A DNA stretch of 64,000 bases, taken from Bacteroidota bacterium. Lineage in GTDB: Bacteria > Bacteroidota > Bacteroidia > Bacteroidales > WCHB1-69. Below are positions 1 to 64,000 of the stretch, piece after piece; positions within the stretch are counted from its first letter, which is position 1, and each line of letters begins with the position of its first letter. The stretch spans positions 20,275-84,274 of the forward strand of contig JAEZOU010000005.1 of the NCBI GenBank assembly GCA_023413895.1, in the 5' to 3' direction. The translations under genes were made by a program, and so were the position numbers. The notes beneath the pieces were generated by a model. The model was not told the origin of the DNA, did not search any database, and saw only the letters and a program-made list of their open reading frames with translations.

Positions 1-1504
1 GCAGTAGTATGGAGTGTGCAATGTTGGAAATAGTCGGTGCTGGTGAACATTCGTTGTGAAGTTTCATCTGATAGTAGTAACTGTGGTTATTCACGTCAAC
101 GTCGTTGTCAATATAAGTATATTGGGAACCTCCATTGTAAGCTATTGTGGTAATGAATTGAAGGTTTTGGCCATTATCGCAACTTCTATATAAGTCAATA
201 TGTGAAAAAGGTGTTTCTCCACCGCTTGTAAGAGCTTGAATTCGAATTTGTCGATTATCTTCTACAGAAACAGAACTAATATAGGCGTAATCATGGTTTT
301 CTTCAGCAGTAAAGGTAAAGTTAACCTTGCGTGAGTCTGCTGTAAATAGTCCATTGTTGCTGACAGCTCGCACGATAAAGGTGTAGTCCCTGTCTGGAAC
401 TAAGTTGGAATGTGTATAGGTAGTTGTATTAGCAGAAACTTCTCCCGAGTATTGTAAGGCACCTCCATCTTCAGAAAAGTAAATTTCATATTTTTCTAAC
501 CCATCAGTCATGTTAATATAGTGTGTCCACGATAATGATGCTTTTCTTGTGCAACCATCAGTGGTACAGTGTAATAGTATGTTTTGCTGAGGGTCAAATA
601 TCATTCCACTAGCATTGCCACAGCTGTCTCGCGCCGAAATTCTGTAATGATTTACAATGTCTGAACTATGTAGCGAGTCAGTCCAAGTAGTGGTAGAAAT
701 TCCATATACGGTATCTATAGCTACCCAAGGGGCATTTTCTGTTTCTTGATGGAATATGACGTATGAATTTACGTCATTGTCCTCCGACTCCTCCCACGAA
801 AGCGTAATCATATCGCTTGTATAATCAACGGTAACTTGGTGAAGGGTAGGAATATGTGGAGCAATAAGGTTCTGAAAATGCTCCGTCGAGATGGTCGATG
901 CGTTTTGACAAACGTTTCCGCCCTGCGGCGCGAAAAATTGATCGGAAAGATGTATTCGATAACGAACATCTGCATCACAAATTTCAATAGTGTCCCTAAA
1001 ACTAAGGTTTCCAGGATATGTGATGCTTCCAACAGAACGAAATTCAATGTCGTTAGGGTGTTTCCTCATTACTCTAAAAACATTACTTGTAGTTGGAAGT
1101 AATTCTGTAGCTGGAGCATTCCAATTGATGATAGCTGTGCCATCGCCAGGGTTGGTAATGTTGCTAAAAATGGTTTGTAACGTGTCAGAATTGTAACTAT
1201 TGCCCTGAAAAATAGCTTTGATAAAATAGTATTTGTGAATGATAGGGTCAACTCCATCAAAGCAGTCGGTGTTGGCTGTGGTCATATTGTTATTAATTAC
1301 TTGATAGGGACCAGCAACTTGATCTGCATAGTAAACTTCGTAGCGAATGAAGTTTGATGAATCAGCAATAGGAACAAAATAGAGGGAAACACCATTGCCA
1401 TCTTCTTTTACATGTACACAGCGTAATTGTGGAGTTTGCGTACTTTGTGCAAATAGATAGAAGGTGAAAAATATGATGATGGTAATAAGGAATGATTGTT
1501 TCAT
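1..1504 (-). CDS. Secreted FN3-repeat surface protein, N-terminal 501 codons (C-terminus lies beyond the left window edge)
   Basis: My own translation of the minus strand is open from ATG 1504-1502 down to base 2. It is absent from the ORF track because it has no in-window stop. The N-terminus MKQSFLITIIIFFTFYLFAQ is a signal peptide. Repeated beta-rich modules (ITLSWEESEDNDVNSYVIF; ASLSWTHY..YEIYFSEDG..YTFIVRAVS) look like fibronectin type III. The start lies 6 nt after the stop of the upstream gene. Confidence 0.75.
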   Translation of the reverse strand, partial: MKQSFLITIIIFFTFYLFAQSTQTPQLRCVHVKEDGNGVSLYFVPIADSSNFIRYEVYYADQVAGPYQVINNNMTTANTDCFDGVDPIIHKYYFIKAIFQGNSYNSDTLQTIFSNITNPGDGTAIINWNAPATELLPTTSNVFRVMRKHPNDIEFRSVGSITYPGNLSFRDTIEICDADVRYRIHLSDQFFAPQGGNVCQNASTISTEHFQNLIAPHIPTLHQVTVDYTSDMITLSWEESEDNDVNSYVIFHQETENAPWVAIDTVYGISTTTWTDSLHSSDIVNHYRISARDSCGNASGMIFDPQQNILLHCTTDGCTRKASLSWTHYINMTDGLEKYEIYFSEDGGALQYSGEVSANTTTYTHSNLVPDRDYTFIVRAVSNNGLFTADSRKVNFTFTAEENHDYAYISSVSVEDNRQIRIQALTSGGETPFSHIDLYRSCDNGQNLQFITTIAYNGGSQYTYIDNDVDVNNHSYYYQMKLHNECSPAPTISNIAHSILL

Positions 1505-1510
1505 GAGATG

Positions 1511-2785
1511 TTAATGTTTGCCAACGATAATGGTGAATATGGTTTCTCTCTGCAAATAACGATTCGCAAGAGATATGATTGTTTGAGGGGAAATCTTTTT
1601 TATTGTATCAAAAAGTTGTCCCATCTCCTCTTCGTTCAACCCAAATTTATGCCATCTTATATAAGTTCTCATATATGATGTGATACCATCTACAGAACGG
1701 AGGTAGGCACCAGATAAATACGTTTTTAATGTTGATAGTTCTTCATCGCAAATTTCTTCTGTTTGCAGGCGCCTTATCTCTTCGAAACAAGCTTCAATTG
1801 ATTCGTCTGCTTTCCCTTCTATAATGTCGCTTTCAATGAAGAATATTGAATGGTCGCAAATATATGAGTTTTCACTATAAATACTATAGGTGTAGCCACA
1901 TTCTTCTCGTACTTTCTGCATTAGTCTTGAACCGAAATATCCTCCTAATAGTGTGTTTAGTATGTTGAATTCCCTTCTATCTGTGTGATTGTAATCAAAT
2001 AGTTTTTTGTAAAGTAAAATAGTAGATTGCAAGGAGTTTTCCCTAGGTTCGTAGATGAACTGTTCACACTGAGTTCGAAGTGTTGTGGTGGAAATAATTG
2101 GAGTGTCGTTCTTGGAAAGTTGTTGAAAGGTTTGTACAATGGTGTGTGTCTCCTCATCTTCAATGTTTCCTGCTGCAAAAATATTTATTCGGTTAGCTTG
2201 GAATACTTGTTGATGATACTCTTTTAAGTTATCAATAGAAAGATTTTCAATGTGTTCTCTTTTTAATGGTGTTCCAAGAGGGGTGCCTGGTTGATAGATG
2301 TTTTTCAACATTAATTGGGAGGCAATATAACTGTTTTTTCGAATGTTATATTCTAAGTTTTTAATCTTACTTTTTTTGAAATCTTCAAAGTTCTCGCTAC
2401 TAAATGTGGGATTTGCAATGGTTTCAATAATGATAGGATAGACCTTGTTGAAGTTTCTTTTGGGAATGATGAGCTCTATCGTTGCATTTTGTATGTTTAT
2501 GCTTGTATTCCACGAAGAACCATAGTAGTCCAAAAGTTGATCCATCTTCTCTTTGGGATATTGTGAAGAGGATTCTTTCAGAAAAGAAAATAGGGCTTGT
2601 GCAACATATTTCGTAGACTCATAAATTCTGCCTCCAGCTACTTCAATGGTGATATGAAGCAAGTCTAAGTGCTTGTCTCTGAATATGTATAATGAACTAT
2701 CTCCGTGAAGAGAGATGACTTGGGGGGTAGGAAGTGAAACCTGAGTTATGGGAGTTGATTTTGGGGCTTCTTTTCTATTAATCAT
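1511..2785 (-). CDS. M16 (pitrilysin/insulinase) family peptidase-like protein, apparently non-catalytic
   Basis: 424-aa ORF with two-lobe M16-like organisation (IFAAGNIEDEE.., LLGGYFGSRLMQKVREECGYTYSIYS). Where HxxEH is expected the sequence reads AGGRIYESTKYVAQALFSFLKES, so the zinc motif is not visible. Confidence 0.6.
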   Translation of the reverse strand: MINRKEAPKSTPITQVSLPTPQVISLHGDSSLYIFRDKHLDLLHITIEVAGGRIYESTKYVAQALFSFLKESSSQYPKEKMDQLLDYYGSSWNTSINIQNATIELIIPKRNFNKVYPIIIETIANPTFSSENFEDFKKSKIKNLEYNIRKNSYIASQLMLKNIYQPGTPLGTPLKREHIENLSIDNLKEYHQQVFQANRINIFAAGNIEDEETHTIVQTFQQLSKNDTPIISTTTLRTQCEQFIYEPRENSLQSTILLYKKLFDYNHTDRREFNILNTLLGGYFGSRLMQKVREECGYTYSIYSENSYICDHSIFFIESDIIEGKADESIEACFEEIRRLQTEEICDEELSTLKTYLSGAYLRSVDGITSYMRTYIRWHKFGLNEEEMGQLFDTIKKISPQTIISLANRYLQRETIFTIIVGKH

Positions 2786-2812
2786 TATGCTAAATATCCA
2801 TTATAACTTTAT

Positions 2813-2820
2813 CAAAAGTA
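2813..2820 (-). promoter_or_regulatory. Bacteroidota-type -7 promoter box (TACTTTTG on the minus strand) upstream of the M16-like gene
   Basis: Exact match to TAnnTTTG, 28 nt upstream of ATG 2785. A second box (TATTTTTG, plus-strand coordinates 2824..2831) lies just upstream. Confidence 0.4.
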
Positions 2821-2866
2821 ATGCAAAAATAATATTTTTTTTGATATATGCAATATGAAAATACTT

Positions 2867-3760
2867 TTATTTGATAAGATTGATGGAGCCCTTTTTCATC
2901 TGACGTTCGCCATCTGTAGTCCGGTATATTATAACATATATGTATGTGCCTTGCGGCATGATGTTTCCTCGATATTCACCATTCCATCCTATCTGAATAT
3001 CTTTGCTTCGGAATAAGATAGAACCCCTCCTGTCTGAAATTATCATTTCAAAATCTATAATCTCTTCTAAACTTTGAGCTAAAAATATGTCGTTTAAGCC
3101 ATCTCCATCGGGTGTGAATGCATTCGGAATGAAGAGCACCTTTCTCTCTTCTGGAATCTCTTCAAAAAGTGGTTCCTCCTCTGGTTGTACATACTCCTCT
3201 TCGGTATTCTGTTGTGTAGGTTCGACCACAACGGTTTCTATTTTACGCTTTACTGGTTGTTGGGTAGGTTGTGCTGAAGCTATCTTTACTGGTTCTGTTT
3301 CTACTATACGTTTTTGTACAACTTTGGGCTCTGTAATTGGAGATTCAATATCCTTTTGGGAAACTAAATTAGTTGAAGATGATACGGAAGATTGAGTCTC
3401 TCTATTTTCAATAGCAACCTCGATTCGGGTTTCTTTCTCTTTTGATAGGGAAATGGGGGTGCTTTCAGAAGAATCGCTTGAAAAGTTTGATGTTGGGGCA
3501 GAAGAAACTACGTTTTTAGTTGTGTTTTGTTGAACAATTAATGTATCGCCATCTTTTATGGTCTTGTTGGTATTAAGTAGAGAGATAAGTGTAGTTGCAG
3601 TAATAACAACAGCTATAGCCGTTCCAATAAGATAGACTTTTATTTTTTGCCAACGATTGAATTTTATTAACCGACGATCAGAGGCTATTTTTGCCCAACC
3701 ATCTGCAGGTGGCGTGTGATTTTGTCCTAACTCTTTTTTTATGTATTGCCCAATTTCCAT
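2867..3760 (-). CDS. Single-pass membrane protein with a C-terminal T9SS type-B sorting domain (CHU_C-like); candidate anti-sigma partner of the upstream ECF sigma
   Basis: Its ATG overlaps the sigma stop by 1 nt (TAATG). It has a ~40-aa N-terminal head, a TM helix IKVYLIGTAIAVVITATTLISLL and a long S/T/E/Q/P-rich linker. The C-terminus LFIPNAFTPDGDGLNDIF...GTYIYVIIY...KGSINLIK matches the gliding-motility C-terminal domain signature. Confidence 0.6.
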   Translation of the reverse strand: MEIGQYIKKELGQNHTPPADGWAKIASDRRLIKFNRWQKIKVYLIGTAIAVVITATTLISLLNTNKTIKDGDTLIVQQNTTKNVVSSAPTSNFSSDSSESTPISLSKEKETRIEVAIENRETQSSVSSSTNLVSQKDIESPITEPKVVQKRIVETEPVKIASAQPTQQPVKRKIETVVVEPTQQNTEEEYVQPEEEPLFEEIPEERKVLFIPNAFTPDGDGLNDIFLAQSLEEIIDFEMIISDRRGSILFRSKDIQIGWNGEYRGNIMPQGTYIYVIIYRTTDGERQMKKGSINLIK

Positions 3761-4344
3761 TATTCCTCTTCCTTTATCTTTTGTTTATGTAATCGCATTT
3801 CCTCATTTGATAGAAATTTCTCTATCTTTTCTTGTAAAATTCTTTTTGCTCTAGATAGCTGTGACCGTGAGTTGTTTGAAGAACATCCCAACATCTCTGC
3901 TATCTCGTCGTGTGAATAACCTTCAATCTCAAACAGGCTAAAAATAGTTCTATATCCTGGTGAAAGCTCTTGAATAAATTGATACAGAACTTCTGAAGGA
4001 ATAGATGGAAAATCTACATTGATAGAGTGCTCTATAATCTCATCTTCTAATTCAACGTTCTGACCATTTCGCTTGGAAACGATACTACTTCGGTATTTGT
4101 TGATGATAACGTTGATGCAAACCTTATGTAGCCATCCATTGAAAGAGTTATTCTCCTGAAAATTTTTAATGTACGTAAATATCCTGATAAAACATTCTTG
4201 AAATAGGTCTTCGGCATCTTCACGATTGTTGGAGTAACGCATACAAAGGTGCATTACAAGACCTGCATATTGGTCGTACAACGCTTTTTGGTGTTTCGAT
4301 TTCCCTTTCTGACACCCTTGTATGATTTCTACTTCTGTCATCAA
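3760..4344 (-). CDS. ECF-type RNA polymerase sigma-70 family factor
   Basis: 194 aa. Region 2-like DAEDLFQECFIRIF..WLHKVCINVIINKYR and region 4-like YRTIFSLFEIEGYSHDEIAEMLGCSSNNSRSQLSRAKRIL. Confidence 0.85.
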   Translation of the reverse strand: MMTEVEIIQGCQKGKSKHQKALYDQYAGLVMHLCMRYSNNREDAEDLFQECFIRIFTYIKNFQENNSFNGWLHKVCINVIINKYRSSIVSKRNGQNVELEDEIIEHSINVDFPSIPSEVLYQFIQELSPGYRTIFSLFEIEGYSHDEIAEMLGCSSNNSRSQLSRAKRILQEKIEKFLSNEEMRLHKQKIKEEE

Positions 4345-4397
4345 GATAATTTTGTAGGAAAAGACAACTTTTTGCGGAAAATGTTGCGCAAAATTTT

Positions 4398-4413
4398 TAT
4401 TTTTGCAAAAATA
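4398..4413. promoter_or_regulatory. Perfectly palindromic -7 element TATTTTTGCAAAAATA in the divergent sigma/mpg intergenic region
   Basis: It reads TATTTTTG (TAnnTTTG) on both strands. The plus-strand copy lies 22 nt upstream of the mpg ATG (4428). Confidence 0.4.
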
Positions 4414-4427
4414 TATTTTTTGAGGTT

Positions 4428-5018
4428 ATGAACTGCTTGTCTAAGGAGTTTTTTCTGCAAGAGGATGTGTTAAAAGTTGCACAAAATCTATTGGGAACTT
4501 ATCTGTTTACCGATATGGATGGACAGATAACTGGAGGGATTATTACAGAAACAGAAGCATATAAAGGAACTAATGATCGCGCTTCTCATGCCTTTGGAGG
4601 GCGAAAAACAAAACGAAATGCTGTTATGTATCACGAAGGTGGAGTTGCGTACGTTTACCTATGTTATGGAATGCATCACCTTCTCAATTTTGTTACAAAT
4701 CAAGAAAATATCCCAGATGCAGTTCTAATTCGTGCTATTTATCCAACTCATGGTTGCGAATTGATGTTGAAAAGAACAGGAAAAACTCAGGCATCTTCCT
4801 GTATAACCGATGGCCCAGGAAAAGTTACAAAAGCTTTGGGCATTACTATGGAACATAATGGCATTCCTTTGGATAATAATCGTATTTGGATTGAAGATAG
4901 AAAGTTAATTATTGCGCAAGAGATGATAACCGCTTCCCCTCGAATTGGTGTGGATTATGCAGGGGAAGATGCGCTTTTGCCTTACCGTTTTAATTTATTG
5001 TGTGATGAGCTTGAATAA
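4428..5018 (+). CDS. mpg: DNA-3-methyladenine glycosylase (AAG/MPG family)
   Basis: 196 aa. ITETEAYKGTNDRASHAFGGRKTKRNAVMYHEGGVAYVYLCYGMHHLLNFVT is the conserved MPG core. Confidence 0.85.
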   Translation: MNCLSKEFFLQEDVLKVAQNLLGTYLFTDMDGQITGGIITETEAYKGTNDRASHAFGGRKTKRNAVMYHEGGVAYVYLCYGMHHLLNFVTNQENIPDAVLIRAIYPTHGCELMLKRTGKTQASSCITDGPGKVTKALGITMEHNGIPLDNNRIWIEDRKLIIAQEMITASPRIGVDYAGEDALLPYRFNLLCDELE

Positions 5019-6072
5019 CAATTTCTTAACCTTGGGCATGATGTCTGGAACTTCATTGGACGGACTCGATTTGGTATTGTGCCGTTTCTTCTACTCGCAA
5101 AAGGAAACTTGGAACTATCAAATAGTAAAAGCAGACACAATTCCTTATAATAATGAAATGAAGAACTTGTTAGTCTCTTTACCAGAACTTTCAGCATTGG
5201 ATTATTTTTACGCTCAACGCGATTTCTCTACTTGGGTTGGATCGCAAATAAACCATTTTCTAATCAATGAGAAGGAAAAACCAATACTTATCGCATCACA
5301 CGGACACACTGTTTTTCATCAACCCGAAGAGGCTCTTACGGTACAAATGGGCTCTGGTGCCGTAATCGCTGCTCATACTGGAATTACTACCGTTGCCGAT
5401 TTCCGTACTACTGATGTGGCTTTGGGCGGACAAGGCGCACCCTTGGTCCCTATCGGTGATAAATTACTATTTGCTAATTATGATGCTTGCCTTAATTTGG
5501 GCGGAATTTCTAATATTTCATTCAATCTCGATGATGATCGAGTGGCTTTTGATATTTCTCTCTGTAATATTGCACTCAATTATTTGGCAAATCATTGTCA
5601 ACTCCCTTACGATAAAGATGGTGAAATGGCAAGGTCTGGGGGCTTAAATGAGGAACTATTGCTCAAAATGAACAGTTTCTCCTATTTTAATCAACCCTAT
5701 CCAAAGTCTTTAGGAAGAGAGTGGTTTGAAAGTAATTTTAAACCTATTTTAGATGAATCTTCTCTACCAATCCCAGATTTGATGAGAACGGTTACGGAAC
5801 ATATTGCTCAACAAATTGCAAAGGTAATACCTAAAAATACTCAGTCAATATTGGTAACGGGCGGAGGTGCGAAAAATATTTTCTTAATAGATCTGCTCAA
5901 AAATTATACAAAAAATAATGTGATAATTCCTGATGAATATACAATTTCTTATAAAGAAGCGATTATTTTTGCTTTTTTAGGGTTATTGAGAATACAAAAT
6001 AAAAATAATGTACTAAAGGAGGTTACTGGTGCAAGAAAATGTAGTTGCAGTGGTGCTATTTACTTAATGTAA
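5005..6072 (+). CDS. anmK: Anhydro-N-acetylmuramic acid kinase
   Basis: LGMMSGTSLDGLDLVLC N-terminal motif and FRTTDVALGGQGAPLVP. I trimmed the start to ATG 5005 (MSLNNNFLTLGMMSGTSLDG), which overlaps the mpg end by 14 nt. The track start 4945 would add non-homologous residues. Confidence 0.85.
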   Translation: MSLNNNFLTLGMMSGTSLDGLDLVLCRFFYSQKETWNYQIVKADTIPYNNEMKNLLVSLPELSALDYFYAQRDFSTWVGSQINHFLINEKEKPILIASHGHTVFHQPEEALTVQMGSGAVIAAHTGITTVADFRTTDVALGGQGAPLVPIGDKLLFANYDACLNLGGISNISFNLDDDRVAFDISLCNIALNYLANHCQLPYDKDGEMARSGGLNEELLLKMNSFSYFNQPYPKSLGREWFESNFKPILDESSLPIPDLMRTVTEHIAQQIAKVIPKNTQSILVTGGGAKNIFLIDLLKNYTKNNVIIPDEYTISYKEAIIFAFLGLLRIQNKNNVLKEVTGARKCSCSGAIYLM

Positions 6073-6082
6073 TCTATTTGTT

Positions 6083-7093
6083 ATGAGGTTGTTGAATAAT
6101 ATTTCTTTGAAGAATTATAATACTTTCTCGGTCGATGTGAAATGCGCCGATATGTATGTAGTGGAGAAAGTTTCTGATCTTCCTGATTTGGCCGCAATGC
6201 AAGTGTTTAACAATGAATTTCTTGTACTTGGTGGAGGTGCAAATGTGCTTTTTACAAGAGATTTTTCTGGCTATATTGTCCTGATGGAGAATAAGGGAAT
6301 TAAAAAAATGATGGAAGATGATAATTCTGTTACTCTGAGTGTGGCAGCCGGTGAGGATTGGAGAAATTTTGTAAAATATTGCGTTGATAATCTTTATTAT
6401 GGATTGGAAAATTTAGCAGGAATTCCAGGGAAAGTAGGAAGTAGTCCTGTACAAAATATCGGTGCATACGGTTCTGAAGTTAAGTCAGTTATCGAGAAGG
6501 TTTATTACTTCGATGTGGATTCAAAAACTTTTAAATCAATTGCTAATGAAGAATGTAACTTTGGCTATCGAGATTCAATCTTTAAAAAAGAACTGAAGTC
6601 AAAGGCAATTATAGTAGAGGTGGTTTTTAAATTGTCGAAAGTTCCAAATTTCAATCTTTCATATTCTGCTCTAAAAGATGCCGTAGAAAAGGAAAATATA
6701 GAATTGACATTGTCGAATTTGTATGAGTTAGTAATCAAAATTAGAGATTCTAAATTGCCTAATGTTGATGAGGTGGGGTCGGCTGGAAGTTTTTTTAAAA
6801 ATCCTATAGTTTCTCAATCTCAATATGAACAATTGTTAGTGAAATTTCCTAATTTAATTGCTTATCCCTATGCCTCAAAACAAGTGAAATTAGCTGCTGG
6901 TCAGTTGATTGATATGTGCGGTTGGAAAGGAATTCGCCAAGGTGATGCTGGCGTTTACCCTAAACAAGCGCTTGTCTTGGTTAATTATGGAAATGCAACC
7001 CCAGAAGATATTCTCAATTTATGCCGACAAATTCAACAAACGGTGCTCGATAAGTTTGGCGTACAAATTGAGCCTGAAGTGAATTTTATTTAG
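6083..7093 (+). CDS. murB: UDP-N-acetylenolpyruvoylglucosamine reductase
   Basis: 336 aa. NTFSVDVKCADMY, LVLGGGANVLF, GLENLAGIPGKVGSSPVQNIGAYG and GSAGSFFKNP are typical MurB motifs. Confidence 0.9.
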   Translation: MRLLNNISLKNYNTFSVDVKCADMYVVEKVSDLPDLAAMQVFNNEFLVLGGGANVLFTRDFSGYIVLMENKGIKKMMEDDNSVTLSVAAGEDWRNFVKYCVDNLYYGLENLAGIPGKVGSSPVQNIGAYGSEVKSVIEKVYYFDVDSKTFKSIANEECNFGYRDSIFKKELKSKAIIVEVVFKLSKVPNFNLSYSALKDAVEKENIELTLSNLYELVIKIRDSKLPNVDEVGSAGSFFKNPIVSQSQYEQLLVKFPNLIAYPYASKQVKLAAGQLIDMCGWKGIRQGDAGVYPKQALVLVNYGNATPEDILNLCRQIQQTVLDKFGVQIEPEVNFI

Positions 7094-8000
7094 TGGTTTT
7101 TTGAAATTGTAATTTAATAGGGCCTTCTCCTAAGTTGCCATCTTTGAATTCTAATACAACGTGTGCCTCTTTCCGCTTGTTCCCACGTTTGCTCTCGTAG
7201 AATGTGGCAGAAATGCCAATTCCTTTCCATAATCTTGCAGCAACCTCTCCTTGTTGCGAAATAGCATACATTAAATCGTAATCACTATCACTGTCGTTAA
7301 TAATGTCATTTTCATATTGAGAATATAATTTGATTTCAGGCATTTGTAAACATTTTATTTCAGGGTCACTATTGTAAATAGCTATAGATCGCATATCTTG
7401 CTGGTTGATAGAGTAGTTGATATGCCCTAATAAGCCTTCGGCAAGTGTCGCTGAGTCCTGATTGATCTGATAACCCAAGAATATAACTTTCATCGTGCTA
7501 GGAATGACAATCTTATGATAACGCTTGTTGCAAATTAAGAAGGTTTCGTTACTAGGAAAGGTTGAAAGTTCATAGTAAGTGGGATTGTCGCAGCAACCAT
7601 AATTCGCAGCAATTAAGTAGTTTTCCTTCAGCTCAAAAATTTGAGTCGCTTTTGAATAACTAAATGCTGATGCTTGATCGTAATCTGGAAAAATAGTGAG
7701 CGTTACTTGATAGCTTTTGTCGTGTGAGACGTGATGCAACCATTCTGATGCTATAGTTTTACTTTTTATCAGGCAAGGAATCCTTGTCCCATTTTGAGTT
7801 TGATAATGAGAAAATTTGTAAGAGATAATGGTGCCTGATGCTAATAAATCCCCATTGTCGTTTTGCTCAATTTTAAAGCGAGATACACACGAATCGTTCA
7901 TTAATTGTGTGTATGAATTATTCACAACTTGTGCATTGAGCTTGACAAATAATGAAATTGTTAAAAGTGAAAATGTGTAAAATAGTCCGCCTATTCTCAT
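7086..8000 (-). CDS. Hypothetical secreted protein
   Basis: 304-aa ORF with an N-terminal hydrophobic signal (FYTFSLLTISLFVKLNAQ). I recognise no motif. Its 3' end overlaps murB convergently by 8 nt. Confidence 0.5.
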   Translation of the reverse strand: MRIGGLFYTFSLLTISLFVKLNAQVVNNSYTQLMNDSCVSRFKIEQNDNGDLLASGTIISYKFSHYQTQNGTRIPCLIKSKTIASEWLHHVSHDKSYQVTLTIFPDYDQASAFSYSKATQIFELKENYLIAANYGCCDNPTYYELSTFPSNETFLICNKRYHKIVIPSTMKVIFLGYQINQDSATLAEGLLGHINYSINQQDMRSIAIYNSDPEIKCLQMPEIKLYSQYENDIINDSDSDYDLMYAISQQGEVAARLWKGIGISATFYESKRGNKRKEAHVVLEFKDGNLGEGPIKLQFQKTTK

Positions 8001-8141
8001 GATATTGTATATTGTATATATTATTATGTTTCTCCTTCTTGTTTTAAGTTTGCAAATATACTATTTTTGCTTTTATGATAAAATAAACATGAAAAAATAT
8101 AGTTATTAAGCCAATTATAGAACTCCATTAGGGAATATATG

Positions 8142-8149
8142 TAATTTTG
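8142..8149 (+). promoter_or_regulatory. -7 promoter box TAATTTTG upstream of the 1152-aa gene
   Basis: Exact TAnnTTTG match 17 nt upstream of ATG 8166. Confidence 0.45.
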
Positions 8150-8165
8150 CATCTCTTTTTGTAAA

Positions 8166-11100
8166 ATGAAATACTATTTAAGATTCCTATTCTTATTAAT
8201 CTTTCTTCTGGGATTGGTTCCAACTTTCTCCCAATCATTTTCTACATTAAGAAAAAAGAAGATTGTTGCCGAAGAGATGATGATTAAGGTAGATTCTTTG
8301 GTAGTGTTGGAGAATAGTTTTGCAATAGATAATCTTAATGATTCTTTATACGATTTTGATTGTATAACTGCAATCCTTACTTTGAAGGATTCTTCCCTCC
8401 TTCATCAATCTTTATCTTGCCGTTATCGAATTTTTAATCCTAAGCTAAAAATATTTAATAGCCATAAGTCAATAAATACTATTCATGCTTATTCAGCTGT
8501 CTATAAACCTAAATTTGTAGAGATTTCTCCCTTTATAGATACAGAAACAGGGTCCTCTGTTATCACTTCCGGTTCTATTTCGCGTGGCTTTTCAGTTGGA
8601 AATAATGTGGATTTCGGACTCTCATCTTCTCTAAATCTGCAATTGTCGGGATTGCTTGCCCCAGATTTGAAAATTACTGCTAATATTACAGATAAAAATG
8701 TGCCAATCCAACCAGAAGGAAATACGCGTACAATACAAGATTTTGATCGCGTATTTATTAATCTTAATTACAAAGATCAATTGATTTTAGATGCTGGAGA
8801 TGTTGTTTTACATAATCCCGAAAACTATTTTCTGAAAATGAATAAAAAGATATTGGGCTTCTCTTTCTCCTCTAATCAAAAGGTTAATAATAAGTTTAAT
8901 TTAAAAAATAGGGTAGGAGGCGGAATCTCTAAAGGAAAGTTTTTTCGTCAAAGGTTAACGGTAGTTAATGGTATTCAAGGCCCGTATCGCTTAACAGGTC
9001 CCTATACGAGTGCGTCTCTTATCATCTTGTCAGGTTCTGAAAAAGTATATGTGGATAATAAACTATTGACACGAGGTGCCGATGCAGATTATGTTATTGA
9101 TTATAACACAGGAGAAATTACTTTTACTCCCAACGTTCTAGTTACAAATGAGAAAGAATTTAATGTGGAGTATGAGTATTCTGATAATGCATACGCACGT
9201 TATTCCCTATTTTCCTTCAATGAGTGGTCTTCCATTGAAAATCCTAAACTGAAATTGTATGCAAACTATTTCAGAGAACAAGATTTGAAAAATCAATCTT
9301 TTTTCCCAGAGCTCTCTAATGAGATGAAACTTTTCCTTTCGCAACTAACCCCTAATGAGCTACCACTTTTTCCTAATGTGGATTCTGTTCCCTATTCCGC
9401 AAATGAAATCCTATACGAGTTAATAGATACTACGATAAATGGACTTACATATTCAATTTATCAATACTCAACTCAGCATTCTGCCCAATTGTTCCGCGTG
9501 GGTTTCCTATATGTCGGGGAAAATAAAGGCGATTACCAATTGGTAAATTCATCTGCTAATGGACGTGTTTTCGTTTGGGTAGCACCCTCAAACGGAATTC
9601 CACAAGGAAGTTATAATCCTGTAATGCTTTTAAATAAACCCATCTCATCTCAAATGGGTGTGGTGGGAATGCAGTATGATTTCGCAAAATATAGCGGACT
9701 CGCCCTAGAAGCAGCGTTATCAGGACATAATGCCAATACCTTTTCTCATTCGAAAGAAAATCGTCAAATTGGGTATGCACTGAAATTTAATTTCTATCAC
9801 AAAAACCCACTAAAAAAAAGATTTGAAAAACAGGTTTGGTGGTTTCATACTCAGTTACAAGGAGAGTTCCTTAATAAAAATTTTTCTCACTTTGAAAGTT
9901 TTCGAAGTGTTGAGTTTTATAAGGATTATAATCTTAATTCAGATTTTGCAGCATCTCACCATGAATTACTAATTAATTATTTGGCAGGATTTCAGAATGA
10001 TAAAGTGGGGAAAACAGAATATAAAGCCAATTATTATTCACGTTTGGGACTCTATCGTGCATTGAAAAATGAACTCAACTCCTCTACTCATGTGAATGGT
10101 TTTCTATTCTCAACAAAAACTTCTCTCCTAAATACGGCTGATTCACTCTATAATACTACTTATATTCGTTCTGTCAACAATTTATCTCAACAGTTTGCAA
10201 GTCTACAGTTGGGTGCGTATGAACGTTTTGAATTGAATCGGTACATAAATGCTCATTCTGATACTTTAATGTCTAATAGTTTTCTATACAATGAAGCTTC
10301 TCTTTTTATTAAAAATGCAGATTCAATAAAAAATCAATTTTACTTGGGATATACACATATCTTACGGAAAAGACCTGAAAATCTACATCTTGCAAAGAAT
10401 GAGTCTTCTCATCAAGCACAACTGCAATTTGATATTTTTAAGGTGATGAATAGTCGATTTAAAGGAATCGTAACTTATCGAAATTCACAAATCCAGGATT
10501 CTTTGGGTGTGATGAATCCTGAAAATTATTTTACCGGAAGTTTAGACTATTCTGGAAGATATCTGAAAAATGCTTTGATTCTTTCTACATATTATGAGGC
10601 AGGAAGTGGAATGGAACAGAAAAAACAATTCTCCTTCATTAAGGTCTTAGATGGACAAGGAACACACGTTTGGAACGACTACAATAATAATGGTGTTGAA
10701 GAAATTAATGAGTTTGAAATTGCTGCATTTCAAGATCTGGCTAATTATGTAAAAGTATGGATTGCCTCTAATGATTTTATTAATACATATAATACTCAAT
10801 TTACTCAAAAAATCCAATTTAGACCCGCTAATTTGTGGAGACATAAAAAAGGATTTCTAAAGTTCCTCTCCCGTTTCTCAGATGTTGCTTCTCTTAGAAT
10901 TGCCCAAAAGAATATAATTCCTACCCTCCTTAAAGCATTAAATCCATTTAATTTTGATATAGAAGATTCTAACGTAGTAAGCAGTAATTTGAACTTTATA
11001 AATACACTTTCTTTTAACCAAAATTCCTCTATCTGGGGGGGCGATTATACATATAAAATCCTCCACAATAAGGTGTTGAATTTTTATGGTTCAGAGGCAA

Positions 11101-11624
11101 GTTCTACAATTTATCATGACCTTCTCTGCCGAGTAAAACCGATTAATCCCCTTTTGTTGAAATTTAATTACATTTACGATTGCTCTAAAAGACTCTCCTC
11201 AACCTTTCAAATCCAAAATTTTACTATTGTATCCCATACGGCAGTGATCTCAATGCTCGTTAATCATTCTAAACCTGTAGATTGGTCTGTACAATATCTA
11301 TTCTCTTGGCAAAAAAATTTGGTAGGTGAGGAAAAAAATCTAAAAAATTCTGTAAGGTTTGATTTGAATTATCGTTTGGCAAGAAAAGGTGTTGTTGGGG
11401 TCCGACTCCAATATCTCAATTTGAATTTTTTAGGAGATGAAAATATGAATGTAGCTTATCAAATGCTAGAAGGTTTTCAAAAGGGACATAACCTCTCTTG
11501 GGGTATAAATATGCAAACTAATTTGTCGGAATTTTTGCAGTTAGAACTTAAATATGAAGGAAGAGTTTCTCAGCATTCAAAAATTATTCATTTGGGAATG
11601 TTGCAAGTAAAAGCTCACTTCTAA
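8166..11624 (+). CDS. Large outer-membrane protein of unknown function (predicted beta-barrel)
   Basis: 1152 aa. It has a signal peptide MKYYLRFLFLLIFLLGLVPTFSQ and no later long hydrophobic helix. The sequence is rich in N/S/Y/F beta-strand-like segments. The C-terminus ...IIHLGMLQVKAHF has an alternating hydrophobic pattern and a terminal Phe, as in OM beta-barrels. Confidence 0.6.
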   Translation: MKYYLRFLFLLIFLLGLVPTFSQSFSTLRKKKIVAEEMMIKVDSLVVLENSFAIDNLNDSLYDFDCITAILTLKDSSLLHQSLSCRYRIFNPKLKIFNSHKSINTIHAYSAVYKPKFVEISPFIDTETGSSVITSGSISRGFSVGNNVDFGLSSSLNLQLSGLLAPDLKITANITDKNVPIQPEGNTRTIQDFDRVFINLNYKDQLILDAGDVVLHNPENYFLKMNKKILGFSFSSNQKVNNKFNLKNRVGGGISKGKFFRQRLTVVNGIQGPYRLTGPYTSASLIILSGSEKVYVDNKLLTRGADADYVIDYNTGEITFTPNVLVTNEKEFNVEYEYSDNAYARYSLFSFNEWSSIENPKLKLYANYFREQDLKNQSFFPELSNEMKLFLSQLTPNELPLFPNVDSVPYSANEILYELIDTTINGLTYSIYQYSTQHSAQLFRVGFLYVGENKGDYQLVNSSANGRVFVWVAPSNGIPQGSYNPVMLLNKPISSQMGVVGMQYDFAKYSGLALEAALSGHNANTFSHSKENRQIGYALKFNFYHKNPLKKRFEKQVWWFHTQLQGEFLNKNFSHFESFRSVEFYKDYNLNSDFAASHHELLINYLAGFQNDKVGKTEYKANYYSRLGLYRALKNELNSSTHVNGFLFSTKTSLLNTADSLYNTTYIRSVNNLSQQFASLQLGAYERFELNRYINAHSDTLMSNSFLYNEASLFIKNADSIKNQFYLGYTHILRKRPENLHLAKNESSHQAQLQFDIFKVMNSRFKGIVTYRNSQIQDSLGVMNPENYFTGSLDYSGRYLKNALILSTYYEAGSGMEQKKQFSFIKVLDGQGTHVWNDYNNNGVEEINEFEIAAFQDLANYVKVWIASNDFINTYNTQFTQKIQFRPANLWRHKKGFLKFLSRFSDVASLRIAQKNIIPTLLKALNPFNFDIEDSNVVSSNLNFINTLSFNQNSSIWGGDYTYKILHNKVLNFYGSEASSTIYHDLLCRVKPINPLLLKFNYIYDCSKRLSSTFQIQNFTIVSHTAVISMLVNHSKPVDWSVQYLFSWQKNLVGEEKNLKNSVRFDLNYRLARKGVVGVRLQYLNLNFLGDENMNVAYQMLEGFQKGHNLSWGINMQTNLSEFLQLELKYEGRVSQHSKIIHLGMLQVKAHF

Positions 11625-11738
11625 TAAATTTAAAATTAGTCTAAATTATATGTTTAAATAATTGTATTTTAGTTGTTTGGATTTTTAATTTTGTTTCTAA
11701 CTGACAAAAAAAAAATGGAAAAACGAACAAAAAAATGA

Positions 11739-11754
11739 TAACAAATTATTGTTA
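11739..11754. promoter_or_regulatory. Inverted repeat TAACAA-ATTA-TTGTTA (candidate operator) in the porP upstream region
   Basis: Perfect 6-4-6 palindrome nested inside GATAA...TTATC (11737..11766). It sits 14-30 nt upstream of the putative -7 box at 11768. Confidence 0.3.
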
Positions 11755-11767
11755 GGAAAATTTATCA

Positions 11768-11775
11768 TATTTTTG
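11768..11775 (+). promoter_or_regulatory. -7 promoter box TATTTTTG, candidate promoter of the porP-gldKLMN operon
   Basis: Exact TAnnTTTG match. It would give a leader of about 150-160 nt before ATG 11935. Confidence 0.35.
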
Positions 11776-11934
11776 AGGCTAAATTTTTTTGGCAATTTTT
11801 TGCGGTTTGTAACATTTGAAAAGAAAATCAGTATAAGGAAAAAGATAGGGAATAAAGACTTTTTTCAATAGTTATAAATTGTTGATTGTCAGTAATGTAG
11901 AAGATAAAAATAAAGTTGAAAAAAATATAAGAGA

Positions 11935-12981
11935 ATGAGAAAAGTATTAGCAGTTTTACTCCTTTTCACATTTAGCTTCTTGAGTGTAAATGCGCAAGAA
12001 GATGCTCAATTTACGTTATTTCCTTGGGCACAGTTGTATTATAACCCTGGTTCTGCAGGTGAACAGCACAATACTTTGTGCTTTACTGCTATGTTCCGCC
12101 AACAATACTTAGGCTATAAGGATGTTTGGGTTCCAGATCAAGTTACTGATGCTACTACTCCCGAAGGTTTGCAAACTTTAAATACAGGAGGACAACAGTT
12201 GATGCTCAATATTGAAACCTATTTACGTAAACTTCATGGTGGTATCGGACTTTCTGTTGTTAAGGATAAAAATGGTATCTTCGATAACATCGGTGTTCGC
12301 CTAGGTTACTCTTACAAAGTAAATCTTCCTGTCGGTCGATTAGGTATCGGTTTTCAAGTTGGATTTTTAAACCAATCTATTGATAAAGAGGTGTATAGAC
12401 CATTGCAGCCAGGTGACCCAATTATTGAATTACTGAAAAATAATGAGTCATTTATGAATCTTGACTTTAATGTTGGTCTATATTATAAAGCTCCTACTTT
12501 CTATGTGGGACTTTCTGCTACCCAATTGGCTACATCTATCAGGTTATCAGGCGATAATACGGTATTGAATCCATCAAGAAACATGTATATTCATGGTGGT
12601 TATATTTGGACTATTCCTTGGGATCCAGCATGGAGTATTGAACCTCAGGCAATGGTGAAAACAAATTTCGCAACTGCACAGTTCGATTTGATGCTTTTAG
12701 CTCGTTACAATGGAATCTTATGGGGCGGTTTATCCTATCGTTTAGATGATGCTGCTTCTATTTTATTTGGTGCTCGCCCATTTTATAATAGCTCTAATGT
12801 GTATATGAAAGGTTTAGATATGGGATTGTCATATAGCTTTACAACCAGTAAATTAGGATATAAGAAACATAGAAGTTTTGGAGATATTGAATTGGTAGTA
12901 CGTTACTGCTTCGATATATACAAACCTGAAGTATTTACAGGTTATGGTTCAACAAGAAATATTTATAAGAATCAATATTAA
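11935..12981 (+). CDS. porP: T9SS membrane protein PorP/SprF family
   Basis: 348 aa. A signal peptide is followed by QEDAQFTLFPWAQLYYNPGSAG (conserved PorP/SprF N-terminal motif), with beta-barrel-like composition. It lies directly upstream of gldK, as porP-porK does in Porphyromonas. Confidence 0.8.
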   Translation: MRKVLAVLLLFTFSFLSVNAQEDAQFTLFPWAQLYYNPGSAGEQHNTLCFTAMFRQQYLGYKDVWVPDQVTDATTPEGLQTLNTGGQQLMLNIETYLRKLHGGIGLSVVKDKNGIFDNIGVRLGYSYKVNLPVGRLGIGFQVGFLNQSIDKEVYRPLQPGDPIIELLKNNESFMNLDFNVGLYYKAPTFYVGLSATQLATSIRLSGDNTVLNPSRNMYIHGGYIWTIPWDPAWSIEPQAMVKTNFATAQFDLMLLARYNGILWGGLSYRLDDAASILFGARPFYNSSNVYMKGLDMGLSYSFTTSKLGYKKHRSFGDIELVVRYCFDIYKPEVFTGYGSTRNIYKNQY

Positions 12982-13028
12982 AATATATTCTGAAAATTAT
13001 CGTTCTTCAATAAAATAAACTGAAAAAC

Positions 13029-14450
13029 ATGAAAAGATTTGCATTATTCTTATGGATCGCTTTAGTCGTTGCATCTTGTGCAAATACTGGCGATGGTCAA
13101 TTGGTAGGTGTTAAAGAGCGCCCAGAATTTTTGGACCTTAATCCTTTTGGTATGGTTTATATCCCTGCTGGACACTACTTGATGGGTGCTGGTGACCAAG
13201 ATGTACCATACGCTTTGACCCACCAATCTAAAAACGTTACAGTTGTAGCGCTTTGGATGGACGAAACAGAAATTACTAACAATGAATATCGCCAATTTGT
13301 TTATTGGGTGCGTGATTCTATTGCCCATTGTTTATTAGGTGATGCCGAAATTACAGATGAGGAAAAATATGGTCACTACCTAAAATATGATAAAAATTCA
13401 GAATATGAAGGCGAAGTAATTGAACCTAAATTAATTAATTGGAAAGAAGAGATTCCTTGGGATTCCCAAAATGAGGAAGTGGTGGCAGCCTTAAGTCCTC
13501 TTTTCAATCAAACAAATACACGTTTCTACCACTATCGTCCTAATGCATTAAATGTAGGTATGCTCAATTATGAGTATTGGACTTACGATTTAAGTAATTT
13601 TAAAGATCCAAAAGATCCAGATAATTACGGTGCTGCTGTAAAAGAGAGCGAAGGTAGCGATTTAGGTGGTCTTTATGCTAATCGTCCAAGCCACTTTAAT
13701 AATGGTTACGAAAGATTCTTCCGTAGAGATGTCGTAAATATTTACCCTGATACATTGTGCTGGAATCATGATTTTACATACTCTATGAATGATCCGATGA
13801 CTTTAAACTATTTCTCTCATCCACAATTTGACCACTATCCCGTAGTTGGTGTAAGTTGGCGTCAAGCTAAAGCATTCTGTTATTGGAGAACACACTTAAG
13901 ACATGCTTATCTTACAGAGAAAGAGTTTGCTAATGAACAAGAGTTTAGACTACCTACTGAAGCTGAATGGGAATGGGCTGCACGTGGTGATATGGATGCT
14001 AACCCTTATCCTTGGGGCGCTTATTATACTCAAAATGCTAATGGTTGTTTCCTCGCTAATTTTAAACCTCAAAGAGGAAATTATATTGCTGACGATAACG
14101 TATATCCTGCTATTGTAGCGCATTACCATCCTAATGATTTCAACCTATTTGATATGGCTGGAAATGTTGCAGAATGGTGTAGTGATGCATTTGATAAATC
14201 ATCAGTTAACTTCACGCACGATTTGAATCCTGCTTACAACTATTATGCAAGCAAGACAGATTCTCGTGAAAAGAAAAGAAAAGTAATTCGTGGTGGATCT
14301 TGGAAAGATATTAGCTACTACAACACTGTATATGCAAAAACTTTCGAATATCAAGATACTTGTAACTCATACGTAGGCTTCAGATGCGTTCAAAGCTATA
14401 TGGGCCGTCAACGTGGTGATTCTCAAAAGCAAGCATCTCACCTATACTAG
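13029..14450 (+). CDS. gldK: T9SS/gliding lipoprotein GldK (PorK)
   Basis: Lipoprotein signal LVVASC. FGE-sulfatase-like motifs MVYIPAGHYLMG, WMDETEITNNEYRQFVYWVRDS and RGGSWKD. Confidence 0.92.
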   Translation: MKRFALFLWIALVVASCANTGDGQLVGVKERPEFLDLNPFGMVYIPAGHYLMGAGDQDVPYALTHQSKNVTVVALWMDETEITNNEYRQFVYWVRDSIAHCLLGDAEITDEEKYGHYLKYDKNSEYEGEVIEPKLINWKEEIPWDSQNEEVVAALSPLFNQTNTRFYHYRPNALNVGMLNYEYWTYDLSNFKDPKDPDNYGAAVKESEGSDLGGLYANRPSHFNNGYERFFRRDVVNIYPDTLCWNHDFTYSMNDPMTLNYFSHPQFDHYPVVGVSWRQAKAFCYWRTHLRHAYLTEKEFANEQEFRLPTEAEWEWAARGDMDANPYPWGAYYTQNANGCFLANFKPQRGNYIADDNVYPAIVAHYHPNDFNLFDMAGNVAEWCSDAFDKSSVNFTHDLNPAYNYYASKTDSREKKRKVIRGGSWKDISYYNTVYAKTFEYQDTCNSYVGFRCVQSYMGRQRGDSQKQASHLY

Positions 14451-14504
14451 AAATCAATAATTAAATCTATAAACAAACAAATCATTAACTAAAAAAAATT
14501 AATT

Positions 14505-15227
14505 ATGGGACTTTACAATTTAGTAAGATCTAAAGGTTACAAAAACTTTATGGCTAAGCTTTACGGAATTGGAGCTGCAGTCGTTATCTTGGGTGCATTA
14601 TTTAAGATTCTTCACCTTCCAGGTGCAAACGCAATGCTTATCGCAGGTATGGGTACAGAAGCTATTATCTTCGTTTTTTCAGCTTTTGAACCACTTCACG
14701 TTGAGTACAATTGGGCATTAGTTTATCCAGAATTGGCAATTGGTAATGAAGAAGAATTAAAACCAGTTACTAAAAAAGCAAAAAAAGAAGCTCCTACAGG
14801 AACTGTTACACAACAACTAGACAAGATGCTTGAGGAAGCTAAAATTGGACCTGAATTAATCGAAAGTTTAGCTACAGGAATGAGAAACCTTAGTGAAAAT
14901 GCCAAAAAAATCTCTGGTACTGCTGATGCTGCAGCTGCAACAGATGGTTATATCGCTAATCTTACTAAAGCTGGCGAAAAGGCAAAAGATCTTTCTGTTC
15001 AATATGAAAAGACAACTAATGCATTGATGAGCCAACAACAAACTTCAGATGTTATTGCATCTAGCACTAAACAAATGGAGCAAACTGTAAAAGCTTATGC
15101 TGAATCATTGAACGCATCTCTTCAAAATACTATGAAGTATCAAGAAGAAGTTAATAAATTGACTCAAAGCGTACAAAAAATCAGCAGTATTTACGGAAAT
15201 ATGTTGGCTGCAATGAGCGGTAAATAA
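14505..15227 (+). CDS. gldL: T9SS/gliding motor protein GldL (PorL)
   Basis: 240 aa. Two N-terminal TM helices (LYGIGAAVVILGALFKILHLPG; MLIAGMGTEAIIFVFSAFEP) are followed by a helical cytoplasmic tail. It sits between gldK and gldM. Confidence 0.9.
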   Translation: MGLYNLVRSKGYKNFMAKLYGIGAAVVILGALFKILHLPGANAMLIAGMGTEAIIFVFSAFEPLHVEYNWALVYPELAIGNEEELKPVTKKAKKEAPTGTVTQQLDKMLEEAKIGPELIESLATGMRNLSENAKKISGTADAAAATDGYIANLTKAGEKAKDLSVQYEKTTNALMSQQQTSDVIASSTKQMEQTVKAYAESLNASLQNTMKYQEEVNKLTQSVQKISSIYGNMLAAMSGK

Positions 15228-15274
15228 TATTTTCTACTTATTCATCTAATTACTAACTAAAAAAATAATACAAT

Positions 15275-16885
15275 ATGGGTGCATCAAATTGTCCGGAAAC
15301 CCCCCGGCAGAAGATGATAGGTATGATGTATTTGGTACTTACCGCTATGTTGGCGTTAAATGTATCCAAAGACATTTTGAATGCCTTTTCTATTATCGAT
15401 GAATCTTTAGCAAGTTCTACAAATATTACTGAAAGAACAATCTCTTCTGATGATAGTTTTTTGTCTAAACAAGAAGCACTTTTAGGAAAAGCAAAGGTCG
15501 AAGGTGCTATTAAAAAAGTTGCGGAAATCAAGACATTGTCTGATAAAATGGTAAAAGAAATTGAAGAGATTCGTAAGGGCTTATTAATAGCTGTAGATGG
15601 GACTGAGAAAAATTCAAAAGGAGAATTAAAAACAGTAGGCGAAATTAATTCTAAAGATGATACCAGTGGACCAACCAACTTTTTAATTAACGAAGGTCGT
15701 GCAAAAAAGCTAAAAGATGCTTTGTTGAAATATCGTAAAGCAATGCTTGACTTAGCAAATGATGGTACAAGAGAGCAACTTAATACAGCAATTGGTCTTC
15801 AAGTTGATGCTGATTATCATAATGCTGAAGGAGCAAAAGAAACATGGGAAGATCACTGCTTCAATGGAACTATTATGGCTGCTAGCGTTACTTTGCTTAA
15901 TAAGTTAGTAGGTGAAGTACGTAATGCTGAGTCACTTCTTATTAAAGATGCTATCGCTGGTATTAATGCAGAAGACTTTAAGTTTAGTAAAGTTGAAGGT
16001 CGTGCAATACCTAAATCACAAATGGTATTCTCTGGTGATGCTTACGAAGCAGATATTATCGTTGCTGCATTTGATGAAAAACAAGCACCTGAAGTTTATT
16101 ACAAAATGAATGTTGATACTTTAACAAGTATTGAAGGTGCAGAAAAATTGGAAGGTGAAAATGGTATTGCTAAGTTGAAAATTCCTACTGGTGGAGCAGG
16201 CGATTTTAAATTTGCAGGTATCATTAGAATCGTCGGCCCAGATGGAACTCAAAAAGAATATGGATTTGCTGACAAATATACAGTACTTCCTCCATCAGCT
16301 ACAGTAGCTGCTGAAAAAATGAATATGTTCTATGCTGGCATTGAAAACCCAGTATCAGTGAACGCTCCTTGTGCTCCTGATAAAATTAATGTTACTATGA
16401 CAGGTGGTGGTACTATCACCAAAACAGGTCCTGGAACCTATAATGTTACAGTTCCTGCTGCATTAAGAGGTAAAACTGTTACCGTTAATGTTTCTGCTGA
16501 CTTAGGTGGAGGTCCAAAACAAATGGGAAGCACAGTGTTCCGTGTAAGAACCGTTCCAGATCCTGATGTTTCTATCGGTGGTACGATTAGAGGTGGTAAA
16601 ATTCCAAAAAGTAGAATCTCCGCAGGCAATGGTTTCGTTGCAGCTAAAATGGATGAGAGTTTTGCTTATGATTTGAAATGGGCTGTTAACTCTTTCCGTG
16701 TTACTTTCGTAACAAAAGGTATTGAAGATGCTCCAATTGCAGTTCAAGGCAACAAATTCACCAATAATATTTTGGATAAAATCAAAAAGTCTCCTAAGGG
16801 TACTGCTGTTTATATCACTGATATTAAAGCGTCATCTCCAGCAGGTCAACGTACTTTGAAGGATATTTCAATCCGTCTAAACTAA
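15275..16885 (+). CDS. gldM: T9SS/gliding protein GldM (PorM)
   Basis: 536 aa. TPRQKMIGMMYLVLTAMLALNVSKDILNAF is the conserved GldM N-terminal TM motif, followed by a long periplasmic region. Confidence 0.92.
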   Translation: MGASNCPETPRQKMIGMMYLVLTAMLALNVSKDILNAFSIIDESLASSTNITERTISSDDSFLSKQEALLGKAKVEGAIKKVAEIKTLSDKMVKEIEEIRKGLLIAVDGTEKNSKGELKTVGEINSKDDTSGPTNFLINEGRAKKLKDALLKYRKAMLDLANDGTREQLNTAIGLQVDADYHNAEGAKETWEDHCFNGTIMAASVTLLNKLVGEVRNAESLLIKDAIAGINAEDFKFSKVEGRAIPKSQMVFSGDAYEADIIVAAFDEKQAPEVYYKMNVDTLTSIEGAEKLEGENGIAKLKIPTGGAGDFKFAGIIRIVGPDGTQKEYGFADKYTVLPPSATVAAEKMNMFYAGIENPVSVNAPCAPDKINVTMTGGGTITKTGPGTYNVTVPAALRGKTVTVNVSADLGGGPKQMGSTVFRVRTVPDPDVSIGGTIRGGKIPKSRISAGNGFVAAKMDESFAYDLKWAVNSFRVTFVTKGIEDAPIAVQGNKFTNNILDKIKKSPKGTAVYITDIKASSPAGQRTLKDISIRLN

Positions 16886-16901
16886 TTAAAAATATATTGT
16901 C

Positions 16902-17834
16902 ATGAAAAAGTTCAGTTTATTATTACTAGCGCTACTTTTCGTTGCTCCTTTCGTTTATGCTCAAGAGGAAGATGAAGGTAGTACAATGGAACAGCCTGTT
17001 CGCCCCCCAGTAGAAACACCGTGGGAACAATTTGATATTGGCTCATTCTCAGAACCTGTTCCATACGTGCAACAACTTCAAAGTGATGTAATGTATTATG
17101 TTACAATTTGGAGAACTATTGATTTGCGTGAAAAAAGAAATCACCCTCTCTATTTCCCAATAGAGACACGTGGAACTTGGCGTAGTTTGGCACAAACGAT
17201 TTTTGATGCCATGGATTATAACAATCTAGAAAACGAAAACGCACTTCCCGTTTATGAGGATGAGTTCTGTAATATGCCTAAACCTCGTGAAAGTGTTCGT
17301 GATGCATTGGTTGAAATTCAAACTCAACCACTTTACGACCCCGAAACGTATGAGGAGATTGGTACAGAAGAGATTCCTATTGAATATTCAGCAAGTCAAG
17401 TAATGTACTACAATATTAAAGAAGTTTGGTTCTTTGATAAAAAACGTTCAGTTATGGAGGTGAGAATCCTTGAGATTGAACCAATGATTGAGTATGTTAA
17501 AACTGTTAACACTGCATATTCAGAGGAAGATACTGGCGATAGTGAAGATCAACCAAGAACGAAAAAACGTGTAGGTTATATTTTGTATGATGAATTAAGA
17601 CCTTATTTGGCAAAGCAAGAGATGTTTAATGTAAAAAATAATGCTCAAAGACTTTCGTTAGATGATGTTCTTACTTGGAAAAGAAATTTTGCAAGTTTCA
17701 TTTATGCAGAACAAAATACTTATAGCGATAGACAAATCCAAGAGTACATTAAAAACTCTCGTGATCAACGTATTGAATCAGAGAAGATTACAGAGAGGAT
17801 TAGGACTTTCGAACACGATTTGTGGGAGTTCTAA
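16902..17834 (+). CDS. gldN: T9SS/gliding periplasmic protein GldN (PorN)
   Basis: 310 aa with a signal peptide and the motif RTIDLREKRNHPLYFP. It is the last gene of the K-L-M-N order. Confidence 0.88.
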   Translation: MKKFSLLLLALLFVAPFVYAQEEDEGSTMEQPVRPPVETPWEQFDIGSFSEPVPYVQQLQSDVMYYVTIWRTIDLREKRNHPLYFPIETRGTWRSLAQTIFDAMDYNNLENENALPVYEDEFCNMPKPRESVRDALVEIQTQPLYDPETYEEIGTEEIPIEYSASQVMYYNIKEVWFFDKKRSVMEVRILEIEPMIEYVKTVNTAYSEEDTGDSEDQPRTKKRVGYILYDELRPYLAKQEMFNVKNNAQRLSLDDVLTWKRNFASFIYAEQNTYSDRQIQEYIKNSRDQRIESEKITERIRTFEHDLWEF

Positions 17835-17855
17835 AATTTTCATGACATAAAAGTA

Positions 17856-17885
17856 AAAAGGGCACTCAAAAGTGCCCTTTTTTTA
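17856..17885 (+). terminator. Rho-independent terminator after gldN
   Basis: GGGCACT-caaa-AGTGCCC stem-loop (17860..17877) followed by an 8-nt T run. Confidence 0.8.
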
Positions 17886-17886
17886 T

Positions 17887-17894
17887 TACTTTTG
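17887..17894 (+). promoter_or_regulatory. -7 promoter box TACTTTTG upstream of leuS
   Basis: Exact TAnnTTTG match directly after the gldN terminator, 32 nt upstream of ATG 17926. Confidence 0.45.
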
Positions 17895-17925
17895 CAAGCG
17901 GTTATTTACACTATATTTTTTCATT

Positions 17926-20688
17926 ATGGATTATAATTTTAACGAAGTTGAAAAGAAGTGGCAGCAGCGGTGGAATGATGCCCAAGTTTATAAAACAGAA
18001 ATAGATAACACAAAACCAAAGTTCTATATTTTGGATATGTTCCCATATCCTTCTGGAGCAGGTTTGCATGTAGGCCACCCGCTCGGTTATATCGCTTCTG
18101 ATATTTATGCGCGATATAAACGTCAAAAAGGTTTCAATGTTTTGCATCCTATGGGATATGATGCGTTTGGACTTCCAGCAGAACAATATGCAATACAAAC
18201 AGGACAGCATCCTGCTGTAACTACTGAAAATAATGTTCAACGATATAGAGAACAGTTGGATAAAATTGGTTTCTCATACGATTGGAATCGCTCCTTTAAA
18301 ACTTGTGATCCAGATTATTATAAATGGACCCAGTGGGTATTTATTCAACTCTTTAATCATTATTATGATGAATCTGTCCAGAAAGCTATGCCTATAGCTA
18401 ACCTAATTGAGATTTTTGCAACTCATGGTTCGGAAGGTGTAAAAGCTGCTCATACACAGGAGGTGCCATTTTCAGCTGAAGAGTGGAATTCCATGTCAGA
18501 AAAGGAACAACAAGAAACGTTGTTAAACTATAGGTTAACCTATTTGGCTGATTCTTGGGTGAATTGGTGCCCAAAATTGGGGACAGTTTTGGCAAATGAT
18601 GAAGTTGTAAATGGCTTGTCTGTTCGAGGTGGTTTCCCCGTAGAACGCAAACTTATGAAACAATGGATGCTTCGAGTATCTGCGTATGCTGAGCGTTTGT
18701 TGCAAGGTTTGAACACGTTGGAATGGAGCGACTCACTAAAGGAAATTCAGCGAAATTGGATTGGTAGAAGTGAGGGTGCATTTATTCGTTTCCAATTGAA
18801 AAACCATACAGAAACATTAGATGTCTTTACTACCCGTCCAGATACGATTTTTGGAGTTACCTTTATGGTCCTTTGTCCTGAACATCCGTTGATAAAACAG
18901 ATTACAACGCCAGAACAATCTCAATTAGTCGATGAGTATGTATATAAGGCTATTAATAAGACAGAAACAGAACGCCAAGTAGATGTAAGGCAGGTAACAG
19001 GTGCTTTTACGGGTGCGTATGCAATAAATCCATTTACTGGAATGGAAGTTCCTGTATATGTAGCTGAGTATGTACTTGCGGGTTATGGTACTGGGGCCAT
19101 TATGGCAGTACCAGCTCACGATAGCCGTGATTATGCTTTTGCTAAACATTTTGGATTGTCTATCATTGAGGTTATTGCAGGTGGAGATATCTCTCAAGAG
19201 GCATTTGAAGCTAAAGATGGAACTTGCGTGAACTCAGGCTTTATTTCAGGAATGAATGGTAAGGAAGCAGCTAAGTTGATTATTGAAAAAATAAAAGAGA
19301 ATAATATCGGTTACGGAACCGTAAATTATAGATTAAGAGATGCCACGTTTAGTCGTCAGAGATATTGGGGAGAACCTTTCCCCGTTTATTTTAAGGATGG
19401 AGTTCCATATGTGCTTTCTGAAGATGAGTTGCCATTAGAACTACCTCCTGTCGGTAGTTTCTTGCCTACAGAAACGGGTGAGCCTCCGCTTGGAAGAGCT
19501 GAAAATTGGACTAATAAAGAGGGATTTCCATTAGAATGCAGTACAATGCCCGGTTTTGCGGGTTCTAGTGGTTACTATTTGCGATATATGGATCCTAAAA
19601 ATTGTAACGAATTTGTATCACAAGAGGCAAATCAATATTGGCAAGATGTTGATTTATATGTTGGTGGAGCAGAACATGCTACAGGGCATTTAATTTATTC
19701 CCGTTTTTGGAATAAATTCCTTTTTGATATTGGTCTTGTTTGTAAAGATGAACCATTTAAAAAATTGATTAACCAAGGAATGATTCAGGGCCGTTCTAAC
19801 TTTGTATATAGAGTTCAAGGAACGAATACGTTTGTTTCTTTCGGTTTGAAAGAGAATTACTCTGTAACACCTATCCACGTTGACGTAAACATAGTGAGCA
19901 ATGATCATTTGGATATTGAAGCATTTCGTCGTTGGCAACCTGAGTTTGCAGATGCAGAATTTATTTTAGAAGATGGAAAGTATATTTGTGGTTGGGAAGT
20001 TGAGAAGATGTCTAAATCAAAATATAATGTCCAAAATCCAGATGATTTAGTTGAAAAATATGGTGCGGATACGCTTCGTATGTATGAGATGTTCTTAGGT
20101 CCTATCGAATTAGCGAAGCCGTGGGATATAAATGGTATTGAAGGAGTTTTTCGTTTTGTTCGTAAATTTTGGCGTTTATTCCATAATCTAAATGGTGAGT
20201 GGATTGTTTCAGATGAAAAGGGAACTCCTCAAGAATTGAAAGTTTTGCACAAAACGATTCAAAAGGTAGAGATGGATAATGAACGTTTCTCTTTTAATAC
20301 AGCAGTAAGTGCTTTTATGATTTGTGTTAATGAACTTTCTGAGTTGAAATGTAGTAAGAGGGAGATTTTGGAACCATTAACCATATTACTTTCAGCGTAT
20401 GCACCCCATGTATGTGAAGAGTTGTGGAGTTTATTAGGTCACGAATCAACAATTGTTTTTGAACAATTTCCACAATTTAATCCTAAATTCTTAGAAGAGT
20501 CTGATTTTAATTATCCTATTTCATTTAATGGGAAAACGAGATTTTTTAAATCATATCCTATCGCAATGTCTCCGAAAGATATTGAATTAGAAGTTTTGCG
20601 TCTTCCAGAAGCACAACGTTGGATTGAGGGTAAGCCGATAAAAAAGGTGATAGTTGTTCCTAAGAAGATCGTTAATATTGTGATTTAA
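17926..20688 (+). CDS. leuS: Leucyl-tRNA synthetase
   Basis: [16 protein letters not shown] start, HVGHPLGY (HIGH) and [10 protein letters not shown] (KMSKS). The start is trimmed from the track value 17872, which would run through the terminator and promoter. Confidence 0.95.
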
Positions 20689-20698
20689 TTTTGTTGAA

Positions 20699-22171
20699 GT
20701 GAAGAAAAGAGACTTTATCTTTAACATCAGTCTGCTGATTTTTCTCAATCTTCTCATAAAACCATTTTGGATTTTAGGTGTAGATGTTGAAGTTCAAAAT
20801 CAGGTCGGAGCAGAAAGTTATGGTCTTTATTTTGCACTCTTTAACTTTACAATTTTGTTCAATATGCTGTTGGATATGGGAATTACCAATTACAACACTA
20901 GAAATATTGCGCAGAATACACAACTATTATCGAAACATCTGTCACACATTCTAACCTTAAAGTTTTCTTTGGGTATTCTCTACTTCGTTGTAACTCTGAT
21001 AGCTGCGTTAATCGTTGGCTATCATGGGTATCAATTGAAATTGTTATTATGGATGGCCTTGAATCAATTTTTAAATGCGCTTATTCTCTATCTTCGCTCT
21101 AATGTTTCTGCACTTTTGAAGTTCAAAATGGATAGTTTCTTGTCTGTTATGGACAAGGTGATAATGGTAATTTTGTGTAGTATATTGTTGTGGGGCAATT
21201 CCTCGGAAAGTGCATTTAAAATAGAATGGTTTATTGCCTCACAGACAATAGCGTATTTGATTACAGCTCTTTTTGCATTATTTATTGTATTACGGAATTC
21301 GGGATCTTTTCGTTTATATTGGAATTTTTCTTTCTTCAAAGTTCTCTTAAAGCGAAGTTTCCCTTTTGCTGTCTTATATTTATTGATGGCGTGTTACAAT
21401 CGTTTTGACTCTGTAATGTTAGAACGTTTGCTTCCAGAGGGAGTGGGGGCATATCAGTCTGGAATTTATGCATCTGCATTTCGTTTGTTAGATGCTGTAG
21501 TGATGATTGCCTACCTCTTTTCAGTCATTTTGCTTCCTCTCTTTTCAAAAATGTTAAAGAATAGGGAAAATATAGTACCTATTGTTGAAAGTGCTTTTCA
21601 ACTACTTTTTTATTATTCGACAACAGTTGTTGTATTACTGATATTCAATGCAGAAGCGATATTTTCATTTTTATATGATTATCATGTAGTAGAGAGTGTT
21701 CGTGTATTTCCTATCCTTATCACATGTTTGATTCCTATTTCGATGATTTATGTTTTTGGTACTTTGCTAACTGCACACGGAAATTTACGATTATTGAATA
21801 TTACATCATTGTTGGGAATACTTGTGAATGTTGGGATAAATTTTTTCTTGATTCCGCATTTGCATGCGCGAGGAGCTGCAATAGCTAGTTTAAGTACACA
21901 GTCGGTAGTTGCAATTTCACAAATCTATTTGGCGTTTAAAGCCTTGCATATTCCTGTGCGGAAGAAGATTTGTTTGAGTTCTATTTTCTATACTACGCTA
22001 TTAATCCCCATTGCTTATGGAGTTTCTTGGTATTGGGATGAAAAAGTTTGGGTTGCTCTACTTATCAGTGGGGTGTTGTCCTTTATTTTGGCATTTTTCA
22101 CCCAATTGTTACCATTCTCGTTTATTCGGGAATTGGTAGTTGATAAGTTAAAGCAACCCAAAAGCAAATAA
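20699..22171 (+). CDS. Polysaccharide/oligosaccharide flippase (MOP/Wzx-like family)
   Basis: 490 aa with about 12-14 hydrophobic helices throughout. The GTG start at 20699 is needed to retain the first helices (FNISLLIFLNLLIKPFWILG), because the first in-frame ATG is about 55 codons in. Confidence 0.7.
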   Translation: MKKRDFIFNISLLIFLNLLIKPFWILGVDVEVQNQVGAESYGLYFALFNFTILFNMLLDMGITNYNTRNIAQNTQLLSKHLSHILTLKFSLGILYFVVTLIAALIVGYHGYQLKLLLWMALNQFLNALILYLRSNVSALLKFKMDSFLSVMDKVIMVILCSILLWGNSSESAFKIEWFIASQTIAYLITALFALFIVLRNSGSFRLYWNFSFFKVLLKRSFPFAVLYLLMACYNRFDSVMLERLLPEGVGAYQSGIYASAFRLLDAVVMIAYLFSVILLPLFSKMLKNRENIVPIVESAFQLLFYYSTTVVVLLIFNAEAIFSFLYDYHVVESVRVFPILITCLIPISMIYVFGTLLTAHGNLRLLNITSLLGILVNVGINFFLIPHLHARGAAIASLSTQSVVAISQIYLAFKALHIPVRKKICLSSIFYTTLLIPIAYGVSWYWDEKVWVALLISGVLSFILAFFTQLLPFSFIRELVVDKLKQPKSK

Positions 22172-22182
22172 TTGCTAATAAA

Positions 22183-22344
22183 TTAGTTTTTAGAGAAACT
22201 TTCTTTACCTACACCACAGAGTGGACAAACCCAATCTTCTGGAAGGTCGTTAAAAGAAGTTCCTGGAGCGATACCATTATCAGGATCACCTTTTGCGGGA
22301 TCATATTCATATCCGCATAAATCACATACGTAAGTTTCGTTCAT
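22183..22344 (-). CDS. Rubredoxin
   Basis: [50 protein letters not shown] contains two CxxC pairs and the canonical rubredoxin fold motifs. The start is trimmed to ATG 22344. Confidence 0.9.
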
Positions 22345-22385
22345 TTTTGTACTATTAAAATTGTTATTATTATATTTTTGAATTT

Positions 22386-24836
22386 TTAGTTGCAATAATC
22401 GCAAGTAATTTTGCGTACTTCCTCATTATCTAACACGCAAATTGATAATTTGTTTATGATAGAGCATAGATATGGACGATTTTTTTCTTTTGCTAATTTG
22501 ACAGCTTTAGTGAATAGAGAACTCATATAAGTTTCCTCTTTATGACCAGCTAAACTGATGTATGAGAACAGAAAATCTTCAGAAATATGTGAGTCATCTA
22601 AGAAAGGGGTCATAATGTTTAAAGCATAGTCGTAGTCGTGGTTTTGCACAAAAATAGAAGCTAATTTATATGCTGATTCCCAACTTGGCATAACTGGATT
22701 TCTAATTGCTTTAATTTTTTGATAGGTTGCTGCTTTTAATGCTGTATTTTCATTGGTTTTAGGAGCTGTTTTTAGGAAGTCAAGAATTTTGATTTGGAAG
22801 TCGATATTTAAATTGTTTACATCTTCCTTATTTACATTAACAAATGTATATAATTTGTCAATTTGAGCCTGAAGTTCAGCAGCTTTTGCCGCAGAAATGA
22901 GAGGGGTAGAATATACGTCACAAACAACCTTATTATAGATAAGAATTTGGTTTTCAGGTTGGAATGATAATAACTTAATCATAGCTTTTGCTGTCTCTTC
23001 TTGAAGTGATTTTTCAAAATAGTATTGCATATAGAGTTTGTTATTCAAGAAAGGCACGTAAACTTTCTGATTGGGGATTTCCATTTTATTAACTGTTGCA
23101 GATTTGTATCGTTGGGCTTCAACTTCGCCCATTACATATTTTTGAATTGCAAAGGCAAGTGCTTTATTTCCCTCTTTTAGTGTTTTGTTAAATTTGTAAA
23201 TTACGAAATTTTGTTCATCAGTTTTGCTACTTACATCGTAGGTAACGTGGAAGATTATTTTAGCATATCTTTCTTTTGAAAGGTACTCTGCTTCAAGTTC
23301 TTTAGCTATTCTTCCATTATCTGCACGAAGGGCAGCGATTGCGTCATCTTTGTTGAAAGAGAGATCGTAGTATTCACTATGATTCGTGATATCTTTTGCA
23401 AAATCGTCCCAACTATCACCGTAAGAAATTGTAATTGTTGCGTTTGGATAAACGGTAGCCAAAGCTTTTTGAATGCTGGTTGCGCGGAGTTTTTGGTTTT
23501 TGATTTGGACAGGATCTTTTATGTAGTTGATAGAGTTAATAGCAACAATTTCGATGCTGTTAACGTGATATGCAGGAACATCCAAGTTTTTGATGATTGT
23601 ATCGAAATCGCTATAAACATAGTTTAACTTTTTCATATTTGTAAAAGGAACTCTAATTTCAAGGTCGGCAGTCTCTGCTGTAGGCATCCATTCGCCAGCG
23701 GTTTTAATCGATTTTTCATCTTTCATGAAATTGATTTTCTCATAAAAATTAGCGTTATGAGCTTCGATATATTTTTTCATAATAGTCCGGCAAGCAACCC
23801 CTTCTTTCAAAACAATCACGTTGATTTCGTATTCGGCATCTAATTCAATCATTTCAGGGACATCGGCAATTTTAGCTCTCAAGCGTAATGATTTTTCTGT
23901 AACCTCATTGTTTGCGTAAATATCTTCGTATGTGATCGATTTTGTTACAAAACCCCTGAAAATTTTGTCGTTATCAATAATTAGATTGTCGCAATCGTAT
24001 TGGTTTAGTTGTACAAAGTCTAGAACAATTGCATCGCCTTCTCTACCAATTAATCGTTTTAGTTCTTTATAATCTTCGCATTCTAAGTAAACTTCGCCAT
24101 CTTTATTTACAGAAATATATTCAGAAAGTGCTTCTAATGGAAAATTCTCAGTACATTTTCTGCAAAGTGTTGCATCAAAATAGTCCATTCCACCTTTTCC
24201 CTTACTCATGGGTGCCATTTTGTCGAGAGGAGAGTAGGTGTATATGGTAAATGTTCTGTCATTTCCTAAGACAATAGAGGCATACATTGATTTCATAAAT
24301 TCGTCGGTTTCAAATCCAATGCCGACGTATGTGTATTGAGGATCTAACAAGATAACGGCTTGTTTCTGATTTTTTAAAATAGGGCGAATCAGTTCCATGC
24401 ATGCATCGTAGTATGAGAAATCCTGAATTCCAATGTATGCTTTACCCTTAGTTACCAATTCTACGCCACGATGTGACAGCCCATATTTTTTTAGACGGAA
24501 ATTAAGCGTTTTGTAAGGAGCCAAGTTGATATCTGTCTTTTCATTTTTAAGTGCTTGGTAATCAGCCTGCATCTGAGCGGTTGAGTCAAAAGCTATATCG
24601 TGTTTTAGTGGTTCTAGGTATGCATATTGTTTACGAGCAGCATCGATAACATCAGTAAGGCAATTGTAGAAAATTTTGGTGCTAAAATTTCCCGCATTAA
24701 AGTTTTTGGAGTATTCCTTGTGGTTTTTCAAATCCAAAGGTTCAAATCCAGCGTATGGGTTTTCTACTTGGGAAAACGATAAGTTGCTGAATGATAATAA
24801 GATAATAAAAATAAAAATGGATAGATTTTTTATCAT
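22386..24836 (-). CDS. Large secreted protein of unknown function
   Basis: About 816 aa counted from ATG 24836 ([23 protein letters not shown] signal peptide). I see no catalytic motif. The C-terminal third is helical-repeat-like, and the tail is Cys-containing ([27 protein letters not shown]). Confidence 0.55.
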
Positions 24837-24934
24837 AATAAAAAGTTTTAGTAAAACGAAATCAATCAGCAATAATAGCAAAAAAATCTTTACCTTTATC
24901 CATTGGGTGATGTTTTTTATGTGAAAAAATACAC

Positions 24935-24942
24935 TATTTTTG
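24935..24942 (+). promoter_or_regulatory. -7 promoter box TATTTTTG upstream of trpS
   Basis: Exact TAnnTTTG match about 80 nt upstream of ATG 25022. Confidence 0.4.
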
Positions 24943-25021
24943 CAACGCTTTTTGTGAGGGGGAGCTTTTGAGGATTAAGAAGAATTTTTTACAAAAGGTA
25001 TTACATAATAAATTATTGAGC

Positions 25022-26017
25022 ATGGATACAGTTTTAAGTGGAATTAGACCTACGGGATTTCTGCATTTGGGAAATTATTTTGGTGCGCTTCGCAATTTTA
25101 TTAAGATGCAGGAGGAGAATGATTGTTATTTTTTTGTTGCGGATTACCATTCGCTAACGACTCACCCTGAGGCGAAAGAGTTGAATTATCATATTAAGAA
25201 TGTAATTATTGATTACATAGCTTCAGGTTTAGACCCAGAGAAAGCAACTTTGTATGTTCAGAGTGATGTTCCCGAGGTTTGCGAGCTGAGTTTGTTGATG
25301 TCGATGAATGTTTATGTTGGTGAATTACAACGTGTCAGTTCTTTTAAAGAAAAAGTTCGTCGCCAGCCGAATAATGTGAATGCGGGATTGTTGACTTATC
25401 CCATTTTGATGGCATCTGATATTTTGTTGCATCGAGCAGACAAAGTTCCTGTGGGTAAAGATCAGGAGCAACATTTGGAGATGACACGTGACTTTGCGCA
25501 GCGCTTTAATCATATATATGGTGTGGAATATTTCAAATTGCCGGTAGCCTATAATTTTGGAGAAGAGTTGGTGAAAATTCCAGGTTTAGATGGATCAACC
25601 AAAATGTCGAAATCGGATACGGGAATGTCGTGTATTTATCTTTCAGATTCTCCAGAGTTGATTAAAAAGAAAGTTATGAAGGCAGTTTCAGACTCTGGTC
25701 CTACGGAACCGAATCAACCGAAATCGCAGTCGGTTGAGAATTTGTTTCAATTGATGCGAGCTGTTTCGGCACCCGAAACGTTAGCATTTTTTGAAGAGCA
25801 GTATAATAATTGTCAAATTCGTTATGGAGATATGAAAAAGCAGTTGGCTGTAGATATAACCAATTGTGTAGCTCCGATTTATGAACGGATTATGGAGTTG
25901 CGAAGCGATGATGATTATATACGGAAAGTGGTGAAAAGAGGTGCTGAAAAAGCTCGTGAAAGTGCGCAGAAAACGATTCGAGATGTGCGAGAAATTATTG
26001 GAATTAGAGCTATTTAA
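25022..26017 (+). CDS. trpS: Tryptophanyl-tRNA synthetase
   Basis: MDTVLSGIRPTGFLHLGNYFGA, VPVGKDQEQHLEMTRD and KMSKSD. The track start 24968 is a TTG extension. Confidence 0.95.
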   Translation: MDTVLSGIRPTGFLHLGNYFGALRNFIKMQEENDCYFFVADYHSLTTHPEAKELNYHIKNVIIDYIASGLDPEKATLYVQSDVPEVCELSLLMSMNVYVGELQRVSSFKEKVRRQPNNVNAGLLTYPILMASDILLHRADKVPVGKDQEQHLEMTRDFAQRFNHIYGVEYFKLPVAYNFGEELVKIPGLDGSTKMSKSDTGMSCIYLSDSPELIKKKVMKAVSDSGPTEPNQPKSQSVENLFQLMRAVSAPETLAFFEEQYNNCQIRYGDMKKQLAVDITNCVAPIYERIMELRSDDDYIRKVVKRGAEKARESAQKTIRDVREIIGIRAI

Positions 26018-26021
26018 TATA

Positions 26022-26053
26022 AGAGAGAGCGATGCAAATCGCTCTCTCTTTTT
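26022..26053 (+). terminator. Rho-independent terminator after trpS
   Basis: 12-bp stem AGAGAGAGCGAT / ATCGCTCTCTCT with a GCAA loop, followed by a T run. Confidence 0.85.
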
Positions 26054-26118
26054 ATCCGAATTATGGATTGTTTATTGCTGAAGGTTTCAGGGAATTACTT
26101 AACGTATTGCGAATTAAT

Positions 26119-26362
26119 GCGTTAGGGATTGGAGCGGTTATGAGCCGCGTAATAAGAGTTTAGTATCAAGTAATTAGAGTTTAGAACTGAGATTTTGAGA
26201 TTGATTATTGCGCGAGAATGAGCGGCGAAATTTGAGCGGAAAGCCCGACGGCGCGTGCGAGGGCATAATTAGAATCGGAATTTCAATACTGCATAAAAAC
26301 AGTGGTCGTGATTATGCGTAGAAAATAGTTGCGGGGGATGAAGCGCCGGAACGCCCAAATAA
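26119..26362. repeat. GC-rich dispersed intergenic repeat, copy A
   Basis: It shares ordered blocks with 62063..62243 in the same orientation. These are AGCGGTTATGAGC (13/13) and GCGAAATTTGAGCGGA-n-AGCCCGACGGCG (28/29 across 26225..26253 versus 62171..62199). There is also a CGCCCAAAT terminal block and an AT-rich TTTAGAACT spacer. Confidence 0.75.
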
Positions 26363-26372
26363 TCATTATAGA

Positions 26373-27410
26373 TTACTCATTTACAGTCATTTCTCCACGT
26401 AGAGACACAGACATTAGGTTGCGAACTTCTTCGTGGCTGTAGTTGGAACCCAGCAGATACATCATTTTACATACGGCAGCTTCGGTAGTGATGTCGTAGC
26501 CGCTAATTACGCCAATATCTTTCAAGTGTACACTAGTTTCGTAGCGTCCAAGTTCGACGGTGCCGCCTCCTTTACATTGTGTAATACTTACGATATGGAT
26601 ACCTTTTTGGCAAGCTGATTCTAGAATTTCGAGGAATTCCGGGTCTGATGGTGCATTACCAGAACCATAAGTTTCCATTATGGCAGCTTTTATATTGGAC
26701 TTTAGCAGGATAGTGCGTAAGAGTTCCTTGTTGATGCCAGGATAAAGTTTGATGACTGCGATGTTTTTATCCATCTTTTTATACAAAATCAGCTCTTTCT
26801 TTTCTGTTTCGTGGTGGATGTATTTGTCGTTATATTTAATATTTACGCCTACTTCAGCCAATTTGGGATAGTTGGCAGACATAAAGGCGTTGAAGTCTTC
26901 AGCATTGTCTTTATAGGTTCGATTTCCGCGGTATAGGGCGTTTTCGAAGTAGATACAGACCTCCTGCACACGAGGTTTCCCGTTGATAGAGTCTGCGGCG
27001 ATTTCGATTGAGTTTAAGATATTTTCGCGTCCATCAGTGCGCATTACACCGAGTGGTAATTGTGAACCTGTCAGAATTACGGGTTTGTCCAGATTTTCTA
27101 ATAGGAAAGATAGTGCAGAAGCGGTATATGACATTGTATCGGTGCCGTGTAATACAACAAAACCATTGTAATCTTGGTAATTTTTATGGATCAGTGTTGC
27201 TAATCGAATCCAGAAATTAGGGTTGATATTTGAGGAATCGATAAGTGGCTTCATTGTTTTGAATGTGATTTCGGCATCAAGAAGATTGAGCATGGGAAGT
27301 TCTTTGTAGATGCTTTTGAATGCGCAAGGAGTCCATGCGTTGTCTTTTTTATTAAGCACCATTCCGATTGTTCCACCGGTATAAATTACAAGGATTTTTT
27401 TTCTAGACAT
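26373..27410 (-). CDS. ansA: L-asparaginase, type I (cytoplasmic)
   Basis: KILVIYTGGTIGM, VVLHGTDTMSYTA and ETYGSGN motifs. The start is trimmed to ATG 27410 (the track start is TTG). Confidence 0.88.
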   Translation of the reverse strand: MSRKKILVIYTGGTIGMVLNKKDNAWTPCAFKSIYKELPMLNLLDAEITFKTMKPLIDSSNINPNFWIRLATLIHKNYQDYNGFVVLHGTDTMSYTASALSFLLENLDKPVILTGSQLPLGVMRTDGRENILNSIEIAADSINGKPRVQEVCIYFENALYRGNRTYKDNAEDFNAFMSANYPKLAEVGVNIKYNDKYIHHETEKKELILYKKMDKNIAVIKLYPGINKELLRTILLKSNIKAAIMETYGSGNAPSDPEFLEILESACQKGIHIVSITQCKGGGTVELGRYETSVHLKDIGVISGYDITTEAAVCKMMYLLGSNYSHEEVRNLMSVSLRGEMTVNE

Positions 27411-27425
27411 AATTGACAAATTTCA

Positions 27426-27932
27426 TTATTTAACCATAATAGTTTTAGGTTCGTCCCATACTTCGAGGTTTGACAACACTTTACCGTTAATGTCGAAGCG
27501 CAAGAAAGTGAGTTGTGTATGGATTCCATATCTTCCTGCAGCGCCAGGATTAATGAATAGGCATCCGAAGTCTGTGTCATTTTTCACTCTCAATATGTGT
27601 GAGTGTCCTGCTACTATAATTGTTGGTTTTTCACGTTTGATAATTTCGAGAGCTTCCGGGGTGTATTTTCCTGGTTTTCCCACGATATGGCGTAGCATTA
27701 CTTTATGTTCTTGACAATTGAAGATGAGGGTTTCGTTTCCATTACCACCACGGAACTCCCAGCCGTCGCAGTTTCCGTAAACGAAACGGACTTTTGAGAT
27801 AGCTTCCAGTTCCGTAAGAACATCTATACTACCAATGTCGCCGGCGTGCCAAATTTCATCGCATTCGCCGAAAAAATCGAACAATTTAGGGTGGGTATAA
27901 CCATGAGTATCGGAGAGGATTCCTATTTTCAT
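27426..27932 (-). CDS. YfcE/MJ0936-family metallophosphoesterase
   Basis: 168 aa. MKIGILSDTHG, HAGDIG, GNCD and AGHSH motifs. Confidence 0.8.
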   Translation of the reverse strand: MKIGILSDTHGYTHPKLFDFFGECDEIWHAGDIGSIDVLTELEAISKVRFVYGNCDGWEFRGGNGNETLIFNCQEHKVMLRHIVGKPGKYTPEALEIIKREKPTIIVAGHSHILRVKNDTDFGCLFINPGAAGRYGIHTQLTFLRFDINGKVLSNLEVWDEPKTIMVK

Positions 27933-27938
27933 AGCGGT

Positions 27939-28676
27939 TTAGTTGTTGTGTCGTTGTTTTACCACTTCGAAAAGGAGAATTCCTGTTGCTACGGAAACAT
28001 TAAGTGATTTGATAGTTCCCACCATTGGAATTTGCACAGAGTCGTTACATTCGCGTTGGTAATCCCAAGCAATACCTTCATATTCGTTTCCCATAATTAG
28101 AGCGAGAGGAGTTTTAAGGTCTTTTTCGAAGTAGAAATGTTTCGCTTTTTCGGTAACAGCCACTACTTCTATTCCACTATTTTGTAAGAAATGAATCACT
28201 TCGATTAGGTTACTATGACGGCAAATTGGGATTTTGTGGAGAGCGCCGCACGAACTTTTTACAGCATCATCGTTCAATTGTGCGCCCCCTTTTAAAGGAA
28301 GTACAATTGCGTCAACGCCAGCGCATTCGGCAGATCGAGAAATCGCACCGATATTTCTAACATCAGTAATCTTATCCAAAATCAAGATAAATGGAGTACG
28401 CCCTTCTTCAAAAATAGTAGGTACAATGTTATAAATGTCGTGGTACTCAATGGATGAAATGAAAGCAATTACGCCTTGGTGGTTGTTGCGTGTAAACTTA
28501 TTTAACTTCTCAATGGGAACATATTGAAAAGGAATTTTATTTTCTCGAACCATAATAAAAAGTTCGCGAAAGAGTTCACCTTTTAATCCTTTTTGAATGA
28601 GAACTTTGTCGATAGTTTTCCCGCTTTCAATCGCTTCCATAATAGGGCGAATTCCGTAGATGGTATTATCTTGCAT
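27939..28676 (-). CDS. rlmB: SpoU/TrmH-family RNA 2'-O-methyltransferase (RlmB-like)
   Basis: 245 aa. N-terminal substrate-binding domain (IYGIRPIMEAIESGK) plus SpoU motifs ILDKITDVRNIGAISRSA, LIMGNEYEGI and SLNVSVATGILLFE. Confidence 0.8.
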   Translation of the reverse strand: MQDNTIYGIRPIMEAIESGKTIDKVLIQKGLKGELFRELFIMVRENKIPFQYVPIEKLNKFTRNNHQGVIAFISSIEYHDIYNIVPTIFEEGRTPFILILDKITDVRNIGAISRSAECAGVDAIVLPLKGGAQLNDDAVKSSCGALHKIPICRHSNLIEVIHFLQNSGIEVVAVTEKAKHFYFEKDLKTPLALIMGNEYEGIAWDYQRECNDSVQIPMVGTIKSLNVSVATGILLFEVVKQRHNN

Positions 28677-28786
28677 TCCAATTACATTTTAAAACTGCAA
28701 AATTACGTTTTTTTTACACGTCTGCTTCCTATTTTTGTGCAGTTTATACAAATTATTTTTGAAATTTGCTGTAAGAGAAAAAAATA

Positions 28787-28794
28787 TATCTTTG
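28787..28794 (+). promoter_or_regulatory. -7 promoter box TATCTTTG upstream of rseP
   Basis: Exact TAnnTTTG match about 80 nt upstream of ATG 28875. Another TATTTTTG lies at 28754..28761. Confidence 0.35.
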
Positions 28795-28874
28795 CCACCT
28801 TGATTTAAAAAAGTTTTATTAGAGTTTAAAGTGCTGGAAAATAACACGATATATTATTATACAGATTGTAGAAT

Positions 28875-30248
28875 ATGAAAATTTTAGGATTAATTGCAAG
28901 TTTGGCATTTTTGGTAATTACGCACGAATTTGGACATTACATTTTTGCGCGTATTTTCAAAACAAGAGTAGAGAGATTTTATATTTTCTTCAATTGGGGA
29001 TTTTCTTTGATGAGAATGAAGAAAATTGAAGGGAAATATCGTTTTAGTTTTTTTTCAAAGGAAGCTCCCGAGGAGTGGAAGGAGTATCCAGATTCTACGG
29101 AATGGGGAATAGGTTGGTTACCATTGGGTGGCTATTGCTCCATTGCAGGAATGATAGACGAGACGCAATCTGCTGAAGATATGGCTTCGGAGCCCCAACC
29201 TTGGGAATTTCGTTCGAAGCCGGCTTGGCAACGTTTTTTTATCATTATCGGTGGGGTGTTTATGAATTTTCTTTCTGCCATCATCATTTATGCAGCAATG
29301 CTAGGAACTTGGGGAAAAGAGTATATTCCAATTAATGATTGTAAATATGGACTTCATTTCTCTGAAGTCGGGAGAAACTTAGGATTTCAGTCAGGCGATA
29401 ATATTGTTATGGTAGATGGAGATTCTGCAGTGGATATGAGTTCGTTTTTGAGAAAAGTTTACTTTAAGGGGCCTTTTGATGTTGTAGTGAAACGAGGAGA
29501 GCAATTTGTTACGATTCAAATTCCTGAAAAGTTTGCTAAACGTAACTTTAAACAGATTTCGGGAATGCCTTTCTGTAGCTATAACTTCCCGTTTGTTGTA
29601 GATTCTATTTTGCCAGATTTTCCAGCCGCTGAAGCAGGTTTGATGGAAGGAGATAGTATTGTGATGATTAATAGTGAGTGTAATTCGTATTTTCCTTCTA
29701 TTCAGGAATATATGTATTATAATGGAGGTGAAGAAGTTGCTTTGTCATTATATCGTGGAGACTCGCTAATAACTCAAGATGTTCAAATTAATAATGAAGG
29801 AAAAATTGGTGTCCTTCCTGTTTATTATACACAATATCTTGATACAAAAAAAGAGGAATTTGGTTTCTTCTCTTCTATTTCAAATGGCTTTAAAATGGCT
29901 ATTGATCAGTTGAAGTTCTATGTGGAACAATTTTCTGTTGTTTTTACGAAAGAGGGTGCAAAGCAATTAGGCGGTTTCGGAACAATGGGAAAACTTTTCC
30001 CTAACACTTGGGATTGGTATCAATTCTGGAATACAACAGCTTTGTTTGCTATTATTTTGGCGTTTATGAATATTGTGCCGATTCCTGGTCTTGATGGTGG
30101 CTATTTGATGTTTATCCTTTATGAGATGATTACGCGTAAAAAGCCAGGTGATAAATTTATAACATACGCAAATGCTGTCGGAATGATCCTAATTTTAGCC
30201 TTGGTACTTTATGCTAATGGAATGGACGTAATTAGAGCATTCAGATAA
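28875..30248 (+). CDS. rseP: RIP site-2 metalloprotease RseP (M50 family)
   Basis: HEFGHY zinc motif in the first TM helix, a PDZ-like middle (GFQSGDNIVMVDG; EAGLMEGDSIVMIN), and a C-terminal NIVPIPGLDGG motif. Confidence 0.9.
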   Translation: MKILGLIASLAFLVITHEFGHYIFARIFKTRVERFYIFFNWGFSLMRMKKIEGKYRFSFFSKEAPEEWKEYPDSTEWGIGWLPLGGYCSIAGMIDETQSAEDMASEPQPWEFRSKPAWQRFFIIIGGVFMNFLSAIIIYAAMLGTWGKEYIPINDCKYGLHFSEVGRNLGFQSGDNIVMVDGDSAVDMSSFLRKVYFKGPFDVVVKRGEQFVTIQIPEKFAKRNFKQISGMPFCSYNFPFVVDSILPDFPAAEAGLMEGDSIVMINSECNSYFPSIQEYMYYNGGEEVALSLYRGDSLITQDVQINNEGKIGVLPVYYTQYLDTKKEEFGFFSSISNGFKMAIDQLKFYVEQFSVVFTKEGAKQLGGFGTMGKLFPNTWDWYQFWNTTALFAIILAFMNIVPIPGLDGGYLMFILYEMITRKKPGDKFITYANAVGMILILALVLYANGMDVIRAFR

Positions 30249-30285
30249 AAATGAATTTTGTTTGAGAGTGCATAGAAAAATTATG

Positions 30286-30293
30286 TACTTTTG
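30286..30293 (+). promoter_or_regulatory. -7 promoter box TACTTTTG upstream of tRNA-Gln
   Basis: Exact TAnnTTTG match 17 nt upstream of the tRNA 5' end. Confidence 0.5.
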
Positions 30294-30309
30294 CACCCTC
30301 AAATAAAAC

Positions 30310-30380
30310 TGCCTTGTGGTGTAATGGTAGCACAGCAGATTCTGGTTCTGTTTGTCTGGGTTCGAGTCCTAGCGGGGCAA
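30310..30380 (+). tRNA. tRNA-Gln (anticodon CUG)
   Basis: Hand-folded cloverleaf. Acceptor stem TGCCTTG/CGGGGCA has a U1-A72 pair. D stem is GTGT/GCAC with a GG loop. Anticodon stem is GCAGA/TCTGT with loop TTCTGGT (CTG at 30342..30344). T arm is CTGGG-TTCGAGT-CCTAG. It is 71 nt with no encoded CCA. Confidence 0.85.
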
Positions 30381-30383
30381 CAT

Positions 30384-30412
30384 AACGCTGTCGGAAGACA
30401 GCGTTTTTTTTT
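30384..30412 (+). terminator. Rho-independent terminator after tRNA-Gln
   Basis: AACGCTGTC-ggaa-GACAGCGTT stem-loop followed by a 9-nt T run. Confidence 0.85.
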
Positions 30413-30464
30413 CTTATTTTATGAAAGAGTGTGATTTTTAGGATGAAAGTCCCGAAGAATTTCA

Positions 30465-30472
30465 TACCTTTG
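30465..30472 (+). promoter_or_regulatory. -7 promoter box TACCTTTG upstream of the ABC-F gene
   Basis: Exact TAnnTTTG match 32 nt upstream of ATG 30504. Confidence 0.45.
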
Positions 30473-30503
30473 CCGAATCATTTATTCCTATTTATCAAGA
30501 AAT

Positions 30504-32399
30504 ATGAATTACCTTACTGTTGAACATCTTACTAAATCTTATGGAGAGAAATTGCTCTTTGAGGATATCACTTTTGGTATAGAAAAAGGGCAGAAAACAG
30601 CGTTGATAGCCCGTAACGGAATGGGAAAGTCAACATTGCTAAATATCATTGCAGGAATTGATATTCCAGATAGTGGTCAGGTAGTAGTGCGAAATGATAT
30701 ATCGGTTTCTTATCTTCCTCAAGTGGAAAGATTTAATGATCATTTCTCGGTAATGGATGTTATCTTTGAGTCACAAACGCCAATTGTTCAGGCTGTTAAG
30801 GAATATGAAACCTGTTTAACTCTATCTAAAACAGATAACTCTCCCGAGATGATGCAACGAATGGAAAAGGCAATGCTAGATATGGATCGTCTCAGTGCGT
30901 GGGATATGGAAAGTCGTGCGAAAGAGATCTTATCACGTTTCGGAATAGAAGATGTTTTGCGCAATGTTAATGAGTTGTCGGGTGGACAGTTGAAGAAAAC
31001 AATGTTGGCAAAAACATTGATTGCAGATACGGATTTGCTGATTCTTGATGAACCTACAAATCACCTTGATATAGAGATGATTGAGTGGCTTGAAGAATAT
31101 CTATCTACCTCTAATACAACTCTTTTGATGGTAACCCACGATAGATTCTTCTTGGATAAAGTGTGTAATGATATTATTGAAATTGACAATCATAATCTGT
31201 ATCGTTACAAAGGGAAATATGATTACTATTTGGAGAAAAAAGCTGAGCGAATTGCTAATGAGAATGCGGAAGCAGAGAAGATTAAGCAGCTATATAAAAG
31301 GGAGTTGGAGTGGGTTCACACTTTACCGCAAGCACGGACTTCAAAAGCAAAGGCTCGTATCAATGCATTTGAAACACTGAAAGAGGAAGCATCGCGCAAA
31401 GTGGAAAGTAAACCAACGGGTTTCCATGTTCGTACAGAAAGATTAGGAAATAAAATTTTAGAGATTAATAACCTTGATTTCTCCTATCCTAATACTCCTA
31501 TTTTAACAGATTTCTCATACATTTTTAAAAAAGGTGAAAAATGTGGTGTGGTAGGAAAAAATGGAACAGGAAAAACAACTCTGCTTAAACTGATTGCAGG
31601 AGAACTTCTACCCGATGCAGGAAAAATATCCCCAGGCTTAACTATCCAATTTGGATATTTTTCACAAGATGGTTTGAAAGTGAAAGGAAATATGCGTGTA
31701 ATTGATTTGGTGAAACAACATGCAGATGTGATTAGAATGGAGAGCGGAAATTATGTCGGTGCTTCTCAGTTTTTGAATTATTTCGGATTTAAGTATGAAC
31801 AGCAATATTCTTACTATGAAGATTTAAGTGGAGGGGAAAAACGAAAACTTCACCTTCTAATTACACTATTGAAAAACCCCAATTTCTTAATTTTAGATGA
31901 GCCAACTAATGATTTTGATATTGATACACTTAACCTTTTGGAAGATTTTCTAGATCACTACAAAGGTTGTTTGCTGATTGTGTCGCACGATCGTTGGTTT
32001 ATGAATAAATTGGTGGATCATATTTTTGTTTTTGAAGGTGAAGGGAAGGTAAAAGATTACTATGGAAACTATACCGATTATAGAATTGCACGTGACAAAG
32101 AGTTGAAATTGCAGAAACGTGCGGAAAAAGAGCAACGTTTAGCACAAACTTCTGTTGAACAGCCTGTAGAAAAGCCAGTTTCAAAAAAGATGACCTATAA
32201 GGAACGTAAAGAGTTTGAGCAATTGGAGGTGGATATTGAACAATTAGAATTGGAGAAAACAGAGCTTGTGGATAAGATGAATAGTGGGGAGGGAACTGCG
32301 CAGGATTTACAATGTTGGAGTGAACGTTACGAGGTTGTTGAGGCAAGTTTAGATGAAAAAACGATGCGTTGGTTAGAGTTAAGTGAAAAAGAATGTTAG
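30504..32399 (+). CDS. ABC-F family ATPase (Uup-like, two ABC domains, no TM domain)
   Basis: Two Walker A sites (ARNGMGKST; GKNGTGKTT), two signature motifs (LSGGQ; LSGGE), and a C-terminal coiled-coil tail (KERKEFEQLEVDIEQLELEKTEL). Confidence 0.88.
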   Translation: MNYLTVEHLTKSYGEKLLFEDITFGIEKGQKTALIARNGMGKSTLLNIIAGIDIPDSGQVVVRNDISVSYLPQVERFNDHFSVMDVIFESQTPIVQAVKEYETCLTLSKTDNSPEMMQRMEKAMLDMDRLSAWDMESRAKEILSRFGIEDVLRNVNELSGGQLKKTMLAKTLIADTDLLILDEPTNHLDIEMIEWLEEYLSTSNTTLLMVTHDRFFLDKVCNDIIEIDNHNLYRYKGKYDYYLEKKAERIANENAEAEKIKQLYKRELEWVHTLPQARTSKAKARINAFETLKEEASRKVESKPTGFHVRTERLGNKILEINNLDFSYPNTPILTDFSYIFKKGEKCGVVGKNGTGKTTLLKLIAGELLPDAGKISPGLTIQFGYFSQDGLKVKGNMRVIDLVKQHADVIRMESGNYVGASQFLNYFGFKYEQQYSYYEDLSGGEKRKLHLLITLLKNPNFLILDEPTNDFDIDTLNLLEDFLDHYKGCLLIVSHDRWFMNKLVDHIFVFEGEGKVKDYYGNYTDYRIARDKELKLQKRAEKEQRLAQTSVEQPVEKPVSKKMTYKERKEFEQLEVDIEQLELEKTELVDKMNSGEGTAQDLQCWSERYEVVEASLDEKTMRWLELSEKEC

Positions 32400-32405
32400 A
32401 AATTT

Positions 32406-33113
32406 ATGGGACATTATTACATCGAAAATATAGATTCGGATAGTATTATGTTATCACCTGAAGAGTCGAAACATATTGTTAGGGTGATGAGAAAAAAAGT
32501 GGGAGATGAGTTACAATTTACAGATGGTAAAGGAGGACGCATACGTGCGCGCATTTCAGTTGCAGAAAAGGAACTTTGTGTTGCAGAGGTGTTTGAACGA
32601 GAAATGTGTGCAAAACGTTCTATTGGACTACACGTTGCTGTAGCTCCTACAAAAAATCCAGATCGCATGGAGTGGCTTGTGGAGAAAGCGGTGGAAGTTG
32701 GTGTAGAAAAGATTACTTTTTTGCAATGTGAACATTCAGAAAGAAAACGTATCGACCTTGCACGAATGCACAGAATTGCTATAGCAGCATTGAAACAGTC
32801 ATCGGCACTATATCTTCCTGAGTTGGTATTTCAAACTTTTGATGAGTTGTTGTCTAGTTTTGACAAAAATGTAACTAACGGATTTATCGCCTATTGTGAA
32901 GCAGATGCGCAATCTCCGCAGTTTATTAAAACGCCATTCTCGGCTGATGAGGTTCTTCTGATAATTGGTCCTGAGGGTGATTTTTCAGCAGATGAGGTAC
33001 GAAAAGCAAAGAATATAGGAATTCAACCTGTGAAGTTAGGAAACAAAATCTTGCGCACCGAGACGGCAGCTTTATACGGAGTATGTGCGTTTGCAATGCG
33101 AGAACTTAATTAG
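32406..33113 (+). CDS. rsmE: 16S rRNA (uracil1498-N3)-methyltransferase
   Basis: 235 aa. SKHIVRVMRKKVGDEL (PUA-like N-terminus), KMEWLVEKAVEVGV, IGPEGDFSADE and LRTETAAL motifs. Confidence 0.85.
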   Translation: MGHYYIENIDSDSIMLSPEESKHIVRVMRKKVGDELQFTDGKGGRIRARISVAEKELCVAEVFEREMCAKRSIGLHVAVAPTKNPDRMEWLVEKAVEVGVEKITFLQCEHSERKRIDLARMHRIAIAALKQSSALYLPELVFQTFDELLSSFDKNVTNGFIAYCEADAQSPQFIKTPFSADEVLLIIGPEGDFSADEVRKAKNIGIQPVKLGNKILRTETAALYGVCAFAMRELN

Positions 33114-34773
33114 TGACAATGGGTTGCTTGTTGCGAATCTGTAGTACTTTTGTAAATGGAGCTCCATTCTTCTTGAAGCCACTTGCGGTTAGTTGCTGCG
33201 TGTCGCTTTCATCATTCCATACAACTTTTATCTCCTTTTCATTATAGTCAATTATAAATCCACCATCTACTTTCCAAAAAAGTTTTGCTATTTCGTCGTT
33301 ATTGATACAATAAATTCGAGAGTCTGTTGGATGTTTCATAAATCCTTGTACTTGAGTGATCTCCTCATAAAGAAAATGGGTCGTTTTTTCTTGAATCAAA
33401 TAGAAATATTGTGTGGGTTTATTTTGCGAATTTTTGTGAGGTCCATGCTTAGCACCTTCTAGTGGATAAAATTCATTTCTGATTTTAAGCGAATCTAATT
33501 TTTGGTGAATAGCTTGTGAGCCATACATTTCGTCAAAAAGTCGTTCTCCAAGTTTTTTGCTGATGTCTGCAAATGGATAACCATAATTAATAGGGATAAT
33601 GGGGTCTTCTGTTCCATGGAAAGAGATTGTTGGGGTAGGAGTGAGGGTAATGTCGTTCAAGTCATAAATAGCTCCCCACATATTGATGATAGCGCGGATT
33701 TTGAATTTTTCTGTAAGATTGTTTCCAGAGCTCCATTTCTCGCCAAGTTTAAGTGTGCTTTCTGGACGAGAATTTTTCGACATATAGACCAAATTTAATG
33801 CTGTAATTGCGCCAGCACTTGCTCCACCAATAAAAATGTAGTTAGGGTCTATGTTGTATAGTTCAGCATTATGAACTAAATAGCGTAAAGCTGCGTGGGC
33901 ATCTTGAATGGCCATAAATCCACAGTTTTGGATTGAATTTTTGGAAATCTTAAATCCCATTCTGTAATTGATAGAAACCGCAACATATCCCAATCTCGCA
34001 AAATGTTTACACCATTCAGAAAGCGTGAAATCACTTTTGTCACCAATGTAAAAAGCTCCACCATGTAAAAGAAGAATTACCGGATGTTGACGAAGTGTAT
34101 CCTCAATAGGACGATAGATATCCATCTTCAAATCTAAATCTTTTTTGTGTGCCGTTTGTGCAATAGTTTTTGTAATTGTTCGAATATATTTTTCATTTTC
34201 TGGTTCCAAAGAGCACCAGTAACCTTCAGCTTTTGCATAATTAATGTCCGAAATTTTTTCTATTTTATAACACTCTTCTTTGTATATGGGAGATTCGCAA
34301 GATTGAAATTCTGGGACTTCTAATCTTGAAAATTCTATCTTAATAATTGTATCTATTGTAGATGTTGAGAAAAACACCAATGCTTCGAGAGAGGTTTTGT
34401 CGTGAATAGCCTCAAAGTTGAATGTAACTGATTGCGTTTCAGTGTTTAGAATATATTTTTCATCTTTTCTGCTGATAGTAAAAGGTTGGGGAAATGTTGT
34501 TGTGTTAGTTAGATCGTAAAGGTAACCTTGGATCAATGTTTTTTCTGACCTGCTAATTTTTATTGCGAAATCTTTCTCCTCAATTTTGCCAATATAAAAA
34601 AACGAAGTGTCAATAATGTCGAAACTGAGATGATCTTTATCTGTTATTCGTTTTCCCTTTTTGGTAATGACTTTATTGCTTTTTGATATTTCAGATTTAT
34701 TTTTTTTGCCTCCACAACTTACGATTAGTATGGAAAGAAAAATGATAGTTATATATTTTAGGATATTTCTCAT
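33106..34773 (-). CDS. Lipoprotein with an alpha/beta-hydrolase (esterase/lipase) domain
   Basis: Start trimmed to ATG 34773 (MRNILKYITIIFLSILIVSCGG lipobox). HGGAFYIGDK oxyanion motif and GGASAG nucleophile elbow. It also has an uncharacterised N-terminal region of about 230 aa and a C-terminal region of about 100 aa. Confidence 0.75.
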   Translation of the reverse strand: MRNILKYITIIFLSILIVSCGGKKNKSEISKSNKVITKKGKRITDKDHLSFDIIDTSFFYIGKIEEKDFAIKISRSEKTLIQGYLYDLTNTTTFPQPFTISRKDEKYILNTETQSVTFNFEAIHDKTSLEALVFFSTSTIDTIIKIEFSRLEVPEFQSCESPIYKEECYKIEKISDINYAKAEGYWCSLEPENEKYIRTITKTIAQTAHKKDLDLKMDIYRPIEDTLRQHPVILLLHGGAFYIGDKSDFTLSEWCKHFARLGYVAVSINYRMGFKISKNSIQNCGFMAIQDAHAALRYLVHNAELYNIDPNYIFIGGASAGAITALNLVYMSKNSRPESTLKLGEKWSSGNNLTEKFKIRAIINMWGAIYDLNDITLTPTPTISFHGTEDPIIPINYGYPFADISKKLGERLFDEMYGSQAIHQKLDSLKIRNEFYPLEGAKHGPHKNSQNKPTQYFYLIQEKTTHFLYEEITQVQGFMKHPTDSRIYCINNDEIAKLFWKVDGGFIIDYNEKEIKVVWNDESDTQQLTASGFKKNGAPFTKVLQIRNKQPIVTN

Positions 34774-34805
34774 ATTGAGTTGTATTGTTTTGAAACTCAT
34801 GGTTG

Positions 34806-34813
34806 CAAAAATA
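34806..34813 (-). promoter_or_regulatory. -7 promoter box (TATTTTTG on the minus strand) upstream of the esterase gene
   Basis: Exact TAnnTTTG match 33 nt upstream of ATG 34773. Its position argues against the longer track start at 34848. Confidence 0.4.
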
Positions 34814-34857
34814 GGAGAAAAAATCTCTGTAGGATTGAAATTCTTCATAAAAAATGT

Positions 34858-34865
34858 TATTTTTG
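34858..34865 (+). promoter_or_regulatory. -7 promoter box TATTTTTG upstream of rnfD
   Basis: Exact TAnnTTTG match about 82 nt upstream of ATG 34947. Confidence 0.4.
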
Positions 34866-34946
34866 CAACTTCAAATATAATGCCCTATTTTGTGGTGTTA
34901 TTTTCTTTTTGATTTTTGATAAATATACTAAACTCAATGATTTATT

Positions 34947-35942
34947 ATGAGCAATAGACTTTTACACGTTTCTGGTTCCCCTCATATTCACGGAGGAGAA
35001 TCTACAAGAAAGATTATGTGGTCAGTGGTTATTGCGTTGATTCCTGCGCTTGTTGTATCCGTGTTTTATTTTGGTTTACCCCCATTGATAATTACAGCTG
35101 TATCAGTGCTTAGCTGCGTTTTGTTTGAACATTTGACTTGTAAGTTGTTTTTGAAAGTAAAATCTACAATCAGCGATGGGTCAGCCGTTATTACAGGTAT
35201 GCTATTGGCTTTCAATCTTCCCTCTAATCTTCCTTTGATTTGGGTGATTTTGGGTGCATTTGTTGCTATTGTAATTGCTAAAATGGCGTTTGGTGGATTG
35301 GGTAAAAATCTCTTCAATCCTGCTTTGGTTGGACGAGCTTTTCTTCTAATTTCTCGACCTGTTGAGATGACAAGTTGGCCAACCCCAGAACCTATTTGGG
35401 GTTTTGCGCAGGCCATGACAGGCCCAACACCGCTTGGAATTATGAAGGATGGTCTAAAAGCAGGTCAAACACCAGAGCAAATTTTGCGTACTACCGATGG
35501 TATTCCAGATTATGTTCAAATGTTAATGGGACAAATGGGCGGTTCATTCGGTGAAATTTCTGCATTAGCATTATTAATCGGTGCTCTATTTTTAATAATT
35601 CGCAAAGTAATCACTTGGCATATTCCTGTGTCATTCCTACTTTCAGCATTAGCAATGGCTTCTATTTTATATTTTTGCAATCATGACCTATATGTTATTC
35701 CTTGGTTCCATTTGGTAACGGGTGGTATGATTTTGGGAGCTTGTTTTATGGCTACAGATATGGTTACATCGCCAGTTTCTCCTATGGGAATGATTGTATT
35801 TGGTATCGGATGTGGTGTGCTAACAATTATTATTCGTGTGTTTGGTGCATATCCTGAGGGAGTATCTTTTGCAATTCTGTTGATGAATGCTGTAACACCT
35901 CTTATTGATAGAGCATTTAAACCTAAAATGTTCGGAAAGTAA
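34947..35942 (+). CDS. rnfD: Rnf electron transport complex subunit D
   Basis: VSGSPHIHGGESTRKIMWSVVIALIPAL N-terminus, NPALVGRAFLLIS, and FMATDMVTSP (FMN attachment region). Polytopic. Confidence 0.88.
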   Translation: MSNRLLHVSGSPHIHGGESTRKIMWSVVIALIPALVVSVFYFGLPPLIITAVSVLSCVLFEHLTCKLFLKVKSTISDGSAVITGMLLAFNLPSNLPLIWVILGAFVAIVIAKMAFGGLGKNLFNPALVGRAFLLISRPVEMTSWPTPEPIWGFAQAMTGPTPLGIMKDGLKAGQTPEQILRTTDGIPDYVQMLMGQMGGSFGEISALALLIGALFLIIRKVITWHIPVSFLLSALAMASILYFCNHDLYVIPWFHLVTGGMILGACFMATDMVTSPVSPMGMIVFGIGCGVLTIIIRVFGAYPEGVSFAILLMNAVTPLIDRAFKPKMFGK

Positions 35943-35964
35943 GTCTATCTTTAAAACTGATTTT

Positions 35965-36597
35965 ATGAAAAAAGAATCTTCACTATTACAACTGATATTG
36001 TCCCTTACGCTTATTACGCTAATTGCAGGGGCAGCTTTGGCATTTGTTTATGACATTACTTACGATAAAATTGCACAATCTAAAGAACAAAAAAAACAAG
36101 AGGCAATTAATGCTGTATTGACAGGTTTTGATAAACAAAGTGGAAAAATTGAATCTGTGCAAACTTTGGTGGAGGATGATGCTGATTCAGTGACAGTCCA
36201 TTTGGCTTATATGAATGACCAACTTTTTGGTGCTGCAGTGGAAACCTTTACGGATAAAGCTTTCAGTGGTAAATTTACTATTATGGTAGGTTTCGATGCA
36301 GAAGGTGTTGTGTTGGGAACAGATGTATTGGAACATAGCGAAACCCCTGGATTGGGTGATAAAATCAATAAGAAAAAAGATGAGAATTTTTCTCCGCAAT
36401 TTGTGGGGATGAATCCTGCAGAAAAAACCTTAAAAGTTGTCCAAGATGGAGGTGATGTTGTAGCTATTACTGCTGCAACAATTTCCTCAAGAGCTTTTTG
36501 TGATGCTGTTGAACGGGCACATAAAGCTTTTTTAACTTTGAAGTCAGTGAATGCTGATAATCAACAAGCTTGTGAAAAGGAGGTCGTAAATGAATAA
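35965..36597 (+). CDS. rnfG: Rnf electron transport complex subunit G
   Basis: Start trimmed to ATG 35965 (MKKESSLLQLILSLTLITLIAG anchor). It has an FMN-binding domain with ETPGLGDK and ITAATISSRA. Confidence 0.85.
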   Translation: MKKESSLLQLILSLTLITLIAGAALAFVYDITYDKIAQSKEQKKQEAINAVLTGFDKQSGKIESVQTLVEDDADSVTVHLAYMNDQLFGAAVETFTDKAFSGKFTIMVGFDAEGVVLGTDVLEHSETPGLGDKINKKKDENFSPQFVGMNPAEKTLKVVQDGGDVVAITAATISSRAFCDAVERAHKAFLTLKSVNADNQQACEKEVVNE

Positions 36598-37177
36598 AAT
36601 GAAAATTTTAACCAAAGGATTGTTGAAGGAAAATCCTATTTTTGTGTTGGTATTAGGAATGTGTCCTTCTTTGGCGGTAACCACATCTGCCATCAATGCA
36701 CTAGGAATGGGATTAGCAACGACTTTCGTTTTGCTAATGTCAAATATGTTAATCTCCCTTCTTAAAAATGTTATACCCAATAAAGTACGTATCCCTGCTT
36801 ATATTGTTGTAATTGCTACTTTTGTAACAATTGTCGATTTAGTGCTTAAAGGTTTTGTTCCACCTTTGGCAGAAAGTTTAGGACTCTTTATCCCTTTGAT
36901 TGTGGTAAATTGTATTGTTTTGGGACGTGCCGAAGCTTTTGCAAGTAAAAATTCTGTTTTAGATTCCGTTTTAGATGGAATTGGGATGGGATTGGGATTT
37001 ACTTTATCTTTATTTGTTATTGGTTCGATTCGTGAAATATTGGGAAGTGGATCTTTTTTAGGTCTTTCTATTCCTTTTATGAAAGGAAATGAAATATTGG
37101 TGTTTGTTCTTGCACCAGGTGCTTTCATAGTGTTAGGGTTTGTGATGGCATTAGTTAGAAGAATCCAAAATAAATAA
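36590..37177 (+). CDS. rnfE: Rnf electron transport complex subunit E
   Basis: LLKENPIFVLVLGMCPSLAVTTSAINALGMGLATTFVL and LIVVNCIVLGRAEAFA motifs. It overlaps rnfG by 8 nt. Confidence 0.88.
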   Translation: MNKMKILTKGLLKENPIFVLVLGMCPSLAVTTSAINALGMGLATTFVLLMSNMLISLLKNVIPNKVRIPAYIVVIATFVTIVDLVLKGFVPPLAESLGLFIPLIVVNCIVLGRAEAFASKNSVLDSVLDGIGMGLGFTLSLFVIGSIREILGSGSFLGLSIPFMKGNEILVFVLAPGAFIVLGFVMALVRRIQNK

Positions 37178-37195
37178 TCTTTAAAATTACTCGAA

Positions 37196-37771
37196 ATGGA
37201 ATATATATTAATGATTATTGGTTGTGTTTTTGTAAACAACATCATTTTAGCGCAATTTTTGGGAATCTGCCCTTTCTTGGGTGTTTCCAATAAGGTTGGT
37301 ACTGCTTTAGGAATGGGAGCTGCCGTAATTTTTGTTATGACAATTGCTACTTTGGTAACTACTCTTATCCAAAATTATATATTAGTGCCTCTTAATTTAG
37401 TAGATTTCTTGCAAACTATTACTTTTATCTTGGTTATTGCTGCTTTAGTACAGATGGTGGAAATCGTTTTGAAGAAAGTTAGTCCCTCTTTATATCAAGC
37501 GTTGGGCGTATTTCTTCCGCTAATTACTACCAATTGTGCAGTATTGGGTGTAGCGATTTCAGTTACTACTCAAGGTTTAGGATTAATAGATAGTGTAGTT
37601 TATGCTATTTTTTCTGCAATAGGATTTACTTTAGCGATAGTAATCTTTGCCGGATTGCGCGAACAACTCGACCTTGTAGAAGTGCCTAAAGGTATGAAGG
37701 GTGTGCCTATTGCTTTAATTACCGCAGGAATTTTAGCAATGGCATTTATGGGCTTTGCAAATTTGGTTTAG
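37196..37771 (+). CDS. rnfA: Rnf electron transport complex subunit A
   Basis: FVNNIILAQFLGICPFLGVS and LITTNCAVLGVA motifs. 191 aa, polytopic. Confidence 0.88.
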   Translation: MEYILMIIGCVFVNNIILAQFLGICPFLGVSNKVGTALGMGAAVIFVMTIATLVTTLIQNYILVPLNLVDFLQTITFILVIAALVQMVEIVLKKVSPSLYQALGVFLPLITTNCAVLGVAISVTTQGLGLIDSVVYAIFSAIGFTLAIVIFAGLREQLDLVEVPKGMKGVPIALITAGILAMAFMGFANLV

Positions 37772-38727
37772 TAGATTCCTTCTTTGATAATATCGTGCAA
37801 ATGTAGCACGCCTAAATAGGAACCAGCATCATCGGTTACAAAAAGATTGGTGATGCTTTTCTTTTTCATAAGTTCAAGTGCCTCAACCGCTAATGCCTCG
37901 GGCGATATAGATTTCGGGGCTAAAGTCATTACTTCTGCGGCCGTAAGATGATAGTAATTTTTGTTTTTTTGCAACATTCTGCGGAGATCTCCATCGGTAA
38001 TTGCACCAATTATCTTATTGTCTTTAACAACTGCTGTTACACCTAATCTTTTGCCAGAAATCTCCAAAATTACGCTATCCATAGGGGTATCAGGTGCCAC
38101 TTCGGGGCGCTCATTGAACTTGTAAAGGTCTTTGACTTTAACATAAAGTCGCTTGCCCAAAATACCTCCAGGATGGTAGCGCGCAAAATCTTGTGAGGTA
38201 AATCCGCGCATTTCGATAAGACAACTTGCCAATGCATCGCCGAGTGCCAGTTGCGCAGTAGAACTAGATGTAGGGGCCAAATTATTGGGACATGCCTCGT
38301 GCTCTACAGAACAATCGAGAACAAAATCTGCCTCTTTAGCTAAATAGGAATCGGTATTGCCAACTAAGGCAATTAATTTGTTTCCCCTCATTTTGAAGAA
38401 GGGAACTAAGACGGAAATCTCTGGCGTGTTTCCACTTTTCGATAAACAAAGCACAACATCTTCAGGCTGGATGATTCCTAAATCGCCATGTATAGCATCG
38501 GCAGCGTGCATAAAAATAGCAGGTGTTCCCGTTGAATTAAAGGTGGCGACTAACTTCTGTGCAATTATTGCGCTCTTCCCAATTCCGGTAATGACTAAAC
38601 GCCCTTGACTCTCTTTTATTAGGTAAAGACTTTTTACAAAATCCTCATTGATAAATGCTTTGATTCTGATAATTGCGTCAGCTTCTTGTTGAAGAACATC
38701 TTGTGCTCGTTCTATCCAATTCGTCAT
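37768..38727 (-). CDS. kdsD: KpsF/GutQ-family arabinose-5-phosphate isomerase (SIS plus tandem CBS)
   Basis: GRLVITGIGKSAIIAQKLVATFNSTGTPA (SIS) and a C-terminal CBS pair (VAPDTPMDSVILEISGKRLGVTAVV..; SYLGVLHLHDIIKEG). Confidence 0.85.
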   Translation of the reverse strand: MTNWIERAQDVLQQEADAIIRIKAFINEDFVKSLYLIKESQGRLVITGIGKSAIIAQKLVATFNSTGTPAIFMHAADAIHGDLGIIQPEDVVLCLSKSGNTPEISVLVPFFKMRGNKLIALVGNTDSYLAKEADFVLDCSVEHEACPNNLAPTSSSTAQLALGDALASCLIEMRGFTSQDFARYHPGGILGKRLYVKVKDLYKFNERPEVAPDTPMDSVILEISGKRLGVTAVVKDNKIIGAITDGDLRRMLQKNKNYYHLTAAEVMTLAPKSISPEALAVEALELMKKKSITNLFVTDDAGSYLGVLHLHDIIKEGIY

Positions 38728-39635
38728 TGTTCTTTGTTTTTAATTATTTCCATAAAGATTGAGTGCTTACGCCGTTTGATTCCACTATCTCTGAAATAGT
38801 GCTTAAATTCAGTTTGCGAAAGCTGCGAAAGCTGCTCAAAATTGAGTTGCAAAAGTAGTGAACTTTCGCTTACCAAATTCTCATTGGTAGGTATATTTCT
38901 ATTTTCTGGACAAACGTCCTGACATATATCACATCCATAAATCCAAGGTTCTTTTTTAAGAAGCTGGAAATCAGGTTTTTTATTCTCAATGGTTTGGTAT
39001 GCAATGCAATGGTTAGCATTTACGCAGTACGCTTCTTCTATGGCGTGAGTGGGGCAACACTCGATGCATCGGTTGCATTTTGAGCAATTTTTTTCGCAAG
39101 CATTGTCGTAGTTGTCCACCTCTTTGTCGAGAAGTAGGGTGCCGATATGTACAAATGAACCATACGGCGTAATTAATAATCCATTTCTGCCAATGAAGCC
39201 CAATCCTGCTTCTACTGCCCAATTTTTTTCTGAAATGGCAGAGGTGTCAACGGTAGCTTTGGCATTGATGTCAGAGTGTTTAGCCTTTATACTTGTCAAC
39301 AACTTCTTTAGCATTTGGTGCATATAGTTGTGATAATCGTTAAGTAATGCAAATTTTGCGATACGTTTCGGTTCACTAAATTGTAGTGCGGTATTGTAAT
39401 TAAGTGTTACTACAACTACGCTTCGGCAGTTGGATAGCAATTCTGAAGGTGTGAAACGATGTTGAATGTCACGTTCCAAAAAATGCATTTCACTATGATA
39501 ACCTTTCTGAATGGAATACTCAAAACGTTGTTGTGCCTCTGAAAGTTGTCGTGATGGCGCAATGCCGCATTGCGTAAATCCGCATTCATAAGCCAAATTC
39601 TTGATAAATTCTGATGAAATTTTATATGTTGACAT
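38724..39635 (-). CDS. queG: Epoxyqueuosine reductase
   Basis: GLGFIGRNGLLITPYGSFVHIGTLL, two ferredoxin-type clusters (CSKCNRCIECCP; CDICQDVCP), and a C-terminal HEAT-like tail. Confidence 0.85.
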   Translation of the reverse strand: MSTYKISSEFIKNLAYECGFTQCGIAPSRQLSEAQQRFEYSIQKGYHSEMHFLERDIQHRFTPSELLSNCRSVVVVTLNYNTALQFSEPKRIAKFALLNDYHNYMHQMLKKLLTSIKAKHSDINAKATVDTSAISEKNWAVEAGLGFIGRNGLLITPYGSFVHIGTLLLDKEVDNYDNACEKNCSKCNRCIECCPTHAIEEAYCVNANHCIAYQTIENKKPDFQLLKKEPWIYGCDICQDVCPENRNIPTNENLVSESSLLLQLNFEQLSQLSQTEFKHYFRDSGIKRRKHSIFMEIIKNKEQ

Positions 39636-40414
39636 TAGAATAGGACTTCGGAGTATTTGAAGTTTTTAGGAATGTTAATGTTGATATTGAAAGGCGTATC
39701 AAATTTAATATTCTTCACTTGACAATTGATTTCAAAAAGTGAGTTCTCAATGGCGCATTCTGAGAAAAATGAAAGTTCAGAAATAGGTATGTACTGAGAA
39801 TAGGTTATCACAATTTCTTCCATTAATTCTGCAACTTCTAAAATTATTTGTGTAATATTGTGCTGGTTGTTTAACACAATTCGTTGCGCACATTCAATTG
39901 AATCTTTACCAATGTAGAGTGGGTCTGCACTTAAAGTAACCCCAATTGAGTCTTCATGAAGATGATACAAATTATTATCCGCAGGAATATTTCTTCCGTT
40001 GAGAGTTGCTTGTAGAAAGTTGAAATCCAAAGGAATTCCGAATACCTTTTGTAGATAGGATACATCTCCATAGAAGTAGGTTTTGCTCATCTTATTTACA
40101 AATACCATTGAATCAGGTGTCAGTACTAAACGTCCTAATTCAATACCTGAAAGATGCAGGTTAATGTAGATGATGCTATCAATTTTATTGGCAAAGAAAA
40201 ACTGTGCACTCATCTCTTTATTATCCTCATTAATAATGTTAATCTTTCCTTGATAAGAAATCCATTCATAGGGGATTTTCGATAACTCAGTTATCTGATC
40301 TGTTGTAAAAGATATAATGGTACTATCATTGTTTTCGTTTTGTGAAAACAAATTAGTGCTTAGTAAGTTACTAAGCACTAAGAAAATTAAAGCAAGATGA
40401 AAAGTTCTATTCAT
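39635..40414 (-). CDS. DUF4292-like (LolB-fold-like) secreted protein
   Basis: 259 aa with a signal peptide. The pattern ...ISYQGKINIINEDNKEMSAQFFFANKIDSIIYINLHLSGIELGRLVLTPDSMVFVNKMSKTYFYG... resembles the DUF4292 family as I remember it; this is not verified. Confidence 0.45.
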   Translation of the reverse strand: MNRTFHLALIFLVLSNLLSTNLFSQNENNDSTIISFTTDQITELSKIPYEWISYQGKINIINEDNKEMSAQFFFANKIDSIIYINLHLSGIELGRLVLTPDSMVFVNKMSKTYFYGDVSYLQKVFGIPLDFNFLQATLNGRNIPADNNLYHLHEDSIGVTLSADPLYIGKDSIECAQRIVLNNQHNITQIILEVAELMEEIVITYSQYIPISELSFFSECAIENSLFEINCQVKNIKFDTPFNININIPKNFKYSEVLF

Positions 40415-40423
40415 AAGAATAAT

Positions 40424-43294
40424 TTATCGTATTAACATAACGGTTCCTGTATATACTTTTGGGAATCCGTCCATATCGTGGGCTGTGATTTTATAAACAT
40501 ATTCACCCATTGGACAATTTCGTCCTTTACGGTCTTTACCATCCCAATAATCAAATGGGGTTTGTGTTTTGAAAATTAGTTGACCGAAACGGTCAAAAAT
40601 CAGCATTTCAAAGTTTTCCATATCTAAACCTTCTCCACTTGTGAAGAATACATCGTTTACACCATCGTTATTTGGTGTAAAGGCATTCGGTATGTAGTAG
40701 AAATAGGGTACTTCCACAATTACGGTAGTGGTCACCGAATCCATACACCCTGCTTCTGTCGATGCTGTAAGTGTTACGTCATAATGTCCAGCGTGTGTGT
40801 AAATGTGGGCAGGATCAGTATCGGTAGATACATTTTCGCCAGGAATACACCAACGGTCACCGAAGTTCCAATTATAACTATTCGCATCTGATGATAGGTT
40901 GACAAAGTTTATTGTACCTTGTCCATCTTCCACAAATACATGTTGTGGATTTGGTGCAAAACCTGCGGTAGGTCGAGGATTAACGTTCACAGTAATAGTA
41001 TCGTCTGTAATACATCCATTTTCACTTGTAACACTAACTCGATACTCTTTCGTTTCTGTAGGTGAAACATTGATAGAAAGGTTATGCTCTCCCGTACTCC
41101 ATGTTACATCGCCATTAATTTCAGTTGCGGTTAGCGTTGCCTTTTCCCCTTCGCAAATTAATGTATCACCAACAATTACAGGCCACCCCATATCCTCAAC
41201 GGTTACTCTAACACTATCAGTGCGCTGACATCTGTTGTCGTAAGTGACTTGTACTATAAAGGATGTTGATTCTGCTGGAGTTACGGTTATATTACGTGTA
41301 GTATCTGCTTCATCGCCTGTAAGCCAATTGAATTGTACTAAGCGCTCTTGGTCGTCAGGGTCTAAAGCATTAACAGTTAAGGTAACTTCTGCATTAGGAC
41401 AGATAGAGGTGTCGCTACTAACCACTTCAAATGGTGGCATTTCTACTTTAACCTCAATAGAGTCTGAAACAATATATGGGGTGCCGTTTACCTCGAATTG
41501 CAACTGCACAATATAGGTTGTTGTCTCTTCAGGAAAGAGGGTGATAAGACGTTTGTCTCCATTATTGTTGGCAATTTCATTATCTGGGCTTACGCTATTT
41601 TTGTACCATTTGATATTATCCAATGAACTGATAGGAGAAATAGGAGTAAAACGCCATGCTTCGGGAGTGGTCACAGTCCAGTTTCCAGTATTTCTTCCTG
41701 GAGGAACTACAGCCATATTCCCTTGTTGGTTAAGCACACCAATCACACCATTTCCGTTATTCCAACTATTACAAACAGTTCTCTTTTGGACATATACGTC
41801 AATAATATTGGTGCCCTCATAGAATACCATTTGGTAGGTTGATTCATTGTCTGAAGTACAACTGAATTGGGGAAGTCTGTAGCATGATAATACATATGTT
41901 CTACAAGGTGCTGCGCCTAACTGTCCATGCCAAATACCACTATTAGCAGGGGGGCTTCCTGCTCCAGGATAAGTGTCTTGAAATACAAGAAATGCAGAAT
42001 TTTTGTGGTCACCGCTTGGAATAAATGAGTAGTCAGCAGCAGTAGTGTTTGGCATACTTACATTATAAGACCACGCCTCATGTCCACTTCGTGGAGTAAA
42101 AGAAACGGCTCCATTTGTGCCAGGGTATAAGCTTGTATAGGGTTGACCATAATACAAAAAAGTGTATGGCAAATTTACAACGCTTAGCCAAGTATCATCA
42201 ATGTTTGTTGGAACAGACGTTAATCCACCGCTATGGAATGGGAAAGGTGGATTATAAGGGATTGATTTTACAGTATAGTCTGCAGTAACGTCTCCAGGAA
42301 CATTAACTTTGGCATATAGCATAAGTGTTGGTGTTTCACAATTAAAATCTATGGATTCTCCTAATGCTACATCAAGAGAGTCTCTGTTATAGAGTACGAT
42401 TTCAGGGCAACCACTTGCACCCTCTTCCTGTTCGTAAATTTCTGGTACACAGGAAAGTTCAAATGCCCAACCTGCTCCACTTCCACCTCCTGTAACTTTA
42501 AATGACAAAGACGAACCGCTAGAAATAAGTATTTCTGGTGGTGCATACCCACTTTTAAAATACCCAATTCTTCGTGCTGAAGTCGCTTGCGTAATAATAT
42601 TTCCATCAAAAATTTCCATAATAGTACCAGAACCTAAACTAAAACTTAATCGTTCTGCCTTAATGTGCTGTCCTCCATCTGCAGAAAAAACAATCTTTAG
42701 TCCACTTGATGGAATGTCTGTAGCCGTATAGTTACTACTTGGACCTCCAGCATCATAAAAAAGTGCATTACAAGTAGTAATATTTTCACCAGAGTTGTTT
42801 TCACTTAAATTAATAATTTGGGAATCTTCAAAGTAGGGAGCAAAATATGCTTTCCAACCAGCATTCATTCCTTGTAAGTCAGGAATACCATCTGTAATAA
42901 ACACAAAAGTTACACAACCGTCTGATGTATAGATATCCCCAGGGCTATTTACTCCATTATAAGCACCAATTAGAGGAGCATTGGTGTCATCTCCATCATA
43001 AATAAGGAGTGTATCTCCCATTCCTAATGCAAATTCAATAAAGTTAATGTGCCACCAAGATTGTTGGAAGTTTACTCCTCCAGTAGGGTCATCATAAGTA
43101 GATGAACAGATGGTGTTTACTATGTATATGCCAGTATCAACATAGTTTGCATTGGGGCCGTTGGGGTCAACATAAAAAAATTCAGGATCACTAGGACTAA
43201 TCATTCCATGTTCCATTTCAACATATTGTCCAAATCCTAAACTACAACAGCATACTAAAACTAAAAGTAGGAAAATTTGTTTGAATTTCTTCAT
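40424..43294 (-). CDS. Large T9SS type-B cargo (adhesin-like; CUB-like, Ig/PKD-like and CHU_C C-terminal sorting domains)
   Basis: 956 aa with a signal peptide. CUB-like segments (DTLLIYDGDDTNAPLIGAYNG; TIMEIFDGNII), a PKD-like segment (WNFGD..HIYTHAGHYDVTLTAS), and the C-terminus YIPNAFTPNNDGVNDVF...GEYVYKI...GTVMLIR. Confidence 0.85.
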   Translation of the reverse strand: MKKFKQIFLLLVLVCCCSLGFGQYVEMEHGMISPSDPEFFYVDPNGPNANYVDTGIYIVNTICSSTYDDPTGGVNFQQSWWHINFIEFALGMGDTLLIYDGDDTNAPLIGAYNGVNSPGDIYTSDGCVTFVFITDGIPDLQGMNAGWKAYFAPYFEDSQIINLSENNSGENITTCNALFYDAGGPSSNYTATDIPSSGLKIVFSADGGQHIKAERLSFSLGSGTIMEIFDGNIITQATSARRIGYFKSGYAPPEILISSGSSLSFKVTGGGSGAGWAFELSCVPEIYEQEEGASGCPEIVLYNRDSLDVALGESIDFNCETPTLMLYAKVNVPGDVTADYTVKSIPYNPPFPFHSGGLTSVPTNIDDTWLSVVNLPYTFLYYGQPYTSLYPGTNGAVSFTPRSGHEAWSYNVSMPNTTAADYSFIPSGDHKNSAFLVFQDTYPGAGSPPANSGIWHGQLGAAPCRTYVLSCYRLPQFSCTSDNESTYQMVFYEGTNIIDVYVQKRTVCNSWNNGNGVIGVLNQQGNMAVVPPGRNTGNWTVTTPEAWRFTPISPISSLDNIKWYKNSVSPDNEIANNNGDKRLITLFPEETTTYIVQLQFEVNGTPYIVSDSIEVKVEMPPFEVVSSDTSICPNAEVTLTVNALDPDDQERLVQFNWLTGDEADTTRNITVTPAESTSFIVQVTYDNRCQRTDSVRVTVEDMGWPVIVGDTLICEGEKATLTATEINGDVTWSTGEHNLSINVSPTETKEYRVSVTSENGCITDDTITVNVNPRPTAGFAPNPQHVFVEDGQGTINFVNLSSDANSYNWNFGDRWCIPGENVSTDTDPAHIYTHAGHYDVTLTASTEAGCMDSVTTTVIVEVPYFYYIPNAFTPNNDGVNDVFFTSGEGLDMENFEMLIFDRFGQLIFKTQTPFDYWDGKDRKGRNCPMGEYVYKITAHDMDGFPKVYTGTVMLIR

Positions 43295-43377
43295 CTTGAT
43301 ATTTTATTAGAATAACTTGTTTTCTTTTCTCTTATTTTATAGTCTGAAACATTTTTTTTATAGGAATGTTGCATCTC

Positions 43378-44670
43378 CTAAGGCTTTTTTAGTAGTTTGA
43401 ACATGTTTTTTTTGTAAGCTTCCACGCCAGGCTGATCAAAGGGGTTGATTTGAAGAAGATAACCACCAATAGCACAGCTAAATTCAAAGAAAAATATCAG
43501 TTGCCCTAAATAATTTTCTTTGATTTCTGGGATTGAAATAGTCATATTGGGAACTCCGCCAGCAATGTGTGCCATTCTTGTTCCTAATTCTGCCGTTTGA
43601 TTAATCTCTTGCAAACTTTTATCCTGTAAGTAGTTGAGATTATCAATGTTATCTTTGCTATATGGAATTGGAGTTGTCAACGATGCGTGTTTTACAGAAA
43701 TAATTGTCTCAAAAATATGACGTTCACCTTCCTGAATGTACTGTCCTAATGAGTGTAAATCGGTGGAGAAAATTGCTCCAGTTGGAAAAATTCCCTTGCC
43801 TTCTTTACCTTCACTTTCTCCGAAAAGTTGTTTGAACCACTCTATAAAATAGAGTAAAGCAGGTTCATATGCGACTAAAATCTCATTTTTCCTTCCATTT
43901 TTGTATAATAAATATCGAATGCCTGCATATTGCAAAGCGATATTATTATCAGGTGTTTTGTTTGAAAAAAGCGTTTTTTGTATTTTTTTCGCCCCCTCAA
44001 CTAGTTGGTAAATGTCAAATCCTGCAGCTGCGATTGGAAGAAGACCAACGGGGGTTAATACGGAGTATCTTCCACCAATATCATCAGGAATTACAAATTG
44101 CGTGTATTTTTCGTTGTCTGCCAACTGTTTGAGTGCACCTTTGGTAGCATCGGTAATTGCAACAATTCTCTCTCTTGCTTGCTCCTTTCCATACTTCTTT
44201 TCACAATGTTGTTTCAAAATGCGAAAAGCAATAGCGGGTTCGGTAGTTGTTCCAGATTTGGAAATCACTATCAATGAGTATTCTTTCTTGTTTAATAATG
44301 CTATGAGTTGTGCGTGATAATTTTCGCTAAGATTATTTCCTGCATATACAATTGTAGGCGATTTCTGTGTTGAGTCTAATGCAGCAAACGGGTTTTGAAG
44401 TGCATCAATTACAGCGCGTGCACCTAAGTAAGAACCGCCAATTCCGATTACTACTATTACCTCCGATTGTGCGCGTAATTTTTCTGCGCAATGTTGAATT
44501 CTCGTGAGTTGAGTGTGGTCCATCTCACTGGGAAGATTCAACCATCCTAAAAAATCGTTACCTTTTCCACTACGATTTATCAGCTGCTGGTGTGCTTGCG
44601 TAAGTGCCGACGATAAGTTGGTGATTTTATCAGTTTTTAGGAAAGTTTCTTCCACTGAAAATTGTATCAT
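43378..44670 (-). CDS. pgi: Glucose-6-phosphate isomerase (short form)
   Basis: 430 aa. VVIGIGGSYLGARA, ISKSGTTTEP, GGRYSVL and GESEGK motifs. Confidence 0.92.
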   Translation of the reverse strand: MIQFSVEETFLKTDKITNLSSALTQAHQQLINRSGKGNDFLGWLNLPSEMDHTQLTRIQHCAEKLRAQSEVIVVIGIGGSYLGARAVIDALQNPFAALDSTQKSPTIVYAGNNLSENYHAQLIALLNKKEYSLIVISKSGTTTEPAIAFRILKQHCEKKYGKEQARERIVAITDATKGALKQLADNEKYTQFVIPDDIGGRYSVLTPVGLLPIAAAGFDIYQLVEGAKKIQKTLFSNKTPDNNIALQYAGIRYLLYKNGRKNEILVAYEPALLYFIEWFKQLFGESEGKEGKGIFPTGAIFSTDLHSLGQYIQEGERHIFETIISVKHASLTTPIPYSKDNIDNLNYLQDKSLQEINQTAELGTRMAHIAGGVPNMTISIPEIKENYLGQLIFFFEFSCAIGGYLLQINPFDQPGVEAYKKNMFKLLKKP

Positions 44671-44687
44671 AATGTCTGTTTTTGAAT

Positions 44688-45464
44688 TTATTTTCCGTTA
44701 ATTACCGTCTCTGCTGCTTCAATAATATTGATAAAATCTTTGGCATTGAGAGAAGCGCCTCCAATCAAACCGCCATCAATATTAGTTTGGGAAAAGAGTT
44801 CTAATGCGTTGTTGGCATTGCAACTTCCTCCATACAAAATGTATGAGCCGTAAGCCATTTCAGTTCCATATTTTTTCTCAATTAGTTGACGTATAAAAGC
44901 GTGCATCTCTTCTGCTTGCGCAGGTGTTGCTGTTACGCCTGTGCCAATTGCCCAAACTGGTTCGTATGCAATAACAACACTTTCAAATTCTTTGTTGGAA
45001 AGTCCGAACAAACACTCTTTAATCTGCTTTTCTACTACATCAAAATGTTTTCCCGCATTGCGTTCATCTAAAGTTTCTCCACAACACACTACCGGAATGA
45101 TTTGGTATTTGAGAAGTTGTGCAATTTTTCTTGCAATTGTTTCATTAGTTTCTGAAAAGTATTTTCTTCTTTCTGAATGTCCTACAATACAAAATTCGAT
45201 ACCAATTTCACTCAACATTTCAGCAGAAATTTCTCCAGTATATGCGCCATTGTCAAACTCACTGCAGTTTTGTGCTCCTGCAGAAAAATCATTTTCATCT
45301 GCTAAATCGGTGGCTAATTCTAAATATAAGTATGGAGGACACATCACTACGCCAGTGCGCAATTGGTATTCTTGAAGTTTATCTGCTATATCGTTCAACA
45401 AATCGTCTGCTTCTCCAAACGATTTATTCATTTTCCAATTTCCAATAACTAGTTTCTCTTTCAT
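44688..45464 (-). CDS. tpiA: Triosephosphate isomerase
   Basis: VIGNWKMN, VGHSERR, AYEPVWAIGTG and GGASL motifs. Confidence 0.95.
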   Translation of the reverse strand: MKEKLVIGNWKMNKSFGEADDLLNDIADKLQEYQLRTGVVMCPPYLYLELATDLADENDFSAGAQNCSEFDNGAYTGEISAEMLSEIGIEFCIVGHSERRKYFSETNETIARKIAQLLKYQIIPVVCCGETLDERNAGKHFDVVEKQIKECLFGLSNKEFESVVIAYEPVWAIGTGVTATPAQAEEMHAFIRQLIEKKYGTEMAYGSYILYGGSCNANNALELFSQTNIDGGLIGGASLNAKDFINIIEAAETVINGK

Positions 45465-45479
45465 TTTTATATCTGTTTG

Positions 45480-45995
45480 TTACTTAATCCTTTTTTCGTA
45501 GAAAAAAATATGTAGAACCGATAAGTTGATGAAGGTCGTACATATTGTGTTGGCAACTATATATAGTAAAGTTTTGAAAAATTCTCTAAAAGTAAATGCT
45601 TCTAAGATGCCGATGAGGAATTGATGAATGAACGTCATGAGAAGAAAGAAGGTGAGTAACCAACCGAATGATTTGATGCCTGGAAGTGGTAAAAATGAAT
45701 CTTCAGGAAGTTTTCCTCCATTCATAAGCATAATCAACAATGGCCTGAGCGCAGTTAAAATAAGACAAGCTGCTGCATGAATTCCTAAAGTTTGTAAGAA
45801 GCAGTCAATAATAAATCCGTAAATAAATGCAATAAGATATTGTGCCCATTTGGGAGTTTGCATTGGTAGAAGTAAAAGTGCAAAAATGTAAATCTGCGGG
45901 GTGATAACATTCCACAAAACAATGTGATTGCAGATTAAAATTTGAATCAACAATAGTAGCACGAAGCGAAGAATGTTGCGGATAATATTATTCAT
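45480..45995 (-). CDS. mreD: Rod shape-determining protein MreD
   Basis: 171-aa polytopic membrane protein directly after mreC, overlapping it by 8 nt. Size and helix pattern fit MreD. The call relies mainly on context. Confidence 0.7.
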   Translation of the reverse strand: MNNIIRNILRFVLLLLIQILICNHIVLWNVITPQIYIFALLLLPMQTPKWAQYLIAFIYGFIIDCFLQTLGIHAAACLILTALRPLLIMLMNGGKLPEDSFLPLPGIKSFGWLLTFFLLMTFIHQFLIGILEAFTFREFFKTLLYIVANTICTTFINLSVLHIFFYEKRIK

Positions 45996-46830
45996 TCTCT
46001 AATTTATTTTTGAGAGTGTCAAGTTCTGATTTATATAGGTTTTTTACTAAATAAACGTTATCAACTTTGTTGAAAGGAACAGAAAATCTCACTTTTATGT
46101 TTTGGAAAGTGCTTTGGGTTTCCTTTTTTTCAGCAACGGTCCCAATAAGAATATCGCGAGGGAATACATTGGAAAAACCACTTGTATAAATAGAATCTCC
46201 AATATTAACCTCCATGTGGATAGGAATATCAAGGAGATAACCATAGTTAGGATCTCCATCTTCCCAAACAATCGCACCAATTTGGTTTACCGGCATAATT
46301 TTAGCACTGATACGCGACATCGGGTGAAGGAGTGTAATTACGGTAGCAAAATGTTGAGACACTTCGTTTACTACGCCTACAACTCCGTGAGGAGAAATTA
46401 CGCCCATATCTGGATAGATGCTATCTTGCAACCCTTTGTCTATCAATATGTAATTGTGCTTTTTGTTCGTAGAACTATAGATAACTGATGCCGTAGTGTA
46501 GTCGTATAATTGTTTGCGATTCCGAACAATAGAATCCTTACTCATCACCATGTAGGTTGAGTCATCAAGCGTGTAGTAAAGATTTTCCTGCTCTCTTAAT
46601 AAAGAAAGATTCTGCGCTATCAATGCTTGATTCTCAGTCGATAATGCAAAATGACGAAGTACTTTGTTCCACTGTTTGTTAAAGGGGCCAATTACTGATT
46701 GTGTGGCTCTTGATATAGCAAAGTGCTGATAAGACATTGTTTTGTGAATAAGAATTATGCACAAAATCAGTAGTATTATTAGAAGCAAAATATGAAAATA
46801 TCTCTTTAAAAAGGCAATAAGATTGTTCAT
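45988..46830 (-). CDS. mreC: Rod shape-determining protein MreC
   Basis: N-terminal TM anchor and coiled-coil (ENQALIAQNLSLLREQENL). Beta-barrel domains with DMGVISPHGVVGVVNEVSQHFATVITLL and SGFSNVFPRDILIG. The start is trimmed to ATG 46830, because the longer start lies inside the -7 box. Confidence 0.85.
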   Translation of the reverse strand: MNNLIAFLKRYFHILLLIILLILCIILIHKTMSYQHFAISRATQSVIGPFNKQWNKVLRHFALSTENQALIAQNLSLLREQENLYYTLDDSTYMVMSKDSIVRNRKQLYDYTTASVIYSSTNKKHNYILIDKGLQDSIYPDMGVISPHGVVGVVNEVSQHFATVITLLHPMSRISAKIMPVNQIGAIVWEDGDPNYGYLLDIPIHMEVNIGDSIYTSGFSNVFPRDILIGTVAEKKETQSTFQNIKVRFSVPFNKVDNVYLVKNLYKSELDTLKNKLENE

Positions 46831-46854
46831 TAACTTAACTATTGTACAAGTTTG

Positions 46855-46862
46855 CAAAAATA
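46855..46862 (-). promoter_or_regulatory. -7 promoter box (TATTTTTG on the minus strand) upstream of mreC
   Basis: Exact TAnnTTTG match 25 nt upstream of ATG 46830. Confidence 0.45.
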
Positions 46863-46963
46863 GGATTTTTTTCTCTAATTATCAACTATAAGGGGAAAAG
46901 TAAAAAAATAGTTGTGTTGCAATAAATCTCTTTCTAAAAGGTTGAAAATTCAAAAGATTTTTG

Positions 46964-46971
46964 TACTTTTG
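46964..46971 (+). promoter_or_regulatory. -7 promoter box TACTTTTG upstream of the transketolase C-terminal subunit gene
   Basis: Exact TAnnTTTG match 18 nt upstream of ATG 46989. Confidence 0.5.
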
Positions 46972-46988
46972 TAAATAATTTTGATTTT

Positions 46989-47945
46989 ATGGAACTACTT
47001 GATTGTAAAGATTTTAAAGACACCCGTTCTGGGTTTGGAGCGGGATTATTGGAAGCTGGACGTCGTAATCCAGAAGTTTTTGCACTTTGTGCAGACCTAA
47101 TCGGCAGTTTAAAAATGGGAGATTTTATAAAAGAATTTCCAGAAAGATTTATACAAACAGGAATTGCTGAAGCCAATATGGTAGGTATTGCAGCAGGTTT
47201 GGCACTTTCCGGGAAAGTGCCCTTTGCTGGAGGTTTTGCTGGTTTTGTATCAGGACGCGTCTATGACCAAATTCGTATGGTAGTGGCATACTCAAACCTA
47301 AATGTTAAGATTGCAGCTTCTCATGCAGGTCTTACTGTAGGTGAAGATGGAGCAACACACCAAATTTTGGAAGATATTGGTTTGATGAGAATGTTGCCTA
47401 ATATGGTTGTGTTGAACCCTTGCGATTATAACCAAACCAAAATGGCTACATTAGCAGCAGCTGAATATGTTGGTCCAGTTTATTTACGTTTTGGCCGTCC
47501 TGCAGTGCCTAATTTTACACCCGCCGACCAACCTTTCGTTATTGGAAAGGCTATTACAATGAATGAAGGTAGCGATGTGACAATTGTTGCCACAGGCCAT
47601 TTGGTATGGTCAGCACTTCAAGCAGCGCAAATCTTATCTCAAAAAGGAATTTCTGCTGAAGTTGTTGATATTCATACTATCAAACCATTAGATGAAGAAG
47701 CAATCCTTTGTAGTGCAAACAAAACACGAGCCGTTGTAACTGCGGAAGAACACTCCTGCAATGGTGGACTTGGAGATGCTGTTTGTCAATTGTTAGGACG
47801 AAAACTACCTACTCCAGTTGAGATGGTAGCTGTAAATGATAAGTTTGGTGAATCTGGTACTTCAATGCAATTAATGAATGAATACCACCTTAATGCAGAG
47901 GCAATTGTAGAATCTTCATTGAAAGTTATTGCTAGAAAAAACTAA
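46989..47945 (+). CDS. Transketolase, C-terminal (pyrimidine-binding plus C-terminal domain) subunit of a split enzyme
   Basis: 318 aa. FPERFIQTGIAEANMVGIAAGLALSGKVPF, SHAGLTVGEDGATHQ and TIKPLDEE motifs. It lacks the N-terminal TPP-binding half. Confidence 0.88.
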   Translation: MELLDCKDFKDTRSGFGAGLLEAGRRNPEVFALCADLIGSLKMGDFIKEFPERFIQTGIAEANMVGIAAGLALSGKVPFAGGFAGFVSGRVYDQIRMVVAYSNLNVKIAASHAGLTVGEDGATHQILEDIGLMRMLPNMVVLNPCDYNQTKMATLAAAEYVGPVYLRFGRPAVPNFTPADQPFVIGKAITMNEGSDVTIVATGHLVWSALQAAQILSQKGISAEVVDIHTIKPLDEEAILCSANKTRAVVTAEEHSCNGGLGDAVCQLLGRKLPTPVEMVAVNDKFGESGTSMQLMNEYHLNAEAIVESSLKVIARKN

Positions 47946-47963
47946 TTCTATCATCTATCCTAT

Positions 47964-48518
47964 ATGCCAAAAACACAAGTAACAGATGAGTATATTCTTG
48001 AATTGTTCAAGAATGAGAAAACCCGTGAAAAGGCTTTCGGCTTATTGATGGATAAATTTCAATCCGATATCTATTATGCAATTCGTCGTATTGTTTTTTT
48101 ACACGAAGATGCTAAAGATGTAACACAAAATGTTTTTGTAAAGATATGGCGTCACCTCGAAGGTTTTCGGGGTGATTCCTCTTTGAAAACTTGGATTACC
48201 CGAATCTGTATCAATGAATCACTCTCTTTTATTGAAAAGAAGAAGAAATTGTTGAACTTGAATGAGGAAGAATACCTCAATTGGATGGCTCAGGCAGTTC
48301 CGGAAGATCGATATTTTTCTGCAGATAAAATTCAACAATTGATACAACAAGCCATTCTATCTCTGCCAGAAAAACAGAGAATCGTATTTACCTATCGTTA
48401 CTATGATGAGATGCCTTACGAAGAGATGTCGAAGCTTCTGAATACTTCAGAAGGGGCATTGAAGGCCTCTTATCATTTTGCAGTAAAAAAAGTAGAGGAA
48501 TTTTTGAAAAATCATTAA
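47964..48518 (+). CDS. ECF-type RNA polymerase sigma-70 family factor
   Basis: 184 aa. DAKDVTQNVFVKIWRHLEGFRGDSSLKTWITRICINESL (region 2) and MPYEEMSKLLNTSEGALKASYHFAVKKV (region 4). Confidence 0.85.
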   Translation: MPKTQVTDEYILELFKNEKTREKAFGLLMDKFQSDIYYAIRRIVFLHEDAKDVTQNVFVKIWRHLEGFRGDSSLKTWITRICINESLSFIEKKKKLLNLNEEEYLNWMAQAVPEDRYFSADKIQQLIQQAILSLPEKQRIVFTYRYYDEMPYEEMSKLLNTSEGALKASYHFAVKKVEEFLKNH

Positions 48519-48564
48519 ACTTATATACTTAGTCATAGTCAACAATATTTGTTTTAGTAATGCG

Positions 48565-49098
48565 ATGAATGAGTTAGATAAATACAAAAAACAGAATCCC
48601 TTTATAGTTCCAGAAGGTTTCTTTGATACACTCCGCGAGGAAGTGATGGAAACCGTGAGACGAGAAGAGAAACACCGATTGTTTAGAAGACGAGTAGCAT
48701 TTATATCATCGGCTGCAGCTGTGCTTGTCGTTGTGCTTATGGTTTCTATCTTTACGAGAACTTCAACAACGGAAGAGTTAGTGGCTATTGCTTCTGAAAA
48801 ACCAAAAGCTGAAATACAATCCATTGTACAAACACCAGCTAAAATTGAAGGGATAGTAGAAACACCTGCCGTTAAGATTGACTCTTCTCCTGCTCACACG
48901 ACGATCCTTGTGCAAAATCAAAAGTCAGCAATTTCTAAACCAACCTCTTCTGTTGCTCCAACAAATGTTGAAATGGAAAGAAATGGCGAGATTACATCCT
49001 CAATTATGGAAGAGTACACAGAAGAACTTGAACAAGAACTTTATTGCGACGCTTTGCTCGACCTAGACCTCTATCTTGATCTTTGTTATGAATACTAA
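48565..49098 (+). CDS. Single-pass membrane protein, candidate anti-sigma factor
   Basis: 177 aa immediately downstream of the sigma gene. It has a cytoplasmic head (NPFIVPEGFFDTLREEVMETV), a TM helix VAFISSAAAVLVVVLMVSIF, a low-complexity periplasmic part and an acidic tail EEYTEELEQELYCDALLDLDLYLDLCYEY. Confidence 0.5.
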   Translation: MNELDKYKKQNPFIVPEGFFDTLREEVMETVRREEKHRLFRRRVAFISSAAAVLVVVLMVSIFTRTSTTEELVAIASEKPKAEIQSIVQTPAKIEGIVETPAVKIDSSPAHTTILVQNQKSAISKPTSSVAPTNVEMERNGEITSSIMEEYTEELEQELYCDALLDLDLYLDLCYEY

Positions 49099-49115
49099 TA
49101 GATATATACAATATT

Positions 49116-49577
49116 ATGATTAGAAAACCTCTTTTACTATTCCTTTTTACACTCCTTACGCTGCAACTTGTTGCGCAAAACGAATGTAAATCAATCTTTA
49201 CGATGCAAAAGGAATATGTGGCGGCAAACTTTCAGGTAGCAGACTCTCAAAAAGTTGCGTTTTGGAATATTTATAACGCTTTTCTTCAAGATGAAGCTGA
49301 AATCCATCATCAATTCAGAGAAGTGTGCAAATCTTTGAATGTGCGTCGAGGAAATGATGAATTTAATATGGAAAATCTTGATAATGAGTCTATTGAAAGA
49401 TATTATATTGCTTATTATGACTATAAAGATAAGCTTCTAGAACTTAATAGACAATTCTTTGAAAGTTTCACAAAAGTGTTGAGCCCAAGTCAGTTTATTC
49501 AGTTTAAGAAAGTTCTAAGAGACTTTAAATCAGATATTAAGAACAAGGCAAAAGATGCTTGTCCTAAGTCGGAATGA
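49116..49577 (+). CDS. Small secreted helical protein of unknown function
   Basis: 153 aa with a signal peptide LLLFLFTLLTLQLVAQ and mostly helical-looking sequence. It is the third gene of the sigma module. Confidence 0.5.
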   Translation: MIRKPLLLFLFTLLTLQLVAQNECKSIFTMQKEYVAANFQVADSQKVAFWNIYNAFLQDEAEIHHQFREVCKSLNVRRGNDEFNMENLDNESIERYYIAYYDYKDKLLELNRQFFESFTKVLSPSQFIQFKKVLRDFKSDIKNKAKDACPKSE

Positions 49578-49638
49578 GTAAAATCTTCTTTTTAGAAAAA
49601 TTTATTTTTTTAAGTGCATTTTGCATTAAAAAAAAATG

Positions 49639-49646
49639 TATTTTTG
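49639..49646 (+). promoter_or_regulatory. -7 promoter box TATTTTTG upstream of rpsL
   Basis: Exact TAnnTTTG match 62 nt upstream of ATG 49708. A TTG lies about 20 nt further upstream (TTTTGCATT). Confidence 0.5.
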
Positions 49647-49707
49647 CAGTCCCCAAAAAAGGGGGCTTTTTTATTGAATATTTTTATCTATTAAAAACCA
49701 AAATTGT

Positions 49708-50088
49708 ATGCCTACAATACAACAATTAGTAAGAAAAGGAAGAAAAAAATTGACTTCACAAAGTAAGTCAAAAGCGTTAGACGCTTGTCCACAAAGACGT
49801 GGCGTATGTTTGAGAGTTTACACAACAACTCCGAAAAAACCTAATTCAGCAATGCGTAAAGTTGCGAGAGTACGTATGACCAATGGTAAGGAAGTGAATG
49901 CTTACATTCCAGGAGAAGGTCACAACTTGCAAGAACACTCTATCGTTTTAGTTAGAGGTGGTCGTGTAAAAGACCTTCCAGGTGTAAGATATCACGTTGT
50001 TCGTGGTGCTTTGGACTCTGCAGGTGTTAATGGAAGACTCCAAGGAAGAAGTAAATATGGTACCAAACGTCCTAAAAAGAAAGCTTAG
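49708..50088 (+). CDS. rpsL: 30S ribosomal protein S12
   Basis: [12 protein letters not shown]..., [15 protein letters not shown] and [15 protein letters not shown]. Confidence 0.97.
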
Positions 50089-50211
50089 TTAGGTGCCGAT
50101 AGGAAAAATATACGATAAGAAAGATATATTCGCATATTTTCCCAAAAAAGTTAATTGAAAGCCAAAATGGGCTTGTCAAGAGTAAATAATTAATATTGAA
50201 GATACAAAATT

Positions 50212-50679
50212 ATGAGAAAAGCGAAACCAAAAAAACGGATCATACTTCCCGATCCAAAATTCAATGATGTTCTTGTAACAAAATTTGTGAACAACATTAT
50301 GCTTCAAGGGAAGAAATCAATTGCTTTTGAAATTTTCTACGATGCAATGGAACTTATTAAGGATAAGACAGGTGAAGATCCAATTGAAGTGTGGAAAAAA
50401 GCTTTAGCAAATGTAACTCCAGCATTGGAAGTAAAGAGTAGAAGAATTGGAGGTGCTACTTTCCAAATTCCTACAGAGTTGCGTCCAGAAAGAAAGCAAT
50501 CAGTAGGTATGAAAAACCTTATCCAATTCGCTCGTAAACGTCACGAAAAAACAATGGCTGCTAAGTTAGCTGCAGAAATTCAAGCGGCTTATAAAGAAGA
50601 GGGTGCTGCTTTCAAACGTAAAGAAGATATCCACAGAATGGCAGAAGCTAACAAAGCATTCTCACACTTTAGATTCTAA
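50212..50679 (+). CDS. rpsG: 30S ribosomal protein S7
   Basis: 155 aa. [32 protein letters not shown] and [11 protein letters not shown]. Confidence 0.97.
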
Positions 50680-50706
50680 TAAAACCACTTAATAAAGAGT
50701 TCTTTT

Positions 50707-52800
50707 ATGTCAGAAGAGTTACTTGCAATCCGAAATATTGGTATTATGGCGCATATTGACGCTGGCAAGACCACTACGACCGAAAGAATTCTTTATTATA
50801 CTGGAAAAAATTATAAAATTGGTGAGGTTGATGAAGGAAATGCTACTATGGACTGGATGGTTCAAGAGCAAGAACGAGGAATCACCATCACCAGTGCTGC
50901 AACCACAGTTGTGTGGAAGCATCAAAATGAAGACTTTAAAATCAATATTATCGACACCCCAGGGCACGTCGATTTTACTGTAGAAGTCGAACGTTCTTTG
51001 AGAATATTGGATGGAGCTGTAGCTATTTTCTGCGCTGTAGGAGGCGTGGAACCACAGTCAGAAACCGTCTGGAGACAAGCTGATAAGTACGATGTTGCTC
51101 GGATCTGTTACGTTAACAAAATGGATAGATCAGGAGCAAATTTCAACAATGTACTTCAGCAAATTAAGGAGAAGTTGGGCGCACACCCACTACCGTTTCA
51201 GTTGCCAATTGGTGCTGAAGATGAGTTCTCTGGAGTAGTTGACTTGTTGGAAATGAAAGCTTATGCATGGGACGAAGATGACCAAGGAGTTTCCTACTAT
51301 GAAGTAGAAATTCCAGAAGATATGACTGACGAAGTACAGGAATATCGTTTGAAACTCCTCGAAGAGTTAGCAGAATTGGATGAGAATCTTATGATGAAAT
51401 ATTTCGATGATCCAGATTCTATTACGGTGGAAGAACTAATCGAGGTGGCACGTAAAGGAACTATTACTCGTGCTATTCAACCTGTTTTTTGTGGTTCATC
51501 TTTCAAGAATAAAGGTGTACAACCTCTGTTAGATGCCATTGTTCGTTATCTTCCTTCCCCTATGGATATGCCGCCAGTAACAGGAACTAATCCTAAAACT
51601 GATAATCCTGAGCAAAGATTAATGGATGCTCAACAACCATTCTCTGCTTTGGCGTTCAAGATTGCAACAGACCCATTTGTGGGTAAACTTACTTTCATTA
51701 AAGTTTATTCTGGTAAACTTAATGCAGGCGAAGCAATTTTGAACCAATCAACAGGAAAAAGGGAGCGTGTTGCGAAAATTTTCGAAATGCACTCGAATAA
51801 ACAGAATCAGTTGGAAACAGTAACCGCTGGTAATATCGTAGCTTTGGTTGGTATGAAAGAGATTCGTACTGGAGATTCACTTTGCGATGAGAAACACCCA
51901 ATTATCTTGGAAAATATCACTTTCCCAGATCCTGTAATTCAAATTGCTGTTGAACCCAAAACCAAAGATGATGAAGATAAGTTAATGTCTGCTTTGAAAA
52001 AATTATCCGATGAAGACCCAACCTTTGTTGTAAAGCAAGATGATGAGTCAGGACAACTACTCATTAGTGGTATGGGGGAACTTCACTTGGATATTCTTAT
52101 GGATAGATTAAAACGTGAGTTTAATGTAGCTTGTAATCATGGGAAACCGCGAGTTACCTATAAGGAAGCAGTTCGTGAAACAATTCTTCATACAGAAACA
52201 TTTAGACGGCAAACAGGAGGTAAAGGTTCGTATGCGCAGTTGGCATTTCAAATTTCTCCTTCTGATGATGAGGCAAAAGGTTTAACTTTCATCAGTCAAG
52301 TAAAAGGTGGAGCTATTCCGAAAGAGTACATCTCTGGAGCAGAAAAAGGATTTGAAATTGCGATGAAAAATGGAGCGTATGGTTTTCCATTAGAAGCGCT
52401 TAATGTTACCATTTTAGACGGTTCTGCACATACTGTTGATTCAGATGCGATGTCTTTTGAGATATGTGCAAAGAGAGGTTTTAGGGAAGCAATTCGAGGT
52501 GCGAAAGTGGCAATACTTGAGCCTATTATGCGAGTAGAAATTACTACTCCTGATGAATATGTAGGAAGTGTTTCTAGTGATTTGAATCGTCGTCGAGCAG
52601 TAGTAGAGCAAGTAGAAGCCAAAATAGCTTTCCAAACGATTAAAGCTTTGGTTCCATTGGCAGAAATGTTTGGATATGTTACAGCACTCCGTTCCTTATC
52701 ATCGGGCAGAGCTAATTATAGTATGGAGTTTCATAGCTATGCAGAGGTTCCAACTGATATCAAAGAATATATTTTAAATGTAGGTAGATTTACCTTTTAA
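50707..52800 (+). CDS. fusA: Elongation factor G
   Basis: 697 aa. [34 protein letters not shown] and NKMDR motifs. Confidence 0.97.
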
Positions 52801-52837
52801 TATGTAGCAATTAACCAACTCAATAATAAATAACAAT

Positions 52838-53152
52838 ATGAGTCACAGAATTAGAATCAAATTAAAATCGTTCGACCATACTTTGGTTGACAAATCAGCA
52901 GAGAAGATCGTGAAGACGATAAATGCTGTAAAGGACGATAAGGTTGTGTTGGTAGGTCCTATTCCACTTCCAACTCACAAAAAAATCTTTACAGTGAATC
53001 GTTCCACTTTCGTTAACAAAAAATCAAGAGAGCAATTTGAACTCTCTACTTACAAAAGATTGTTAGACATCTATGGAACAACAACTAAAACAATTGATGC
53101 TTTGATGAAGCTTGAATTGCCAAGTGGTGTTGATGTAGAAATCAAAGTCTGA
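52838..53152 (+). CDS. rpsJ: 30S ribosomal protein S10
   Basis: 104 aa. [28 protein letters not shown], and the C-terminus [15 protein letters not shown]. Confidence 0.95.
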
Positions 53153-53245
53153 GTAGAGTAACAAAACTTTCAGGATTACGCCCTTAAGGGGTAAAAGAAA
53201 CAATGCGAAAGCATAAATTATTAACAATCAAAATTAAAATTAAAA

Positions 53246-53875
53246 ATGTCTGGTTTAATCGGAAAAAAAATTGGTATGACTAGCATCTATGATGCCTCTG
53301 GCAAGATTGTGCCATGCACGGTATTGGAAGCTGGTCCTTGCGTAGTAACGCAAGTTAAGACTGTCGAAACAGACGGTTATGATGCAATCCAATTGGGTTA
53401 TGATGAAAAAAAAGAAAAAAGAACATCCAAATCTTTAAAAGGACACTTTGAAAAAGCAGGAACAACTCCTAAGAAAATTTTAAAAGAGTTTACCCGTTTT
53501 GAAGCTGGTTCACAAAAGAAATTCGGTGAAGTATTAGATGTTACCGTATTTGAGGAAGGTGAATTTGTTGATATTAGTGGAATTAGCAAAGGTAAAGGTT
53601 TCCAAGGCGTTGTAAAACGTCACGGATTTGGTGGTGTTGGTGATTCTACACACGGTCAGCACAACCGTTTAAGAGCTCCTGGTTCATTAGGTGCATCTTC
53701 ATGGCCATCTCGCGTATTCAAAGGAATGCGTATGGCAGGAAGAACAGGTGGTGAGAAAGTTAAAGTTCTTAACCTCCGCATTATGAAAATTGTAAAGGAG
53801 AAGAATTTGATTTTAGTAAAAGGTTCAGTTCCCGGACCTAGTGGTTCATATATAATTATTGAAAGATGGAGTTAA
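53246..53875 (+). CDS. rplC: 50S ribosomal protein L3
   Basis: [10 protein letters not shown].., [17 protein letters not shown] and [13 protein letters not shown]. Confidence 0.96.
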
Positions 53876-54495
53876 AAGTATATAAAACAGACGGAAGCGA
53901 ATCAACGAAATCGGTAACGTTGAATGATCGTATTTTTAATGTTGAACCGAACGATCACGCAATTTGGCTTGATGTTAAACAATATCTTGCAAATCAAAGA
54001 CAAGGAACTCATGATACTTTGGAAAAATCCACAGTTTCAGGAAGTACTCGTAAGTTAAAAAGACAAAAAGGTACAGGTGGAGCACGTGCAGGTAGCATTA
54101 AATCACCTACAATTCGTGGTGGAGCTACTGCTTTTGGTCCTCATCCAAGAGATTATAGTTTTAAGTTAAACAAGAAAATCAAGAAATTAGCTCGTTTTTC
54201 TGCATTAACTTATAAAGCTAAAGAGGAAAGAATCCTTGTTTTGGAAGATTTAGCACTAGAAACACCAAAAACAAAAACAATGGTTGACATTTTGAAGAAA
54301 TTCAACTTGCAAGATACCAAAACTTTGTTCTTGGCTAACAATACCAATGCGAATGTATATCTCTCAACGAGAAACCTTCCTAAAGCAAAAGTTGTCAGAG
54401 CATGTGATGTTAATACTTACGAAGTGTTGAATGCAAAACAACTTGTAATTTTTGAAGGTAGTTTCTCAGAAATTGAAAAGATGATTGCTGAGTAA
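53866..54495 (+). CDS. rplD: 50S ribosomal protein L4
   Basis: 209 aa. [29 protein letters not shown]. It overlaps rplC by 10 nt. Confidence 0.95.
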
Positions 54496-54532
54496 GGTAA
54501 AAAATTATTGATAACATTTAACAGATAAGAAA

Positions 54533-54823
54533 ATGAACGTTTTAATTAAGCCCATTATAAGCGAAAAGATGTCAGCTGCTGCCGAAAAGCGTAATTGCTA
54601 TGGCTTTATTGTTGACAGAAAGGCTACCAAACCTCAGATTAAGAAAGCTATTGAGGATACATACGGCGTTAAAGTTGAAAAAGTGAATACACTTATTCAA
54701 CGCGGTAAGGCCACTTCTCGTTACACCAAAGCAGGTGTGATTGAAGGACAAAAGAACACATTCAAAAAAGCGATTGTGTTTGTAAACATTAATGATAAGA
54801 TTGATTTATTTAGCAGCATTTAA
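54533..54823 (+). CDS. rplW: 50S ribosomal protein L23
   Basis: 96 aa. IKPIISEKM...YGFIVDRKATKPQIKKAIEDTYGVKVEKVNT. Confidence 0.93.
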   Translation: MNVLIKPIISEKMSAAAEKRNCYGFIVDRKATKPQIKKAIEDTYGVKVEKVNTLIQRGKATSRYTKAGVIEGQKNTFKKAIVFVNINDKIDLFSSI

Positions 54824-54829
54824 TAGATT

Positions 54830-55654
54830 ATGGCACTAAAAAAATATAAACCAGTAACGCCGGGTCAACGTAATAAAGTTATCAGTACGTTTGACGAAAT
54901 TACAACAAGCACACCAGAAAAGAGTTTGTTGTGCCCAAAACCACGTACCGGTGGTAGAAACTATAGTGGTAAAATGACGATGCGTTATCGCGGAGGCGGA
55001 CACAAAAAAATGTATCGTTTCATTGATTTCAGAAGAGATAAAGATAATATTCCTGCAACAGTAAAAACTATTGAATACGATCCTAACAGATCTGCTCGTA
55101 TTGCTTTGTTGTGTTATGCAGATGGCGAAAAACGCTACATCATTGCTCCTCATGGCTTGAAAGTGGGTCAAGTAATCCTTTCTGGTTCAGGTGTATCTCC
55201 TGATTTAGGAAATACACTTCCATTAGGTGAAATTCCTTTCGGATCAACAGTACACAATATTGAACTTCGTCCAGGACAAGGTGCAAAGATGGCTCGTAGT
55301 GCAGGTTCTTACGCACAATTGATGTCTCGCGATGGTAAGTATGCAACTTTGAGAATGCCTTCTGGCGAAACAAGAATGATTCTTTGCTCTTGCCGTGCTA
55401 CAATCGGTATAGTTTCTAATATTGATCATAACCTTGAAGTTTCAGGTAAAGCAGGTCGTGTTCGTTGGATGGGCCGCAGACCAAGAGTTCGTGGTGTTGT
55501 TATGAACCCAGTAGATCACCCAATGGGTGGTGGTGAAGGACGTGCTTCCGGTGGTCACCCACGTTCAAGAAAAGGCTTGCCAGCTAAGGGTTACAGAACC
55601 AGAGCTCCTAAGAAACACTCTGATAAATATATTATTGAAAGAAGAAAAAAATAA
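54830..55654 (+). CDS. rplB: 50S ribosomal protein L2
   Basis: 274 aa. [40 protein letters not shown]. Confidence 0.97.
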
Positions 55655-55671
55655 TTTAAAAGTTAGTTAGT

Positions 55672-55950
55672 ATGAGTCGATCACTGAAAAAAGGTCCATA
55701 TATCCACTATAAATTGGAAAAACGCGTTATTGAAGCTCAAGAGTCTCAAAAGAAATCAACAATCAAAACTTGGTCTCGCGCTTCTATGATTTCTCCAGAT
55801 TTCGTGGGGTTGACTATTGCAGTACATAACGGAAATAAATTTATCCCTGTTTATGTAACTGAAAATATGGTAGGTCATAAATTAGGCGAATTCGCACCTA
55901 CTCGTATCTTTAGAGGTCACGCTGGACAAAAAGATAAAGGTAAAAAATAG
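55672..55950 (+). CDS. rpsS: 30S ribosomal protein S19
   Basis: 92 aa. [56 protein letters not shown]. Confidence 0.97.
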
Positions 55951-55973
55951 TCCGCATTTGCGAGTCTATATAT

Positions 55974-56013
55974 AAAAAAGATTATCGGAGCCTAGGTTCT
56001 GATAATCTTTTTT
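55974..56013. terminator. Bidirectional rho-independent terminator between rpsS (+) and dtd (-)
   Basis: AAGATTATCGGA / TCTGATAATCTT stem (one G-T pair) with an 8-nt loop, flanked by an A run upstream and a T run downstream. Confidence 0.75.
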
Positions 56014-56072
56014 GCTTTTAACTTATTAATAGAATGAAATGGACAGCTATTTCTAGGTAAGAAAATTTTTCA

Positions 56073-56516
56073 TTATTCGCTTTCTAAAAGAATGGTTACA
56101 GGTCCATCATTGATAAAATCTACTTTCATATCAGCTCCAAATCTACCAGTTTCAACCTGAAGCCCATATTTTTCTCGCAGTTGTTGATTGAAGTAGTCGT
56201 ATAGTGGAGATGCTATTTCTGGGCGTGCAGCATGAATAAAACTGGGCCGATTCCCTTTGCGTGCATCTCCGTATAGTGTGAATTGTGAGATGCTAAGAAT
56301 TGCTCCACCTACCTCCTTTAGAGATAAGTTCATTTTGCCCTCCCTATCTTCAAAAACACGCAACCCTGCAACTTTTTTTGCTAAATAATCGGCATCTTCC
56401 TCAGTGTCATTATGTGTAATGCCTACTAAGAGAAGAAATCCTATTCCTATTTTTCCTGTAATTTCGCCATCAATTCGTACTTCGGCGCGACTGCATCGTT
56501 GTAATACAATTCTCAT
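56073..56516 (-). CDS. dtd: D-aminoacyl-tRNA deacylase
   Basis: 147 aa. [55 protein letters not shown] and [10 protein letters not shown]. Confidence 0.93.
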
Positions 56517-56531
56517 ATAAATCTTTCTGTT

Positions 56532-57740
56532 TTACTTTTCTGAATATTTACGGCAGCAGAGTAGCACATGCTTTTCCTCTGCTATTGTCGTTGCAAAGAG
56601 AAAATCGTTTCCGCCATCGTGAATCTTTAATCGTTTTTTTAATGTATCTGCACTTTCAGGAAAGTTCCTTACTGTCAAGTTATACGCATTTTGCGGTAGT
56701 GCCTTTTTTAGATTCTCTTTTCTGAAATTTTCAATAATCTGAAATATTTGGAATCTTCGTCCAGGGAAATTTTCTATTTTTTCTTTTGATATATATAAAT
56801 GACTGTTTTTGTGAATTTTAAAAACTTTGTATTGTTGAGTAATTGTTTTATAGCCACCAGATTTCATAATAGCAGCATTGGGCTCGTAGAGAAAGTCACC
56901 TTCTTCTGGAGTACCTAATATGAGTAGAGCTTCTGCTTCTGCATCTGCTGAAAATTCAAATATTTCCGATTCTCTCTTTTTAATATTAATCGTTTTATAA
57001 ATTCGATTTTTCGTTATTTGATTTCTTGTATCGATCTCTAACAAGATTTCTTTGCACTCATTTTCTACTGCTACAATGTGAATTTTATCGCACTCTGGAA
57101 ATTCTCGAAGCAGCATTTTAATGTCGAGCATAGGGGAGAGTTTGATAAGAATTTTATCTGCTATTTTAAAAAAATGTTTTTTCAGTGCGAATATATCTGG
57201 CGTGTATAGCTCTATATTAACGCGGTTACCTTGGGCATTGCGTCGGGAGGGATCAATGTATAGCCAATCAACGTACTTTATACTTTCTGATAAAAGGAAT
57301 TCTTCAGCTGTTTGGTTAAATTGTTTCAGTTGTGTGATTTTCAGTATATTTGCATTAGCTGTTACAAGGTTACACAAATCACTATTGGGTTCAACGCCGT
57401 ACACGATTGAAAAATTAGGAGCCATAGTTAGTAAATCGATGCCAAAACCTGTAGTGAGATCTAAAAGGGTGTTTCCGGTGCATAAGGTAGCTTTGTACTG
57501 AGCAGTAGTTTCAGAAGAGGATTGTTCAACAGATATTTCAGGAGGGAAAAGAAGGTGTTCGTTGTTATACCAAGAAGGTAGTTTATCCTTTGCACGTTGT
57601 CGAGAAGCTATCTGTTTCAGGACGAAGTCCCAATCGTTTACGGCATATTTTTTTTGTGTGAGTGCTAACTGTACAACATCATCATTGAGGTGTTGCATAA
57701 TAAATTTTTTATCGGAATCGGTTCCGTTTATGGTTCCCAT
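56532..57740 (-). CDS. Class I SAM-dependent methyltransferase (unknown substrate)
   Basis: 402 aa. LLDLTTGFGIDLLTMAPNFSIVYGVEPN (motif I/II-like) and DWLYIDPSRR. The C-terminal half is of unknown function. Confidence 0.65.
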   Translation of the reverse strand: MGTINGTDSDKKFIMQHLNDDVVQLALTQKKYAVNDWDFVLKQIASRQRAKDKLPSWYNNEHLLFPPEISVEQSSSETTAQYKATLCTGNTLLDLTTGFGIDLLTMAPNFSIVYGVEPNSDLCNLVTANANILKITQLKQFNQTAEEFLLSESIKYVDWLYIDPSRRNAQGNRVNIELYTPDIFALKKHFFKIADKILIKLSPMLDIKMLLREFPECDKIHIVAVENECKEILLEIDTRNQITKNRIYKTINIKKRESEIFEFSADAEAEALLILGTPEEGDFLYEPNAAIMKSGGYKTITQQYKVFKIHKNSHLYISKEKIENFPGRRFQIFQIIENFRKENLKKALPQNAYNLTVRNFPESADTLKKRLKIHDGGNDFLFATTIAEEKHVLLCCRKYSEK

Positions 57741-57817
57741 TTCTCTTTTTTTTATTTTACAAAATTACAAAAAAAAAGGCGAAAGATTACTCTTTCGCCT
57801 AAAAAAACTTGATAGGA

Positions 57818-60604
57818 CTATTTGTTATTTCTGATTATAGCTAAAGATCCGCTATAATTAACAGTTTTTACTTTTCCTTTGTATTTGAAAACAAAGTAAT
57901 ATTCACCATCAGGAAGTCCTTCTCCACTGAACACTTGCTCACCTTCAAAGATCTCTTCTTGTTTCATATAGGTGTCGTAATTTTCAGCATAATATACACG
58001 TTTACCCCAGCGGTCGTAGATGAAAAGTTCATTGGTTCTGTAATCATCTGGGTCTTCAAAATTGATATTTGTATTTAAGTTTTTGATAGCGAATACATCG
58101 TTAGATCCGTCACCATTAGGGGTAATAATATTTGGGAAAATTAGGTCTTCGTCGATAGTAACCACGTGAGTAATTTGGCTTTGGCATCCGTATGCCGTAT
58201 TAATTGTGAATGTTACGTCGTAGTCACCCCATATACTATAAGTGTGAGAAGGAGACCATGCCGAAGAGTCTTGTGTGCCATCACCATAATCCCAGTGCCA
58301 AGATACGGTTGGGTCGTTTTGATAAAGTGTAGAATCGCAGTAGTTGATGAAGTTTACAACGCCTTCAGATTCTGAGTAGAGAGAAACTTCTGGGTCATAT
58401 TCAAAAGCAGCGATTGGTTGTGCATATACAGTAATAAAGTTCCATTTTACGATTGAATCAACGCATCCATTATCTGTAGTAACAATAAGTTGTACGTGGT
58501 AAGAACTTGGTTCATCTAATTCAAATCCAGGATTTTGAACATTGGAAGTTGCCACTAATTCGCCATCAAAATTGATAACTCTCCATTCGTAAGAAAGGCC
58601 GATATCTGTTGGAGTTGTAAGGTCGGTGAATTGAACTTTAAGAGGAGCGCATCCTTCATCAACATCGACTTCAAATTCAGGAACAGGTTGTGGGTTTACA
58701 GAAACGTACACTGTATCAGAACCTGTACAGATAAGCGTACTATCTTCGTTTACAGTAGTAATTCTCACGTAGTATTCACCTTCGGTAAGTACCATAATTT
58801 CGTCAGATGTTGCACCAGTATTCCACCAATAAGATACATTAGGGTGTTCATAATTAGCATTTAAGATAATCATTTCACCAGTACATAGCTTGGGATCTTC
58901 ACCCAAGTCAGGATTTGGAGCAGGAAGGATATTTACCGTGAAGCTACTATCATATTCGCAACCATATTCATCGATAATGGTAAAGTTGTAGTTAAATTGC
59001 CCATCATCAACAAGGTCGATTCTTGATGAGATGTTGGAGGTAGGATGGATATTAGCTCCGTCCCAAATAACAGTATCAATAGCTACATTATATTCCCATC
59101 CACCAGGGATAATAGATTGGTCAAGGGCTAACTCCCAGCGGAAGATATATCCGTTATCGGCAGCAAGGTGGTCGGTAACGGTGATTGTCCAAGTTCCGTT
59201 CAAGGGGCAGCCCAAGAGGTTTGTCATAGTTTGGTATGCACCATACGTTCCAGCATTTAATTGGCTATGGTTAGATTGTGTGTTGTTGCATGGGTCAGTA
59301 TAAGTCACTGTAGTTTTGGGGCCATCAGTTCCAAAAGGAACTGTAGAGGTTGGGCTGAATGTATAATCAAATCCAACTCCAGGAGTAAGGTAGCAAGGAT
59401 TATTGCTAGAGGGGTCTGGCGCAAAACCTAACCAAGTACCGCCACCGCTCAACGAACCAGGAGTTGCAACAGTAGTATTTCCTGTTAACGAAGGGTTGCT
59501 TGCGGAGTATGCTTTTAGCACTACGGTTTGTCCAGAAGGACAAGTAAGGCGTATAGATAAGTCTCCCATGTATGAGTGCTCTAAGCAGAGTGTAACACCT
59601 AACAAGTGGTTAATATTAGATAATGTTTGACCGGGATCGAAGATGTCGTAAACGAGGTCTGATGTATAGGAGATATTAGAACCATCGGGGAGGAAAGTGG
59701 TGTCTGCGTGAGATAGAGTACCGCTGACACTATGACCTACGGTAGTTACTTGAATATCTGCCAATGGGTCGGTACCTACACGCATATCCAAATGTCCGCC
59801 TGCGCACACATCAGGAATAGGAGGAATTCCTGCTAATGGGTTATCAGAAACTCTTACTCTACCTTTAAACAAAGAGTTAGAGTAGCAGCCCATAGTGTCA
59901 TAGCCATAAACTGTAAAATCCCATCCTTTTACTTCTTCGAAGCAACGGGTAATTACTCTTCCTGTATCTAATCCAGAGTATCCGAAACGCCAGATAAACA
60001 TTGTGTTGTTGTCGTCTTGGTGGTAGTTGATATTATTTTGGAAATAGTCACCCTTTACTGCGAAGTCAAGACAATCATTCATACAAGCGTTAAAGTAGAG
60101 TTCGTCAACGATAGGTTTAGTTGTGAGAGCGGGGTCGATAACAGCGTTAAAACCTTGGCAGGGAGCGCGGCAGGTGATGTCTGCTTCCCAGCCGATTTCG
60201 TTAGCGGATCCAGAAACGAATTCTATACAGATAGCACCATTAGATTGGTTAGTTGCTGTAGCTACGATAGCAAGTCCAGTTGGGTTAATAAATGCGTCGT
60301 AAGTTGCGATAATGTCTGCAGTATTTCCTGTAGGAGCAGCTGCATCCCAAATCGTCATTACAGCGCCTTCACCAACGGTGAATACGTTAAATACCAAGCG
60401 GATGGACATATTAGGGTTTCCGGGTTGGAATACGATTCTTGAGTTTTGGTTAGTACCGTGATTTCCTAAAGCACCGCCAGCATCGTAAAAAGTACCATTG
60501 CAAGTAACGATAGGGGTATTGTTAATGCTGTTAGGCATATTATACACTTGAGCGAATAGGCTCAGATTTGCCAAGCAAATCAAAAATAATAATACTCTTT
60601 TCAT
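57818..60604 (-). CDS. Large T9SS type-B cargo with a proprotein-convertase P-domain-like module, PKD-like repeats and a CHU_C C-terminal sorting domain
   Basis: 928 aa with a signal peptide. TLCLEHSYMGDLSIRLTCPSGQTVVLKA (P-domain signature), WDYGDGT..HTYSIWGDYDVTFTINT (PKD), and the C-terminus FPNIITPNGDGSNDVF...GEYYFVFKY...GSLAIIRN. Confidence 0.85.
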   Translation of the reverse strand: MKRVLLFLICLANLSLFAQVYNMPNSINNTPIVTCNGTFYDAGGALGNHGTNQNSRIVFQPGNPNMSIRLVFNVFTVGEGAVMTIWDAAAPTGNTADIIATYDAFINPTGLAIVATATNQSNGAICIEFVSGSANEIGWEADITCRAPCQGFNAVIDPALTTKPIVDELYFNACMNDCLDFAVKGDYFQNNINYHQDDNNTMFIWRFGYSGLDTGRVITRCFEEVKGWDFTVYGYDTMGCYSNSLFKGRVRVSDNPLAGIPPIPDVCAGGHLDMRVGTDPLADIQVTTVGHSVSGTLSHADTTFLPDGSNISYTSDLVYDIFDPGQTLSNINHLLGVTLCLEHSYMGDLSIRLTCPSGQTVVLKAYSASNPSLTGNTTVATPGSLSGGGTWLGFAPDPSSNNPCYLTPGVGFDYTFSPTSTVPFGTDGPKTTVTYTDPCNNTQSNHSQLNAGTYGAYQTMTNLLGCPLNGTWTITVTDHLAADNGYIFRWELALDQSIIPGGWEYNVAIDTVIWDGANIHPTSNISSRIDLVDDGQFNYNFTIIDEYGCEYDSSFTVNILPAPNPDLGEDPKLCTGEMIILNANYEHPNVSYWWNTGATSDEIMVLTEGEYYVRITTVNEDSTLICTGSDTVYVSVNPQPVPEFEVDVDEGCAPLKVQFTDLTTPTDIGLSYEWRVINFDGELVATSNVQNPGFELDEPSSYHVQLIVTTDNGCVDSIVKWNFITVYAQPIAAFEYDPEVSLYSESEGVVNFINYCDSTLYQNDPTVSWHWDYGDGTQDSSAWSPSHTYSIWGDYDVTFTINTAYGCQSQITHVVTIDEDLIFPNIITPNGDGSNDVFAIKNLNTNINFEDPDDYRTNELFIYDRWGKRVYYAENYDTYMKQEEIFEGEQVFSGEGLPDGEYYFVFKYKGKVKTVNYSGSLAIIRNNK

Positions 60605-60607
60605 AGC

Positions 60608-61048
60608 TTAACGGTTTAAATATTCTTTGAATTTATTTGTGATTTCGTTTCCTGGGTGGAACATAATAATTTTGTTAGTATTACCCAATCTGTAAATAGC
60701 TCCAGAAACAGGATTGATATTAATTTTGAATCGAAGTACGTTTAGTTTTTCCAAGCCTGCAGGTGAAAAATCAGGCATTTCGCCAACAGCAGGATTTCTA
60801 AGTGTTAGGCGTTCCATATCTTCCAAATCTTTTGCTTTTTCTTGAGGAATTTCAGCGATTGTATAAGATTGGTCAAGGAAGAAATTGTAGTACTCGATAG
60901 TGCGAGGACTTGTTTGTAAGAGGTGTTCAACGGTAGCTTTGTCGAAAGCTTCCCAAATGCGCGGATCTGGGGTAGGAGCCGAGCTGTTTTGTGCTAATGC
61001 CACTCCGAAGAAGGCGAAGCAGGTTAATAAAATTACAAGTTTTTTCAT
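60608..61048 (-). CDS. Small secreted protein of unknown function
   Basis: 146 aa with a signal peptide LVILLTCFAFFGVALAQ. Its stop lies 3 nt before the ATG of the 928-aa cargo gene. Confidence 0.5.
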   Translation of the reverse strand: MKKLVILLTCFAFFGVALAQNSSAPTPDPRIWEAFDKATVEHLLQTSPRTIEYYNFFLDQSYTIAEIPQEKAKDLEDMERLTLRNPAVGEMPDFSPAGLEKLNVLRFKININPVSGAIYRLGNTNKIIMFHPGNEITNKFKEYLNR

Positions 61049-61125
61049 CTTATTATAGTTTTAAATTTGTCGTTTTATATTGGAATGTCAATTTTTTTTG
61101 GCTTTTGTTCCCGAAAAAAGTTTTT

Positions 61126-61932
61126 TTATACAGAAATATTGAAGTCACGAAGCACTTCATTTAGTGATGTTTTTAGGTCAGTGCTAGTTTTTCGTTTTCC
61201 GATAATGAGTGCGCAGGAGACTTGAAACTCTCCAGCGGGGAATTTTTTAGGATATGTACCAGGAATCACAACAGAATTTTCTGGAACTATTCCTTTCATT
61301 TCTATAGGATTAGATTGGGTTACGTCAATAATTTTTGTGGATTGTGTAAGTACGACATTAGCACCGAGTACAGCACCTTTTTTTACGTGTACGCCTTCTA
61401 CAACGATAGCGCGAGATCCGATAAAGCAGTTATCTTCAATAATAACAGGAGAAGCTTGGAGAGGTTCTAGGACGCCGCCAATGCCGACGCCGCCGCTGAG
61501 GTGGACGTTTTTGCCAATTTGTGCGCAAGAACCTACGGTAGCCCATGTATCGACCATTGTGCCGCTATCAACGTATGCGCCGATGTTGACATACGAGGGC
61601 ATCATCACAACACCGGGTGCCAAGTAAGAACCATAGCGAGCCATGGCTTGAGGTACCACACGAACTTGTAAGTCAGCAAAGTTGCGTTTAAGTGGAATTT
61701 TGTCATAAAATTCAAAAGCTCCTGATTCGATAGTTTCGTTAGGACGTAATGAGAAATACAATAAAACGGCTTGCTTTACCCATTGATTGACAATCCATTC
61801 ATTATTAATAGGTTGAGTAACTCGAATCTCACCTTTGTCGAGCATTTCAATGGTGGTAAGAACCGCATCTTTGGCTTCTGCGGTGGATAAGAGTTCTCGA
61901 TTATTCCAAATTTCAGTTATCTTTTTTTTCAT
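61126..61932 (-). CDS. dapD: 2,3,4,5-tetrahydropyridine-2,6-dicarboxylate N-succinyltransferase
   Basis: Hexapeptide-repeat (LbH) region GAYVDSGTMVDTWATVGSCAQIGKNVHLSGGVGIGGVLEP..., with an N-terminal helical domain. The start is trimmed to ATG 61932 (the track start is TTG). Confidence 0.85.
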   Translation of the reverse strand: MKKKITEIWNNRELLSTAEAKDAVLTTIEMLDKGEIRVTQPINNEWIVNQWVKQAVLLYFSLRPNETIESGAFEFYDKIPLKRNFADLQVRVVPQAMARYGSYLAPGVVMMPSYVNIGAYVDSGTMVDTWATVGSCAQIGKNVHLSGGVGIGGVLEPLQASPVIIEDNCFIGSRAIVVEGVHVKKGAVLGANVVLTQSTKIIDVTQSNPIEMKGIVPENSVVIPGTYPKKFPAGEFQVSCALIIGKRKTSTDLKTSLNEVLRDFNISV

Positions 61933-61946
61933 AATATCCAAAACCG

Positions 61947-61954
61947 CAAAAGTA
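61947..61954 (-). promoter_or_regulatory. -7 promoter box (TACTTTTG on the minus strand) upstream of dapD
   Basis: Exact TAnnTTTG match 15 nt upstream of ATG 61932. Confidence 0.45.
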
Positions 61955-62062
61955 AGTATAATTTTTCAAAATTGCAAGGGAAAAATCGAGGTTCGTGCAA
62001 TTGTGTTTCAGTAGGTGCAGTTCGGGATTATTGCGTTACGTTGCAGTTTGTGCAAAAGGCAT

Positions 62063-62243
62063 GCGCAAGGGATAGAAGCGGTTATGAGCGCCGGATATGG
62101 GATTTAGAATTTTAGAACTTAAAGCTTAAAATTTGGATTGTTGAGAAAGATAGAGGTGAGTGAAAGAGGCGCGAAATTTGAGCGGATAGCCCGACGGCGA
62201 GCGTGGGGCTTTGTGCGGAGGGAGGGAGCCGGTGCGCCCAAAT
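62063..62243. repeat. GC-rich dispersed intergenic repeat, copy B
   Basis: It has the same ordered blocks as copy A (26119..26362): AGCGGTTATGAGC at 62077..62089, GCGAAATTTGAGCGGAtAGCCCGACGGCG at 62171..62199, and CGCCCAAAT at 62235..62243. It lacks a segment of about 65 bp that is present in copy A. Confidence 0.75.
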
Positions 62244-62244
62244 T

Positions 62245-62279
62245 ATAAAAAAGGAGATACACAAACTGCGTATCTCCTT
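62245..62279 (-). terminator. Rho-independent terminator after the type-A T9SS cargo gene
   Basis: On the minus strand: AAGGAGATAC-gcagtttgt-GTATCTCCTT followed by TTTTTT. Confidence 0.8.
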
Positions 62280-62303
62280 CGTTATTATGGAATTGAAATA
62301 GTA

Positions 62304-64000
62304 TTATCTCTTAACAAATCTCTTCGTTACCATTCCATCGTTAGTGTTGATGCGTACTAAGTACATACCATTTGCAAGTTGTGAAATGTTAACTTGATTA
62401 GATAAGTTTTGGATAGTGGAGTTAGAAATTAATTTTCCGTAAACGTCGAAGATTTGCATTTCAGCGCCGAGGAAACGAGTATCTGCTAAATTGATTTGAA
62501 TTTGAGAAGTTGCAGGATTAGGATATAGAGCCACAGCAGCATCGAGTGTGAGTTCATCAATGTTAGTTTCTTCTTCAAATTCAACAGCAATGGTATGGTT
62601 AGCAACAACGTTAGAGAAGGTGTACTCGTTATTTTCAGGAATTGTCGTTTCTACGTTGTCAACCAAAAGTCTGCTAATAGTAGCACCTGCATCAGCAGAG
62701 AATGTGAACGTTGCGTTTTCGCCTTCGTTTAAGGTAATAGTTCCGTTAGGTGTGATTGATCCGGGACCTGTAGCTGTAGCTGTAATAGTGTAAGTATTAA
62801 TAGGAGTTGCCAATGTTGTGAATGGGATATCGGCAGACCATTCGCTTTCGATTCCATCGCCGCAGATAGCTTTAACGTGCACTTCATAGTTGGTATTAGG
62901 AGTCAAGCTGATGATGTTGTAGGTTGGATTTTCAAGTGCGAGAAGCAATGTCCAGTTCATATCGCTTACGGCTTTGTATTCGAGTACCCAAGTGTCGGCT
63001 GGGCTTTCCCAAGTAACAGTAGCTGAAGTTTCGGTTGTGGTAACCTGAATATTTGTAGGAACATCGCATGGAATTGCAGGTTCTTGTAGTGTTGTAAAGG
63101 TTACCTCGTCACCATAGTTTGTTGTATTTGCAGTAGTTACAAAGGCACGATAGGTGTAGGAAGTGTTTGCATTTAGGTTGCTTAAGTTGTGAAGCATCAT
63201 ACTTCCTGTAGCATTTACCATTGTGTAGGTAGCATCATTGGTTTCTTTCCACTCAAAACCTTGTGCAATAATATTTTGGTTTCCTAAATCGGTGATTTGT
63301 CCTTTTAAGGTAGCTGCATTATGGGTAATGTTGATGGCGTTGTGTGTTACGATTGTAGGTTCAATAATCGTAGTTCCGGTATGTTCGTAAACAATTACTT
63401 TGTCTAAACCGATACCTCGTCCATAATTTAAGCGTGCTTCAAAGATGATTTGATATTGGTTAGAAGGGTTAGGTAAAGCTAAGGAATCAACTTGCCAAGA
63501 TGATATTTCATTGGTAAAAGAGGTAAGTAGAGTTAAAGAATCTGTTGGATTAGCTTTATAAAAAATATGAAGTTCATCTTGGTCACTCGCCCAAGATGTT
63601 TGGATATGAGAGAATTTGATATAAGGAGAACTTAGAGAAGTAAGATCGAAGATTGGAGATGCAAGTTGTGCAATATGACCATCGCCACTAGCTCTACATT
63701 CTGCAAAATTCAAACCATCAGGTATTGGTGCATTTCCATAGTAACTATTATAGGTAGTCCAATTGGCGCTTCCTGTAATGTTGGTATTGGTCCAGCAGCC
63801 TAAACTCAATTCGAAAGATTCCGTATAAGGGAAACTTGAAACCACATCGCAAGCTGTTAGCAAAGTAGTTGATACTAGGACTGAAGTACCATCTTCTGCA
63901 CCGCAATCTGCAGTTACATATACGGTATAGTGAGAACTTGGGTTAAGGCCAGTTAGTGTGATTGTGTTAGTAGATGCCGTAACGATAGTTCCATTGCCAA
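62304..64000 (-). CDS. T9SS type-A cargo: FN3 repeats, MAM/choice-of-anchor-J-like domain, InlB-B-repeat-like domain and Por C-terminal sorting domain (N-terminus beyond the right window edge)
   Basis: The frame stays open upstream of the track start. That start is a TTG inside ...GTIVTASTNTITLTGLNPSSHYTVYVTADCGAEDGTSVLVSTTLLTACD.... The C-terminus ALYPNPATSQIQINL...MQIFDVYGKLI...LANGMYLVRINTNDGMVTKRFVKR is a classic type-A T9SS CTD. Confidence 0.85.
   Translation of the reverse strand, partial: GNGTIVTASTNTITLTGLNPSSHYTVYVTADCGAEDGTSVLVSTTLLTACDVVSSFPYTESFELSLGCWTNTNITGSANWTTYNSYYGNAPIPDGLNFAECRASGDGHIAQLASPIFDLTSLSSPYIKFSHIQTSWASDQDELHIFYKANPTDSLTLLTSFTNEISSWQVDSLALPNPSNQYQIIFEARLNYGRGIGLDKVIVYEHTGTTIIEPTIVTHNAINITHNAATLKGQITDLGNQNIIAQGFEWKETNDATYTMVNATGSMMLHNLSNLNANTSYTYRAFVTTANTTNYGDEVTFTTLQEPAIPCDVPTNIQVTTTETSATVTWESPADTWVLEYKAVSDMNWTLLLALENPTYNIISLTPNTNYEVHVKAICGDGIESEWSADIPFTTLATPINTYTITATATGPGSITPNGTITLNEGENATFTFSADAGATISRLLVDNVETTIPENNEYTFSNVVANHTIAVEFEEETNIDELTLDAAVALYPNPATSQIQINLADTRFLGAEMQIFDVYGKLISNSTIQNLSNQVNISQLANGMYLVRINTNDGMVTKRFVKR

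Follow-up and report, generated by a model that had tools for sequence, protein, structure and literature searches.

A 64,000-nucleotide stretch of a Bacteroidota contig (the window) contains an ECF sigma gene followed directly by a gene for what is very probably an anti-sigma factor of the Dma kind, in which a T9SS type-B C-terminal sorting domain (CTD) stands in place of the usual barrel. An earlier note on this DNA held the design to be unprecedented. The arrangement of head, TM helix, tether and outer-membrane module is in fact that of the Dma/Reo anti-sigma factors, which were described in 2024 as a novel link between the cell surface and transcription (PMC10927553), and the part of the claim that stands is the direct fusion of a type-B CTD to an anti-sigma factor, which is apparently undescribed. 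The Dma family includes Dma1/Das1 and Dma2/Das2 of Bacteroides thetaiotaomicron and Reo/EcfO of B. fragilis and Phocaeicola vulgatus. On balance we also lean towards the fuller statement that the protein is a Dma-like anti-sigma factor whose CTD is engaged by T9SS, and the variant may link gene control to the secretion machinery in this bacterium, an uncultured member of the Bacteroidales from gut or rumen.

Coordinates of the features are collected in Table 1. Both open reading frames lie where the earlier note placed them (3760..4344 and 2867..3760). The ATG at 4341 is the codon right after the listed TTG and yields a product beginning MTEVEII, in agreement with the sigma orthologues. On the coding strand the junction between the two genes reads GAATAATGGA, and the one-base overlap described previously was seen, base 3760 being common to the TAA stop and the ATG of the partner. 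The sigma protein matches Sigma70_r2 (59.7 bits), Sigma70_r4_2 (60.9 bits) and TIGR02937 (103.6 bits) and consists of regions sigma-2 and sigma-4 only, in about 190 aa, which places it among the ECF (group 4) sigma factors. It scores below the curated cut-offs of NF058625, the PG0214/GFO_1088 ECF family (83.8 vs 130 bits), and of TIGR02985, Sig70_bacteroi1 (92.2 vs 126.4 bits). Sigma factors adjoining Dma-type proteins, which combine a head with a beta-barrel, share 36-43% identity with it (130-132 bits), whereas the window's second ECF sigma scores only 34.6 bits; the sigma factor is a putative member of the ECF21 group, to which the sigma factors of the Dma family belong.

Table 1. Features of the sigma/anti-sigma cluster and associated promoter-like sites (positions are those of the window).
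Feature	Position	Strand	Remarks
Signal-peptide fn3-repeat protein, fourth cluster gene	1..1504	minus	5' part, 501 codons, runs off the window
M16-family protein, third cluster gene	1511..2785	minus	inactive M16_C domain only, no signal peptide
Anti-sigma partner gene	2867..3760	minus	297 aa
Partner-gene stop codon	2867..2869	minus	
T9SS type-B C-terminal sorting domain (CHU_C / TIGR04131)	2870..3133	minus	residues 210-297
Disordered periplasmic tether	3134..3571	minus	residues 64-209; from pLDDT and composition
Single TM helix, N-in	3572..3640	minus	residues 41-63; from hydropathy, positive-inside rule and model helix
Anti-sigma head, predicted to be cytoplasmic and sigma-binding	3641..3760	minus	residues 1-40
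ECF sigma gene	3760..4341	minus	193 aa counted from ATG; start in the ORF list is TTG 4344
ECF-type promoter-like site GCAAC-N17-GTC	4363..4387	minus	22 nt ahead of sigma ATG
Match to primary-sigma -7 box (TAnnTTTG, Bacteroidota)	4406..4413	minus	TATTTTTG, upstream of sigma gene
Candidate second promoter GCAAC-N17-GTT	43348..43372	minus	54 nt upstream of type-B cargo gene 40424..43294

Profiles, hydropathy and an AlphaFold2 model bear out the four-part partner described previously, with a head, one TM helix, a linker and a C-terminal module. There is a single hydrophobic segment (maximum Kyte-Doolittle value 2.26 over 19 aa), and five of the 15 residues preceding it are Lys or Arg. Helices are modelled at residues 3-11, 22-26 and 29-67, the last one continuous, while residues 67-206 have a pLDDT of ~30, within a low-complexity stretch at residues 64-209. 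This tether of ~146 aa is rich in T, S, E, P and Q, has a net charge of -9 and would measure about 53 nm at full extension; tethers across the family have a median length of 147 aa (range 65-219). The position, length and conservation of the hydrophobic segment, which follows a conserved, basic-flanked head, support a signal anchor over a cleavable signal peptide, a choice that the earlier note had posed. Searches of Pfam and NCBIfam at E<=1 gave no ZAS (zf-HC2), RskA or FecR anti-sigma domain in the partner, and outside the CTD the only family match at this threshold was a meaningless one of 8.5 bits. Neither the profiles nor the model revealed a passenger domain N-terminal to the CTD, this region consisting of disordered linker only.

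The C-terminal module, which the earlier note had assigned from the sequence alone, proved to be a canonical type-B CTD that passes the cut-offs of both CHU_C (PF13585; 62.1 bits against a cut-off of 27, residues 210-295) and TIGR04131 (54.1 bits against 35, residues 211-296). Residues 210-297 are modelled as a beta-sandwich with a pLDDT of ~90, and an eight-stranded outer-membrane barrel (OMP_b-brl_2) is absent, both from the profile matches and from the model. The two cargo genes named in the earlier note (40424..43294 and 57818..60604) do carry CHU_C/TIGR04131, and these bona fide cargo of the window score 54.3 and 37.8 bits with TIGR04131, compared with the 54.1 bits of the anti-sigma CTD. 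The residues that are invariant in the family lie in the hallmark blocks PNAFxPxxDGxND, GW(N/D)G, GxYxY and KGxxxLI(R/K), and conserved type-B motifs are needed for secretion (PMC12618676). A Foldseek search of the partner model against the PDB returned generic Ig-like, PKD and fn3 matches only. The closest CTD in the window is that of cargo 40424..43294 (34/90 identical). The idea that the anti-sigma CTD mimics that of the neighbouring fn3 cargo was dropped; the two are identical at 28/89 positions and the fn3 CTD has no DGxND block.

The head connects the partner to the Dma systems. Its motif, in one to six copies, also begins TM proteins that end in an OMP_b-brl_2 outer-membrane beta-barrel; the head profile matches the heads of these proteins with E values of 1e-14 to 1e-16, and they too sit directly after ECF sigma genes. 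Further relatives of the window sigma likewise have partners bearing the head motif. Neither the head nor Dma-type proteins are represented by a model in NCBIfam. Residues 1-40 of Dma1 pull down Das1, and Dma1 spans both membranes and undergoes proteolytic processing (PMC10927553). By analogy, the head of the partner would bind the sigma factor and hold it at the inner membrane. With Dma the partner shares a head of ~40 residues, one TM helix, a long disordered periplasmic tether and a distal module destined, presumably so in the partner, for the outer membrane (PMC10927553), as well as an anti-sigma gene placed right after the ECF sigma gene and a restriction to Bacteroidota. Head and sigma are homologous to those of barrel-ended systems, the B. 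thetaiotaomicron and B. fragilis proteins themselves being compared by description. In contrast to Dma, the partner ends in a type-B beta-sandwich in place of the eight-stranded OMP_b-brl_2 barrel, its linker is shorter than the Dma tether, and the nigD genes found with Dma are replaced in its cluster by genes for an M16-like protein and an fn3 cargo. As the distal module is a T9SS sorting domain, its arrival at the outer membrane would depend on T9SS and not on BAM.

The head profile recovers 289 cluster representatives, and at least 71 protein clusters (at 50% identity) have the combination of head, TM helix, linker and CTD, with all 71 matched by TIGR04131. This sizeable family lies behind one generic database label, its members being named only [quoted passage not shown]. 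In each of nine distinct loci (the window, L091, L092, L006, L005, L001, L003, L009 and L130) an ECF sigma gene lies immediately upstream of the family member, overlapping it or within 42 nt. The gene pair is conserved well beyond chance, and the sigma/anti-sigma reading put forward previously is supported. When contigs were scanned with the full-length alignment, the CTD motifs dominated the outcome: the 79 loci obtained were generic CHU_C loci, with L009 as the sole family member. Seven of the nine loci contain a four-gene cluster of sigma, anti-sigma, M16-like protein and fn3 type-B cargo, and in L130 its genes are separated by 3-9 nt. Orthologues of the M16-like gene come after that of the anti-sigma factor in L091, L092, L006, L001, L009, L003 and L130, and full-length orthologues of the fn3 protein have 691-697 aa and a divergent type-B CTD at the end. 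A DNA glycosylase gene is likewise conserved beside the four-gene cluster, so part of the synteny may be inherited and not functional. The M16-like protein was considered as a periplasmic site-1 protease, an idea that was rejected because it lacks a signal peptide and contains only an inactive M16_C domain.

Elsewhere in the window, 8 kb from the sigma/anti-sigma cluster, is a T9SS core operon, porP-gldKLMN (11935..17834), in which porP matches TIGR03519 at 174.7 bits, gldK scores 515.7 bits, and gldL, gldM and gldN are also present. The genome carries both type-A and type-B T9SS cargo. The gene at 28875..30248 encodes an RseP-like protein with Peptidase_M50 and PDZ domains, as the earlier note had identified it; an RseP homologue is to be expected in any Bacteroidota genome. 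These T9SS genes, the type-B cargo in the operon and the RseP homologue lend circumstantial support to the proposal of that note that the CTD is a bait which, when pulled, leads to regulated intramembrane proteolysis. A T9SS surveillance mechanism of this sort is plausible by analogy with PorA-PorY-SigP.

In our preferred explanation, the 40-residue cytoplasmic head would hold the sigma factor at the inner membrane and the disordered tether would cross the periplasm, presenting the sorting domain at its far end. T9SS, through the SprA translocon and a PorP/SprF-type shuttle, would recognise the CTD, and the far end would depend on T9SS for its capture at, or transfer into, the outer membrane; the state of the tether would therefore report T9SS engagement. 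Release of the sigma factor would take two cuts, first one in the tether and then one within the membrane, made by the RseP homologue, and the sigma factor would go on to drive its own operon of sigma, anti-sigma, M16-like protein and fn3 type-B cargo. The direction of signalling, for which operon content is the sole guide, can be suggested only tentatively: a T9SS that engages and pulls the CTD would switch the operon on, with a logic like that of FlgM/sigma-28, so that cargo would be made when it can be exported. Sigma binding, engagement of the tethered CTD, proteolysis, the sign of the signal and the regulon are all presumed steps of this scheme. Several observations run counter to T9SS engagement. 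T9SS substrates are normally free periplasmic proteins, no PorP/SprF-type shuttle gene adjoins the pair (in the window, only the gldKLMN operon has one, as its first gene), and the shortest linkers of the family (65 aa) may not reach through the outer membrane. Moreover, PorA tethered artificially to the inner membrane still signals in P. gingivalis but is not displayed at the surface (PMC7712824, PMC12152298).

A bolder version, which we consider possible though doubtful, is that T9SS possesses its own secretion checkpoint, in which the anti-sigma factor, anchored in the inner membrane, would be a T9SS substrate in its own right. Capture of the CTD by a working translocon, a shuttle or the moving gliding track would then strain and expose the tether, leading to regulated proteolysis, release of the sigma factor and expression of the type-B cargo operon. 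If this were true, a tether to the inner membrane would not keep T9SS from acting on a substrate, and Bacteroidota would own a FlgM-like logic built from Dma parts. For the T9SS field the variant poses the question of whether the translocon can handle substrates that remain anchored in the inner membrane.

The same parts would also serve an alarm in the manner of sigma-E, with a sign opposite to licensing: the CTD would normally be taken up or parked by T9SS, and when T9SS is absent or jammed it would linger in the periplasm and be degraded, releasing sigma. The sensing of unassembled OMPs by RseA/DegS, the classical envelope model, offers a parallel. In the PorA feedback model signalling likewise rises as T9SS operation falls (PMC7712824), and the resting state of Dma is the full-length tethered protein (PMC10927553). 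We nevertheless consider such an alarm unlikely, as the sole conserved, presumably co-transcribed outputs are T9SS cargo and a cytoplasmic M16-like protein, the cluster contains no T9SS component or chaperone, and it would be counter-intuitive to raise cargo output during a failure of secretion. There is a similarly low probability that the CTD merely docks the distal end of a static trans-envelope tether, as in Dma/Reo, with outer-membrane or surface damage or a tether-cutting protease as the stimulus and not T9SS activity. The homology of head and sigma to Dma-type systems, the long acidic T/S/P-rich linker, which is an obvious protease target, and the proposal that Dma/Reo are outer-membrane stress sensors (PMC10927553) fit this reading, but it leaves unexplained both the type-B cargo in the cluster at 7/9 loci and the replacement of a barrel by a secretion signal.

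It is quite unlikely that the CHU_C beta-sandwich is a T9SS-independent periplasmic sensor that binds a ligand or a protein, for example the fn3 protein. Although the CTD of PorA exerts its effect in the periplasm through PorY, to which it binds, and does so also for an unexported PorA tethered to the inner membrane (PMC7712824, PMC12152298), and the Foldseek matches are generic Ig-like folds only, a co-opted sensor would not need the full TIGR04131 match and hallmark sorting motifs kept by 71/71 representatives, nor would an inner-membrane sensor need a long disordered tether. It is highly improbable that the partner is simply a small T9SS cargo with a cleaved signal peptide and an incidental sigma neighbour, as its database name might suggest. 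The 23-residue hydrophobic segment begins only at residue 41, after a conserved head and a basic juxtamembrane stretch, the head is homologous to those of proteins paired with related sigma factors, there is no passenger to export, and the sigma gene is adjacent in all nine loci.

To our knowledge, T9SS regulation is understood only in Porphyromonas (PorXY-SigP-PorA), and the variant points to a different and more direct coupling of cargo expression with secretion in other Bacteroidales. A periplasmic regulatory signal from a T9SS CTD to an ECF sigma pathway has already been published for PorA-PorY-PorX-SigP, where the sorting domain has this second role and feedback on T9SS function has been proposed (PMC7712824, PMC12152298). 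In contrast to the system described here, in which a type-B CTD is covalently part of an anti-sigma factor, PorA is free cargo that loses its signal peptide and bears a type-A CTD; it is confined to Porphyromonas and acts through a two-component system with no anti-sigma factor. The resemblance to FlgM/sigma-28 is one of logic only, in that the sigma controls late substrates of a secretion machine and the anti-sigma factor bears the export signal of that machine; FlgM is soluble and wholly exported by the flagellar T3SS, with no homology, membrane anchor or proteolysis. With RseA/sigma-E (DegS, RseP) the partner shares a single-pass N-in topology, presumptive regulated intramembrane proteolysis and an RseP homologue in the window, and with both RseA/sigma-E and FecA-FecR-FecI a signal that would arise at the outer membrane. 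It differs from RseA and FecR in lacking a ZAS, RskA or FecR domain and in having a head far shorter than class I anti-sigma domains, and from the RseA and FecA-FecR-FecI systems in uniting the sensor and an outer-membrane-directed element in one polypeptide. Like canonical type-B cargo (e.g. SprB with SprF) it has a CTD that passes the TIGR04131/PF13585 cut-offs and keeps the conserved motifs, but it has no cleavable signal peptide, passenger domain or adjoining PorP/SprF-type shuttle gene. With a defined secretion signal, known receptors and known loss-of-function motifs, the variant offers a clean experimental handle on sensing of the Dma/Reo type.

Two promoter-like sites precede the sigma gene. 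Judged by the known consensus, the distal one probably acts as a primary-sigma -7 box, and the TATTTTTGCAAAAA block also precedes the sigma orthologues of L006, L005 and L001. The proximal site is probably an autoregulated sigma-gene promoter: a GCAAC/GTAAC -35-like box is found upstream of the sigma gene in 10/12 sigma-group loci, including four Dma-like or related ones, and a (C/T)GT -10-like box lies 16-17 nt downstream of it in seven of these ten. The sigma and porP promoters of L091 and L092 are too similar (94-99% identical) for phylogenetic footprinting. Control of the T9SS core operon by this sigma factor, through a GYAAC-N17-GT site upstream of porP, was also considered and then downgraded, because the porP box is GTAAC and the sigma-gene box GCAAC. 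The porP box has the form GTAAC...(C)GTA in 29/29 divergent porP loci, whereas the sigma-group promoters have GCAAC in nine of the ten loci in which a box was found; porP is more likely to be under the control of a SigP-like sigma. Within the window, the M16-like gene has a sigma-A-type -7 box to itself, a point against the preferred explanation. A promoter scan of the window gave two extra oriented intergenic matches vs 0.17 expected (P=0.011), and the site ahead of cargo gene 40424..43294 is a weak lead to a second promoter of the sigma-gene type.

The protein encoded directly upstream of the probable anti-sigma gene is, by its domain content, an ECF sigma factor, matching Sigma70_r2 (59.7 bits), Sigma70_r4_2 (60.9 bits) and TIGR02937 (103.6 bits); it scores below the cut-offs of the Bacteroidota families NF058625 (83.8 versus 130) and TIGR02985 (92.2 versus 126.4). 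The codon after the listed TTG is an ATG at 4341, the likely start of the gene since orthologues begin MTE(V/A/E/K)EII. On the coding strand the junction of the two genes reads GAATAATGGA, with base 3760 common to the sigma TAA stop and the anti-sigma ATG, and the one-base overlap described in an earlier note is therefore confirmed. The GC content is 36.6%.

Features of the window discussed in the text
Feature	Position	Strand	Remarks
fn3 protein gene			signal peptide; starts six bases past the M16-like gene; incomplete, leaves the window
M16-like protein gene	1511..2785		downstream of the pair; 424 aa; only an inactive M16_C domain; no signal peptide
Anti-sigma ORF	2867..3760	minus	297 codons
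ECF sigma ORF	3760..4344	minus	194 codons; listed start TTG
GCAAC-N17-GTC	4363..4387		downstream of the -7 box, 22 nt ahead of the sigma ATG
Primary-sigma-type -7 box	4406..4413		TATTTTTG; upstream of the sigma gene
ORF	7086..8000	minus	304 aa; signal peptide; no Pfam/NCBIfam family
1152-aa protein gene	8166..11624	plus	signal peptide; directly upstream of porP; beta-barrel-like end ...LQVKAHF; no Pfam/NCBIfam match
porP promoter site	11809..11833	plus	upstream of porP (11935)
porP, gldK, gldL, gldM, gldN	11935..17834		T9SS core operon; porP TIGR03519 174.7 bits, gldK TIGR03525 515.7 bits
ORF	22386..24881	minus	831 aa; no Pfam/NCBIfam family
LolB1-like lipoprotein insertase gene	39635..40414	minus	NF053559, 77.9 bits; directly downstream of the type-B cargo gene
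Type-B cargo gene	40424..43294
Second ECF sigma gene	47964..48518	plus
Single-pass protein gene	48565..49098	plus	177 aa; different, unrelated head
Signal-peptide protein gene	49116..49577	plus	153 aa
Type-A CTD cargo gene	62304..63863	minus	MAM + fn3 + Por_Secre_tail

The anti-sigma protein has a single transmembrane segment (residues 41-63 by hydropathy), and since the 15 residues ahead of it contain five Lys/Arg, by sequence criteria it is an N-in signal anchor and not a signal peptide. An AlphaFold2 model made from 12 family members places two short helices in the head, followed by one long helix (29-67), a stretch with pLDDT of about 30 (67-206) and a C-terminal beta-sandwich (210-297) with pLDDT of about 90. 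Abundant residues of the linker are E, S, T, V, K, Q and P; its net charge is -9 and its length at full extension would be about 53 nm. The terminal module gave the only matches in the domain search, CHU_C over residues 210-295 at 62.1 bits (cut-off 27) and TIGR04131 at 54.1 bits (cut-off 35). The earlier note had read a head, one membrane helix, an S/T/E/Q/P-rich linker and a type-B sorting domain (CTD); hydropathy, model and composition agree with this layout and the HMM scores with the identity of the module. Shortly past the membrane helix, on the predicted periplasmic side, a D-T-L at residues 72-74 (about 3539..3547, minus strand) fits the Bacteroidota general O-glycosylation motif D(S/T)(A/I/L/V/M/T).

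A word-indexed search recovered full-length relatives with the same four-part architecture down to 27% identity, and a profile of the head and transmembrane region only (67 positions), searched exhaustively at E<=1e-3, matched 289 cluster representatives. A CTD match is present in 73 of the best 150 of these 289; in 71 of the 73, which are 282-375 aa long, it extends to the C-terminus. All 71 match TIGR04131 (E<=1e-5) and have no other family in common, one further family matching 2/71; their T/S/E/P-rich linkers measure 65-219 aa, with a median of 147 aa. Named members stem from MAGs of uncultured Bacteroidales and bear the sole label [quoted passage not shown], and the closest relatives of the source organism are known only as metagenome assemblies. 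At the nine distinct loci compared (the window and, in other contigs, L091, L092, L006, L005, L001/L002, L003/L004, L009 and L130) an ECF sigma gene lies directly upstream on the same strand in 9/9 cases, the two genes overlapping by up to 8 nt or lying up to 42 nt apart; the pairing that the earlier note saw in the window is a recurrent one. Of 79 CHU_C loci retrieved at random, the family member L009 alone shows a transmembrane segment near residue 40, the others being ordinary cargo or truncated ORFs.

The other 77 of the best 150 (of 289) head-profile matches lack the CTD. At least 14 of the 77 terminate in an OMP_b-brl_2/OMP_b-brl beta-barrel, and none carries a type-A CTD. The shared head motif spans ~30 residues, roughly F-x-x-K-L-x-x-F-E-x-x-P-P-x-x-x-W-x-x-I, and many CTD-less matches have 2-6 tandem copies ahead of the membrane helix. 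Two barrel-ended proteins could be placed on contigs, both directly after an ECF sigma gene (4-nt overlap in L086, 9-nt gap in L087). The window sigma has 43% and 36% identity to the sigmas of these two loci (130-132 bits). It scores equally well against those of distant CTD-type loci (131-135 bits) and far lower (34.6 bits) against the second ECF sigma of the window. For sigma relatives from Mucilaginibacter and from a contig of 896 kb the next protein also matches the head profile; at a Cryomorpha locus the motif is recognisable by eye only.

Barrel-ended head proteins paired with an ECF sigma have the architecture by which the Dma family was defined, namely a short N-terminal head joined by a transmembrane helix and a long disordered tether to an outer-membrane barrel at the C-terminus, with an ECF sigma encoded alongside (PMC10927553). 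In Bacteroides thetaiotaomicron a pull-down of the ECF21 sigma Das1 needs no more than the first 40 residues of Dma1, and full-length Dma1 crosses both membranes and is processed into C-terminal fragments (PMC10927553); Reo/EcfO, the orthologues in B. fragilis and P. vulgatus, are thought to be outer-membrane stress sensors. The window system would work like these anti-sigma factors, and its head and sigma probably share ancestry with theirs, but since the defining C-terminal barrel is missing we leave it outside the Dma family. We found no mention of a T9SS-CTD version in the Dma papers or other literature searched, nor of tandem heads in the Dma papers. Tandem heads are seen in many Dma-type and unclassified relatives (for example the database proteins P0055, P0056, P0066, P0071, P0074 and P0102, and L087 2993..4882), and one such anti-sigma might hold several sigma molecules.

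Sigma, anti-sigma, M16-like and fn3 cargo genes follow one another in this order in the window, L091, L092, L006, L001, L009 and L130; L003 has the M16-like gene and L005 neither of the last two. Full-length orthologues of the fn3 protein (691-697 aa) end in a divergent type-B CTD. The tight spacing in L130 (a 4-nt overlap, then 3- and 9-nt gaps) indicates that the four genes form an operon. In three relatives (L091 14567..20885, L092 14612..18502, L006 8630..8908) rpmD-rplO-secY-map-infA-rpmJ-rpsM-rpsK-rpsD-rpoA follows directly, and the cluster thus borders the ribosomal spc/alpha block, into which the source genome probably continues left of window base 1. The organism has a T9SS, since the window holds the porP-gldKLMN core operon together with type-A and type-B cargo genes; the two type-B cargo genes and the rseP-like gene (an M50/PDZ RseP homologue) are present as noted earlier.

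The GCAAC-N17-GTC site ahead of the sigma gene fits a candidate autoregulated ECF promoter. A GCAAC-type -35-like box (once GTAAC) lies upstream of sigma in 10/12 loci of the sigma group, Dma-like ones included, with a (C/T)GT box 16-17 nt beyond in seven of those ten. Scanning the window with G[CT]AAC-N17-GT[ACT] gave 13 matches against 7.8 expected; in oriented upstream intergenic segments there were two apart from the seed, against 0.17 expected (P=0.011). One, with a GCAAC box and the same N17 spacing, precedes the tabulated type-B cargo gene, whose CTD is the nearest to that of the anti-sigma (34/90 identical). The other precedes porP, and GTAAC-N16/17-(C/T/A)GTA recurs at -118 to -134 in 29/29 porP orthologous loci (L095-L129, about 50% protein identity), a conserved ECF-type promoter with another -35 box than the sigma-gene promoters. 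In P. gingivalis the por genes are under SigP control (PMC7712824), and we therefore assign the porP site to a SigP-like sigma and discard it as regulon evidence for the window sigma; its conservation suggests that ECF-sigma control of porP-gldKLMN is widespread in rumen and gut Bacteroidales. At the Dma-type locus L086 a GCAAC-N18-GTT (2351..2376, minus strand) also faces the divergent gene of a 1184-aa type-A CTD cargo, a hint that this group of sigmas may have a wider role in the control of T9SS cargo genes.

Heads of the Dma1 1-40 type bind their cognate sigma, the T9SS recognises type-B CTDs, which then pass to PorP/SprF-type shuttles, and the usual fate of single-pass anti-sigma factors is removal through cleavage at site 1 and then by RseP. 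Conserved type-B CTD motifs are necessary for secretion (PMC12618676). We infer that the T9SS would capture the tethered CTD, that capture would alter the integrity of the tether, and that the sigma so freed would drive the four-gene operon. We tentatively favour a licensing direction, in which a working T9SS allows cargo to be made, because the conserved output is T9SS cargo itself; an alarm of opposite sign seems rather unlikely. Caution comes from tethered PorA, which was not surface-exposed in P. gingivalis, from the lack of a shuttle gene adjoining the pair, and from the shortest linkers of the family, which may not suffice to cross the outer membrane. A static tether of the Dma kind, responding to damage of the envelope, would sit well with the kinship of head and sigma, but does not account for a CTD in place of the barrel, and we consider it improbable to much the same degree as the alarm; a periplasmic sensor independent of the T9SS, which would have no need to retain a full sorting domain, is a little more doubtful still.

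Compared with type-B cargo, the anti-sigma genuinely carries the CTD class but lacks signal peptide and passenger domain. PorA-PorY-PorX-SigP is a precedent for a CTD reporting on the T9SS to an ECF pathway, but relies on a two-component system and on a type-A cargo that is free, and occurs only in Porphyromonas. The earlier note's view that the design is undescribed must be narrowed in the light of this system and Dma/Reo; an anti-sigma fused directly to a T9SS sorting domain, the size of the family and the cargo-containing operon do appear to be undescribed.

The type-A cargo gene in the table brings both CTD classes within 64 kb. The second sigma set (47964..49577) is an ordinary-looking sigma/anti-sigma system. 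The 1152-aa protein is kept in L091 (1152 aa) and L092 (1136 aa) and is a candidate unannotated outer-membrane T9SS partner.
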